DNA of 64,000 bases from Mobula hypostoma (lineage: Eukaryota). The notes below the pieces were generated by a model. It was not told the origin of the DNA, ran no database searches, and saw only the letters and a program-made list of their open reading frames with translations. Below, piece by piece: positions 1-64,000 of the stretch (position 1 is the stretch's first letter; every line of letters starts with the position of its first letter). A program made the position numbers and the translations under genes. The stretch lies in NCBI RefSeq assembly GCF_963921235.1, contig NC_086104.1, forward strand, positions 148,924,001-148,988,000, read 5' to 3'.

Positions 1-1127
1 GATGGTAGGAATGCACAGCCAGGGGTAGTCTTGGAAGCAAACATGATAAAGGCATTTTAGGTAGGCACATGAATGTGCAGAAAATGGTGGGATATAGATG
101 TAATTTAGTTAGGTATTTGATTACTAGTTTAATTAGTTCAGTACACCATTGTGGGCCAAGGGCATTATTCCAGTGTTCTGCTGTACTGTTTTATTTTCTC
201 TAACCCCTTAGAGTTTTACCTGCCTCATCTGAGACTCTATTCACATTGAACTCTATTCCACAGAAACAAAGCTAGCTTATTTAATCTTGCTTTTTTAATC
301 TTGTTTTCTTCTCCCCTGTTCTGATATTCTGTGTCCCAGCTAATAAATGAAAAGGTCCCTTATGCATTCTGAACTACCTCACTGACTTGGCCTGCTAATT
401 TTAAGGATCTATGTATACACCAAGATATTTCTGTTACTTCAAACACGCCAATATCCTCTTGTACTTTGTGTATTCTTTTCCCTTGTTATAATTCCCAAAA
501 TCAATACCTTACAATACTTTGGATTAAAACTCCTTTTGTCATTTATCTACCCAATTTACCTTTTGCTCCTGCATGTTGGCTACTTTTTGTCAAGATGTAA
601 GCACTAGTGAAAAATCACTCAATATCCAACGCATTGTCACCAATAGATTTCAATCCATAAAACTGAAAGAAGAGCAATGTCAATGTAATTACTATTGGCG
701 ATCTCCCAGGCTTGAAGTTAATCTCTTTCACAGGTCTTATTTTTAAACTGAGTTCTTGGTTGACTTACAAGTCTAACCCTCTATGTGGTGTTGGCACTGC
801 GACTATGTAGGAATTAAATAGCATCATAAAATTTACCCTTTCTCAGATGAAAGATTATCCCAACATAAATCAGACACAACTCCAATGCTCAGATTATAGT
901 AGATAGTTTCTATTTTCAAAGTGTACAGTGAAATGAAAGTTTAATTTAGAGTTGAATAATACAGTATTAATCCCAATAGATACAGTATACATAGATCCCT
1001 GTAGTTGTACAAAGATATAAAATCCATGTTCTTTATCAGCTGAATAACACAATATAATAATCTCCATAAGGAACACTGTGGTATCACTCAAATATTGACA
1101 CAACTTGCAAACGTTAAGATCGAAGTA

Positions 1128-1803
1128 CAGTGGATTCCGGTTAATTAGGACACATCAGGACCAGTACATTTTGGCCCAATCAAATGGGTGCCCTAATTAA
1201 CTGAAGTTTCATGGAAATAGTTAAAAAGGTATAAAAAAGACAAACTACTGTTTAACTGAGTAACTAATTATGTAATTAAATGAAATACAGAACAAATTAG
1301 AACACTACCAATACTACTATAGAAGTGTACTAGTTCCTAATACAGTAGTTATCAATGGAGTATTAACCAGGGTACATTGTCGTGCTCTTTTGATTGATTG
1401 TAATTGAACAAAATCAGCGCAGACACTTAAGTGCAGATAAATCTTTGCCTCTGCCTTCCTGCCTGAAGTAGTGTCATAATCCACCAATAAATTTCCTGGC
1501 ACAAAGTGATCAAAAATCATGATATTTTGAATCGGTGCCTTTTGGCCCAAATGGATAACACAAGTACATGCAACTGAAGCCATTTAAAAACTGTTCGCTG
1601 TAAGCACAGCATAGTTTCTAATGGCCACACAAGTGCTTGCTAGTTAGAAACTGTTCTACAAGTCTCCTGTTCCAATTAAGCAGTACAGTGTCCCAATTAA
1701 ACAAAGGCAACACCAGCTAATTTCTCGATTTGTTTTTGTTCTTTTTTGTCTCAAATAAACAGCTGCCCGATTAACCAATGGCCCAAATAACTGGAAGCCA
1801 CCG
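1128..1803. mobile_element. Non-autonomous Tigger/pogo-like (Tc1/mariner superfamily) DNA transposon
   Basis: Imperfect TIRs CAGTGGATTCCGGTTAATT / AATAACTGGAAGCCACCG with flanking TA; a second copy in opposite orientation ends at 61101. Confidence 0.75.
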
Positions 1804-2020
1804 TATATCCCAAGATCTCAATGTCTAAAAATTATAAAAACATTAATTAAAATCTTGCATCCCACAGTTTAAGAAATTATAGCATCAACTGCAATAATGA
1901 TTACAAGATAAAATTTACAGAATTCAGGTTTAAAATTTTCGTACATCTTAGTGTTCCTAATGATTGAAATTAATTACCATCTTATAGGAAATATATATTA
2001 AACCATTAAGTCATGACCCT

Positions 2021-2253
2021 TGCAACACACACAAAATGCTGGAGGAACTCAGCAGGCCAGGCAGCATCTATGGAAAAGAGTACAGACGATGTTTCAGGCT
2101 GAAACCCTTCGGCGGGACTCAAAGGTCTTGGCCCGAAATGTCGACTGTACTCTTTTCCATCGATGCTGCCCGGTCTGCTGGGTTCCTCCAGCATTTTGTG
2201 TGTGTTGCTCAGATTTCCAGCATCTGCAGATTTTCTCTTGCTTGTGACTGAAT
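2021..2253. mobile_element. Penelope-derived fold-back mini-element
   Basis: About 80-bp imperfect inverted arms; TCATGACCCT duplicated at 2011-2020 and 2254-2263. Confidence 0.75.
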
Positions 2254-4789
2254 TCATGACCCTCGGTGAGTTAAAGATTAAAAAGAACAATCTCATTTTG
2301 TGGCTATGGATTGTGGAAAATATAGACAGGTTAACAAACTGCAAAAATATCAGTTCAAATTACATACAAATTACAAATCAGATTGGAAGGTTTAATAAAT
2401 TCAAAACAGCATGAGAATATATATCAGTATTATTTTCAACTGCGGATACACAAAGCAAATAGAAGTCAAATATAGTATATTACATTGAAATCTTTAGCCC
2501 AATTGGCCTAGGGCAGAGTAAGTTCCCTAACTTCCCCACTTCATAGTTCCTCATATCCAATTTAAAACATACACGTACACCATAGATACAATCTAACTTC
2601 ACAGGACTGTCATGGTTTTGGAGGAGAAGCTGGGGTTCAAGCTGAACCTACTGCACACCAGACATTTTTTTCCTCCCAAGTCACCTCCCATTCTAAAAAG
2701 CAACACAGCTGGGAGATCCACACTGCAGTGTACCCATTGATATCTGGCGAGTTGGCCCAGCACATGATATGTAAAGGAGAAAGGCATTAACCAAATACAG
2801 CAGCTTCGGATAAAAAAAAATCCGTAAAGTATTGATAAAACATCTAAAATATCATTAAGACACCTTAAACACTCTGATTAATACCATGGGAAGAACAATC
2901 TTCAGCAAATTTTTGATTTGCTTTTTTGCTGGTTTGGCAAAACATTGTGGGCTGAATGGCCTGTTCTGTGCTAGCACTAAAGCACTAATTTCATCAGTCA
3001 GCTTTTGGAAGTTGTGAAATAATGTTTCCTGGGAGAATACATTGCAGTAGTTTGACATTAAATGAATTAGTGTGCTTTTAAATATGTGGAATGCATTGCT
3101 AACAACTTCCTACACTAATAATTATTGTGCTGTGCACATTTATTGTGTAAGTTACAGAATCTAACCTATAGACAGGAATTATCAGTTCCTGCCCAAAACT
3201 TCACTGCTATTTTATGGCAGAAAGCCTTCTTTTGCCTTAGACTTGGTTTTTACTGCTCGAGTCAAAGCCTTCAAGACCCTCAATTAAGTGTTGTTGTGAA
3301 GGAAGTGGAGTAAATACAATCATTCCATTCTGGTTGGAGAAAGCGATGCAGCAGGGTAAAAAGGGAATCAAAGTAGGAGTGATTGACAAGGTCATGTAGA
3401 CATCTCCCCTCTGGCTCCTGCATCACAATGGTTTAAGGCCAGGGGAGGGGAGTGGGGACAGAAATATCCATACCTCGTTGTTTTCTTTGAACTTACTGTG
3501 GAACATAATGGAACACAAGTTCAGAAGTACTTCTGAACCTGTCTCAGAATGCTGCAACACCCTTCAGTAATCCCATAGCACAATGAATCATTTGGCCACT
3601 CTTTGCCTCCTCTAGTATAAATAACACTGCCCTAACTTTATACATTAAATGCCATTTCTAAACAGTCTGCCAAATTTATCTGCCCAAGATTTGGTACATT
3701 TCCCTGGAAGGGGCGTGACTAAGTGCATCTAGGGCATCTGAACAGGAAACATCTCTCGCTCAGTTGATCATAAATCATAACAATACCTCAAGAAAATCTT
3801 GAAACATTGACTGGAAGCTACCATGATACACCGTCTTCCATCCAAAGCTTCTTCCCTCATCAAATCTTCAATGCAAGAGGTTGAATATTTTAAAATCAGG
3901 TCCATACTCTTAACTTCTGACTCCTGTTTCTTCCAGTGGAAAAAAGGTCATCAGCTGCATGTACATCCAATCAGAGGCGAAGTTTACAGGACCCAAATTT
4001 AATATTTTATTTTTATCTGGAGGTACAGCACAGAACAGGCCCTTCTGGCCAAATGAGCCACCTTGCCCACCAACTCACCTACCTCATCCTAGCCTAATCA
4101 CAGGACAATTCACAATGACCAATTAGCTTACTGACTGGTACACCTCTGGACTGCAGGAGGAAACCCACAGTCACGGGGAGAATGTACAAACTCCTTATAG
4201 ACAGTGATGGAACTGAACTCCAAAACCCAACAACCCAAGCTCTAATAGTATCACGCCAACCGCTATGCTACTGTGACAATATCCATTTTATTCAGAAATA
4301 TCTATGAGATGAGCTGTGGGTTGTGACTACATTAGATTGAATGAAGCACTGTTCAACGATAACAAACAAGAGATAACCTTGACATTTTGGACAGTTACTT
4401 AAAAATGGAAAGGATGCCTAAAGGTCAGAGGAAGAAATTAAAATTATGAGCAAGACATAGAAAAAATCGTAAAAACATATGTATGTCAAAAGATTAATCC
4501 TGGTAAATATTGTTCCTGAAGAAGGGTCTGGGCCCAAAACGTCGACTGTTTATTCCCCACTATAGATGCTGCATGACCTGCTGAGTTTTTCCAGCATTTG
4601 GTGTGTAATCCCATATACTATTATGCCAGAGGCAGGAAAATAACATTAGGAACTTATTGATATATTAATCTAGTGTTTTTTTTAAATCTTGCCAAGGACC
4701 CACATTCAGCAAAATTTGAAAGAATGACAGGTAGTTTCATGTGACACATAATATTTTGAGCAAAAATGCTGAGAAGCTGTGGTTTTATT

Positions 4790-7700
4790 GAGTTGAAACT
4801 CTGGTCCGAGTGGCACCACCTACTACATCTACAAACGCTGCCCCCGGCTTCTCCGGCGGCTGTGGAGAATCCTCAAGGTCGTCTGGAAGAGAGGCAAAGT
4901 GCTCAAGCAATGGAGGTATGCAAACAGAGTGTGGATTCCAAAAGAGAACTCCTAGAACATCAGCCAGTTTAGGATAATATCCTTGCTGAGTGTTGAAGGG
5001 AAGATCTTCTTCAGCGTGGTGGCAAAGTGCTTAACAGAGTCCTTCCTGAGGAACAATTACATCGACACCTCAGTCCAGGAGGGTGGCGTTCCAAGAGTAC
5101 CAGGCTGCTTGGAGCACACTGGAGTCATCATACAGCTCCTGAGAGAGACCAGAGAGAATAAGGGTGCCTTAGTGGTCTTGTGGTTGGATTTGGCCAATGC
5201 CTATGGATCAATCCCCCATAAAATTGTTGAAGACCCTCTGAAAAGGCACCATGTTCCTGAAGGAATCAGAGGCCTCCTTATGGACTACTACAACGAGTTC
5301 CACCTGAGAGTCTCAGCAGGGCCAACAACATCAGACTGGTGCAGGCTGGAGATTGGTATCATCACAGGCTGCACCATCTCAGTCATCCTTTTCGCCCTGG
5401 CAATGAATATGCTGGTAAAATCTGCAGAGCCAGAGTGTCGAGGCCTGAAATCAAGATCTGGGGTCCGCCAACCACCAATACGACCCTTCATGGATGATCT
5501 AGATTATGAAGACACGCAGTCCTCTTTTATCGTCATTTAGTAATACATGCATTAAGAAATGATACATTATTTCCTCCAGTGTGATGTCACAAAACACAGG
5601 ACAAACCAAGACTGAAAAAACTGACAAAACCACATAATTATAACATATAGTTACAACAGTGCAACAATACCATAACTTGATGAAGTCCGTGAGCACAGTA
5701 AAGTTCAAAGTTTCTCAAATGTCCCACATCTCACGCAGACGGGAGAGGGAAGAAAAACTCTCCCTGCCATGCCGACCACAACCTGACTCTGAGTCATCCG
5801 AAAACTTCGAGCTCTGATCAGCTCTCCGACACCGAGTACTGAGCGCCATCTCTGTCCGAGCAATTCGACCTCTTTCTCGGTCGCCAAAAGCAGGCAAGGC
5901 CGGGGATTTTGAGGCCTACCCTCCGAAAGATTCCCGACCGCACAGTAACGACAGCAGCGAACGGGCGTTTCAGAAATTTCTCCAGATGTTCCTCTGTGCT
6001 TTCACGTCCATTCTCCATCAAATCAAAATTGCCCACGGCCCCTATTTAACAGATACAACATCATTTTTCACTGGAGAGCTGCGCACGTGCGGCGCGCTGC
6101 CATCTTCTCCTCCCGCCTGACCTATCACTACGGAGTCAGTGCCTGGTGGATTCTTAAAGGGCTGGAAAGGTTGATGAGGTGGGCAAGGACGTCCGTTAAG
6201 CCTGCAAAATCAAGATCTGCAGTGCTGAAGAAGGGGAGAGTACAGGAGAGATTTCGTTTCTCTATTGAGGACATTCCAATTCCTACCATCACAGAGAACC
6301 CTGTTAAAAGTCTTGGGAAGATGTTTGATGCAACACTCAGAGATAAGGCGGCAATAAGAAACACCTGTGGGGAGTTTGAACAATGGTTGCAAGAGGTTGA
6401 CAGGAGTGGCCTTCCTGGGCGGTTTAAGGCATGGATTTACCAGCACGGTATACGACCAAGAATCCTCTGGCCACTGCTTCTCTGTGAGTTTCCAATTTCC
6501 ACTGTTGCTGAATTAGAAAGGGTAGTCAGCCGGTTCCTGCGAAGATGGCTGGGTTTACCAAAGAACATCAGCAGCATTGCTCCATACGGGAATAACTGCA
6601 AACTGAGGCTCCCCCTGAAATCCATCGAAGAGGAGTTCAAGGTTTTGTGAGCAAGAGAGGTGCTGCAGTTCCGGGAACCTTCAGATCCAAAGGTTGCCGG
6701 AGCAAGAGTGGCGGTGAGAACTGGAAGAGAGTAGAGAGCAGAGGCTGCAGTGGAAGAAGCTGAGGCACAAATGCGCCACAAAGTGCTGGTGGGGGCAGTC
6801 GCCCAGGGAAGAGTTGGAGCCTTGAAGTCCCCCACTTTGACAAAGTACAAGGGAAAGAGCGACGAGAACTGGTCCAGAATGAAGTAAGGGCAGCTGTGGA
6901 GGAGGATAGGACCAGCAGAGCAGTGGCAATGAAACAGCAAGGAGCTTGGACCAAATGGGAGCAGGTGATCGAGCGAAAGATCACGTGGAACAATCTCTTG
7001 AAGGTGGATCCACACTGCACCAAGTTCCTTATCCAGGCTGTTTATGACGTCCTTCCTAGCCCATCCAACCTGCACTGCTGGGGCCCTGCAGAATGACCAG
7101 CGTTCCCCCTCTGTGAGAAGACCAGTACGCTAGAGCATATTCTGAGCTGCTGCCCCAGAGCTCTTGCCAATGGCCGTTATCGGTGGCGGTATGACCAGGT
7201 CCTCCGGACAATTGCTGAGGCAATCTGCAGCAGCCTTAACATCTGCCGGAAAACAAGTCCAGTCAAGAACACCATCTGCTTTGTCAAAGAGGGGAAAATA
7301 CCAACAGAACACCAGAAAACAACCGGGTTGCTCTTCACTGCGCAGGACTGGAAGCTAAAAGCAGACCTGGGAAAACAGCTGCAGTTTCCTCCCCGCATCA
7401 CAGAGACTATGTGGCCCGACATCACAGAGGCTACATTGCAGCCCGACACTGTGTTGTGGTCCGACTCATCGAAGCACGTTCTTATGCTTGAGCTTACCGT
7501 GCCGTGGGCAGATCGCATGGAGGAGGCATATGAGCGGAAAAGAGCGAAGAATGAAGATCTGAAGGACAACTGTCAAAGAAGAGGCTGGAGAGCAAAGTGT
7601 TGGCCTGTGGAGGTCGGCTGTCGTAGCTTTGCAGGCCAGTTGCTCTGCAAAGTATACACTGCAACTTGGAATCACGGGAGAGAGAAGGAGAGCCATTTCT

Positions 7701-7885
7701 ACCGTCACAGATGCAGCAGAGAAAACATCAAGATGGCTCTGGATAAAGAGGGCAGATCCATGGGTTGCTGCTAGGGCACAGGCCGGGGTCTGATCAATGC
7801 CGGTTGGGTCGCCTGGGCTAGGGTATGTGATGTTGAAACACCTGATGACCCCAGGTAACATCACTGATGATGTGCCCTAGCTTAG
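4790..7885 (+). mobile_element. 5'-truncated, decayed Hero-like (R2 group, restriction-like endonuclease) non-LTR retrotransposon
   Basis: RT motifs (VLWLDLANAYGSIPH, GIITGCTISVILF, FMDDL), decayed zinc knuckle (LC..TLEHILSCC), RLE motif PD.VLWS....LELTVPW....YERK..K; several stops and frameshifts. Confidence 0.88.
5502..6118 (-). mobile_element. Non-autonomous LINE-tail element inserted in the Hero RT
   Basis: Interrupts FMDDL|TIT; 5' end AAGATGGC; related plus-strand copy at about 42517-43065 shares the body and 3' end (aaaagaggactgcgtgtc). Confidence 0.75.
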
Positions 7886-7964
7886 CATCATGCAGATGTT
7901 TCTGTAAGAAGAAAGAAAAAAAGGGCAGTACAATCAAGATTTTAAGGAAAAGCCACATGATAGC

Positions 7965-10392
7965 ACCAACAGACAGCTCATGGCTCACCCGGACGGAGTG
8001 ATCATTGTAGCAGGGGACTTCAATCACACAGATTTTAAACTGGTCATGCCCAAACTTTACAAAAATGTGAATTTCCCGACACAAGAATATAACATACTAG
8101 ACCAAGTCTACACAAATATTCCAGGAGCATTCAAAGCGACCCCATCTGTACACCTAGGACAATCAGACCATATCTCCCTCACACTGACCCCAGCTTACAG
8201 ACCACCGATCTGCGGAGTAAAACCAACCATCAGGACAGTACATATGTGGTCTGAGGAAGCCACCTCAATGCTACAGGACTGTTTTGACAACACAGATTGG
8301 GGCTTGTTTGCAAAGGGAGCAGACCTGGAGAAATATGGTGGTTCAGTCCTAGGATAAATTAAGTTTTGCACAGAAAATGTAATCACACAAAAGACAATTA
8401 AGGTGCTTCCCAATCAAAAGCCATGGATTAACAGCAATGTGAGGGCACTACTCAGGGAGCGCGATGCAGCCTTCAGATCAGGAGACAAACAAGCCTACAG
8501 TGAAGCACAGGGGAATCTCCACAGGGGCATCAGGGATGCAAAGCGCAAATACAAATTGCGCATTGAAAATCGGTTTGATAACAACCACCCCCACAGTATG
8601 TCTGGCATCAAGGCGCTGACAGACTACAAATCCAATAATCTGCTGCCAGATGATGACGCCACACTGCCTGATGTCCTATACCAGTTCTTTGCCCGCTTTG
8701 ATACTCAGAGGGAGGAGGCTGCTCCACTCATCAACCTACCTGACGATGAGTCCACACTGGTCCTTAAGCAACACCAGGTGAGACCCACCCTGAGGAAAGT
8801 GAAGGCGAGTAAGGCAGCTGGCCCAGACGGAGTGCCCGGCCGGGTACTGAAAGCATGTGCTGACCAGCTTGCTGAGGTGTTTACAAGTATATTTAACCTC
8901 TCACTGCAACAAGCTGTTGTTTCAACATGCCTTAAAGCCTCCACTATCATCCCAGTGCCCAAAAAATCAGCTGTGAAGTGCCTGAATGACTATTGCCCTG
9001 TAGCACTGTCACCCACAGCCATGAAGTGCTTTGAGAGACTTGTGCTCTCACACATTGAGGCAATAATCCTACCTGATCTGGACAAACACCAGTCTGCCTA
9101 CCGGGCAAACCACTCCACAGAGGATGCAATCACAACAGCCATCCATATTGCTCTGACTCACTTAGAGGAACCGAACACTTATGTGAGGATGTTATTTGTG
9201 GAATTCAGTTCTGTATTTAACATCGTCATCCCCCATAAACTGGTCAGCAAACTGAACACTCTTGGCCTTGGTTCCCCCCGTGCTCATGGATCACGGACTT
9301 TCTCACAGACCGACCACAGCAAGTTAGAATTGGTAAGCACAGCTCTAACACCCTCATCTTAAAAATAGGCACCCTGCAGGGCTGTGTGCTGAGCCCTATG
9401 TTCTACACACTCTTCACACATGACTGCACCCCCATCTACACCTCCAACTCCATAATTAAATTTGCGGACGATACCACAGTGGTTGGCCTGATCTCGGACG
9501 AGGATGAAACAGCCTCCAGGCTTGAGGTGGATCATCTGACGGAGTGATGTAAGGACAATGACCTGGTCCTTAACACTTCTAAAACAAAAGAGATGATCAT
9601 TGACTTCAGGAGATCAAAGGACAGAGTACACACCCCCTCCATATACATGGAGAGGTAGTGCAAAGTGTGGAAAACCTAAAGTTCCTTGGAGTTATGTTGT
9701 CAAAACAGCTGCCATGGACCACCAACACCTCGCTGCTTGTAAAAAAAGGCACAACAAAGACTCTTCTTCTTCAGAAAGCTGAAACAGGCCAAATTTCCAC
9801 AAAAGCTGTTGCTTAACTTCTACAGGAGCACAATTGAAACCATCCTGACCGACAACGCCACAGTGTGGTATGCCAGCAGCACAGCCGCTGAGCGACAAGA
9901 CCTGCATCGTGTGGTGAAGGCGGCCCAGTGAATTGTCAGGATGGAGCTCCCAGGACTGGACACCATCTATTCCAGCAGACTCAGGAGGAAAGCAATCAGC
10001 ATAACCAGAGACACCACACACCCCCGCCACTCCCTGTTTGACCCGCTGCCGTCCAGCAAAAGGTTCAGGACACTAAAAGCCAGAACAAATAGACTGAGGA
10101 ACAGCTTCTATCCCAGAGCTGTGGCCTCCATCACACCACTCCCACAGGACAATGACTGAAACTGTGAGCACACACATGTACACACAAGGACTCAAATACT
10201 TGCACTAACGGCACTCTGTGCATTACTGTGATATTCTGGCACTGCTGCAACTTATTTTCTGCTACTTATCTATTTAATACTGCTTTTCTATTACTGTCTT
10301 GATTTTATCTACCGCTTTATTTAATTGCCTGAGAGGAAGCCAAACAGAGTTTCATTGTACCTATGTATAATGACAATAAAGGTCATTCAATT
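7965..10392 (+). mobile_element. Decayed Rex1/Babar-like LINE (AP endonuclease end, RT, DUF1891-type C-terminus)
   Basis: AGDFNH, LGQSDH, PNQKPW, KAAGPDGVPGRVLKACADQLA, FADD, KEMIIDFRR, HP.HSLF..LPS.KR..RNSFYP; frameshifts; AATAAA 3' tail. Confidence 0.88.
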
Positions 10393-11829
10393 ATGGCATC
10401 ATAAAATTACCTTTTATTTTCAAGTTTATTTTTATTCTATTTTCACATTTGCACTTTTATCCCATTGTAAAGCATTTTGAACTACATCATCTGTATGAAA
10501 AATGCTCTATAAATAAATTATTAATATTTTATGGCATAATAATTTCTAATTCCTAAATATAAAGAACTTCATTGCATTTTTACTTTAAACCTGTCTATAA
10601 TATTAAAGTCAACTCCTTGTACATATCACACATACTAACCATAAATATACATATATACTGCCTGTTAGGTCTCTTTTAACCATCATGGGTTTCTATCCAT
10701 AAAATCTGCAAAACTTGCCTGAAGGGTTTCGCCTGAAATGTCGACCGTTTATTCCTTCTCCTAGATGCTGCCTGACCTGCTGAGTTTATTCAGGATTTTG
10801 TGTGTTTCTCTGGATTTCCAGCACTTGTAGAACCTCTGGTACTTATAGCTTGCAGCAATTTATGCTTTTTGGTTATTAAAGTGAATGACCTACATTAAAC
10901 AAATGGTCAAAACTGTGAAAACGTATTTGTCAGTAAAATATTTATAATTTTTAAACACTTCTACTGCTTATAAAACCACCTACCTCCTATCGTCTAACAA
11001 AGAAGACAATAAAGCAAAAACTGGAGTTGAGATGGAACAGCAATAAATTATCCTGGGTGTCAGATCTTCCTGAACAATTAATATCACAGCTCTTCGTCTG
11101 CAGATTTGATCATCAATCTTCTCCACAACCCAGCCAAATTCCTAGCAAAGGGTTTAAATCTTTTGATATAGAATGCTTCGTGCTTGATCTTAAGGTAATC
11201 TCGAGGCAATAATTGCTCAGGACCACATTAAACCACTACCCCCACCCCCCAGGAATTGCAGAATCATATATCAAGGAAACAGATGTTTGGGCCACCAAGC
11301 AAACCCATTCCTATATCATAACATGGATAAAAAGAAATGCAATCGAAACCCTAAATTAACAGAGTTTGGGAAGAGTGCTATGCTGGTTTAAGGAATGAGA
11401 AGCAAGTGTAGAATAACTGAGACACAACCAATGCAATCAAAGCAAAATTACAAATTGGCTATTGAGAAATGGATTTAGATTTGAGGATAATCAGAGAACA
11501 TGTTGGTAAAGGATAATTAGACCAATATCAGAAAGTGATGCTGCTCCTGGCTGCCTACAGAAGATCATGTCATCTCAAAGAGATGCTAACATATAGAGAT
11601 AAATGTCAAGGTTGAGGTAGCTACGGTGGGACCATGTGAAGTAGACTATTTACAGTTCAACTACTCAAGAGTAAAGTTCAAAAATAAGTTCTTAGGAATT
11701 CCTCAGCATCACAAGGCTCACCCGAACGAAAAGACAAAGGAGCTCGATTTTCAAAACCAAAGGACCTGATCTCCAGTTCTGTTCTCCGGTTGTCCTTGCC
11801 AGGTTAGGGTGACAGATTGGGAACTGCTG

Positions 11830-13140
11830 ACATACAAAGGGTGTCCATGTACGTCAGCCTATGAAAGTAAGTATGCGGTTAAGGTGGCAAATGGTATATT
11901 AACTTTTATTGCACAGGTTTTGAAAACAAAAGTTAAGATGAATTTTACCCATGTATGTGAAGGATGTGAGAAATAATGTCAAGTCAAGTCAAGTCAATTA
12001 CCCAGGGCATCGGTGATGCCAACCTGCAGCACCTGGTGTAGTTTTAGTTTCCTTACTCAAGGGACATACTTGTCATAGGAGTGCAACAAAGTATCACCAG
12101 ACTGGTTCACAGGATGGCAGTATTGTCTGAAAGAGGATATGTTACCCACTCCACTACTAATAGATTTCAGAAAAAAATGAGAGCAGATCTCATCGAAACT
12201 TACAGAATTCTGACAGGGCTCAACAGACCCAATACACAAGGGATCTTTCCTGTAAGAGGGGTGTGTGCCGGAACCAAAGTTAGAATCTCAGGACAGGGTC
12301 AAGGCATTTGGGAGTGAGAAGAGGACAAATTTCTTCAGTGTGAAACTCCCCAACACTGGAGACTGGGGAAGCCAAGACAATAGAGATACTTAAGGTGCAG
12401 GTATACAGATTTCTAGATATTAAAACTTCAAAAAGTTATGGGAAAAGAGCAGTAAGACTTTAAGACATATGAGCTGATTTAGGCCATTCAGCCCATTGAG
12501 CCTGCTCTGCCATTCCATCTAATTTATTATCCTTCTCAACCTATTTTCTTGCCTTCTCCTCATAACCTTTGACGCCTTCACTAATCAAGAATCTAACAAC
12601 CTCCGGTTTTAATATAGCCAAAGATTTGGCCATCACAGCCGTATGTGGCAAAAAAATCCACAAATTCACTGCATTTGGGCTAAAGATGTTTCTCCTCATC
12701 TTTGTTCTAAAAGGACCACCTTCTACTGAGGTTGTGTCCTCTGGTCCTAGATTCCCTCACTATTGGAAACATCCACTCCACATCCAGTTTATTTTGACCT
12801 TTCAATATTGTATGTTTCAATGAGATTTATGCCACCCCCCCCATCATCTCATTCATCTAAACTCCAGCAAGTACATGCCCACGACCATCAAACGGTCCTC
12901 ATACATTAACTCTTTCATTCTCAGGATCATACTCGTAAAGTTACGGAGCCTCTCCAATGCCAGTGCATCCTTTTTTAGATATGGAGCCCAAAACTGCACA
13001 CAGTACACCAAATGTGGCCTGACCAATGCCTGAGAGAGCCTCAGTACATTCTTGCTTTTATATTTCAGTCCTCTTGAAATGAATGGCAACGTTGCATTTG
13101 ACTTCCTTTCTACTGACTCAACCTGCCAAATTAACCTTTA
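11830..13140. mobile_element. Two decayed CR1 3' fragments in opposite orientation
   Basis: LVRPHLVYCVQFWAPYLKKD (minus strand) and RADLIETYRIL (plus strand) CR1 ORF2 C-terminal motifs. Confidence 0.75.
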
Positions 13141-13691
13141 GGGAAGTGGGTCCCAATATGGCAAGGGGTCCATGGCATAAAAAATGTTGGGAACCCTTGC
13201 TTTAGGGAATCAGCAAGAATGTGGTATTGATCATGTTGAATGGTGGAACAGTCTCAAAAGGCCAGAGTGGCCTTTTACTACTCTTTGTGCCAACTTCTGA
13301 TAAAAGTGTTGCCTGAAAGTTACAAAGATTTAAAAAACGCTACTGTGTACCACATTTCCTGGTCTTTCATACCTGAATAGTAGTCTACTTAACTCATGCC
13401 CATTAACAGCATGTTCAAGTCTTCAGTCATCCAGCGATACCTCCAACCACTAACACAGATGTCCCCAACAGTTGACATTACAGCAGCATGGTTACAAACC
13501 ATCTAACCAAGTATATTAGATTTGCAAACTAAGTAATATTTTATTGCTTATGCAATTAGCAGCAGTCTTCCAGATACCATTTTGTAGTACCTTTATGAAG
13601 TCATCGTTTGCTATTCCTAGTTGTGAATCCCTCGTGGCTTCAGTTCAGAGAACTGGCAGTTAGTGTAACTCAGTCAGTGTCTGAAGGATGC

Positions 13692-14536
13692 TCAAGGACG
13701 CCTGCCTCGAAGAGCTCGACCTCGAGGGGATCTGACTGCCACCTGCAGATTCAATGGTGCTTCTGGAGGAGATGGGGCTTCGGAAGATGGGGAGGGATCA
13801 TACGTGCTGTTACCCCGAGAGAGGCTAGCAAGAGACACTCCAGCTGGCCCACTCACATGGGGCTGTGACTCCATGCCGCCATTGAGCTGTGGCAGAGCAG
13901 ACTGCAGAAGGTCTGAGATGTGACCGAACCCCCTATCAATACGCCCGCCCAACCTTTCCAAACTAGTGGAAATGGTGCAAGCCAGAGCCTGAATAGCACT
14001 TGTTTGAGCCTCAATCAGTGACGCCAAAGTTGGTGCCACAGGCTCATGGACAGAGGGCTTCATTGCTGCATCGACAGAGTTGGCAACTCGCTCCATGGTA
14101 GACTGGAGGGTGGTGATACCTTGTGCCACAACCCCACAAAAGATGGATGCAGACTCTTCTACACTCTCAGACAGCGTGAGGCAGCTCTTTGGCAGTTTGT
14201 CCAAAGCTTGGAGCAACTGATGATGCTCCTGGAAAATCTTTCTTCTAAAGGCTGGGCCTGTGAGATCTGCATCTTTGTCCTCTTCGATACAGCTAGGACC
14301 AGAGGTTGCCCTGGAGTCATCGGTCTCCTGGATGGTCCTTTCCACTATGTCCAGCTCCTGTTCATTACTACTGAATAATTCATTATGTGAAGATCCATTT
14401 AGCTGACCGTCCATTCCACTGGAGATGTTTAGGTCAGTGCTGATGTAGTGGAAAGATGGGGCTGGTGACTGTGCATCTTCTGTGAAATGCTCCTCTTCCA
14501 TCTCCTGTCCAATAAAGCCTAGGTAATGAGTCAGAT
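13692..14536 (-). CDS. Myb/SANT-like protein, exon 3 (acidic linker plus helical C-terminal region)
   Basis: Strong ctccctctttttcag acceptor in phase 1 matching exon 2; about 280 open codons in otherwise stop-rich DNA; minus-strand AATAAA at 13545-13540. Confidence 0.82.
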
Positions 14537-14666
14537 CTGAAAAAGAGGGAGACAAGATTGGTGAGTCCTGGGATGGTAAAGTAAGAACAGTACATGAACA
14601 TCTCTAGGGTGATTACTCAGTCTGTGTGACGACTGAAAAGAGTAGGTAAGAGAAATAGGAATGCAC

Positions 14667-14826
14667 CCTGTGGTACTTGGCCTCCGGCCTTGCCATTCTC
14701 AATGTTTCTCCTGCTGTTTGGCCCAATGATGTCCAGGGCTTCCTGCTCCATCTGGGTGAGATCTAGAATAGATGCTGGGCGTTCCCCGCAACTGGTTCTT
14801 TTCCTTGTTTTGTGGGCCAACTTCTC
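14667..14826 (-). CDS. Myb/SANT-like protein, exon 2
   Basis: tttctacag acceptor, phase 0; EKLAHKTRKRTSCGERPASILDLTQMEQEALDIIG continues the typical post-Myb motif (EK.AH..R.R..TGGG....LT..E...L.I.G); weak donor G|GTGCAT, phase 1. Confidence 0.8.
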
Positions 14827-15244
14827 CTGTAGAAATAGTGAGAGTGAGTTAGTGCTTCATTGTTATAATGCATGACGGAGACGTGCGAACCAGCTGCATG
14901 CAGGAGGCGGGGATGTAGCCAGTTAACAGCCATGTTTATTGGTTTTGTGTAGAAAATGAAGGGCTTCAATTTATTTATTATCCTTAGCATTATTTCTAAA
15001 GTAGAGTCACTGCTGTAATGCAGGAAATGTTGTGGCCAACTTGCATAAAACATAATGCTTCCACGAAAATATATGACAGTGACTATATTACTTTTCTTCT
15101 ACGGGATATTGACCATACAGGAGATGTGAAAAGTTTTCCAGGTTTTAATCACTGCTCATGTCTAATTCTGAGGGCTTTCATCCAGGCTTACCTGTGTAAG
15201 CGGATACCTTGCTTACAGTTTATAAATTTGAGTTCAACCAAACA

Positions 15245-15345
15245 ACCTTGATCCCTACACCTCCTTCCTCACCACAACTCAAGGTTCCAAACAGTCCTTC
15301 CAGGTGAGGCAACACTTCACCTGCGTATCTGTCAGGTCATTTCTC
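15245..15345 (+). mobile_element. Penelope-like element GIY-YIG region fragment
   Basis: Translates to PYTSFLTTTQGSKQSFQVRQHFTCVS, typical of the segment preceding the GIY motif. Confidence 0.6.
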
Positions 15346-15399
15346 TGCAGTGCTTCTCGGCTTTTCTGCTCATGGCCCACTTGAGACTATCATTTACCT

Positions 15400-15960
15400 C
15401 TGCGGTCGCCACCCTCCAATGTCTCCATTAGTTGCGAAGGTTTTTTTTGTCAACTGTACTATTTATTGTAATCTACAGACAATATTTATGTCTTAACAGG
15501 TTATCAGTGTTACTACATGTTAAATATAGTGTTGCAGGTGTGTATGAAAAATAAAACTATTTCAAAGTTCTAAATACAATAGTTCACTTATAATATATAA
15601 TAAAACTATAACCAGCAATTAATATTGGCGATTAATATTGTTACATTGGGTATTTAGTGAGATCCTTGCCACAGATGCAAACTAGTGAGTTTTTGAATAT
15701 CTGGTTGGAACTTGGTTAGAGATAACCAAAGATCACATCTTTTCACAACATCAAGATGGTTACAAGCTTTTGAACGCAGTTGAAGAGCTTGACTAAAACC
15801 ACATTCAACTAGATAAGAGGTGGGAAATCCAATTAAAAACTTGGCTTTCTCGCAAAGCTGTGGAAACAGTAGATATTCAAAAACGTTGCTTGCTGTGTTT
15901 CAATTTTGCTTGAGCATTTTATCACTCTGCAACTCAATAAGACATTCTTGCAACGTGATG
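15400..15960 (-). mobile_element. hAT (Charlie/Buster-like) transposon 3' remnant
   Basis: Minus-strand translation FPTSYLVECGFS...CNHLDVVKRCDLWLSLTKFQPDIQKL..H..QGSH* resembles the hAT C-terminal dimerisation domain. Confidence 0.75.
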
Positions 15961-17094
15961 ACAACATCATTCACATTATATATACCGGTATATATAGCCG
16001 GAGAGGAGATATATCTCTACCAAAGGAGGTACAAGCACTCCTTCCCTCCATAAGCCTGCAGGTCACCCATGGGCAAGGTGTAGCACCTGCTTAGCCCCCC
16101 CTGATCAGGGCCACGTGAAGCCATGGGAGCAGATGGTGGATGGTCATATGAGCAGCTGGTGCAGATCACGAGTCCTGATTATGCGACCACTGATGTATAA
16201 CAGTAACAACCATGACACCAAACTAGGTAGAGAGACCTACTTTAGAGTGAGTAGGCTCTATAGAAAATCAGTAAAAGTCAAAGAATTATTATAAGTAGAA
16301 TCCCACGTGAAAAAGTACCAGTATTGAATAAACATGTAAAAATAAAACCAGCTTTTTAGGCAATACTTTTAAAAAATTATTTATTTATTGGGCATTTTTT
16401 TAAAATCCTATTATATATTCAAGTCCTATATGGCAATAAGGAGCATGCACTAACCAGGAAGAGTGATTTGAACTTCCTTTCAAAATAATACGTAACAGGG
16501 ATTTAATAGAAGTTGTAATGGTATAGTGATGCAGTGGTAGAATGTGTGAAGTCTCACCTCTTTGCAGTTCAGCTATTTCTGGCCGAGGACCCCACTGCAG
16601 CCTTCATGTCATGTTTTGTAAGTAATATAACATGCACAGGTCGGTGGAAGGCAAATGGAACCAGCCTCTTGTTATATACTTGCTCAGTGGGGCAAAGAGC
16701 AGATCTGCAGTTGTGGATGTGCAACAGGACTCAGCGGGCCGCCCTGCAGGGTGTGAACAGTGATTTGTGCGTGGTCAAGCAGGAGAGAGCGAATGATATG
16801 CCGCACCCCACCCCCCCACACACACAGCTAAGCTATTTTGCTGCCTCATTTGCAGCATCTAGCACATCTTATTTCATCCAATTAAATTACATATACTCAT
16901 TTCTTTTTTATGTATATATTTTAGTAATCTTTCAATAAAACAGTAAACTTATCATGGCCTATTCAGAAACTTCTGTGGCTCCCAGTTTCTTTGTAACCAT
17001 GACAAAATCTGGCATGGCCCCCTGGGGGACCCAATGGCTTACACTGAGCATCACTGGTCTACAGTATCTAGTGTTGCCTCCTCTGCATTGGTGA

Positions 17095-17680
17095 GATCTG
17101 ATGCTTCTCAAAAGGAAGGATCTCCAGGTGGCCACCCATTTCAATATGTCTGTCCATGACCTCCTCGACTCCCACGATCAGTCCATACTCAGGTTGGTGG
17201 AGCATCACCTCATGTTCCATATGGATAGCCTCTAACCTGATGGCATGAAGATTGATTTCTCTAACTTTCAGTAATTCCCCCCCACCTCTCCTTGTCCGTT
17301 CCCTATTCTGGCTCTCCTCTTTTCTTCACATGCCCTCTGCTGCCCTTTCTCCTTCTCTTTCTCCCATGATCCACCCTTCTCTCCTATCAGATTCATTCTT
17401 CAGCCCTTCACCTCTTCTCCCTATCACCTTCTTGCTCCTTACTTCAGCCCTCCCACCCCAGTTGATCTCACCTAGCACCTGCCAGCTTGTACTCCTTCCC
17501 CTCCCCACACCTTCTTATTCTGGCCTCTGTCTCTTTCCTTTCCAATCCTGATAAAGGGTCTCAGCCAAAATGGTGACTGTTTGTTCCTCGTCATAGATGC
17601 TGCTTGATTTACTGAGTTCCTCCAGCATTTTCTAAGTGTTGCTCTAGATTGTCATCATCTGCAGAATCTCATGTTTAGAT
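17095..17680 (+). mobile_element. Penelope-like element 3' fragment with degenerate hammerhead
   Basis: VATHFN..LRLVEHHLMFHMDSL*PDGMKIDFSNF C-terminus, CT-rich tract, then CTGATAAAGGGTCTCAGCC and the same tail as the hairpin elements. Confidence 0.75.
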
Positions 17681-17881
17681 TTGTATCTTTCCCAGACAAA
17701 TCTGTTTCCCATTCAACAAAATCTCCCTGACTTGCCAAGTGTTTCCAGCATTTTCCATATTTCCTTACAACACTGAAACAATTTGGCCCATTACCCTCTG
17801 TTGGCTGCCAGTGCAGTCCCATCAACCCCATTCCCCCACATTTCCTTGTAACTCTCTCACACGCCCACCAGTTCTCCCCAA

Positions 17882-18538
17882 TAGTCATAGCCATACTTTA
17901 TTGATCCTGGGGAAAATTGGTTTTTGTTACAGTTACACCATAAATAATAAATAGTAATAGAACCATAAATAGTTAAATAGTAGTATGTAAATTACGCCAG
18001 TAAATTATGAAATAAGTCCAGGACCAGCCTATTGGCTCAGGGTGTCTGCCCCTCCAAGGGAGGAGTTGTAAAGTTTGATGGCCACAGGCAGGAATGACTT
18101 CCTATGACACTCTGTGCTGCATCTCGGTGGAATGAGTCTCTGGCTGAATGTACTCCTGTGCCCACCCAGTACATTATGTAGTGGATGGGAGACATTGACC
18201 AAGATGGCATGCAACTTAGACAGCATCCTCTTTTCAGACACCACCGTCAGAGAGTCCAGTTCCATCCCCACAACATCACTGGCCTTACGAATGAGTTTGT
18301 TGATTCTGTTGGTGTCTGCTACCCTCAGCCTGCTGCCCCAGCACACAACAGCAAACATGATAGCATTGGCCACCACAGACTCGTAGAACATCCTCAGCAT
18401 TGTCCGGCAGATGTTAAAGGACCTCAGTCTCCTCAGGAAATAGAGACGGCTCTGTCCCTTCTTGTAGACAGTCTCAGTGTTCTTTGACCAGTCCAGTTTA
18501 TTGTCAATTCGCATCCCCAGGTACTTGTAATCCTCCAG
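17882..18538 (-). mobile_element. 5'-truncated Rex1/Babar-like LINE
   Basis: Open ORF end KKGQSRLYFLRRLRSFNI..HPLH..RKSFLPVAIKLYN; short-repeat 3' tail. Confidence 0.85.
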
Positions 18539-18775
18539 CTTACATTATTCCTAATGTATGGGATAATAGCTAATTATCCCATACATTAGGAATAATGTAA
18601 GATAGCCAATTAATAATCCACTGGCCATCTGGAAGGAAAGCAAAGCACACAGGAAGAACATGGAAGCTGCATACAGACACCGGAGATTAGGACTGAACCC
18701 ATTTTGCAACAGATATCAGTCAAGAGATTTACCTGTATAGCTGTGCCACCCCATCCACACCAACTTCTAAAAGGG

Positions 18776-19105
18776 CAGGGCAGTACAGTAGCATAGTAGT
18801 TGGCACATCACCTTGTAGTGCTAGGGACCACTGATTCAATCCTGTTGCTGTCTGTAAGGCGTTTGTACATGCTCCCTGTGACCGCGTGCATTTCTTCTGG
18901 GTGATCCAGTTTCCTCCCATATTCCAAACATGTACAGTTGATAATAGGGTTAATGAGTTTTGGGAATACTATGTTGGCACTGGAAGCATGGGGACACTTG
19001 TGGGCTGCCCCCAGCTTAATCCTTGGACGATGTTGATTGTTGATGCAAAATGATGCCTTTCACTGTGTTTTGATATACGTGTGACAAATAAAGCTCACCT
19101 TATCT
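18776..19105 (+). mobile_element. tRNA-derived SINE (V-domain/HE1-like)
   Basis: Degenerate A/B boxes, V-domain-like tttcttctgggtgatccagtttcctcccatattccaaa, LINE-like tail; related minus-strand copies near 4010-4275, 25270-25965 and 39350-39745. Confidence 0.6.
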
Positions 19106-19812
19106 TACCCTTAACCCATGCCGCATAAAATCTAGTTACACATTATGCACAGTGATTCATAGTGATTGCTGGGTTAGCAAAATCCCAGTTTAAAAATTCT
19201 CATCTTTATTTTCATACGCTGCATGGCTTCACCCCACTCCCCAAGCTACAATCTCTAAACTATCTGCACTCATTAATACTGTCCTCTTAAACGGTCATGC
19301 AGATGGGAAAGACGTCATTCAGTCCTACTTGTCTATGCGCACCAAGATTCTCACTACTTGACAATTATTGAATTTAATCACTCCACCTATTTCACCACAA
19401 GACCATAAGACATAGGAGCAGAATGCGGCTATTTGGTCCAGTTATTCTGCTCCACTATTTCATCATGGCTGATCCATTTTCCTTCTCAGCCCCAATCTTC
19501 AACCTTCTCCCCATATCTCTTCACGCCCTGACTAATCAAGAATTTATCAACCTCTGCCTGAAATATACCCAAAGACTAGGCCTCCATAGCCACCTGTGGC
19601 AATGAATTTCGCAGATTCACCCACCACTGTCTGGCTAAAGAAATTCTTCCTCATCTCCACTCTAAAAGGACACCCCTCTATTCTGAGGCGGTGTCCTCTG
19701 GTTCTAGACACTCTCACCATAGGAAACATCCTCTCCACAGTCACTCTATTACATTCACATACCAAGGTCAAAATACCATGACTTATGCTTTCAAACACGT
19801 CCAGCTTTTTTA

Positions 19813-20000
19813 GTCTTGACGAAGGGTCTCGGCCTGAAACGTCGACTGCGCCTCTTCCTATAGATGCTGCTTGGCCTGCTGCGTTCACCAGCAACTTTGA
19901 AGTTAGTCCTGACGAAGGGTCTCGGCCTGAAACGTCGACTGCGCCTCTTCCTATAGATGCTGCTTGGCCTGCTGCGTTCACCAGCAACTTTGCTGTATGT
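19813..20000 (+). mobile_element. Tandem dimer (93-nt period) of a Penelope-derived unit carrying minimal type I hammerhead motifs
   Basis: Two near-identical units; 13-bp duplication TCCAGCTTTTTTA at 19800-19812 and 20001-20013. Confidence 0.8.
19905..19940 (+). ncRNA. Minimal type I hammerhead ribozyme motif (intact core)
   Basis: AGUC-CUGACGA-AGG(GUCUCGG)CCU-GAAA-CGUC/GACU: stem I AGUC/GACU, stem II AGG/CCU, palindromic ACGU in place of stem III, GUC cleavage triplet. Confidence 0.7.
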
Positions 20001-20422
20001 TCCAGCTTTTTTACTTCTCTCTTAAGAAGCTCTTTAAACCCCATCTATTGGTAAATTGATTTAATTGCTCTTATTGTTCACAGAAACATTTTATTTGATA
20101 TCCTTCCTGGGATGTTTTTCTCCAGCAAAGATGCTGAAAGATTTGAAAAGTCAAAACTTTTTCTTTACAGAAGGAAAGCTTGACAGAAATGTATAACATG
20201 ATGAGGGGTTTACACAGAGTGGATAGCAAGCAGCTGGTCCCACTGGAAAGTGCGAAGGATTAAAGGCCACAGGTGAAATATTAAGGGAAAGTGAATTAAG
20301 AGTGACACAAAGAAAACCGTTAAAAAAATCAGCATGTGGCTGTAATCTGAAATGTACTGCCTGCAGATGTAGTGGAAGGAGATTCCATTCTGGCCTTCAA
20401 GAAGGAAGGAATTAAATAAATA

Positions 20423-21374
20423 TACTCAGTGCCAACTTTATTGGGTGCACCTGCTCATTAATGCAAATATCTAATCAGCTAATCACATGGCAGCAACTCA
20501 ATGCATAAAAGCATGCAGACATGGTCAAGAGGTTGAGTTATCTTTATAATATCTGGAAGGAAGTGGGATGGTCAAGGAATGCAGGAGGGAGGAGGTGAGA
20601 TTGAGGTTTGGGCACACAGGGTTAAATAATACATTATTTTTAATGAAGAAATACAGTAACAAATATTGTAATCAACAAGATACAGTTGAGTATATTCTGG
20701 TGAGGTGCCCAAGAGAGGATGGTTGATTTTAAAGTTATCACAGAATAAAACACAACTTAACATTAACAATATTTTGCAGAAAGGATCGCAGGATTGTTGC
20801 TTTAAATATACAGCGCAGTTCCTTAAGAATACAGGTCTTTTATAGAATTTGACAGATATACAAATATATAACGTTTAGATATCCTGACCCATATTCCAGT
20901 TCAGAAGGTGGCGGAAATGCACCACAAAGCTGTTTGTCAACCGCCATAAAACCTCAGGAGGAGAGGTTCATTTGCTGTCCAGACCAAACATCAGAATGGG
21001 GAATAAATCTGATCCAAGTGACTTTGACCGTGGAATGAGTGTTGGTGCCAGACAAGGAGGTTTGAGTATCTCAAACCGCTGACACCCCCTGGGATTTTCA
21101 TGCACGACAGTCTCTAGAGTTTACAGAGAATGGTGCAATAAACAAAAAAAAAACATCCAGTGAGCGGCAGTTCTGTGGGTGAAAGCGTCTTGTCAATCAG
21201 AGGTCAAAGGGGAATAGCCAAATTGGTTCAAAGTGACTATGACTCAAATAACCACGACAGTGGTGTGCAGAAGAGCATCTCTGAATGCACATGTCGAACC
21301 TTGAAGTGGATGGTTACAGCACCAAAAGTCCATACCAGGTTGCACCCTGTATCTAATGAAGTGGCCACTGAGTG
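20423..21374 (+). mobile_element. Internally deleted Tc1-like transposon with unrelated internal insert
   Basis: TIRs (T/C)ACTCAGTG.C.ACTT.ATT, TA flanks; transposase N-terminal remnant MG.K.D.SDFDRGM.VGAR..GLSIS; another fragment on the minus strand at about 59185-59320. Confidence 0.78.
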
Positions 21375-22910
21375 TATATAGCAATGAAAACTTTGCAAGG
21401 CTAGAGAATGGAAAGGAATTGGTTAGACTGGAACTAGTGGAATGGTTTGGTAGAAAACCAGTGCAGAGATATTTGCCTGAATCACCTCCTAGGGCGCTGT
21501 AACTTTGATTCCATACAAATGCAGATTACTCTTCAACATATTTAATGTGGTACTTCACAGCAGACTTACAAGGAAAGCAAAGCCAATGCAAAAATGATGG
21601 CGTAGACACAGAAATTAGCCAAAGGATCAAAAAAGCAGATCTGAGGAGATTTGGTATGTCAACAGACACTTGAAAATTTCTACAGAAAGGGTTAAAGGTG
21701 ATATATTAAAACTGATTCTGAAAACCATAACAGTGGCTTTTCAGATTGTAAGGAAGGGCCCTTCCTCCAGATGAGTGACATCGGAGACTACCGATGACAA
21801 TGATAAACAACCAACTGGAGGAAATCCACGTGATCAAGCAGTAGGTATCAGAGAAAGGAACTGTTGGCCTTCCTGTTTGAAACCCTGCATCCAAACTAGC
21901 CCTGCAGCTAGCTTCAGCCTGAAATGTTCGCAGTTCCTGCTCCTGATGCAGCCTTTTGACCTGAAGCTTCAACAATTCCTTTTCTCCGACATATGCTGCT
22001 CAATCCGCTGAGTTCCTCCAACAGATTGCATGTCGTGCCTCCAGGGGTCATTTCCACCTCCCAAGACATGACCTGCAGGAAGAAGCAAGTTTAGCAGGCC
22101 AAGGGCAGGCTAAAATACTGGAGTATGCCCGAACACTTTGTTGGGGGGGGGGCGGGAAGCATATGGACCACAGCCATTTCTGACATGGACACATGCCTTT
22201 GTCATGATACAGGGGAAATCAGTTTTGTCATACCCTCTTCTTATGGTGAGGAGGTACAGGAGTCTGAAGACCATCAATGATTTAAGAACAGCTTCTTTCC
22301 CTCTGCTATCAGATTTCTTAAGACCACAAGACACAAAAACAGAATTAGGTTATTCAGTCCATTGAGTCTTCTCCACCATGTGCGAGTTGTTATCATCTCA
22401 ACTCCATTCTCCTGCTTTCTTTCTGCAACCTTTGACACCAAGAACCTCCACTTTAAATATACTCAATGACATGGCCTCCACAGCCATCCAGGGGAATGAA
22501 TTCCACAGATTCACTAGCCTCTGGCTAAAGAAATCCCTTCTCATATCTCATCCAAAGGGTTGTCCTTGTATTTTGAGCTGTGCCATGAACAGTAACTAAT
22601 TATTCTTTTTTTTGCTCTGTTTCGTTACTAACATCAGGCAGGAGGTACAGAAGCCTGACAAACAATGATTCAGGAACAGCTCCTTCCCCTCTATGAACCC
22701 AAGAACACACCTCATTATTTCTTTCTGTAGAACTATTTTGCAATGTATAGTGATGTTACGACTTTGAACTGCATTGCAGCCGCAGAACAGACTTCACATC
22801 ATGAGAGAGACAGTGATAATGAACCTGATTCTGAAACCTGCCAACACAAGGACTGGTGACTGGTTGGAGCAGAGTGGCTGGGGGCGAACTCCTGCTGCCA
22901 CCATGCTTAC

Positions 22911-23141
22911 CTTCGCAGTCCAGGTCAGGCCATTGAACTTCTTGCGGCACTGCAGCCAAGTCTTTGGCACCTCACTCTTGGCATTAACACAGTGTGCCAC
23001 CTCCATCCAGGCCTGGTGCACCTTCTCCCTGGGCACACTCCTGCCCTCGGAGGGGAAAAATATCTCCCTGCGAGCCCTCACCTGCTCCAGCAGAACCTGC
23101 ACTGCTCTATCGCTGAAGCGCGGGGTCCGAGGCTCCGACAT
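22911..23141 (-). CDS. Myb/SANT-like DNA-binding domain protein (MSANTD/NAIF1/MYPOP-like, Harbinger-derived), exon 1
   Basis: MSEPRTPRFSDRAVQVLLEQVRARREIFF...AWMEVAHCVNA..VPKTWLQCRKKFNGL fits the Myb_DNA-bind_5/trihelix pattern (F-S-x-E/A..LL, W..IA..VN, R/KT..QC+KK(W/F)xDL); 77 codons then AAG|GTAAGC donor, phase 0. Confidence 0.88.
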
Positions 23142-23460
23142 GCCGGCGAGAAACAAAACCCGAACCCGGGGCAGGCTGAAGGGGGAAAGGTGTTGGGGGA
23201 ATATGAGGAGGCTGGAAATTCGTCGTCGGGCGGTCGGCCGGAAACACCCACCCTCCGGCCAGCCCGTCCCTCATCGGACATTCACACACATATATGGCCC
23301 CGCCGGCCAATGGAGACCCAGAACTTCCTGTCCATCATAGGGAGCGCAGCTAATCGGAGAAGCGGACTGACGAGGACCCGCCCACGCCGGCCCGATGTGC
23401 GCCCGCACTAAAATTGGCATCGCAAGATGGCGGCGGTGAGGGTCCCTGGCCGAGGGATGT
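23142..23460. promoter_or_regulatory. CpG island promoter, probably bidirectional
   Basis: High CpG density, CCAAT in both orientations (about 23307 and 23413), ETS ACTTCCTG (about 23323), GC box CCGCCC, YY1 motif CAAGATGGCGGC 23423-23434, plus-strand donor GTGAGG at 23436. Confidence 0.75.
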
Positions 23461-25441
23461 AGGCTGGTATTGAGCGAATTAAAGGCTTTCAGAATCAGAA
23501 TCACGTTTAACATCACCTGCACATATCGTGAAATTGGTTGTTTCTGCGGCAGCAGTACAATGCGATACATAATAGCTGGAAAAACTGAATTACAGTAAAT
23601 GCATCTATCTATGGGAATAGAAATTTAAAAAACGTAGTTAGGTAGTGTTCATTGGTTGTAATATCCATTCAAAGATCGGATGGCAGAGGGGAAGAAGCTG
23701 TTCCTGAATTGTTGAGTGTGTGCCTTCACGAACAGGACATGTCCTGGATGATGGGAGGTATTAATGATGGATGCTGACTTTTTGAGAGATCGCTCATTGA
23801 AGATGACCATCTCTCAGGTTAAAAATTGTGCATTTTCCGCTGATGGGGTAGCCGCTTGCGAAGGAAGCTGAGGGACGAAAGTATCGAGGGAAAGAGGAGT
23901 TGTAAAGTGGAGGAAATAAGATAGGGAGAAGGGGAGTGAAGGGGTTAGAGGGGACAGGGACAGTAGAAGGTGGGGACAGGGACAGTAGAAGGTGGAGAAC
24001 GGGTAGGTAGGAGAGGAGACTGGAGTAGAACCTTGTAGAAAGATTAGGGGTGGAGAGAAAAGAAGAAAAGGGGAATTGAATAGAATAACAGGGGAAAGAA
24101 AGGTAATGTTAGTGATATAAGACATTATACCGTGTGCTGAATAAATATTGAAACACTTGTAGGAAAGCAGCATACATCATCAGAGATCCATGCCACCAAG
24201 GCCATTCTCTTTTCTCGCTGCTACCATCAGGTAGAAGGTACAAGAGCCCCAGGACTCGCACCACCTGGTCCAAGAACAGTTACTACCCCTCAATCATTAC
24301 ACTCTTGAACAAAGGGGTTAACTCTACGCATTTGCCCAACTATTGAGATATTCCCACAACCAATGATCTTACTTTAAGCACTCTTTATCTTGTTATTTCA
24401 TGTTCTCGCTATTTATTTATATTTGCATTAGCAGTTTGCTGTCTTCTGCACTATAGATGATCTTCTTCATTGATCCTGTCATAGTTACTATTCTATCAAT
24501 TTGCTGAGTATGCCCGCAGGAAAATTTATCCCAAGGTTGTATGTAGTGATGTATATGTTCCCTGATAATAAAATTTACTTTGTACACAACTAATATAAAC
24601 TGATATATTTTAAGAACATTTAAAACAACTAAATCACTAACAACAACTTTTAATTCTTACTTTTAAACTGCATGCAAAACAATCACAAAATGTGCACATG
24701 ATACCAGCAAACTGTTGTTATTATTACTACCTGAAACTCTAAGCACATAATTTGCATTTTTGTCATCTTTTAATATGAATACTTACTTCAATGCAAGTAA
24801 CTGACTATAATAGAAAAAAGTCCCCTTAAAAATAAGTGGCATCTAGAAGGACAGACTATCCCTGGGTTTAACGTTGCCTCTTGAAGCCGATAACTTGAAA
24901 CACTTGCTCAGCAGAACACTACAGTGCCAACTAATATTCTTGTTTTTCGGTGTTTGGGAGTGGAATGTAGCATCACTGCCTTTTTAACCATACACACTAT
25001 AATTTGTGGCTGTTTATTGTTAGATACATGACCCCTTTCAGAGTTTTCATTGATCAAATGCTCCAGTTCTTCAGCTGAATGTGCACTTCATGCCTGTGTA
25101 AATATAAAAGCTAATCATCTTCAGCTCTTTTTCCATGGCATGGCTCATTGGATCAGAGTTTGGGTGATATCGATGTGTTTATAATGTCCTGGTCCAAATA
25201 TCCAAATACAAGCCCCTACTACATACAGGTACAGAGCTATTTTGATGCCCTTGGTCTTTTGAACAGGAAATATTAGCTTTATTTGCCACCTGTACATCAA
25301 AACATCAATACAGTGAATTGTGTCATTTGCGTGAACAACCAACACAGTCCAAGGATGTGCTTGGGGCAGCTTGCAATTCTCACCATGCTTCCAGCGCCAA
25401 CATTGCAACTTTCTAACCGGTACATCTTTGGACTGTGGGAG

Positions 25442-25843
25442 TGTGGTAAACCATATATACGTATGTTGTAACTGGGTAACTGGACACGCCCCTCTGCTGA
25501 CTGCCCCTGTGGCTCCTCCCACAGATCCCTGAATAAAGGCGATTTTGCCCTGCTCCTTCCCCTCAGACCAGGGGCAGACACTCAGCATGGAGGTCACACT
25601 TTACTGCAAATAAAATTGAAGCACCTTCAATAATTCCAAAAGACTGAAGTAGGGTAAATATTGAAAGACTTTTATTCGCAGTAAAACGTGACCTCCATGC
25701 TGAGTGTCTGCCCCTGGTCTGAGGGGGAGGAGCAGGGCGAAATCGCCTTTATTCAGGGATCTGTGGGAGGAGCCACAGGGGCAGTCAGCAGAGGGGCGTG
25801 TCCAGTTACCCAGTTACAACATATATATATATGGTTTACGACA
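25442..25843. mobile_element. Fold-back element made of inverted LTR-like arms
   Basis: TG...CA termini, about 175-bp near-identical inverted arms, GGGAG duplicated on both sides, inserted in a SINE. Confidence 0.75.
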
Positions 25844-26964
25844 GGGAGAAAACCCACACGGTCAATGGGGAGAATGTACAAACTCCTTACGGAAGTGGCA
25901 GAATTGAACCCGCGTCACTGGCGCTATAAAGCAATACACCAACCACTACACTACCATGCTGCCCTTGAAGTAAAGCCTTGGCTTCAACAACATGTTAAGC
26001 ACTCAGCCCCACGTAACATTAGTGCTAGCCAGTCCCTCTAATTACCTGCCTCCAAACAAGCATTAGTGGATTCTTGTCAGTGGTATTGGGCCAACTGAGG
26101 ATATGGAGCGCCTGGTCCCCAGTACATCAAACCTCACAGGGTAATTTGATGCAGCTGAGGTGAGGTGAAGAAAGATTGGACATCTGATCGATTTAAGAGC
26201 CGAGCCGAATTGGGAAGATTGGGTACTGGCTGAATCGAGGTGGTGGAGCCAGAGCCCGACGGTGAGGAACAGCCTGAGATTTGGACGATTTAAGCACCGG
26301 GCCAGATTGAAATTGTCAGAGTGTCAGGGTCGGAGGCGAGAGACAGGCCAGTTCAGCTCGCTGCCCCACAGGGTTTGCTCATCTCTGTGCTGGACTGTGG
26401 CTGTGACCTGCAACTTATGGGCTTCTGGACTGACTCCAGTGACATCTGGTGTTGTGAACTTCAGTTCTGAATGCTGTTTGCTTGCTTTCATTGTTTGCAC
26501 AATTTGTTTTTCTCCCCTCTCTCTGTACACTGGGTGTTTGACAGTCTTCTTTTGTTTTTTAAGGGTTCTATTGGGATTCATAGTTTCGTGGCTGCCTGTA
26601 AGGAGACAAATCTCAAGGTTGTATAAAATATAGATACTTTGGTAATGAAATGTACTTTGAGCTTTGAGCAAGAAAATGTGCCATTTCAACATGACAATCT
26701 GACACAAATAGTCCTGATCAATGGTAGCAGACCCAGCTGACGACCTGGAGCTCTGGCTCAACAATATTCTGAAACACAGGTGCAATCTCATCAGGTTACT
26801 AGAACATTGGAAATACTCCCCATCCAATAAAAGACACGTAGAGAAGGTAGCAATTCCCATTCATGAAGGTTGGCTCCTCATCACTGGGTTGAAATGGAAT
26901 GGAAATGAGTTCTCATTTTTATACAGCAACACCAATGTAACTGAAGTTCAAGATGTCTCCTGAA

Positions 26965-27540
26965 TAGAAGAGATTCTGCAGATACTGGAGTTTTGGAAAC
27001 ACACAAAATGCTGGAAGAACTCAGAAGGTCAGTTAGCATCTATGGAATGGAATAAGTAGTCGATGTTTCTGGCTCGGACCATTCATCAGGACTGGAAAGG
27101 AAAGGAGGAGAAGCCAGAATAAGGCGGCAGGGGGGAGCAGGGGAATGAGTACCATCCAGAAGGAGATAGGTGAGGCCAGGTGAGGGGGGAAGGTAGGAGA
27201 ATGGGGAAGGGGGTATGAAGTGAGAACCTGGGAACTGATAGGTGGAAAAGGTAAAGGGCAGAAGGAATCTGATAGGAGATTATGGGAGAAAAGGAAGGAG
27301 AACTGCACCTGAAGGAGCTGATCGGCAGGTGAAGAGAAGACAAGGGGTAAGAGAGGAATTAGAACAGGATGGAAGAAGAGGTGGGGGGGGGGAGAGAAAT
27401 TATTGGAAGTTAGAGAAATCGATGTTCATGCTACCAAGTTGGAGGCTACCCAGATAGAATATGAGGTGTTGCTCCTCCAAACTGAAAGTGGCTTCATTGT
27501 GGCAGTGGAGGCAGAGGAGGCCCAACATGTCAGAATGGAA
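26965..27540 (-). mobile_element. Penelope-like element 3' fragment with hammerhead-like motif
   Basis: Minus strand LEEQHLIFYLGSLQLGSMNIDFSNF, CT-rich tract, AGTCCTGATGAATGGTCCGAGCCAGAAACATCGAC. Confidence 0.75.
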
Positions 27541-27984
27541 TTCCTCTCCATATAATTCTCCTAAATAGTATTTCATCAGGGTGTGACCCCTTTAATTAGA
27601 CAGGTGAAATGGACATAGCAGAAAAAGAAGCGGTCATTTGATCCAATTACAGAATGATTCTCTGTAGATGATCAAACTAATCACAATTTGATTTAATGTT
27701 TCCCTCCCTGAAACGATAACAAACAAATCCAGAATTAGAACTGAAACTGGACAAAGGCATCAATGACCAAAAGGGGACACATTCGTCACTTTCATTGCAA
27801 ACATTAGCTTTTGGAAACAGAACGCTATATTCACAAATCCTGGAGCCGGTTTTCTAAGACATTCAGTAAGTATGCAGTGACATTTTGGAGTACATGATAA
27901 TATGGGCTTACATCAAACATCCACATGCCAAAGCGTTTTTTTTGAGAAGATGCCCTCAAATACCAATATGCAGTAAAGATTCAA

Positions 27985-28180
27985 GATTTTGGAAGACGTG
28001 GACTTGTATCTGGGGAACTAACTCTGTGCGAAAGGCAAATATTGATGAATTTCACTATTTCTTTCACTGTGCCAGAACAACTTTTGATTAATTGATGAAA
28101 AGTGTATTTTATGACATAAAGCTCAGACTTGGGACAAAACTCATGGTCTACAGGGCAGTAGTGATTCCTGCCCACTTATA
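27985..28180 (+). mobile_element. RTE-clade LINE RT fragment
   Basis: KANIDEF...CARTTF..L.KSVF.DIKLRLGTKLMVYRAVVIP.LY motif. Confidence 0.65.
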
Positions 28181-30369
28181 CCATGGAGAGCATTCTGAAT
28201 GGCTGCGTCACCATCTGGTATTGGGGGCAGGCGGTCGGTGGGGGGGCGGGTGGCCACTGCACAGGATTGAAGTAAGTTGCAGAAAGTTGTAAAATTATTC
28301 AGCTCCATCATGGATGCTAGCCTCCGTAGTATCCAAGACATCTTCACAGAGCGGCGCCTCAGGAAGGTGGAGTCCATTATTAAGGACTCCTATCACCCAG
28401 GACATGTCCTCTTCTCATTGTTACCATCAGGGACGAGGTACAGAAGCCTGAAGGCACACTCTCAACGATTCAGGAACAGCTTCTTCCCCTTTGCCATCCG
28501 ATTTCTAAATGGACATTGAACACATGAACACTACCTAAATACTTAAAAAAATTTCTGTTTGTGTGTTATTTATTTTAATGTAACAATTTAATATACATAT
28601 ATAATTTCTTTAATTCATTTATTTATTCATTTATTCATTTTTTCTGTACTGATCATGTATTGCATTGTACTGTTGCCGCAAAATTAACAAGTTTCACAAC
28701 GGATGCAGGTGATATTAAACCTGATTCTGATTTCTGATTTTTTATTTGTTACTGGTATTCATATTGGTGTATTGGTACTAAAGAAATGAAGACTTGGTTG
28801 CCTTTCAAAACACCTACCTGGTGTCATGCTTCCGACTGAACAGCAGCAGGCATCCAAATTTTGGCGCTCCATTTCCCCAGAGTATGGTTAGCTGACGCTG
28901 TCCCTTTAAGGTGCAGACTGCCAATTATTGCCTGCCAGATCCCTTATATGGAAAGCCTGTACTTAAAGGCTTCGTGCTAGGCACTTAGTACTCAATTGTA
29001 GGAGTTCCGTTTCTCCTACTGCTGTTTGCTTTTAGATTTCATTTGTGTTACTTGTTTCCTTCAATTCTGAGTTAATTCCAGGCCTTACTTGGGTTCACCA
29101 CCATCCATAGCTCTCTTGTAAATGATAAGTATCTGTTGGCACACATTCCAAAACTTTACACCTCTCCTGTTTATTATGTGTCCCCAAACCTTTCTGCATT
29201 ACCTCAGAAACATATCACACACCCCTCTAAATTAGATTCTATTTGCCTGTTTCTACACTGTCCACATCACCTGGCTGCATCACGGCCTGGTATGGAAACA
29301 CCATTCCCCCTGAATGGAAAAGCCTACAAAGGGTAGTGGTTACAACCTAGTAGTCCACCTCGCTCCTGCGATAAGGGGGGAGGTACAGGAGTCTCAGGAG
29401 CCACACCACCAAGTTCAGGACCACTTATTACCTCTCAGGCATCAGGCTCTTAAATCAGGGGGATAACTTCACTTACCCCAATACTGAGCTGTTCCTACAA
29501 TCTATGGACTCACTTTCAAGGACTCCTCATCTCATGTTCACGATATTTGCTTTTTTATGTATTATTATTTTGTTTATTTTTCTATTTGTATTTGCACAAT
29601 TGGTTGACTCTTGCACATTTGCACATCGGCTGTTTGTCCGTCTTGTGTGTGGGGTTTCGTCGATTCTATTGCATTTCTTCCTATTTACTGTGAATGCTCG
29701 GAAGAAAATGAATCTCAATGGTCTATATAGTGACATATATGTGTGTTGATAATAGAATTTACTTTGAACTTTGCAGTCCTCACGATCGTTGGAATTTTTT
29801 CAGCAATTACTATTCACTCAACGTATATTGTTGGATGTGATTTTCTTTGGCACGAGCTTTAAGCTTTATTCAAATCTAATCAGTGAGAGGACTATAGTAT
29901 GTGACAAAGAGCTATAGTGATCTGTGGGCTAACCAGCTGGGGTTGGGAGCAGATAAACCCATTGCCTTCAATTTTAAAAGCAATAGTACTTAACTAGTCA
30001 CTAAGGGGTCCATTCACTGATAACTCAAAGAGAGCTAGATGTGAAAGTATAAATTGGGAACACACGGAAAAAGAATCAGTTCGAGAATGGGACGTGTTAT
30101 CCATCCTGATAAAATTACCTCCATTCGGCAGGAAGATTTGTGAATATAACTGGTGCAAAAACTATTAGAATTTTGTCAAACCTTTTACTGTTCCCGGGGA
30201 AGACCGAAGTAAATTAAAACAAGTATAAAAAGTTCGGAAACAAGTAGAAAACTTTTTCTTAAATGTTTCATTATACCATATTCTTTTCCATGTGCTCTGA
30301 ATGGGTTGTCGAATATTAGCTGTGATGTCATTGTGAGACGGTCATTAACATTTAAGGGGTTAAAGGATT

Positions 30370-32135
30370 ACTTTATGCTTCATTGTCGCCAAATAATTGA
30401 TACTAGAACGTACAATTATCACAGCAATATTTGATTCTGCGCTTCTCACTCCCTGAATTACAAATATTAAATATTAAAAGTATTAAAAATAGTAAAAATT
30501 AGTAAATATTAAAAATTTGAATTATAAATCATAAATAGAAAAATTTTAAAAATGGAAAGTAAGGGAGTGCAAAAAAAAACCGAGAGGCAGGTCTGGATAT
30601 TTGGAGGGTACGGCCCAGATCCGGGTCAGGATCCGTTCAGCAGTCTTATCACAGTTGGAAAGAAGCTGTTCCCAAATCTGGCCGTACGAGTCTTCAAGCT
30701 CCTAAGCCTTCTCCCGGAGGGAAGAGGGACGAAAAGTGTGTTGGCTGGGTGGGTCGTGTCCTTGATTATCCTGGCAGCACTGCTCAAACAGCGTGCGGTG
30801 TAAAGTGAGTCCAAGGACGGAAGATTGGTTTGTGTGATGTGCTGTGCCGTGTTCACGATCTTCTGCAGCTTCTTTCAATCTTGGACAGGTCAATTTCCAT
30901 ACCAGGTTGTGATGTACCCTAGAAGAATGCTTTCTACTGTGCATCTATAAAAATTAGTGAGGGTTTTAGGGGACAGGCCAAATTTCTTTAGTTTTCTCAG
31001 GAAGTAAAGGCGCTGGTGGGCCTTAGAAGTGTACTCTGCTTGGTTGGACCAAGTCAGGTCATTTGTGATATTGACCCCGAGGAACTTAAAGCTTTTGACC
31101 TGTTCCACTTGCACACCACCAATGTAAATTGGGTCATGCGGTTCGCTACTCCTTCTGAAGTCAACAACCAATTCCTTTGTCTTGCTGACGTTGAGGGATA
31201 GGTTATTGTCTTCGCACCATGCCACCAGGTTCTTAATTTCCTCTCTGTACTCAAACTCATCATAACCCAAGATACGGCCTACAATTGTTGTGTCATCAGC
31301 AAACTTATATATTGAGCTTGATGGAAACTTGGCTACACAATCATGGGTGTACAGTGAGTACAGCAGGGGGCTGAGTACACAGCCTTGTGGGGCACCGGTG
31401 CTCAGAGTGATTGTAGAGAAGAGCTTGTCCCCTATTTTTACAGCCTGGGTCCTGTCTGTGAGGAAGTTGAAGATCCACCTGCAGATCTAAGTACTAAGGC
31501 CCAGGTTCCGGAGCTTAGGAATCAGTTTATTTGGAATGATGGTATTAAAGGCAGAGCTGTGGTCTATGAAAAGGAGCCTTATATATGTGTCTTTATTCTC
31601 CAGGTGTTCTAAGGAGGAATGTAGGGCCAGAGAGATGGCATCTGTCGTTGACCTGTTGCTCCGGTAGGCAAATTGCAAAGCGTCGAGGTTGACCGGTAGG
31701 CTGTGGTTGATGTGTGCCATAACCAATCTCTCGAAGCACTTCATAGCAATTGATGACAAAGCCACAGATCGATAGTCATTCAGGCATGCCACCTTGCTCT
31801 TCTTCGGCACTGGGATTATCGTTGCCTTCTTAAAACACGAGGGGATCTTAGACTGAAGCAAGGAGCAGTTGAAGATGTCAGCAAACACTCCAGCTAGCTC
31901 GCTTGCACAGGCATGGAGGACCCGTCCTGGGACGCCATCTGGGCCCGTCGCCTTCCTTGGATTTATCTTCAGGAAGGCCCTTCTAAAGTCCTCCTCGGTG
32001 ACGATGAATCTCAATGCCACCAGGTCCGGTTCAACCGGAGGGAGCGGAACGCTCCTATTCTGTTCGAATCTTGCGGAGAATACGTTAAGTTCATCAGGAA
32101 GAGAAGCGCCACAGTTATTGATATTCCCAGAACAC
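30370..32135 (-). mobile_element. Rex1/Babar-like LINE, 5'-truncated
   Basis: [60 protein letters not shown]; few disabling lesions. Confidence 0.88.
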
Positions 32136-32409
32136 CAACGACAATAAATGGTCTGAATGTCATTACTATAGGGACTGCACCTGTCCCGGGCACCTTCCTA
32201 GACAAAATAAATGCTCCTCAGATTATTGTCACAAGAAACAAACTTGACTCCCTAATTTTTGTGCCTGGGGAATCTAGGCACGGGTCTGAGTCGGGTCGCT
32301 ACAGGTGAAGATACCTTTTGGAAAGTGGTAAGGGGTGGGACTATTTTCTCATTGGGCTGACACCGGCCAAATGGTAGTGACTGGGTTCTTTCTTGTGCAG
32401 TATCTTTAT

Positions 32410-33640
32410 GAGATTGGTCACGGCTAGAAATAACTTCTGCCCGAGCAAGGGCCTGGACTTGCTGCAATTTGCCTACCACCGCAGCAGGTCTACAGTGGAT
32501 GCAATCTCACTGCCATGGGCCACCTGGACAACTGCAATAACTATGGGAGAGTGCCGTTTATTGATTCCAACTCAGCGTTCAACACCATCATCTGCTCAGT
32601 ACTAATCAAGAAGCTCCAAAACCTGGGCCTCTGTACTCCCTCTTCAGGTGGATCCTTGACTTCCTCATCGGTGATACCAATGAGGTATACAGTCTGCAGG
32701 GAACGGAAATACCATCTCCTCTTCGTTGGCAATCAACACAGGTGCAACTCAAGGGTGCATGCTGAGACCACTGGTCTAACTTTCTTTACATGCATGACTG
32801 TGTGGCTAGGCACAGCTCAAACGCTACCTATAAATTCACCCAGGACACAACTGTTTGTGGCTGAATCTCAGATGGTGACTAGGAAGCCTACAGGAGTGAG
32901 AATGTCGGGGTGGTTGAGGTCTTTCAGTACATCGGTAGGTTTCCCGAGGCAACAAGAAATGTGGACAGAGTCCATAGAGGGGAGGCTGGTTTCCGTAATG
33001 TGCTGAGCCATGCCTACAACTGCAGTCTGCGGCAGAGCAGCTGCCATACATCTGAAACGATGCTTCCACAAATCGATACCAAGAAATCTGTAAAAGTTGC
33101 AAATCAATGACTTGGTGATTCCTTGTTTCCTGTACAGAGCGCAGAGTTGTGACTAGTGTGTGGAGGACATCGCTGTAAGGGGAGAGTGAAAGTGCTCTAC
33201 AATGGGAACCAGGGGAACGATGTGTTCTGAAAAACCGCTCAGAAGCACTGAATATGTGACCTGGAATCAAACGGGGCGTGACCACGTGATTTCCACTAAC
33301 TATGAAGCACAGGAATTTGGAGAGGTTCTGGCCCTTTTCTCTGGACGAGATAGGATACCTTTCACAGGAACTGGCCATCAGACCCGTGGGGTAAATACGA
33401 CTGTGATCATCGAGAGGACGCAGCTATCACCTGTTAGCTGGGCCGCACAGTCCCTCAGCACCTGACTGGGTATGTTGACCGGCCCTGCAGCTTTGCGTGG
33501 GTTCATCCAGGCTAGGGTCCCCCTCACCTCAGCTGCGGCCAGACAGCATCCCTGTCCCCCGGCAAGAGAAGGGGATTTCCTCAATGCCACTTCATTCAAT
33601 TGGTCATATGGTGCATTCAGCCCATCAGGAAAGGTGGCGT
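32410..33640. mobile_element. Scrambled old Rex1/Babar-like fragments in both orientations
   Basis: LQFAYHRSRSTVDAIS (plus), NPRKAAGPVNIPSQVLRDCAAQL (minus), AQHITETSLPSMDSV (minus). Confidence 0.65.
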
Positions 33641-36497
33641 CGCTGTTGTTGACACAAAATTATGTGGGGTATAGATGGGGTAAATGCAAGCGATCTTTTC
33701 CCAGAGAATGGGCAAGACTTAAACCAGAGGTTATAAGTTAAGGGTGAAAGGTGAAATATTTAGGGGGAACTGCTTCACTCAGAGGGTAGTGCAAGTTTGG
33801 AGTGAGCTGCCAGCTAAGTGGTGGAAGCAGGTTCGATTGCAACATTTAAGAAACGTTTGTAAAGTATATGGAGGAGAGGGGAATGGAGGGCGATGGTCCA
33901 GGTGCAGGTTGCTGGAACTAGGCAGAATAACGGTTCGGAATTGACTAGACGGGTTGTGGTGATATCACGTGTAAGAACGTGATTGGACAGAGTTCGGAGC
34001 ATACGCAGAAATGACAGAATGATCTAGAATGTTAAAAACGTGGTTGCTGTTGCAAATAAAAGTTCTAGTTTTAATTCTTCCAGATTATGGTTTGTTCTTA
34101 CTAACCCACGGTACGTATAAAGAACACAACACAGGATGAGGGATCTGTTTGTGCTGTAGCAGTCTAAAACACCAACTGTGGTTCTTCGCTGCCAAGGCAG
34201 TACAACTGCCATCACAGGAAGATGCTGATGTCATTTGTTTTGGTAAGTGGTTCAATGTGTGGGGTAGTTCTACTATACTAACACATCCAAGTCTGAAATT
34301 GTCATTAAGATTTATATTTTTATAAAGTTCAAACTAAATTTAATATCAAAGTACATATACTGACCTGATACTCATTTTCTTGTAGGCATTCACAGTAAAT
34401 GCAAAGAAACACAATAGAATCAATGAAAAACCACACATAATGAAGATGGACAAACAACCGATGTGCAATAGACAACAAATTGCAAATACAAAAATAATAA
34501 ATAAATAAGCAATAAGTATCAAGAACATAAGTTGTGAGTTCTTAAAAGTGAGTCCATACTGTGGAATCAGTTGAGTGTCGGGGTGAGTAAAGTTACCCCC
34601 TCTGGTTCAAAAGCCTGATGGTCGATGGGTAATAGCTGTTCCTGAACCTGGTGGAGTGGGATGATGATTTTACAATAAATTCCATAGATATTGCTTTGCC
34701 TCATTTGCATTCTCTAAATACATCAGATAGGATTTCGTCTCACTGTTAATGTTGTGGGTTCTTGTTTGTGGCATTGGGAATGCCATTTTCCCATTAATTT
34801 CCAAAGGTTGATTTCAGACTAACCAACCCAAGTAGGTACACCACTGAATTCAAAGTCAGTTCTTCCAAGGCAATCTCTGGGGATCTATCACAGATGGGGA
34901 ATGGGTGTCCAGTGGGATGGGTAGTGTGTAATTTGTGGGGTTCACAGGTCTATTCTGTGCTCCTGCCACATGACTTCCACATTCTCAGTGCCACCCGAGC
35001 ACTGCTCCCTGCAAGCTGTGCAAGAGTGTGGCTACGTAGTAGCCGAAGTGCTCCCACGTACCTAGACTTTGTGCCGTGTAGCTAGAAAATGTTTACGAAA
35101 TGTTTGTTTGTTGTATTGCATTTTTGATGGATTCTAGATCATGGTCTCTGGGGACTTTGCTATTAGTTGCATAGAGGGTGGTGGGGTTGATGCTGTTGCT
35201 GGAGCAATTGGGGAGGGGAGGGATGTTGCATTTGCTGCTGCTTGAGCATGGGAGGGGGTGGCTTCGGGGCTCTAACATTTTTTTCTGTCATTCATCCTTT
35301 GAGGTCTTGTTTCATGGATGTCTGTGAAGAGTAAGAATTTCAGATTGTATACTGTATATATTCTGATATTAAATTGAACTATTGAACCCTTTAATTAATA
35401 AATAAAACCAAAAGTATGTGATTTTCATTCTGAATATCCATAGTATGCATATTACAAAACAAAAAAAAATTAAAGTGCTGTGCAGTTTTCAGAACATGTA
35501 AAAATTTCCTGCTCAGAGCAATGGTTGGTCCACGCAGCTGTAAAAAAAAAGTAGTGAGTGTGTTTACTGCAATACTGTAAGTTGAAGTGGATTATGAGAA
35601 AATATTTCGTGTATTTAATCTGCAGTGCGAATATTTTATTCTAAATTGTTTTTTAATCAGCTTTTAGAAAAAGATGGATTAATAAAGTAAACACTTAGAA
35701 GGAAAATACATTTGATTAATCTCTTTAATAAAATAATAAGGGTGGTGGCATTGTGGTACAAAAAGCTTTCAACAGGCATCTACCATTTAAAAGCTAAATC
35801 AAGTCCAATTTCGTCAAGCATTAGAGTAAGGAAATGAAAGATTGAATAAGGGACCAAACCAGTAAAGGGGGCAAAATTACACTGTCTTCAAGATTCAGTT
35901 ATTTGCAAGGTCAAGTGTCTTTTTTATTTCAATCTATCTACCAGGTCTTTTTTTCCCCCAACATGTTGAAGCCTAACCACTAATAGAAAATTTTTCCTTA
36001 ATACTCTCGTATTGTGAAGTGGGAAATAGCTGCTCAAGTGATAAAATTCCAATTTATATATACTAGCCTGCAGGTCACCCTTGTGACATGAAGCCATGAG
36101 AGCAGGTGGGGACAGTTGTATGAGCAGCTGGTGCATATCCCAAGTCCTGGTTGCGCTACTACTGACTCCAGGCAGACAATCTCTGGAGAGTATTGATGAT
36201 GGCTGGGGTGTCCTGTCTTGCAAATGACAATCCACTTCTATAGAAATATCTGCAAACAATCATTGTCATGGGAAGACCATGATTGCTTATACGACACAGC
36301 ACATAACAAAAGAATGCCTCAAAATTATGAGTTTTCATTACAAGGCCTAGACTCAGGTAATCAGTATAAAAAAGATTCAACACACATCGGCAACTTTGAT
36401 GTGTGTTGCTTGAATTTCCAGCATCTGCAGAATTCCTCGTGTTTACATTTTTAAAGAAGATTCAATCTCCTTTTATTTTAATGTTTCCCTTGTCACT

Positions 36498-37099
36498 TTA
36501 ATTCAAAAATGGCACAACAGAAGAAAATGACAATCTCTCTAACAACTGAATTTTTAAATCATCATTGTCCACTTTGTGCCAAGAGTACTTCACATTGTTA
36601 ATATCTGGAGGGAACTGGCCGTATGTAGTTTCCACCTGGGCGACAGTGACCAGCACATTGAAACAAATGCCATCTGTCTTCCCGGTGATTCCACCGCTGT
36701 GTTGCAACCCCAAGATACCATGAGTTTTCACCTTGACCTGCGAATCCCTCAAGCACTCCTTGATCAGTCTGTAGATGGCGACTTCTACACTGCAGGATAG
36801 ATCAGCCGAGGAGGAACCACAGACTGTCACGGGGAAATGGGGATGGCTTTGATTGTTGGTCAGCAGCCACAGTTCATTGCTTTTGTTGAGAAAGGCAGAT
36901 ACTACTCGGTGACACACAACTGAGCAGGGCAACTCAACAGGCATAGTCACTGGATGAGAAGCTTTCTCTTTGTGCTTGACAGCAAATGAAATCAAATTTA
37001 AGATGTCTCTGGCTCTCAGGGGAAGTGGTGACACTCTGTCCCACCATCTTGCCTGCAAGGATTCCGCATCACTCTCTGATGTAGTCTTCAAGTTCCCTC
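36498..37099 (-). CDS. NUDT18: NUDT18 last coding exon
   Basis: tttctag acceptor, phase 1; GGNLKTTSESDAESLQARWWDR..LPLRARDIL..GILGLQH..DGICFNVLV matches the NUDT18 C-terminal region; joined CDS is 321 aa, TAA stop. Confidence 0.93.
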
Positions 37100-37320
37100 C
37101 TAGAAATAAACATTGCTGAATATCAGCATTGGACTCATCAAATAAAATAACACCCAATACAAAATTTTTGTTGAAGTTACTAGAGGAGTAAATTCAAAAT
37201 CTGAGAGTGATTAACTGCTATGAAACCTCTGTGAATAATACATTTTTAGATAAAATTACCTCTGTAAAGCTAACATTGATGTTTCTTTAGAACCATGAAC
37301 ATAACACAAAAAATAAATTA

Positions 37321-38411
37321 CAGGTTGAATACCCCTTATCTGAAATTCCAAAATCCGAAAACTTCTGAAATCAGATTTTTTGACATGACATCACAAATTG
37401 AAAATTTCACAAGATGCTAGGAAGGTTCTCAGGCGATGCACAGGTCTTTGTGCATCACAGGCAGTTCTGAGAAGTGACCTCACAAATATAATGAACAGAA
37501 ATGAAAGAAAAATAGAAAAACACTGAATAAGGCAAATAATGAAGATCTCGATCGTGTATCAGAGGACTGAACGGATGCGGATCGTGAAACAAGCAAAGAC
37601 CTATCATGACCAACTGAAAATTGAAGGTAATTGTGAATATTCAGCAGGCTGGTTGCAGAAATTTAAGAAAACATTCAAATTTTTAAAACATCTGCTGATC
37701 ACAAAAATTTAACACCAGAACAAGTATACGATGCTGTTTGTTTTTATACCTTACATAATGGCATTACATTTTTAAAGGGTAGGTGTTGAAAATCTAACAC
37801 CAGAAGAAATGCTGTTTTTATACCTTACATTAAACCAAAAAAAGCAAATACAGTGTACTGCAACACACATCAAAGTTGCTGGTGAACGCAGCAGGCCAAG
37901 CAGCATCTATAGGAAGAGGCGCAGTCGACGTTTCAGGACGAAGGGTCTCGGCCTGAAACGTCGACTGCGCCTCTTCCTATAGATGCTGCTTGGCCTGCTG
38001 CGTTCACCAGCAACTTTGATGTGTGTTGCTTGAATTTCCAGCATCTGCAGAATTCCTGTTGTTTGCGTTTAAATACAGTGTACTGTAACCTTTTAATCAA
38101 AACACAGCATTGTAGGTGGAGACTGAAAGCATGCTGCTGTTCAACAGCTGACTGAGGAATTCTCCTGATGCTGTTGTGCTGCTTTTGTTACCCTGCACAC
38201 TTTATAATTATGCAATGTAATAATTTTTACTGTTAACTACATGTGTGATGAACACTGTAAGACAAAAACTGTTTACTTGCAGCACATAAATTCAAAGTTG
38301 GAAATGATAGCAATTCCAAACTATCTTATAATAGATTTCAAAATCTGAAAAAATCCAAAATCCAAAACACTTCTGGCCCCAAGCATTTCAGATAAGGGGA
38401 TACTCAACCTG
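37321..38411 (+). mobile_element. Tigger-like non-autonomous transposon in a NUDT18 intron
   Basis: TIRs CAGGTTGA(A/G)TA(C/T)CCC, TA flanks; CENP-B-type HTH remnant KQAKTYHDQLKIEGNCEYSAGWLQKFKK. Confidence 0.85.
37861..38070. mobile_element. Young Penelope-derived fold-back element nested in the Tigger
   Basis: Perfect 77-bp inverted arms (37861-37937 and 37952-38028); 15-bp TSD AAATACAGTGTACTG. Confidence 0.88.
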
Positions 38412-38825
38412 TACATTGAGTTACAGGTGACTTTTACAAATGTTGTCCACTGAATGAACCATTTCATTGACATTAGTTCCTCATTTTTTATTTAGGAAAG
38501 TCCACAACACTAAGGTCTCAAAAGCCAAATCCATAATACTTAGATTTTTGAAAGAATAATTCAGATTCTTAATTGCACAATCCGTCGACACCAGTTCTGA
38601 CATAAAAAGGAATCAGCATGTAAACAACATGCCTTAAAATTAGTGTTTGATATGTTACAAAATACCAATTTACAAAAAAAATTCCCGTCAAAATATACCC
38701 AGTGTATACGTTCCAAAATAAACAATTCAGGACTGCAGTCATTACTTTGTACTCTCGCTCATCACAGTACGACAGCCACTTTAACTCCCATCACTCCCAC
38801 CTTCACCAAAAAGGGAAATGCGCAC

Positions 38826-39039
38826 CTGTAACTCTTGCCAGGAAAACAAAACGGATCCATCGTGGACCTCTTTCCTCCACACTCAGCAGAGTGTAGGGCT
38901 CACATTCCAAACCAGTTTCCTCTTGAACTTCCCTCTTCACGGCCTCAATGATGGTTTCATTCTGTTCCATCCTCCCTGCTGGCAGGTACCACTTGCCATA
39001 ACATTCTTGTTTTGCCTCCTGCATCATCACCACTTCTTT
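38826..39039 (-). CDS. NUDT18: NUDT18 second coding exon (Nudix box)
   Basis: [44 protein letters not shown] contains GX5EX7REUXEEXGU; CAG acceptor, G|GTGCG donor; 214 nt, phase 0 to 1, compatible with both neighbours. Confidence 0.95.
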
Positions 39040-41119
39040 CTGCATGTTTGGACAGAAGTCGCAAGGACTGTAAATTTAGCATTTGGGAGAAAGGTGGTCC
39101 ATATAATTTTTAACAAAAATTACACCTTTGCCATCATTAATGTATGATTGGACTCGCCCAGGTCCAACATATAACACAGCAGGGCAGACTCATCTTGGGA
39201 GTAGCCATCGAATCTCGGACTTGAATCACAGGAAAAACACAGCTCAGCAAGCAAAGAGAATATACACATTCACGTGCGCGCACACACACTTAAGAACATC
39301 GCTAAACACCAGTGAATTAACCATATTAAAGAAAGAAAGTTAAAAATCCTTAGCTTTATTTGTCACCTATATATTGAAACATCCAATGAAATGCATCATC
39401 TGCGTCAATGACCAACAGAGGCAGAAGATGACCAATAGAAGGGAGAAGGCAGGAGTTTGGGGGAAATGGATCAGCCATGATGAAATGGTAGAGCAGACTG
39501 GATGGTTGGAGAATGTGTTGGAGACCGCCTGCAAGTGTCAGCATGTTTCCGGCACCAACGTTATCATGCTCACAACTTACTAACTCGAACCCTCTGTATT
39601 AGGAATGTGGGAGGAAACCAGAGCATCCAGAGGAAAGCCATGCGGTCACAGGAAAACACTGTCCTTCCAGACAGTGGTGGAATTGAACCTGGAATGCTGG
39701 CATTGTAAAGCGCCATGCTAACCATTACACTACCTTGCTGCCCACAGAAGAGAAGACATATGCAACTGAAACCACATTAAAGATCACCATGAATTGCTAA
39801 CTAACTTGCAGATATGTTCACATCAGTGGAGTGGCAGCACTGCATTATATCATTAATTAAGCATCGTGGTAACATTCTTGTAATTAAAAATAACTAGAAC
39901 TACAACTAAACCAGTTTATCACATTCACTGAATTTTTAGTAGCTTGGACCGGCTCCTTTATCCAAATATTGGCCCCACTTTACTCTTAAAATTGCCTATC
40001 TATGATGTCTGTTTTGCCCTTGTTGTAGCACTTTGCTTAGATCATGTGGTAATGCATGTGACTGACCAAAGTTGGTTAGGTTATTGATCTGATATGTTAA
40101 CTATTTTGTTCTCTACAGGTGTTGCTTTACCTGCTGAGTTTTTCTAACACTTCAAAGTTCAAAGTAAATTCATTATCAAGGTATGTGTATGTCACCATAT
40201 ACTACCCTGAGATTCATTTTCTTGCTGGCATTCACAGAACAAAGAAATACTACAGAATCACAAAGACTGACAAACTGTGCAATAACATAAACATAATAAT
40301 AAAATATAAATAAGTTAAAAAAAAAGCAAATAATACCGAGAACACGAGTTGTAGCGTCCTTGAAAGTATCAATAGGCTGTGGAATCAGTTCGGTGTTGAG
40401 GTGAGTGAAGTTAGCCACACTGGTTTAGGAGCCTGATAGTTGTTGAGGGGTGATAACTGTTCGTGATCCTGGTGATGTGGGACCTAAAGGTTTCTGTACC
40501 TCCTTCTCGATGGCAGCGAGAAGAAAGCTGGGCCTGAATGGTGGGAGCCCTTGATGATGGATGCTGTTTTCTTGTGGCAGTGCTCCTTGTAGATATACTT
40601 AGTGGTGGGGAGGGCTTTTCCTGTGATGGACCGGGCTATACCCACCACTTTTTACAAGCTTTACTGTTCCTGGGCACTGGTGTTTCCATAACAGGCTGTG
40701 ATGCAACCCGTTATTATGTTCTCCAAAGAAGTTTGTCAAAGTTGTAGATGACATGCCAAATCTGCGCAAACTTCCTAGAAAGTAAAGGTACTGCCATGCC
40801 TTTCTTGTGTACTGGCCCCAGGGCAGATCTCCTGATATGATAACACTAAGGAATTTAAAGTTATTGACTCTCTCCACCTCCCATCCCCCAATGAGGACTT
40901 CCCCTAATAAAGGAGTGCAGAACCAAATGTTTTTAAAAGTTCTTCTATTGCCCATCCCTTTACTAAACTTACACCTTGAATGTAAAAACAAAATCTCTCA
41001 ATAACAGGGAGACAGAAGCAGGTTAAGGAAGTGAGCTGAAAATCTTGAGAAAGTTTCTAAAAGGATATTGTGTCAAAAGATCTACCAGCAGGAAGAGCAA
41101 AGTGGCACTAATCTTATTT

Positions 41120-41199
41120 CAGGGGTTCCCAACCTTTTTTATTCCATGCACCCCTATCATTAACTGAAGGGTCCATGGTTTCCAGGTTGGGCACCCCTG
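41120..41199. mobile_element. hAT-Charlie-type MITE
   Basis: TIRs CAGGGGTTCCCAACCT / AGGTTGGGCACCCCTG. Confidence 0.7.
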
Positions 41200-41307
41200 C
41201 CCTATATCGTCTAATTGCACAGCAAGGGTCATAGTCCTGGACTAGTTTCCTCACTAGCCAATTCCAACACATTTGGCTCCCGGGAGTAGATGATGTAGCT
41301 GGCTTAC

Positions 41308-41457
41308 CTGCTCATTTAGTATTATTGCAGCAACGATGTAACAGACAGTTTTCCGCACGATTACAGGTACCACTTCATCCAGTGGGGAGTCATAGTTCTG
41401 TACCTCCATGCCTTCTCCTTTCAAAAGGAGCTGCAGCTGATTTTCAATCAGATCCAT
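41308..41457 (-). CDS. NUDT18: NUDT18 (Nudix hydrolase 18, 8-oxo-dGDP phosphatase/MTH3) first coding exon
   Basis: MDLIENQ...VRKTVCYIVAAIILNEQ resembles the NUDT18 N-terminus; 150 nt, ends at a CAG|GTAAGC donor, phase 0; pyrimidine tract and AG just upstream of the ATG. Confidence 0.93.
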
Positions 41458-43084
41458 CTCTTAATAAAAAAAAATGCATTTCAAAATGTAAAAAAAAATC
41501 AAGGAAACAAAAAGTAGGCACGTTAAATATATATAGCAGTTACTGAATTGCAGTGGGTAGTTGAAACTACCCAATGCATCACTGGCAGCAGCCTAGCCGC
41601 CATCAAGGACATATGTACAGAACGGTGCAGAAAAGGCTAGCAATGTCATGAAGCATCCCACCCACCCTGCTTATCCCATTCCCATCAGGGAAGAGGCTAC
41701 ACAACATCCACACCAGAACTACTATTCAAAAACAGTCACAACCACCCAAGCTGTCGGACTGATCAACCCCAACCAGCCTAATGGAGGTGCTTAAGTATAC
41801 CCACCCCACCATCACTACATACATACACATCACCTAGCATCACTTTATGTACATAAAACAGTCTATGTATAGAACAGTTACTTGTACATTGTGTTTATAT
41901 TTATATTCATTGTGTTTTATTTCCATTTTTATGCTGCATCGGATCGGGAGTAACAATCATTTTGTTCTCCTTACACTCGTGTAATGACAGATGACCATAA
42001 ACTATCTTGTTTTAAGAGACAACATTGGTTCTTGAAATTAATTGGTAATTGAAGGAAGTTTCTTGAATTACAAAAAAATCCTACAGAAGAAGGTTAGGTA
42101 ACATGTTGGGAGTCACATAGCACAGTAACAGGCCCTTTGGTCCAACTGGTCCCATTTTCCAGGGTTTGGTCCATATCCCTCTGACTCCTTCCAATCCACA
42201 TACCCAAGTAACTTTCAAATGTTGTTAATATACCTGTCTCAACCATTTCCTTTGGCAGCTTCTACCATTCACTGATTGCTCTCTTGATGAAAAAATTGGC
42301 GCTCATGTTCAGAATCAGTCAGGTTTAATACCACTGGCATATGGCATGAAGTTTGTTGTTATGCTGCAGCAGTACAGTGCAATACATAATAAAACTAAAT
42401 TACAGTTAAGTATATACATTAAGTTACATTAAATAAGTAGTGCAAAAAAGAGAAAAAGCAGTGTTCATGGGGTTCTTAAATTTCTGTTCTCACACCGTAA
42501 ACAGATATCGATATGTGTAACTAGGGGGCCGTGCACAATCCGGATCTGATGGAGACAACCGTGAGAAGCGCAGAGGAACATCTGGAATAACTTCTGAAAT
42601 GCCCGCTTTGCTGCCGTTGCTACTGTGCAATCGAGAATCTCAGAGGGGAAGGCCTCAAATCCTCGGCTTTGCCTATTGCCTGTTGCCAGGGCCGGGGTCG
42701 AAGCGCTCAGCAGAGATGGTGCTCGGAGGTTCGGAGTTTTTCAGACGGACTTGGAGTCAAACTGTGGTCGGATGCTTCCAGTATGCTGCACCGGCAAGTT
42801 GGCGGCGCTGGAGGTTCACCGTCTGCGTGAGATGATGGGACTTTCGAGAGACTTTGAGACTTTTACTGTGCCATGGTCTGTTCTTATCAAATTACGGTAT
42901 TGCTTTGCACTGTTGTAACCATGTGTTATAATTATGTGGTTTGTGTTAGTTTTTAAGTCAGTTTGTCATGTGTTTCTGTGATATCATTCTGGAAAAACAT
43001 TTTATCATTTCTTAATGCATGCATTACTAAATGACAATAAAAGAGGACTGCGTGTCCTCATAATCAATGAATAAAATAAACCTT

Positions 43085-44900
43085 GGCCCACTAATCCTGA
43101 TGATTTTATGCACTCCTATAACTTCACTTCTCACTCCTGCACTCCAATGACAAAACATCCACACCTACTCAACCTCTCTCCAAAACTCAGTCCCTTGAGC
43201 CCTGGTTAACATCCTTGTAAATCTCCCCTGCTCCATTTTCATTGTAATGGCATCTTTCCTATAACAGGGTGACCAAAACTGAATAATATTCTAAATGCAG
43301 CTTACCAACACCCTGTACAACTGCAACATAACATTCCAACTTCAGTACTCAGTGCCCTGACTAAAGGCCAGTGTACTAAAAACCTCCTTCGCCACCCTGT
43401 TTACATGCAACGCCACTTTCAAGGAACCACGTACTTGCACTAGCAGGTAACTCTGCTCTGCACCATTCTCCAGGGTCCTACCATTCACTGTGAAAATCCA
43501 TCTTTCCAAAATGCAATACCTCACATTTTCAGAATTAAACTCCATTTGCCATTCTTTGGCTCAGTTACCCAAGCTGTTAAAAATCCCTCTGTAAATCCTA
43601 TAACCACCTTCACTGTCAATGCCACCTATTTTAGTGTTCAGCAAATCTACTAATTTTATTGATAGGATTACCGGTAAGATGGTGGTGCATTTGACCACAG
43701 TGGCCTCTCGGGGGCAGTTTTCGTTTTAAAATGCCTTTCTATGATTGTAAGACTATACTGGACTCTAAGAACAATGGGCACAGCAGGTCTACCGCATCAG
43801 TCATCTGTTCGTTGTTTGGAGCTGCTGGCTAGGGTGAAGGAGCTGGCAAATGGGCCGGGAGAAGGTGAAGCTGGCGGACTGTAACCGTGAGCGACTGTTT
43901 TGGATGTTTCTCTTGTGATCTCAAGACTTGTCAGACATTGATAATGCAAATGCCACAGGCCTGTTTCCTTTGTATGGTGGCGAAACAGGCGGTCTGCGTT
44001 CACCAGCAACTTTGATGTGTGTTGGTCGTAGCAAGGACTAGGCCACAAGCTGGCTTGCCTACTGCTGGAGTCCAGGTGAGATGATGCTTGAGGGAGTGCA
44101 GCCTGGAGTCCATGCTTGGTTGGGAGCTGGCCTCTCCTGTCAGTGCTGCCCTCTGCTATTCCACCAGTGGAACGACAGGCTGGATTGCCAGGAGCTGTAC
44201 CATCGATTTGCATGTCGCTCACGGGCTTGGACTATACATGTGTTTTCTTGCATAACGATGTCTGTCTTTTTGCTCTCTCTCACTATGTTAAACGTATATT
44301 ATGCATCTTGGCCCCAGAGGAACGCCGTCTCATTTGACTGTATCCATGTATGCTCTGAATGATAATTAAACTTGATCTGATTAGATAATTCCTTGTAATT
44401 CTCATGCAAATTATTGCAAAGGATCTAGCAGCTGAGCCTTGGAGAACATCATTATCACAGGCTTCCAGGCTGAAAAACAATCTTCCGCCATTACCCTCTG
44501 CTTCCTACCATCAAATTTTGTATTGTATCTCCTCTTTTCCCATGTGATTTAACTTTTCATAGCACCCCATGTATCATGTGGACTCTTACCACAGAACTCC
44601 TGAAGTCCATAGAGACCACATCTGCCACCTTACTCTAATTGATCTTCTTGTCCTTTCCAAATGGTTGTACACCTTATCCCTCAGAACCCTCTCTGATAAC
44701 TTACTTGTCAATAGTCCTCTGGTTTTCTTTGTGGCCCTTCTTAAATAAAGGCACTATGTTAGTTACCCTCCAATCTTCTGGCCCTTCTCTAATGTTGATG
44801 CATACATCTCAGCCAGGGCTCCTGCAATTACTGCTCTAGCTTCCCACAGAGTCCTTGGCTAAACCTGATCCGGCCCTGGAGATTTACCTTCATATGTTTT
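43085..44900 (-). mobile_element. Decayed CR1 fragment interrupted by a plus-strand non-autonomous element (about 43670-44380)
   Basis: MEFNSENVRYCIL..SLKVALHVNRVAKE CR1 motif; the insert begins AAGATGG and ends in a LINE-type tail. Confidence 0.6.
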
Positions 44901-45279
44901 AAGACATTCAATTCATGCTCATTTTAAAGACGGGTACTCAGCCGGAGCCTGACTTCCTTTTATACCTGCAAATTTTAAAACTCTGCAGACTCCTCACTTC
45001 TGCTGCTAAGAGGCAGGGTCTCAAAAAAACAGCAAGCTCTAATCTGCAAAACAAGTCTTAAAGCAAGTTGTGAATTACCTGATCTCAGTTGGACATCAGT
45101 TTGGCCCTAGAACTGGACTGAATGTCTTGATTGCAGGGAGGGAAATATCCTCAGGATCCTAGCTCCAGACCATTAGCCAACATGAACCAGTGTCTGTAAA
45201 AGAAAAGAAAACTGGATTAAAATGAAGTTCAAAGTTCAAATTTATTATCAAGGTACAAAAACAGGTATGTCACCAGAAG

Positions 45280-45885
45280 AATCAGAATCAGGTTTATTAT
45301 CACCGGCATGTGACGTGAAACTTGTTAACTTAGCAGCAGCAGTTCAATGCAATACACAATCTAGCAGAGAGAGAGAAAAAATAAATAAAATAAAACATAA
45401 ACAAACAAGTAAATCATTTACATATATTGAATAGATTTAAAAGAATGTGCAAAAACTGAAATACTGTGTATTATAATGTCCATTTAGGAATCGGAGAGCA
45501 GAGGGGAAGAAGCTGTTCCTGAATCGCTGAGTGTGTGCCTTCAGGCTTCTGTATCTCCTACCTGATGGTAACAGTGAGAAAAGGGCATGCCCTGGGTGCT
45601 GGAGGTCCTTAATAACGGATGCTGCCTTTCTGAGACACCGCTCCCTAAAGGTGTCCTGGGTACTTTGTAGGCTAGTACACATGATAGAGCTGACTAAATT
45701 TACAACCTTCTGCAGCTTCTTTCAGTGCTGTGCAGTAGCCCCTCCATACCAGACAGTGATGCAGCCTGTCAGAATGCTCTCCATGGTACAACTATAGAAG
45801 TTTTTGAGTGTATTTGTTGACATGCCAATCTCTTCAAACTCCTAATAAAGTATAGCCGCTGTCTTGCCTTCTTTATAACTACATA
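45280..45885 (-). mobile_element. Rex1/Babar-like LINE 3' fragment (one of many such tails, e.g. near 23.5, 24.2, 28.2, 29.3, 40.2, 41.6, 60.0 and 61.3 kb)
   Basis: RCLRKAASVIKDLQHPGHALFSLLPSGRRYRSLKAHTQRFRNSFFPSA plus (CTGATT)n tail. Confidence 0.8.
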
Positions 45886-46729
45886 TGCTACCCTTAGATT
45901 CTAGGGGACATTCACAGTAGAACAAAAAAATACAATAGGATCAGTGAAAATGAGACACAAAGACTGACAATCAATGTGCAAAAGACAAACTGCAAACACA
46001 AAAGAAAAATTTAAACAAATATATTGAGATCATGAGTTGTAGAGGTTTTGAAAGTGAGCCCATAGGAATCATACTACCACCAATATGAACTGACTCAAAA
46101 CTGCATAGAAAGCATCTCATCCAATTACATCATGGCTTGGTAGGGCTCTGCCCAAAACTGCAAGCAACAGCAGAGTTGTGGACACAGTTCAGCACATCAT
46201 GGAAACCAGCTTCCTCTCCATGCATTCTATCTGTACTTGCTGCGGTCTTCGTAAGGCAGCCATCAAAATCACAGACCACACCCACTCTAGACATTTGCTC
46301 ATCTGCCTCCTCCCATTGAGCAGGAGATAATGAAAGATCATTCAGTCTGCTTCACCATTCCATCATGGGTGATTTAATATCCCCTTCAACATCATTCTCC
46401 TGCCTTCTCCACATAACCTTTGACGCCCTCACTAATCAAGAACCTACTGACCTCTGCTTTAAATATAGCCAATGACTTGGTCTCCAATCCCATTTACCTC
46501 TGATTGAACCATATCCCCCTAAACCTTTCCTATCCTTGTAGGAAAGTCAGTTCAGTTTGTTCTCTGTCTTAATCTCAGTCGTCCCATAAGAAATAGGAGT
46601 AGAGTTAGGTCTTTCAGCCCATCATGGCTATTCCAACATTCGCTCTTGGCTGATTTATTTTCCTTCTCAACCCCATTCTCCTGCCTTCTCCCGGAAATCT
46701 TTGATGCCCTTATCAATTAAGTACCTATC

Positions 46730-47029
46730 CGTTAGTCTTGTGAGACCGTGGATCTGTGCCTGGAAAGTCTTCACTCTCCAGGGCACAGGCCTAGGCAAGG
46801 TTGTATGGAAGATCAGCAGTTGCCCATGCTGCAAGTCTCCCCTCTCCACGACACCAATGTTGTCCAAGGGAAGGGCATTACGACCCATACAGCTTGGCAC
46901 CAGTGTCATCGCAGAGCAATGTGTGGTTAAGTGCCTTGCTCAAGGACACAATATGTTCCTTCAGCTGGGGCTCAAACTCACAACCTTCAGGTAGCTAGTC
47001 CAATGCCTTAACCACTTGGCCACGTGCCC
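46730..47029 (-). mobile_element. tRNA-derived SINE with 14-bp TSD
   Basis: Minus-strand head GGGCACGTGGCCAAGTGGTTAAGGC (A box) and GAGTTTGAGCCCC (B-box-like); TSD ATTAAGTACCTATC at 46716-46729 and 47030-47043; interrupts a CR1 tail. Confidence 0.85.
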
Positions 47030-47679
47030 ATTAAGTACCTATCAATCTTCGCTTTAAATATACCCAATGACTTGGCCTCCAAAGCCATCTGTCACAATGA
47101 ATTCCACAGATTCACCACCCTTTGGCTAAAGAAATTTTCCCCCATCCCTGTTTTAAATGAACGTCCTTCTGTTCTGAGGCTGTGCTCTTCAGTCCTAGAC
47201 TCCCCCATTACAGAAAGCATCCTTTCCATGTCCACACTATCTAGACCTTTCATATACCACAGTACATACGATCAGGCTCAAAGACTTCTATCCTGCTCCT
47301 ATGAGACTTCGAACTGCCTCCAGTTTAAGATGGACTCTTGACCTCACAATCTGCATCATCATGGCTTTGCAATTTATTGCCTGACTGTAACTTCTCTCTA
47401 ACCGTAATACTTTTTTCTGCATTCTGTAACTGTTTTCCACTGCACTGTGACTGTAATGAACTGATCTGTATGGAGTGCACTCAAAACAAAGCTTTTCGCT
47501 ATGCCCCAGTACACTTGACAATATAAAGCATCTTACAGCAGCCTTTTGAGGCAATGTAATCCTCATACAGGGTAATAGCTCTCTTTATAACCTCAAAAAC
47601 TCTCGCTTATCTACCAAGATAGGTGTGCGATTTACTTATGTACTTATTGACACACAGCCCTTCTCTCCTCCAACCCCAC

Positions 47680-47950
47680 CCCTTCGCTCTTACACTCCAC
47701 TCTCCACCCCCACATTCCTCCATCCCCACTCCTTCACACACCGTTCTCCACATTCACCCCATCCTCCATCTCCCTTACCCTTCCTATCCCATCCTCCACC
47801 TTCATCCCTCTTCCCTCCCCATCCCAACCTCCACCTTCATCCCTCTTCCCTCCCCTTCCCATCCTCCACCTTCGTCCCTCTTCCCACCCCATCCCATCCT
47901 CCACCTTCGTCCCTCTTCCCACCCCATCCCACCCTCCACCTCACTCTCTT
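47680..47950. repeat. Pyrimidine-rich minisatellite (units like CCCATCCTCCACCTTCRTCCCTCTTCCC)
   Basis: Several 30-36 bp imperfect tandem units directly visible. Confidence 0.85.
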
Positions 47951-47957
47951 TCCTCAC

Positions 47958-48230
47958 CATTTCCCAGCAAAGCTCCGGTACAGCCCAGACCCTGCTGTCA
48001 AGGGACACGGGAACGGAAAAAGCCACTGTCCGCTTCCCGGAGCCGCCATAACGTCATGACGTCTTCCGCGTCTGTGACCTAAACGGAGCGCAAGTCGTCA
48101 CTGGTTAATTCAAATGTCAATCAAAACCAGATTACCGCCTCCTATTGAGTCATTCTCTTCGGGGGGGGGGGGGGGGTGCGTCCAGCAATCGATCTTCCCT
48201 AGGCGTAGGTGTTGAAAATATATGGCTAGC
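47958..48230 (-). promoter_or_regulatory. NUDT18: CpG-rich promoter and probable 5' exon of NUDT18
   Basis: Local CpG enrichment, palindromic ACGTCATGACGT (CRE half-sites), ETS-like CTTCC motifs, ATGGCGGC YY1-like motif, minus-strand donor TG|GTGAGG at 47958/47957. Linkage to NUDT18 is inferred from strand and position. Confidence 0.65.
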
Positions 48231-48232
48231 TA

Positions 48233-50887
48233 GCAGGACAGATCAGAGGGCTTGTCTACTGAGTCCTTATGGGTGGAGCTGAGAAACAGGAAAGGTATGG
48301 CCACATTAGTGGGATTGTATTACAGACCACCCAATAGTCAACGAGACTTGGAAGAGCAAATCTGCAGAGAGACAGCAGACAACTGCATGAAACATAAAGT
48401 TGTGGTGGTAGGGGATTTTAATTTTCCATACATTGATTGGGACTCCCGTACTGTTAGGGGTTTAGATGGTTTAGAGTTTGTAAAATGTGTTCAGGAAAGT
48501 TTTCTAAATCAGTATATAGAGGGACCAACTAGAGGGGACGCAATATTGGATCTCCTGTTAGGAAACGAATTAGGGCAAGTGACGGAAGTGTGTGTAGGGG
48601 AGCACTTTGGTTCCAGTGATCACAACGCCATTAGTTTCAATTTGATCATGGACAAGGATAGATCTGGTCCTAGGGTTGAGGTTCTGAACTGGAAGAAGGC
48701 CAAATTTGAAGAAATGAGAAAGGATCTAAAAAGCGTGGATTGGGACAGGTTGTTCTCTGGCAAAGATGTGATTGGTCGGTGGGAAGCCTTCAAAGGGGAA
48801 ATTTTGAGAGTGCAGAGTTTGTATGTTCCTGTCAGGATTAAAGGCAAATTGAATAGGAATAAGGAACCTTGGTTCTCAAGGGATATTGCAACTCTGATAA
48901 AGAAGAAGAGGGAGTTGTATGAAATGTATAGGAAACAGGGGCTAAATCAGGTGCTTGAGGAGTATAAGAAGTGCAAGAATATACTTAAGAAAGAAATCAG
49001 GAGGGAAGAAAGAAGACATGAGGTTGCCTTGGCAGTCAAAGTGAAGGATAATCCAAAGAGCTTTTACAAGTATATTAAGAGCAAAAGGATTGTAAGGGAT
49101 AAAACTGGTCCTCTTGAAGATCAGAGTGGTCGGCTTTGTGCGGAACCAAAGGAAATGGGGGAGATCTTAAATAGGTTTTTTGCGTCTGTATTTACTAAGG
49201 AAGCTGGCATGAAATCTATGGAATTGAGGGAATCAAGTAGTGAGACCATGGCAACTGTACAGATTGAAAAGGAGGAGGTGCTTGCTGTCTTGAGGAAAAT
49301 TAAAGTGGATAAATCCCCGGGACCTGACAGGGTGTTCCCTCGGACCTTGAAGGAGACTAGTGTTGAAATTGCGGGGGCCCTGGCAGAAATATTTAAAATG
49401 TCGCTGTCTACGGGTGAAGTGCCGGAGGATTGGAGAGTGGCTCATGTTGTTCCGTTGTTTAAAAAAGGATCGAAAAGTAATCTGGGAAATTATAGGCCAG
49501 TGAGTTTAACGTCAGTAGTAGGTAAGTTATTGGAGGGAGTACTAAGAGACAGTACTAAGAGCATTTGGATAGACAGGGGCTTATTAGGGAGAGTCAACAT
49601 GGCTTTGTGCGTGGTAGGTCATGTTTGACCAATCTGTTGGAGTTTTTCGAGGAGGTTACCAGGAAAGTGGATGAAGGGAAGGCAGTGGATATTGTCTACA
49701 TGGACTTCAGTAAGGCCTTTGACAAGGTCCCGCTTGGGAGGTTAGTTAGGAAAATTCAGTCGCTAGGTATACATGGAGAGGTGGTAAATTGGATTGGACA
49801 TTGGCTCGATGGAAGAAGCCAGAGAGTGGTGGTAGAAAATTGCTTCTCTGAGTGGAGGCCTGTGACTAGTGGTGTGCCATAGGGATCAGTGCTGGGTCCA
49901 TTGTTATTTGTCATCTATAGCAATGATCTGGATGATAATGTGGTAAATTGGATCAGCAAGTTTGCTGATGATACAAAGACTGGAGGTGTAGTAGACAGTG
50001 AGGAAGGTTTTCAGAGCCTGCAGAGGGACTTGGACAAGCTGGAAAAATGGGCTGAAAAATGGCAGATGGAGTTTAATACTGACAAGTGTGAGGTATTGCA
50101 CGTTGGAAGGACAAACCAACGTAGAACATACAGGGTTAGTGGTAAGGCACTGAGGAGTGCAGTGGAACAGAGGGATCTGGGAATACAGATACAAAATTCC
50201 CTAAAAGTGTCGTCACAGGTAGATAGGGTCGTAAAGAGAGCTTTTGGTACATTGGCCTTTATTAATCATAATATTGAGTATAAGAGCTGGAATGTTATGA
50301 TGAGGTTGTATAAGGCATTGGTGAGGCCAAATCTGGAGTATTGTGTTCAGTTTTGGTCACCAAATTACAGGAAGGATATAAATAAGGTTGAAAGAGTGCA
50401 GAGAAGGTTTACAAGGATGTTGCCGGGACTTGAGGAACTCAGTTACAGAGAAAGGTTGAATAGGTTAGGACTTTATTCCCTGGAGCGTAGAAGAATGAGG
50501 GGAGATTTGATAGAGGTATATAAAATTATGATGGGTATAGATAGAGTGAATGCAAGCAGGCTTTTTCCACTGAGGCAAGGGGAGAAAAAAACCAGAGGAC
50601 ATGGGTTAAGGGTGAGGGGGGAAAAGTTTAAAGGGAACATTAGGTGGGGGCTTCTTCACACAGAGAGTGGTGGGAGTATGGAATGAGCTGCCAGACGAGG
50701 TGGTAAATGCGGGTTCTTTTTTTTTAAACATTTAAGAATAAATTGGACAGATACATGGATGGGAGGTGTATGGAGGGATATGGTCCGTGTGCAGGTCAGT
50801 GGGACTAGGCAGAAAATGGTTCTGCACAGCCAAGAAGGGCCAAAGGACCTGTTTCTGTGCTGTAGTTTCTATGGTTCTATGGTTCTA
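48233..50887 (+). mobile_element. Young 5'-truncated CR1 LINE (ORF2: endonuclease end plus RT)
   Basis: GLYYRPPNS, GDFNFP, GSSDH, KSPGPD, NYRPVSLTS, YMDFSKAFDKV, KFADD, LVRPNLEYCVQFWSP; frameshift near 49550 and TAG at 49880; (GGTTCTAT)n 3' tail. Confidence 0.95.
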
Positions 50888-51868
50888 GCAACTGAGAACC
50901 ATTTCTTCGGAAATATAAAAAAAAGATGAAGTGCTCAGCAGGTCAGATAGAAGGAAGCAAAGTGGAAAAACTGCCGGGAATCCTTTTCCAAATTATGCAG
51001 GAGCGGTGGTTTCCAATGGTAGAGCAATGATCCAGTTTGGGAGCCAGAGTGGAGAGTCAAGAAGGAGGAGGACAAAACTGAAAATGACAAGGCGATTTGC
51101 AAACAGCAAAAATAGGGGGAAGCAAAGACAAGTAGAAGTTAATTACAGAATTTAAAGGCACTGTATCAAAATTCATGCGGCATGAGTTAGATAAGCAAAC
51201 TAAAGCATAAACGTTCAAATGTGTTTAATCTTATTGTCTTTAAGTTTTGAGGATTTAACATTTAGTGGCAGCCATAAAGACAAGAAGATCTTGTGCACTT
51301 CATTAGGGATTATGCAAGTAGGGAACCGAAAAAAAATGTTGGAGGTTGGAAACATAAAGGACTGCAGATGCTGAAATCTGGCGCAACAAACAAAACTGAA
51401 GAAGAACTCAACTGGTCGGGCTGGAGGGAAGTGGACAGCTGCCATTTCGAGCTGAGGTATTGGAAGTTGTTTCTAAGCCTCTGAAAAAATAAATCAATAT
51501 TTCAATTGAATATCAGAATGCATGCTGTATACCTGAAATTCTTAGTCGTCGCAGACAGAATAAAACAAAGAATACAGTAACAGAAAAATGTTAGAACCCC
51601 AAAGACCCCTCCCCCTCACAAGCAGCAGCAAAAACGTCAACCCTTCCCTCTCCCACTTGCATTGACCCTTCCCCCCAGTGCAAGCAATAGCAAAGTCCCC
51701 CCCCCCAAAAAAATGATCTAGAGTCCATCAAAAATTACAGTCCATAACCAGCACTTCTACTTCTCAGACAGGCTCTCTCTCTCTCACACACTAACGAGGG
51801 AGAGAGAGATCGCTCCTGTGACGAGAGGGGAGACCAGCTGTCTCAAATTGCCGCATCGCTTCTCTATC

Positions 51869-51903
51869 CCCCCACCCCACCCCACCCCACCCCACCCCAC
51901 CCC
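51869..51903. repeat. (CCCCA)n microsatellite
   Basis: About six tandem units visible. Confidence 0.9.
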
Positions 51904-52499
51904 GACTCGGTGAGCTCTCACTCGCCATCAAAAGAGAAAGAGAGGGATCGCTCAAGTGGGATGGAAGCGATGTAGTAAAAGGTGTAAATAAGGACGTTAG
52001 AGTTGTGTATAATCAATAATAAAGTAATCTTCGCGACTTTAAATGACCTGCAGACACAGCAAATCAAATTAGTGCGTACTAACAAAGTAGAGTGTAAATT
52101 GCTGGAATGTATGAATTTTAAAAAGTCAGATGCTTGGACATCGGAATCAGGCTTATTATCATTGCATGTGTCGTGAAATTTGTTTCGTGGCTGCAGTGCG
52201 GTGACAAATTACTATAATTTACAAGCATAAATTGTGTTATATCTTCCAGCATTGGACATTTCTACCCTGGGGAATAATAAAGCAACACACGCAAAATGCT
52301 GGAGGAACTCGGCAGGCCAGGCAGCTACTATGGAAAAGAGTAAACAGTCGACGTTTGGTCCAAGACCTATAATCAGAACTCCTCCAGCATTTCGTATACG
52401 TTGCTTTGAAACGCCAGCATTGTCAAATTTTCTCGTGTTTGGAATAATACACTATTTATTTTGTGTGTGTTTTTTTTAGGTTAACAAACGGGATAGAGC

Positions 52500-53138
52500 A
52501 GCAATGAATCGATTAATTGTGGTTAATCTCTACCAATCAGTTACAAGAGACTCGGAAGTGACAAGGAACGCCGCAATGTGAGAGGGCATTGGCAACGACA
52601 GGTCACTCGACTCTCAATGTCTCCAATTCATCCTAATGCATTATTTTCCGAAATAAGTACAGCGCGTTTATATTTGCATTTTTGGCAATATAACATCATT
52701 TTACCCCTACGACTGTCATTGAACCCATAGTCTAAGACGACGAGAGTGGTTTTCAAATGCAAGGCGTCAAAACGAGATTTATTCTATTTTAATAAACTAG
52801 CCCCTCCTGGTCTCTGACGCCACCAGGCATCTCTGCGCATAGCTCCAATGAAGTCTTTAATTCCCGGAGCATCACATGAGTATTAGTTATTGCAATAAGG
52901 GTTTTTTCGTTTTTTTTTTGAAAAAGATAAATAATTCAGAAACGGATGATACTAGGGTGAAAAGCCCAGTAATGTTCAGTACCCTTGTTTAAACGCTGTT
53001 GAATCGCAGACGATGAGCCTTGAAATCTCGGGTTAAATGTTAGCGTTAATACTGAGCGGTGGAGTTCTGCGTGTTGCGTTAAATAACTGCGTGCTGTTGC
53101 GGCAAGTGACGGACATTCGGACCCGGTCATTTCATGAG
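52500..53138 (+). promoter_or_regulatory. Promoter and probable non-coding first exon of an unidentified plus-strand gene
   Basis: Apparently non-repetitive, CpG-enriched DNA with CCAAT (52533), ETS CGGAAGTG (52553) and a strong donor GAG|GTAAGA at 53138/53139. Confidence 0.5.
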
Positions 53139-54039
53139 GTAAGAACGTGCACAAACATACAGAAACACGCAAAATTCCGGAGGGAATCAAATATAAGACA
53201 GTCCTGATGAAGAATCGCGGCTCGAAAAGTCGACTCTTAATTCCTTTTCATGGATGCTGCCTGATCTGCTAAGTTATATCAGCATTTTCTGTGTGTTACA
53301 CGGGAGGGAATCAGCGGAGGTAAATGGACAGTCATCGTTCGGGTTGAGACCCCTCATTCGGACTTTGCATCCCGGAACGTCGACTGCCCTTTCCCCTCCC
53401 AGATGCTGCCTGACTGGCTGAGTCCGGCCATGTGTTGCTCCAAGTTTCCGTTTAAGTCTCTAACTCTCTGCATTATTTTTTCTTGTGGGCATACTAATTG
53501 AACTAACGGGTCTAATTTATCAGTGGAACAGCAACACGGTTGCTGTGCGGGCCCTAAGCAGAGACTTCAATATTAGTACACAAGGTTCTCCTCGATCTTG
53601 TACGCTCCAAACCAACATTTTAGCTTCTGAATCACTAAGGCCACCTCATTCCCCATTCCCCACATCACAGAGGCCACCCACATCATGATCATGGAGGGGA
53701 TACAACAGGGAAACAGGCCCTTCTGCCCGTTGAGCCAATGCTGACCATCAACCAACCCTACACTAATCCCATTCATTATTCGATCCACGTTCCTATCAAC
53801 TACCCCCACCACCACCAGATTCTATCACTCATAAACACACTAGGGATAATTTACAGTGACCAATTAATTTTCAGGTCTTTGGGTTGTGTGCATCTTTGAC
53901 GCTATATATTTACTAATGTAACTTTTAGTAATTTTTATATCCCACACTGTACTGGTGCTGCAAGACAACAAATTTCCTGATCTGTGTCTGAACCAGAGCA
54001 CCTGAGAAGAACAGAACAGTTGGGTACCTGCGCATGTGG

Positions 54040-55790
54040 GTTTATGGGGTATTGAAAGATATGGATGTAATGTTGAGGCTTTGTAAAGCACTGGAGAGGC
54101 CTCACTTGGGGTACTGTTTATCTAAGAAAATATGTGCTGAGGTTGGAGAAGGTTCAAAGGAGGTTCACTAAAATGATTTTGGTACTGAAAGGCTTGTCAT
54201 ATGAAGAGTATTGGATGGCTCTGGGCCTCTACTCACTGGAATTCAGGAGAATGAGGGGTGACCTCATTGAGATTTATCAAATGTTGAAATGCCTCAATAG
54301 AGAAGATGTGGAGAGGCTGTCTCCTGTGATAGGGAAGTCTAAGACCTGGGGATAAAGCCTCAGAAAATAAGGGATGCCCTTTTAGAACAGAGATAAGGAA
54401 TTTCTTTAGCCAGAGAGTGGTCAATCTGTGGAATTTGTTGCCAAAGGCGGGTGTGGAGGTCAAGTAATTGGGTATGTTTAAGACAGAGGTTGATTCTTGA
54501 TTAGTCAGGGCATGAAGGGATATAGGGAGAAGGCAGGAGATTGGGGCTGAGTGGGAAAATGGATCAGTCATCACAAAATGGCACAGCAGACTCAATGGGG
54601 CAAATGGTCTTGTTCTGCTCCTTATCTTATGGCCTTATGTTATAGCAAAACAGTAATTTACTAAGACTGAGGTAGGTATTATAGTCAATGTGGGAAAGTA
54701 TGAAGCCAAAACTTGTATTAGGTTGGCTGGGGTTGGGAAATGGCAGAAATTATGGGATAGGAGTGGGATAGGGAGGTGGTATTACAATTTATTTCCATCA
54801 GTCCAGCGGAGGCTCCTTTAGGGAAGGAATAGGAGGGAAGATGTGTGGTTGGCGAGACTAAGATTTGGACATGCTGGTTTGCACTCCACTTGGGCACTTG
54901 TTGGTAAGCATGGGAATGGTAGTGTGAATTTGTAAGGCCCCAGAGATGGTGGAACATCTGATCAAGATATGCCACTGGTATTTGTTGGAACATAGGTAGC
55001 TGTTTAGGCAATTATTGGGTAGATAATTAAAGATGAGGGCTCTTTAGAGAGGTAGCAGAGGAGATTTACCAGTATTCTGACTGGATTAGAGAGTTTGTTT
55101 TATGGAGATGTATTAAGTGAATTATGGCTTTTCTCTTTGGAGTGAAGAAGGATGAGAGGTGACTTGACAGAGATGTACAAGATGATAAGAGGCATAGATC
55201 GAGTGGACAGCCAGAGACTGTTCCCAGGGCAGAAATGGCTAATATGAGGGGGCATAATTTTAAGTGATTGGAGGAAAGGCCTTGAGAGAGTAGATGTGGA
55301 GAGGATGTTTTCTATAGTGAGTGAGTCTAGGACTTAGCCACAGAATAGAGAAACATCCCTTTAGAATGGAGAGGAGGGGGAATTTCTTTAGCCAGAGAGT
55401 GGTGCATCTGTCGAGGCGAGGTCTTTACGTATATTTAAGGCAGAGGTTAATAGATTCTTGATTGGTTGGGGCATGAAGGCATATGGCGAGAAGACAGATG
55501 ATTGGGGCTGAGAGGGAAATGGATTAGCCATGATGAAATGGGGAAGAATTGATGGGCTGAATGGCCTAACTCTGCTCCTATATTTTATGGCCTTATGGAT
55601 GCCAGAGCTATTTGTGGTAGGGCCAGATACATTAGGGATATTTAAGAGACTAAATTAAGAGATAAGCACATGGGTGATAGGCAAATGGAAGGCCATGTGG
55701 GAGGGAGGGTTTGGATTGATGTAGGTTAAAAGGTCGGCACAACATTATGGGCTGAATGGCCTGTACTGTGTTGTAATGTTCTATGTTCTA
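54040..55790 (+). mobile_element. Cluster of nested CR1 3' fragments
   Basis: LEKVQRRFTKMI..LGLYSLEFRRMRGDLIE motifs and repeated CR1 3' UTR tails. Confidence 0.75.
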
Positions 55791-55939
55791 GTCATTAAGG
55801 GTAAAAATCTTGCCTTTTACAGATCCCATGAGCAGGAGCCACAGGGTGCACTGGAAGTATGCTGGTGACCAACACTCATTCTCAGGAAATCTGAATATAC
55901 CAGGAGATTGAAGTCATCTAAGATCAACTGAAGCAACAA

Positions 55940-56003
55940 ATGGATGGTGTGGAGATACATCCCAGTCAGCCATATTCATCAGAGCTGCACCGTCAACAAT
56001 ATG
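55940..56003 (+). CDS. Unidentified gene, first coding segment (exon 55823-56003)
   Basis: ccttttacag acceptor before 55823; in-frame upstream TAA, then ATG; MDGVEIHPSQPYSSELHRQQY+G; donor G|GTAGGA, phase 1, matching the next exon. Confidence 0.55.
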
Positions 56004-56429
56004 GTAGGAGTGCTTCTTCCTTTTGCTAAATTTGTTCAAACCTTGCAAAATGTTTTAAGCATTTCACAGAATTATCCAAGGTCCTGTTAAACAGTACCTT
56101 ATCGTTACTGGAATTATCCTCCTCGATCCTTGTACAAGACATCTTGTGGAATTCAAAAATAAATGTTTTTGTTGGGAGATATGTTTTATATTTAAAAACA
56201 GCTGCTTGAGGATCTCAGCAGGTCAGGTAGCATCCTTGGAAGCAAAGGGATTGTCGGCATTTTGGGTTGAGGTCCTGTGTCAAGACTGAGTGAGATGGCT
56301 GTTATAAAGGGTTGAGGAGGAGGGGACAGGCAGGAACTGGCAGGTGATAGGTGGAAAGAGATGCAGGATTGAAGGGCAGATGGAGCCAGGCAGGGAAGGA
56401 TACATATATATATTCATCTGAGGCATAAG

Positions 56430-59150
56430 AAAATTAACCTATCAGTCTCCACTTTAAATATACCCAGTGACTTGGCCACCACAGCTGTCAACGGCAATGA
56501 ATTCTGGCTAAAGAAATTCCTCCTCATCTTTTCTAAAGGGATGTCCTTCTATTCTGAAGTTGTGCCCTCCGGCCTTAGACTCGCCAACTATAGGAAACAT
56601 CTGCTCCATGTAACGTGAAAAGAATTGCTTCCAGTACTAACCCCTCTGGAACAACACTAGTTACCAACAGCCAACCAGAATAGGGCCCCCTTTTATCCCT
56701 ATCTTTGCCTCCAATCAGTCAGCCAATATTCTATCTGTGTTCGTACCTTTCCTGTAATACCATGGGCCCTTATCTTGTTAAGCAGCCTCATGTGCAACAC
56801 CTTGTCAAAGGCCTTCTGAAAATCCAAATAAACAACATTCACTGACTCTCCGTTGTTGATTCTACCTGTTACCTCCTCAAAGAATTCCTACGGATATGTT
56901 AGGCAAGATTTCCCCTATATGCTGACTTTGGCATTTATCATGCACCTCTCAGTACCCCAAAACTTTGTCATTAATAACGGGCTCCAAAATCTTTCCAACC
57001 ACTGAAGTCAGACTAGCTGGCCTATACTTTCCTTTCTTCTGCCTTCCTCCTTTCTTAAAGTGTGGAGAGTCTTTTGCAATTTTCTAGTCCTCCAGAATCA
57101 TCCCAGAATCTAGTGATACTTGGAAGATCATTACCAATGCCTCCACAATCTCTTGAACTACCTATTTCAGAACCCAGGCTGTAGTCTATCTGGTCCAGAT
57201 GACTTATCTACCTTTCAGACCTTTCAGCTTCCCAAACACCACCTCCTTAGTAATAGCAACTACAATCACTTCTGTCCCTGACGCTCTTGAGTTTCAGGCA
57301 TATTGTTTCCCACAGTGAAGACTGATGTAAAAATATTTATTAAGTTTCCCACAGTTTCTTCCTGCCCCATTACTACCTTTCCAGCATCATTTACCAGGGG
57401 TCCAATATTTACTTTTGCCTCTTGTTTACTCTTTACATATCTGAAAATATTTTGGTTTCCTCTAGATGTTATTGGCAAGTTTACCTTCATATTCTTTTTT
57501 TTCAGTTGCCTTCTGTTGGTTTTTAAAAGCTTACAAATCCTCTAACTTCCCACTAATTTTTACTATACTATGTGCCCCCTCCTTTGCTTTTACGTTGTCT
57601 TTGACCTCCCTTGTCAACCACCGGTTCCCTCATCCTCCCTTTAGAATACTTCATCTTTGGGATGTATCTGTCCTGTGCCTTCCAAATTGCCCTGAGAAAA
57701 TCCAGATGTTGCTGTTCTGTCATCATCCCTGCTAGTGTCCCCTTCCAATCAACTTTGGCTAACTCCACTCTCATGCCCCTGTAATTCACGTTACTCTACT
57801 GTAATACAGATACATCTGACTTTATCTTCTCCCTTTGAAACTGCAGGGTGAATTCTATCATATTATGATCGCTGCCTAAGAGTTTTTTTTACCTTAAGCT
57901 CCCTAAACAAATCTGGCTTATTAAACACAACCCTAAACAATGACTAAAAACATTACTAATAAATTGTAGTAAGTTGTACTACAAGTACAACTACAGTTAT
58001 AAATTGTAGTAACCTATCATCGCAAACAATGAAGAGGTGAGCGAAGGTGAAGTGAATTCAAGGGATGAACTGTGCTGATACATAACAGAATCGATGCAGA
58101 TGGAGTGAGCCTTTCAGAGAGGAGAAGTTGAGGCAGAGGAGTTCCGATGCCCACACAACTGGCTCAGTTGCGAGGTTGGATTGCTCTGGATGTTAAGCCA
58201 ATTTGGAGAAATTGAGAGCGGTGAAATCTGGTCCCGGAATGAGTCACTGGGCGGCATGTTCCAGGCCCGGAGCCTTTCGCTGCAGCATTGCCTGGGTCCT
58301 AGTGCGAAGTATGATGTGCTGTTTGGACAATTTAAACACTGGCCCAGATGTACTGGAAAGACAAGGTGTTGGGATTGGAGGCAAGAGTTGATTTCGCTCG
58401 GTCTCTCGTGATGTTCACTGCTCTCTCCATGGCGCTGAGGCTATGAGGACTGTCCTGGCTGTTATGCTCTGCGTCTGCTAATATGATCGACTGATATCCA
58501 GGCTTTGGGCCTCCGCTGGGGTTCGGATCTAAGGACTCATTTTGGTTTGGAATGTTGCTGTCTGCTTCTATTGTTTGCATGATTTGTGTTTTTTTTTTAC
58601 CTTTCTCTGTGCATCAGGTGTTGGTCTTTTTTTTTAATTGTGTTCTTTCAGGTTTTTGCTTTGTGGCTGCCTGTAAGCAAACAAATCTCAAGCTGTATAA
58701 CTTATACATTCTTTGATGTTAAGTGTACTTTGAAACGCCCATTGCAGAATTTCATTTCCCTAGTGGGGTCAACCACAATCTGCTTTTAAAAAGCCATCTC
58801 GTAGGCATTCTACAAACTCCCTGTCTTGGGATCCAGCACGAGCCTGAGTTTCCCAATCTATCTGCATATTGAAGTCCCCCATGACTTTGGTAACTTTTCC
58901 CTTTTGGCATGCATTTTCCATCTCCGTGCTTGTACATAACTCCCGTCAGTGTCTTTTTACCCTTGCAGTTTCTTAACTGTACCCACAAGGATTCTACAAC
59001 CTCTGATCCTGTGTCATCTCTTTCTAAGGATTTGATTTCATTTTTTTTTTTTACCAACACAGCCACCCCACCCCTTCTGCCGACCTGCCTGTCCTTTCAA
59101 TACAAGGAGTATCCTTGGATGTTAAGCTCCCAACTATGATCTTCTTTCAG
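56430..59150 (-). mobile_element. Decayed CR1 ORF2 (endonuclease to RT) interrupted by a plus-strand non-autonomous element (about 58020-58735)
   Basis: VESLWVQLRNCKGKKTL, NYRGMRVELAKVDWKG, FRYVKSKQEAKVNIGPL. Confidence 0.78.
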
Positions 59151-60559
59151 CCACGATCAGTGACGACCTCAGTCTCGCACCTTACAATTTTCTCCCCATT
59201 CTGATGTTTGGTCTGAACAACAACTGAACCTCTTGATCATGTCTGCATGCTTTCATGCACTGAGTCGCTGCCAGATGATTGGCTGATTGGATATTTGCAT
59301 TAATGAGCAGGTGTACCTAGTAAAGTGTGTGTACCTATCTATCCTGGTATTGTTGATTTCAACAGAATGCTAAATGAAAAGAAAAGCAAATTATTTATTT
59401 AAAGGGGGAAATAATTATTTAAATAATCTTGAACAGTTGAAAATTTCAAGAAGGACAAACATTTATTTTAATGTAATTTTATGTTTATTAAAATAAATAA
59501 TATAATTTTAAAAACCTCGCCTGAAAAGCAGGGATGGATTTTATAATCAATCATTTGTGAGATCTGTGTGCCATCAGCGAGGTCTGCAGAATTTGACGAT
59601 TCCTAGTTGCTCTCGAGGAACTGGGGGTGAGCTGTCTTGATTTGCTGCCGTGCTTCTGGTGAAGGTCCTCTCGTGATTCGGCTCGGCAAGGTGTTCCAGG
59701 AGCAAGAAGGAAATTTCTGGATGAGCTTAGCGGGTCAGGCAGCATCTGTGGAGAGAAATGGACAATTTCAGGTCAAGTCTCCATTTTGTTGTGCTAACTT
59801 GACTGCCAGTTGAGTGTTTTGCATAATGCTGACTATTGTATTAGGAAACTGAGAAATGATAATTGCATGAAAATGAATCAAATACAAATACAATGTACTG
59901 TATTTCTCAGCATCTAACAAAGGCATATTATTCTTTGTAGTATTATTTGAAATATCACCAGGTACTGCAGGCTGTTCAGCAGTGCTCACTGCTTGAGACA
60001 TGCCTCCCTCTTGTTACTGCCGTTGGGTATGAGGTACAGGATCCTGAGGACCCACGTTCAATAATTTAAAAAGAGCCTTTTCCTCTCTGCCTTCAGATTT
60101 CTGAATGGAAGTATGAACACTACCTCGTTATTCCTTTCATTTGCACAATTTATTTTTTTGTAAGTTATGGTTTTATTTCTTTGTATTTTACTGCTGCTGA
60201 AAGACAAGTATGTCATGTAAATCAGTGATGATAATCTGATTACAGCCTGTGGCCTCTGTCGCTCTGCACCTCTTCATCAATAATCTGTTTCACCCCCCCC
60301 CCCACGTTCTTTGTATCAGTTTTAGCAGAGTCTTAAAGCCCACATGAAACTGAAAGAAAATATATGGCTACACAGTCAATATTTAACAGAGGTCACATGA
60401 GGTTGGTGGAAGCATTTTTAACATGCCTGTGGCTAAGTGAGCCAGAATTTTTATTGTGGTGAGACATCCGATGAAATCTGGCATTGGATGGATTCTCCTT
60501 TTTAGATTTGTGTTTGGAAAACTTTCATATGGCTCGTTGTTGAGGATGTGGATAAATAA

Positions 60560-61101
60560 TGATTTTTGTCACTGACAGTTGCTGAGAAATAAGCAGCCAA
60601 TTCAGAATTGTTTTGCTCACTGCGGTTTTGGTGCAAAATGCCAAAAACGGGTGGGAGTGAAAATGAAATATTTTAATTACTTCAACAAGTTAGGAACTAT
60701 AAAGAATTTGAAGGTATTGACAATCATCTTGAATGTTACAATGAAAACAAAGATTTGGAGGATTCAATCATTGGAAGGATTGTATGAAGGCTGTCCATTA
60801 TCTGCACCAGGTGTCTGCTGATTTTGTTCATTTACAATCAATCAAAAGAACACAGCAGTGTACACTGAGTAAATTCCTCTGTCGATAACTATTAGGAACT
60901 AATACAGTTTTATAGTGCAGGTATTGTAGTGTTTTTGTTTGTATTTAATTTAAATACATAATTTGTTACTCAGTTAAATGATAGTTTGTCTTTTTAATAC
61001 CTTTTTAATGATTTCCATGAAGCTTTGGCTAATTGGGGCAGCTGCTTAATTGGGCCAAAATGTACTGGTCCTGATGTGTCCCAATTAACTGGAATCCACT
61101 G
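60560..61101 (+). mobile_element. Tigger/pogo-like transposon right end
   Basis: Reverse-complement match to 1128-1420; transposase C-terminal remnant IQNCFAHCGF; TIR ends GGAATCCACTG. Confidence 0.75.
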
Positions 61102-62597
61102 AATATGTAATCAATGAACTAGAAGGCAGAAAGTTTTCAAAAGGGTACTGAAAGTGCAGGGTGATTTAGAGAGTAGCTTGAAATACCTGAGTTCAATTGC
61201 ATTTCTGTTCCTGGCCTGATCTCAAAGCTCTAAGTAAATTTATTATCAAAGTATGTATATGTTGCCATACAACCCGGAGATTCACTTTCTTGGGGCATTC
61301 ACAGAAGAACAAAGAAATACAATAGAATCAGTGGAAAACTATACACAAAGTCTGATAAACAATGAATGTGCAAAAGAAGATAAACTATGTAAATATAAAT
61401 AAATAAATAAATAGATAAGTAATATGGAGAACATGAGTTGTAAAGTCCTTGAAGGAAGATTGTGGAATCAGCTCAGTGTTGAACTGAGTGAATTTGTCCA
61501 TGCTGGTTCAAGAGCCTGATGATTGAAGGGTAAAAACTGTTCCCAAACTTGGTGGTGTGGGACCTGTGGCTCCTGCACCTCCTTCCCAATGGCAGCATTG
61601 AAAAGAGAACATGGCCTGGATGATGGGTGTCCTGGGCTTGGCATATTCTCCTTGCTCTCTCTGCATGAATTAAATTAAGGTGTGGAGTATGAATATGCAG
61701 CAGATCTTTGACCATGACCATAGTTGATATGCCACACAATGCCTTTTTAACAATGGAGTCACTGAGCTGACTGTTTTGCCAGCTATATTAATCCCCTTTG
61801 CCCACATTTGGTCCTTTTCCTCTCCCTTGACTATTCGTGCCTGTCTTAATGTCTCTTAAACACAATGACTCTCTCTGATCTCATCACCTCTTCTAACAGT
61901 GAGTTGTAGATATCAACCACATTCTGTGTAAATAAAAACTTTTCCTTCAAATCCCCTTTGAGGTTCCTTCCTCTCACCCTAAAACTGCCCTCCATCCTTC
62001 CTTGTGGCAGTACTTCCTGTAGATGTGCTCAGTGGTGGGGAGGGATTTTTCCAGTGGTGGTCTGGGCTGTGTCCACCACTTTTCGTGTGCATCCACTGTG
62101 TCGCTGTGCGTCAAACACCAATAACCATGCCATTATTTCTATGGGATATATTCTCCATGCCATTGAGCTGTGAGGTGGATAGAAAGGTTCGAAGCTAACT
62201 ATTAAAGGGTTAATTACCAACAAATTCAATGATTTGTGCAGCTTCAACTTTAAGCTAAAGAAAAATCATCATGATTGCAGTTAAGAAAAACTAGAAATCA
62301 GCAGCATTTACTGGGACGCGTGTAAATAATCAGACATCCATCATCATTGGAAAGACGGAGAGATGTATTACTGATCATCTGGACTAGGGAGAATCTCAGG
62401 CCTTTGGGAGTACAGTTGTTGCTTCAGTTATTATCCCACAGTAGAAGGCAAACCACAGTATTTCTCAGCCTGTGCTGTTCCATTTCAGAAGTCTTGTAGA
62501 GTTATTACCATGATAAAATTCATTTGATTTCAACTTTACAGTGGGAGGAGGGGATGCTCCGCACTACCTTTGAAATAATGTTGGTTTTATTTTTCAG

Positions 62598-62855
62598 GGA
62601 ATCAGCCACCAAATGAACTCAGCTGGTCAATTCACGCACCTTCGAGCTTCGACGTCAATTCTACTTGTCTTGATCACAACTGGGCAATGACTACCTCTGC
62701 TCTTTGCTATCCCAGCACCCTTCCAAACTCCCTCTGCCTATCAAACAACGCAACACCCACTTTGTATTCAAGACCACCTACGATTACTCACCAAGGACTG
62801 GATCTAAACTACGGTTTTCAGCCAATTCATCAGAGCTACCAATCGCAGCAAGACA
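62598..62855 (+). CDS. Unidentified gene, second coding exon (Ser/Pro/Gln/Thr-rich)
   Basis: ttttatttttcag acceptor, GTGAGT donor; 258 nt, phase 1-1, fully open (GNQPPNELSWSIHAPSSFDVNSTCLDHNWAMTTSALCYP...YQSQQD). Confidence 0.65.
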
Positions 62856-63234
62856 GTGAGTGTTTGGTCATCTTAAATTCTGGGCGGTGAATAGTAGCAA
62901 GACCAAAAACTTAGTCCTTGAGGAATTCACAGAACAAAATCAAGGGTTGGAGGCAACTTTAAATTTGGCCATTTAGATGAATGTTTATGAAGACCTACAG
63001 GCATTATGTGGGCACCAAGTCCCTTTAAATTGACTGCATGTACAAAAATAATAGTTCAGTAGGATAAGTTACAGATTGTGCTGTCTCTAACCTAGATTGC
63101 AACTTTACTATTAGTATTTTCCTCAATGTTTTTAGAAATCTGTATACAGTAAGAATAGGGTGCCTTGGCTCAGTCCTTTCTGGGTCTAAGCATGCAACAA
63201 GTTAGTCATTTCTATTTAAGTTTGGCTTTGATTT

Positions 63235-64000
63235 CACTGGACAACAAAGGCTTTGCTTCCTGATTACTTTTGGGTGTATCTTATGGATTTTGGGATGTTG
63301 ATCATGAAAATCACCATGAAATTTCTCTATTAGCACCATTTCTTTGAACTTGCCTATATGTGTTATTTCAATTCATAATTTCAGTCAGAATAACTGATGC
63401 CAAGATTAAGGAAGGCATTTTTGTTGGTCCACAAATCAAGCAGGTCATCAATGACAGGCAGTTTGTAGAACTTCTAGTGGGACTGGAGAAAATTGCATGG
63501 AAGGCATTCACAGATGTTGTTGGAAAATTTTCTTGACAACTACAGAGCGCCAAACTGCGTGCAACTGGTTGACAACATGCTTCAAGCATACAAAACCATG
63601 AAGTGCAACGTGTCACTAAATATTCATTTTCTTTATTCCAATTTAGACTTCTTCCTCCCTGAAAATCTTGGTGCTGTTGGTAACAAGCATGGTGAAAGTT
63701 TTCACTGGGACTTTGTGGTTGTGGAGAAATGGTATCAGGGCAACTGGAATCCATAAATGCTGGCTGATTATTCTTGTACACTTAGGAGGGAAGCCTAAGA
63801 CACAGAGTATAAATGAAAATCATCAACAAAACAGTTTTATATTAGTTGAACTATAGCAAACCGTCACCACTGTTATACAATTAAATGTATTATAATCCAA
63901 TAAAAGTTAATTTCTTGTTTCTCCAAATTCCTACATAATACAAGTAGTCTGAAATTATATTTGTGTTTAGTTTCAAATGGTTTATCATAAACAAAAAAAA
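63235..64000 (+). mobile_element. Internally deleted Chapaev3-like (CMC) DNA transposon, continuing past the window edge
   Basis: Starts CACTGGACAACAAA; DAKIKEGIFVGPQI..EKIAWKAF and MKCNVSLNIHFLYSNLDFF.PENLGAVGNKHGESFH.D....EKWYQGNWN match, from memory, the Chapaev3-type transposase C-terminus. Confidence 0.65.

What the first reader, a model, noticed from the sequence alone, without database searches (positions are those of the whole stretch)
13540..23300. Candidate domesticated PIF/Harbinger Myb/SANT gene, apparently without a partner transposase
Seen: three phase-compatible exons (23141-22911, 14826-14667, 14536-13692) give an uninterrupted ORF of about 411 aa, with a polyA signal, a CpG-island promoter and an 8-kb first intron full of old decayed TEs. 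I saw no TIRs or DDE transposase nearby. Established: Harbinger transposons encode a Myb/SANT DNA-binding partner of the transposase, and such genes were domesticated repeatedly (NAIF1/HARBI1 in vertebrates; ALP1/ALP2 and HDP1/HDP2 chromatin regulators in plants). Inference: the N-terminus looks closer to chondrichthyan Harbinger Myb ORFs than to NAIF1 or MYPOP. An intact ORF among decayed intronic TEs points to purifying selection, so this may be an independent, lineage-specific domestication producing a new transcription or chromatin factor that could recruit a Harbinger-derived nuclease encoded elsewhere.
Basis: partly seen in the sequence, partly recalled or inferred. Interest (0 to 1): 0.75.

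Follow-up and report, generated by a model that had tools for sequence, protein, structure and literature searches.

The report
Elasmobranch gene domesticated from Harbinger Myb
This is a real, spliced and selectively maintained three-exon gene of sharks and rays, descended from the DNA-binding helper gene of a Harbinger transposon; it is a clean new example of a known kind of event (transposon gene domestication), not a new kind of system.

Summary
Three minus-strand exons (23141-22911, 14826-14667, 14536-13692) with GT..AG introns join into a 411-aa ORF. Exon 1 is a Pfam Myb_DNA-bind_5 domain. Contigs from four public runs skip intron 2 exactly.

Full-length orthologues exist in rays, skates and sharks (60-98% identity) with the same exon structure. 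The locus is collinear with a skate locus, including an upstream NUDIX gene. dN/dS is about 0.2, and about 0.1 in the Myb and C-terminal domains.

The gene is paralogue "A" of an elasmobranch-only trio (A, B, C), each present in both sharks and batoids. A profile of the non-Myb part found only elasmobranch proteins among 1.8 billion representatives.

The decisive result concerns a distant family member in the shark Heptranchias. It lies tail-to-tail, 310 bp from a DDE_Tnp_4 (Harbinger) transposase ORF. It is 29% identical to the window protein over about 340 residues and has identical intron positions and phases, including a 160-nt exon 2. Its copies evolve nearly neutrally (dN/dS 0.71).

No transposase lies in the window. 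MYPOP, MSANTD4 and NAIF1 are the closest known proteins, but only by architecture (13-18% identity).

This is a new member of a known kind. The biochemical role (DNA-binding adaptor) is inferred. Another first-stage note (s1-143046, unchecked) reports a similar Myb/SANT gene elsewhere in this genome.

The parts
23142..23600 (-). Promoter and 5' UTR region: short CpG-rich stretch
   Evidence: CpG o/e 0.98-1.04 at 23200-23599. Nucleotide conservation with the Amblyraja locus extends to 23436, 75% identity. The transcription start was not mapped.
22911..23141 (-). Coding exon 1 (codons 1-77): Myb/SANT-like trihelix DNA-binding domain
   Evidence: Pfam PF13873 Myb_DNA-bind_5, E 2.4e-12. AF2 pLDDT above 90. 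dN/dS 0.09-0.12 against orthologues. A GTAAGC donor follows.
14827..22910 (-). Intron 1 (8.1 kb, phase 0), repeat-rich
   Evidence: GT..AG ends. High-copy repeat segments at 15128-15495, 16048-16231 and 17152-17500. The intron position is shared with skate, sharks and the transposon-borne relative.
14667..14826 (-). Coding exon 2 (160 nt; codons 78-130 plus 1 nt): basic stretch and a conserved short helix (T-Q-M-E-Q-E-A-L-D-I-I)
   Evidence: The helix at residues 102-111 has pLDDT about 90. Exon 2 of the Harbinger-borne gene in L003 is also exactly 160 nt.
14537..14666 (-). Intron 2 (130 nt, phase 1)
   Evidence: Skipped exactly (14536|14667, CT..AC on the + strand) by contigs of runs X1, X3, X5 and X7.
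13692..14536 (-). Coding exon 3 (codons 131-411 plus stop): acidic disordered linker, conserved two-helix C-terminal domain (residues about 223-345), variable basic tail
   Evidence: dN/dS is 0.10-0.15 in the C-domain and 0.4-1.1 in the tail. A profile of this part hits only elasmobranch proteins.
12000..13691 (-). 3' UTR (minimum extent); AATAAA at 13545-13540
   Evidence: Overlapping contigs of similar depth run from exon 3 down to 12000 and beyond the laid stretch. The sequence is conserved with skate to 13214. Hexamers are listed. The true 3' end was not determined.

Best explanation
The locus is a host gene, paralogue A of an elasmobranch-specific A/B/C family. It arose by molecular domestication of the Myb-like (second) ORF of a PIF/Harbinger DNA transposon before sharks and batoids diverged.

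The gene kept the transposon gene's three-exon structure and its whole protein architecture: an N-terminal Myb/SANT trihelix, a short conserved helix, an acidic disordered linker and a C-terminal two-helix domain. It lost the transposase. It has since been held at a fixed locus next to a NUDIX gene under purifying selection.

Inferred mechanism: by analogy with Harbinger Myb-like proteins and NAIF1, it is a nuclear, sequence-specific DNA-binding adaptor. The Myb domain would bind DNA, possibly motifs related to Harbinger subterminal repeats. The conserved C-terminal helices would recruit a protein partner or mediate oligomerisation. An internal splice donor could produce a Myb-less isoform.

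Shown: gene structure, conservation, selection, splicing, and kinship to a transposase-linked ORF. Inferred: DNA binding, nuclear location, and partner recruitment.
For: - ORF and splice sites. Myb_DNA-bind_5, E 2.4e-12.
- Full-length orthologues in rays, skates and sharks, with identical exon structure in Amblyraja, Heptranchias and Rhincodon.
- Collinearity with the skate locus at four anchors, including the NUDIX last exon.
- Omega 0.21-0.24 for A and 0.14 for B, with bootstrap intervals below 0.31. Two transposon copies give 0.71 (0.54-1.03).
- Contigs from four runs of three coded organisms skip intron 2 exactly.
- The C-domain profile hits only elasmobranch proteins among 1.84e9 representatives.
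- In Heptranchias locus L003 the family member P0042 lies 310 bp tail-to-tail from ORFs carrying DDE_Tnp_4 (E 7e-17 and 2e-12), interrupted by one in-frame stop. A second, internally deleted copy with the same arrangement lies on another chromosome.
- P0042 against the window protein: BLASTP 29% identity over residues 1-339, E 1e-37. hhalign of the non-Myb part gives probability 98%, E 9e-14.
- Intron 1 is at the same K|E position in phase 0, and exon 2 is exactly 160 nt in both genes.
- In the tree, clades A, B and C each contain sharks and batoids. A+B+C has support 100/99, and its sister group contains the transposon-borne P0042.
- No transposase in the window or in the flanks of the orthologous loci.
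- PMC9392472 and PMC9179366 state that Harbinger Myb-like proteins bind transposon DNA and the transposase, and that NAIF1 retains both activities.
Against: - No TIRs or target-site duplications were found for the L003 element. Its status as a mobile element therefore rests on the gene pair and a second dispersed copy.
- The tree is unrooted (midpoint only) and P0042 sits on a long branch. The direction of descent (transposon to host) is parsimony, not proof.
- Synteny was shown only between stingray and skate. Shark loci had no annotated neighbour within 10 kb.
- No bona fide elasmobranch MYPOP sequence could be fetched for a joint phylogeny.
- DNA binding, nuclear localisation and any partner are untested. 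The homodimer prediction gave no verdict.
Confidence: 0.8

Rival explanations
1. The A/B/C genes are fast-evolving elasmobranch (co-)orthologues of MYPOP (p42POP), or of another jawed-vertebrate Myb_DNA-bind_5 gene. The domestication would then be the ancient gnathostome one, not an independent lineage-specific event.
For: Foldseek's best Swiss-Prot matches are MYPOP of human, mouse and Xenopus, E about 1e-6, spanning the whole length with the same Myb plus C-terminal helix architecture. NCBI names several family members 'MYPOP-like'. From memory (unverified), human MYPOP has a C-terminal helix motif that resembles the L-I-E-A-Q-T-x-A-I-Q-A-L stretch.
Against: Identity to MYPOP is only 17%, no better than to MSANTD4 (16-18%) or NAIF1 (13-14%), against 29% to the transposon-borne shark ORF. 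A profile of the non-Myb part found no MYPOP or any non-elasmobranch protein at E<=1e-3 in 1.84e9 representatives. The full-length profile search found one outsider, a teleost match to the Myb domain only. Intron positions and exon 2 length are shared with the transposon gene. The flanking genes seen here (NUDIX, tectonic, histone) are not MYPOP's human neighbours (my own knowledge).
Confidence: 0.1
2. The direction is reversed. A pre-existing elasmobranch host gene was captured by a Harbinger transposon in the Heptranchias lineage, so the window gene is not transposon-derived.
For: The tree is unrooted, and the transposon-borne copy is nested as sister to A/B/C, not basal to the whole family. 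No TIRs were found for the element.
Against: A Myb-like second ORF is a standard, required component of Harbinger elements (PMC9179366, PMC9392472). The L003 ORF occupies exactly that role and position beside the transposase. Many divergent, dispersed, partly truncated or fused family copies exist in shark genomes, which fits a transposon reservoir. Elephant shark, reported to lack Harbingers (PMC9179366), also lacks detectable family members.
Confidence: 0.06
3. The ORF is a decaying or neutral transposon relic, or an annotation artefact, that happens to remain open. It is not a functional host gene.
For: It sits among repeats, and the C-terminal tail (residues 346-411) evolves nearly neutrally, omega 0.4-1.1.
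Against: The ORF and splice sites are intact across orthologues with dS up to about 1.05. Omega is about 0.1 in both structured domains. The locus is collinear with skate. Spliced contigs occur in runs of three organisms. The true transposon copies give omega 0.71 and carry stops and deletions.
Confidence: 0.02

Closest known systems
Myb-like (second) ORF of PIF/Harbinger transposons (e.g. the reconstructed zebrafish Harbinger3_DR system)
   Same: Myb_DNA-bind_5 trihelix at the N-terminus. Direct sequence kinship to a shark ORF lying beside a DDE_Tnp_4 transposase: 29% identity, identical introns, and a shared non-Myb region.
   Different: No transposase or TIRs at the locus. Fixed syntenic position. 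Purifying selection (omega 0.2 against 0.7 for transposon copies). 8-kb first intron.
MYPOP / p42POP (Myb-related transcription factor, partner of profilin)
   Same: Best structural match. Same order of Myb domain, disordered middle and C-terminal helices, and similar length (399 against 411 aa). MYPOP is itself listed as a putative Harbinger-derived gene (PMC9392472).
   Different: 17% identity. The C-domain profile does not detect it. No evidence of orthology. Profilin binding and leucine-zipper dimerisation are untested here.
NAIF1 (partner of the transposase-derived HARBI1)
   Same: A domesticated Harbinger Myb-like gene with a Myb_DNA-bind_5 domain and helical C-terminus. It is a functional precedent for retained DNA and transposase binding (PMC9392472, citing Sinzelle 2008).
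   Different: 13-14% identity. NAIF1 is reported as a separate gene from cartilaginous fishes to mammals (PMC9392472). One distant subfamily member (P0052) is auto-named NAIF1, but it belongs to this elasmobranch family. No HARBI1 link was tested.
MSANTD4 / MSANTD3 / FSBP / TSNARE1 N-terminal domain
   Same: The same Pfam domain class and overall architecture. They were recovered by Foldseek at E 3e-6 to 5e-3. They are recurrent Harbinger Myb domestications in vertebrates (PMC9392472).
   Different: All are gnathostome- or sarcopterygian-wide genes. This family is detected only in elasmobranchs and has its own conserved C-domain.
Plant ALP2/ALP1 and HDP2/HDP1 pairs
   Same: Domesticated Harbinger Myb-like proteins that act as DNA- or chromatin-targeting adaptors (PMC9392472, PMC5339849).
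   Different: These are co-domesticated with a transposase-derived partner. No such partner has been identified here. They are unrelated lineages, and I made no sequence comparison.

Membership tests
Host genes domesticated from Harbinger Myb-like ORFs | Myb/SANT-like trihelix domain of the Harbinger type (Pfam Myb_DNA-bind_5) | tested here: met
   PF13873, E 2.4e-12, residues 5-76. Confident three-helix model.
Host genes domesticated from Harbinger Myb-like ORFs | Demonstrable homology to a Myb ORF carried by an element that also encodes a DDE_Tnp_4 transposase | tested here: met
   P0042 in L003 lies beside DDE_Tnp_4 ORFs. BLASTP E 1e-37. hhalign probability 98% outside the Myb domain. Identical intron positions and phases. 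A second copy is in L007.
Host genes domesticated from Harbinger Myb-like ORFs | Fixed orthologous (syntenic) position in divergent species | tested here: met
   Stingray window and Amblyraja locus are collinear at the NUDIX exon, promoter and exon 1, exons 2-3, and a downstream block. Shark flanks were uninformative, so this is met for batoids only.
Host genes domesticated from Harbinger Myb-like ORFs | Purifying selection on the coding sequence | tested here: met
   NG86 omega 0.21-0.24, bootstrap 0.15-0.30. Myb and C-domain about 0.1.
Host genes domesticated from Harbinger Myb-like ORFs | Loss of mobility hallmarks (no transposase, no TIR/TSD, low copy number) | tested here: inconclusive
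   No transposase in the 64 kb, and a single copy in the window. TIRs and TSDs around the gene were not systematically searched. Genome-wide copy number was not testable.
Host genes domesticated from Harbinger Myb-like ORFs | Transcribed and spliced | tested here: met
   Contigs of four runs skip 14537-14666 exactly and continue beyond exon 2.
MYPOP orthogroup | Sequence orthology (clearly higher similarity to MYPOP than to other Myb_DNA-bind_5 genes, including in the C-terminal region) | tested here: not met
   17% identity, similar to MSANTD4 and NAIF1. The C-domain profile finds no MYPOP.
MYPOP orthogroup | Conserved synteny with MYPOP loci, and absence of a separate MYPOP in elasmobranchs | not tested
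NAIF1 orthogroup | Orthology to NAIF1 and interaction with HARBI1 | tested here: inconclusive
   13-14% identity. NAIF1 is reported as a separate gene in cartilaginous fishes (PMC9392472). HARBI1 interaction was not tested.
Autonomous Harbinger transposon copy | Transposase ORF plus Myb ORF between TIRs with a 3-bp TSD, in multiple similar copies | tested here: not met
   No DDE_Tnp_4 in the window. One copy only. The orthologous position is conserved.

The most novel reading that the evidence does not exclude
The A/B/C proteins may be an elasmobranch-specific regulatory module that still recognises Harbinger-derived subterminal motifs scattered through these repeat-rich genomes. It would work either as a repressor of its parent transposon family or as a transcription or chromatin factor wired to fossil Harbinger sites. 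It would use its conserved C-terminal helices to recruit a still unidentified partner, possibly a transposase-derived one. A conserved Myb-less splice isoform would act as a built-in antagonist.
Probability: 0.12. Interest if true: 0.65.

Novelty: new member of a known kind. Interest (0 to 1): 0.45.

Why it matters
Recurrent domestication of Harbinger Myb-like genes is documented in vertebrates (NAIF1, MSANTD1-4), insects and plants. For the ancient vertebrate cases, however, the donor transposon is long gone and similarity is confined to the Myb domain.

Here a lineage-restricted family can be tied to a surviving transposase-linked relative. The link runs across the whole protein and extends to intron positions and an identical exon length. 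That gives an unusually clear before-and-after pair for studying how a transposon accessory protein becomes a host factor.

The family also adds three conserved, uncharacterised putative DNA-binding factors to the small list of elasmobranch-specific genes. It does not reveal a new mechanism.

Tried and rejected
- Homodimer prediction of the C-domain (residues 218-348, two copies): no verdict, score 0.17 against a mark of 0.32, controls not run. This is not evidence either way.
- TIR search around the L003 element with two methods: nothing convincing.
- Foldseek against PDB: no match at E<=1e-3, only weak Myb-type DNA-binding domains.
- Profile search of PDB sequences: nothing.
- ESM Atlas feature search of the C-domain: all scores below 0.9, uninformative.
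- Word-indexed search with the Myb domain alone returned only family members.
- DNA for the Hemitrygon, Heterodontus, Carcharodon and Mustelus loci could not be fetched because the files or gene ranges were too large. dN/dS therefore rests on four species.
- The reading that the window holds a tandem A-B pair was rejected: only one copy is in the window.
- The reading that this is an active Harbinger copy was rejected.
- I did not type MYPOP or NAIF1 sequences from memory, so there is no joint phylogeny with them.


Full report
**1. The observation.**
Translating the three stated minus-strand segments and joining them gives 1236 nt, a 411-aa ORF plus stop.
- Exon 1 (23141-22911) ends in phase 0 and is followed by GTAAGC.
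- Exon 2 (14826-14667) is 160 nt. It is preceded by a polypyrimidine-CAG acceptor and followed by GTGCAT.
- Exon 3 (14536-13692) is preceded by TTTTTCAG.
- Exon 1 matches Pfam Myb_DNA-bind_5 (PF13873) at E 2.4e-12 over residues 5-76. Exon 3 matches no Pfam family.
- A CpG-rich stretch (observed/expected about 1) lies at 23200-23599.
- An AATAAA hexamer lies at 13545-13540 on the minus strand.

**2. Transcription.**
Contigs of four public runs (three coded organisms, three studies) were laid on 12000-17500. In each run one contig skips exactly 14537-14666, with ends CT..AC on the + strand, which is GT..AG on the gene's strand. Each such contig also carries 26-196 further letters beyond exon 2 that do not lie on the laid stretch, as expected if they belong to exon 1.

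Unique parts of intron 1 have little or no depth. Overlapping contigs of similar depth run downstream from the stop codon, through the AATAAA at 13540, to 12000 and beyond. The 3' UTR is therefore at least about 1.7 kb and contains repeats.

Three limits apply. The tool only guesses that these runs are RNA. Contigs show neither strand nor ends.

**3. Orthologues and paralogues.**
A search with exon 3 found 24 proteins, all from elasmobranchs. They include Hemitrygon (98% identity), Amblyraja (77%) and many sharks (56-68%). Most are about 410 aa with PF13873, and they are annotated 'uncharacterized protein' or 'MYPOP-like'.

Two N-terminal types recur in the same species, and both are linked on one contig or chromosome. 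The window is type A. In Rhincodon, A and B lie about 112 kb apart on opposite strands with a tectonic-family gene between them. In Heptranchias they lie about 41 kb apart.

A maximum-likelihood tree of 43 family members gives three starred clades, A, B and C. Each contains both sharks and batoids, and A+B+C is supported at 100/99. The duplications therefore pre-date the shark-batoid split, which I recall as roughly 270-300 My ago.

More distant conserved subfamilies also exist (the P0044 and P0075 groups, 26-30% identity), along with many divergent, truncated or fused copies, especially in Heptranchias.

**4. Taxonomic range.**
A profile of the non-Myb part (alignment A1, residues 78 to the end) was scored against 1.84 billion cluster representatives. 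It gave only 24 hits at E<=1e-3, and every one is elasmobranch.

A full-length profile in the word-indexed database gave 49 hits. Of these, 48 are elasmobranch. The other is a teleost (Alosa) protein that matches only the Myb domain.

No chimaera or bony-vertebrate protein carries the C-domain. A published survey also failed to find Harbinger elements in elephant shark (PMC9179366).

**5. Fixed locus and selection.**
The exon structure is identical in Amblyraja, Heptranchias (A and B) and Rhincodon (A and B): the same intron positions and phases, and an exon 2 of 159-162 coding nt plus the split codon.

The Amblyraja locus has a NUDIX-domain gene upstream on the same strand and a histone gene downstream. 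Window and skate are collinear at four anchors:
- the NUDIX last exon (window 36470-36829, 86% nt identity);
- promoter plus exon 1 (23436-22879);
- exon 2 to the proximal 3' UTR (14927-13214, 79%);
- a downstream block (1988-633).

Pairwise NG86 dN/dS for A is 0.21 (stingray-skate), 0.24 and 0.21 (stingray-sharks), with bootstrap intervals of 0.15-0.30. For B it is 0.14. By region it is about 0.09-0.17 in the Myb domain, 0.09-0.15 in residues 223-345, 0.18-0.56 in the linker, and 0.3-1.1 in the last 65 residues.

**6. The link to a Harbinger transposon.**
One distant family member, P0042 of Heptranchias (465 aa), was matched by the C-domain profile at E 1.6e-9 across its length. Its locus L003 was scanned for ORFs.

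On the opposite strand, 310 bp beyond its stop codon, lie two adjacent ORFs. They carry DDE_Tnp_4 profile positions 1-87 (E 7.4e-17) and 99-158 (E 2.2e-12). They are separated by a single in-frame TGA, where the conserved transposase motif leads one to expect a tryptophan (the expectation is my own knowledge of the motif).

This is the two-gene content of a Harbinger element. A second copy on another chromosome (L007) shares the 3' part of the Myb gene and the N-terminal part of the transposase in the same arrangement. It has an internal deletion and is 77-83% identical at the nucleotide level. I found no TIRs, so the ends of the element are undefined.

P0042 compares with the window protein as follows:
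- 29% identity over residues 1-339, BLASTP E 1e-37.
- The non-Myb regions align at hhalign probability 98%, E 9e-14.
- Intron 1 falls at the same K|E junction in phase 0, and exon 2 is exactly 160 nt with a phase-1 intron in both genes.
- In the tree, P0042 together with P0028 is sister to A+B+C. P0042 sits on a long branch and the tree is rooted only at the midpoint.
- The two transposon copies give dN/dS 0.71 (0.54-1.03), against about 0.2 for the host genes.

No transposase-like sequence occurs in the window or in the 10-kb flanks of the orthologous loci.

**7. Structure and comparison with known proteins.**
An AlphaFold2 model built with a 40-sequence alignment shows:
- a confident Myb trihelix (residues 10-88, pLDDT above 90);
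- a short conserved helix (residues 102-111);
- a disordered acidic linker (residues 114-217);
- two long helices (residues 225-289 and 298-344, pLDDT about 80);
- a disordered basic tail.

Foldseek against Swiss-Prot models returns MYPOP (17% identity, E 8e-7), MSANTD4 (16-18%), NAIF1 (13-14%), FSBP, MSANTD3, TSNARE1 and plant trihelix factors. These share the architecture, but none stands out as an orthologue. PDB searches by fold and by sequence gave nothing significant.

PMC9392472 describes NAIF1 and MSANTD1-4 as Harbinger Myb-derived. It says all of these except MSANTD3 are found from cartilaginous fishes to mammals, and it lists MYPOP and TSNARE1 as further candidates. It does not describe this family. 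Literature searches combining Harbinger, Myb and elasmobranch returned nothing.

**8. Mechanism (inferred).**
Harbinger Myb-like proteins bind subterminal transposon DNA and the transposase and enable its nuclear import. NAIF1 keeps DNA binding and binding to HARBI1 (as summarised in PMC9392472 and PMC9179366).

Selection here is strongest on the Myb domain and the C-terminal helices. The most likely function is therefore a nuclear DNA-binding adaptor whose C-domain contacts a protein partner or oligomerises. The acidic linker and basic stretches fit a transcription or chromatin factor.

None of this is shown. The single complex prediction (C-domain homodimer) gave no verdict.

**9. Verdict.**
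It is one of three old paralogues and is already present as an unnamed gene model, so it is a new member of a known kind.

Remaining doubts:
- formal exclusion of MYPOP co-orthology (about 10%);
- the direction of transfer between host and transposon (about 6%);
- all functional claims.

Noticed in passing
window 23076-23088 (minus strand; junction 23082|23081): A near-consensus 5' splice site (CAG|GTGAGG) lies inside exon 1 at codons 20/21. Using it with the exon 2 acceptor removes codons 21-77 in frame, which is the Myb domain. Such Myb-less isoforms (352-354 aa) are annotated in relatives of both paralogues (P0004 Pristiophorus A, P0011 Pristis B, P0018 Hemitrygon B). They could act as an antagonist isoform.
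   Followed up: partly
L004/L009 (Heptranchias), L006/L008 (Rhincodon), P0003/P0006 (Heterodontus): Paralogues A and B appear to undergo gene conversion in sharks but not in stingrays. Exon 3 of A against B is 89% identical in Heptranchias and 82% in Rhincodon (aa level), and the distal half is almost identical in Heterodontus. Between the window A and Hypanus B it is 56%. A-B dS in Heptranchias is 0.24, against about 0.75 between A orthologues.
   Followed up: partly
window 36470-36829 (minus strand): This is the last coding exon of a NUDIX-family gene, 86% nt identical to the end of the Amblyraja NUDIX gene (321-aa product) upstream of the Myb gene. That identity was not verified.
   Followed up: partly
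window 633-1988: Blocks conserved with skate (69-74% nt) lie about 12 kb downstream of the gene and are collinear with the Amblyraja locus. Both strands give tblastx hits, so the blocks are probably non-coding or UTR. Their nature is unknown.
   Followed up: no
window 12000-13691 and below: Run contigs chain from the stop codon through the AATAAA at 13540 to beyond 12000. One contig extends about 1.3 kb past the laid stretch. This is either a long repeat-bearing 3' UTR or an overlapping transcript. Strand and end are unknown.
   Followed up: partly
window 48252-50686 and 8403-9362 (plus strand): These are non-LTR retrotransposon ORFs: an endonuclease (Exo_endo_phos_2, E 3e-12) followed by RVT_1 fragments, plus a second RVT_1 fragment. 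The same element family recurs in the shark loci.
   Followed up: no
L003 533-2755 and 13999-14766: ORFs of Penelope-like elements (RVT_1 plus GIY-YIG) flank the Heptranchias Harbinger pair.
   Followed up: no
P0044/P0052 group and P0075 group; P0036: Two further subfamilies (26-30% identity to A) are very slowly evolving across sharks, with tree branches of about 0.02. They may be separate domestications. One member is auto-named 'NAIF1 isoform X1'. P0036 (Pristiophorus) carries three tandem Myb units before one C-domain.
   Followed up: no
L004 and L005 (Heptranchias): The A gene is present on two unplaced contigs whose coding sequences differ at 2 nt. They are probably haplotigs, not a recent duplication.
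   Followed up: no
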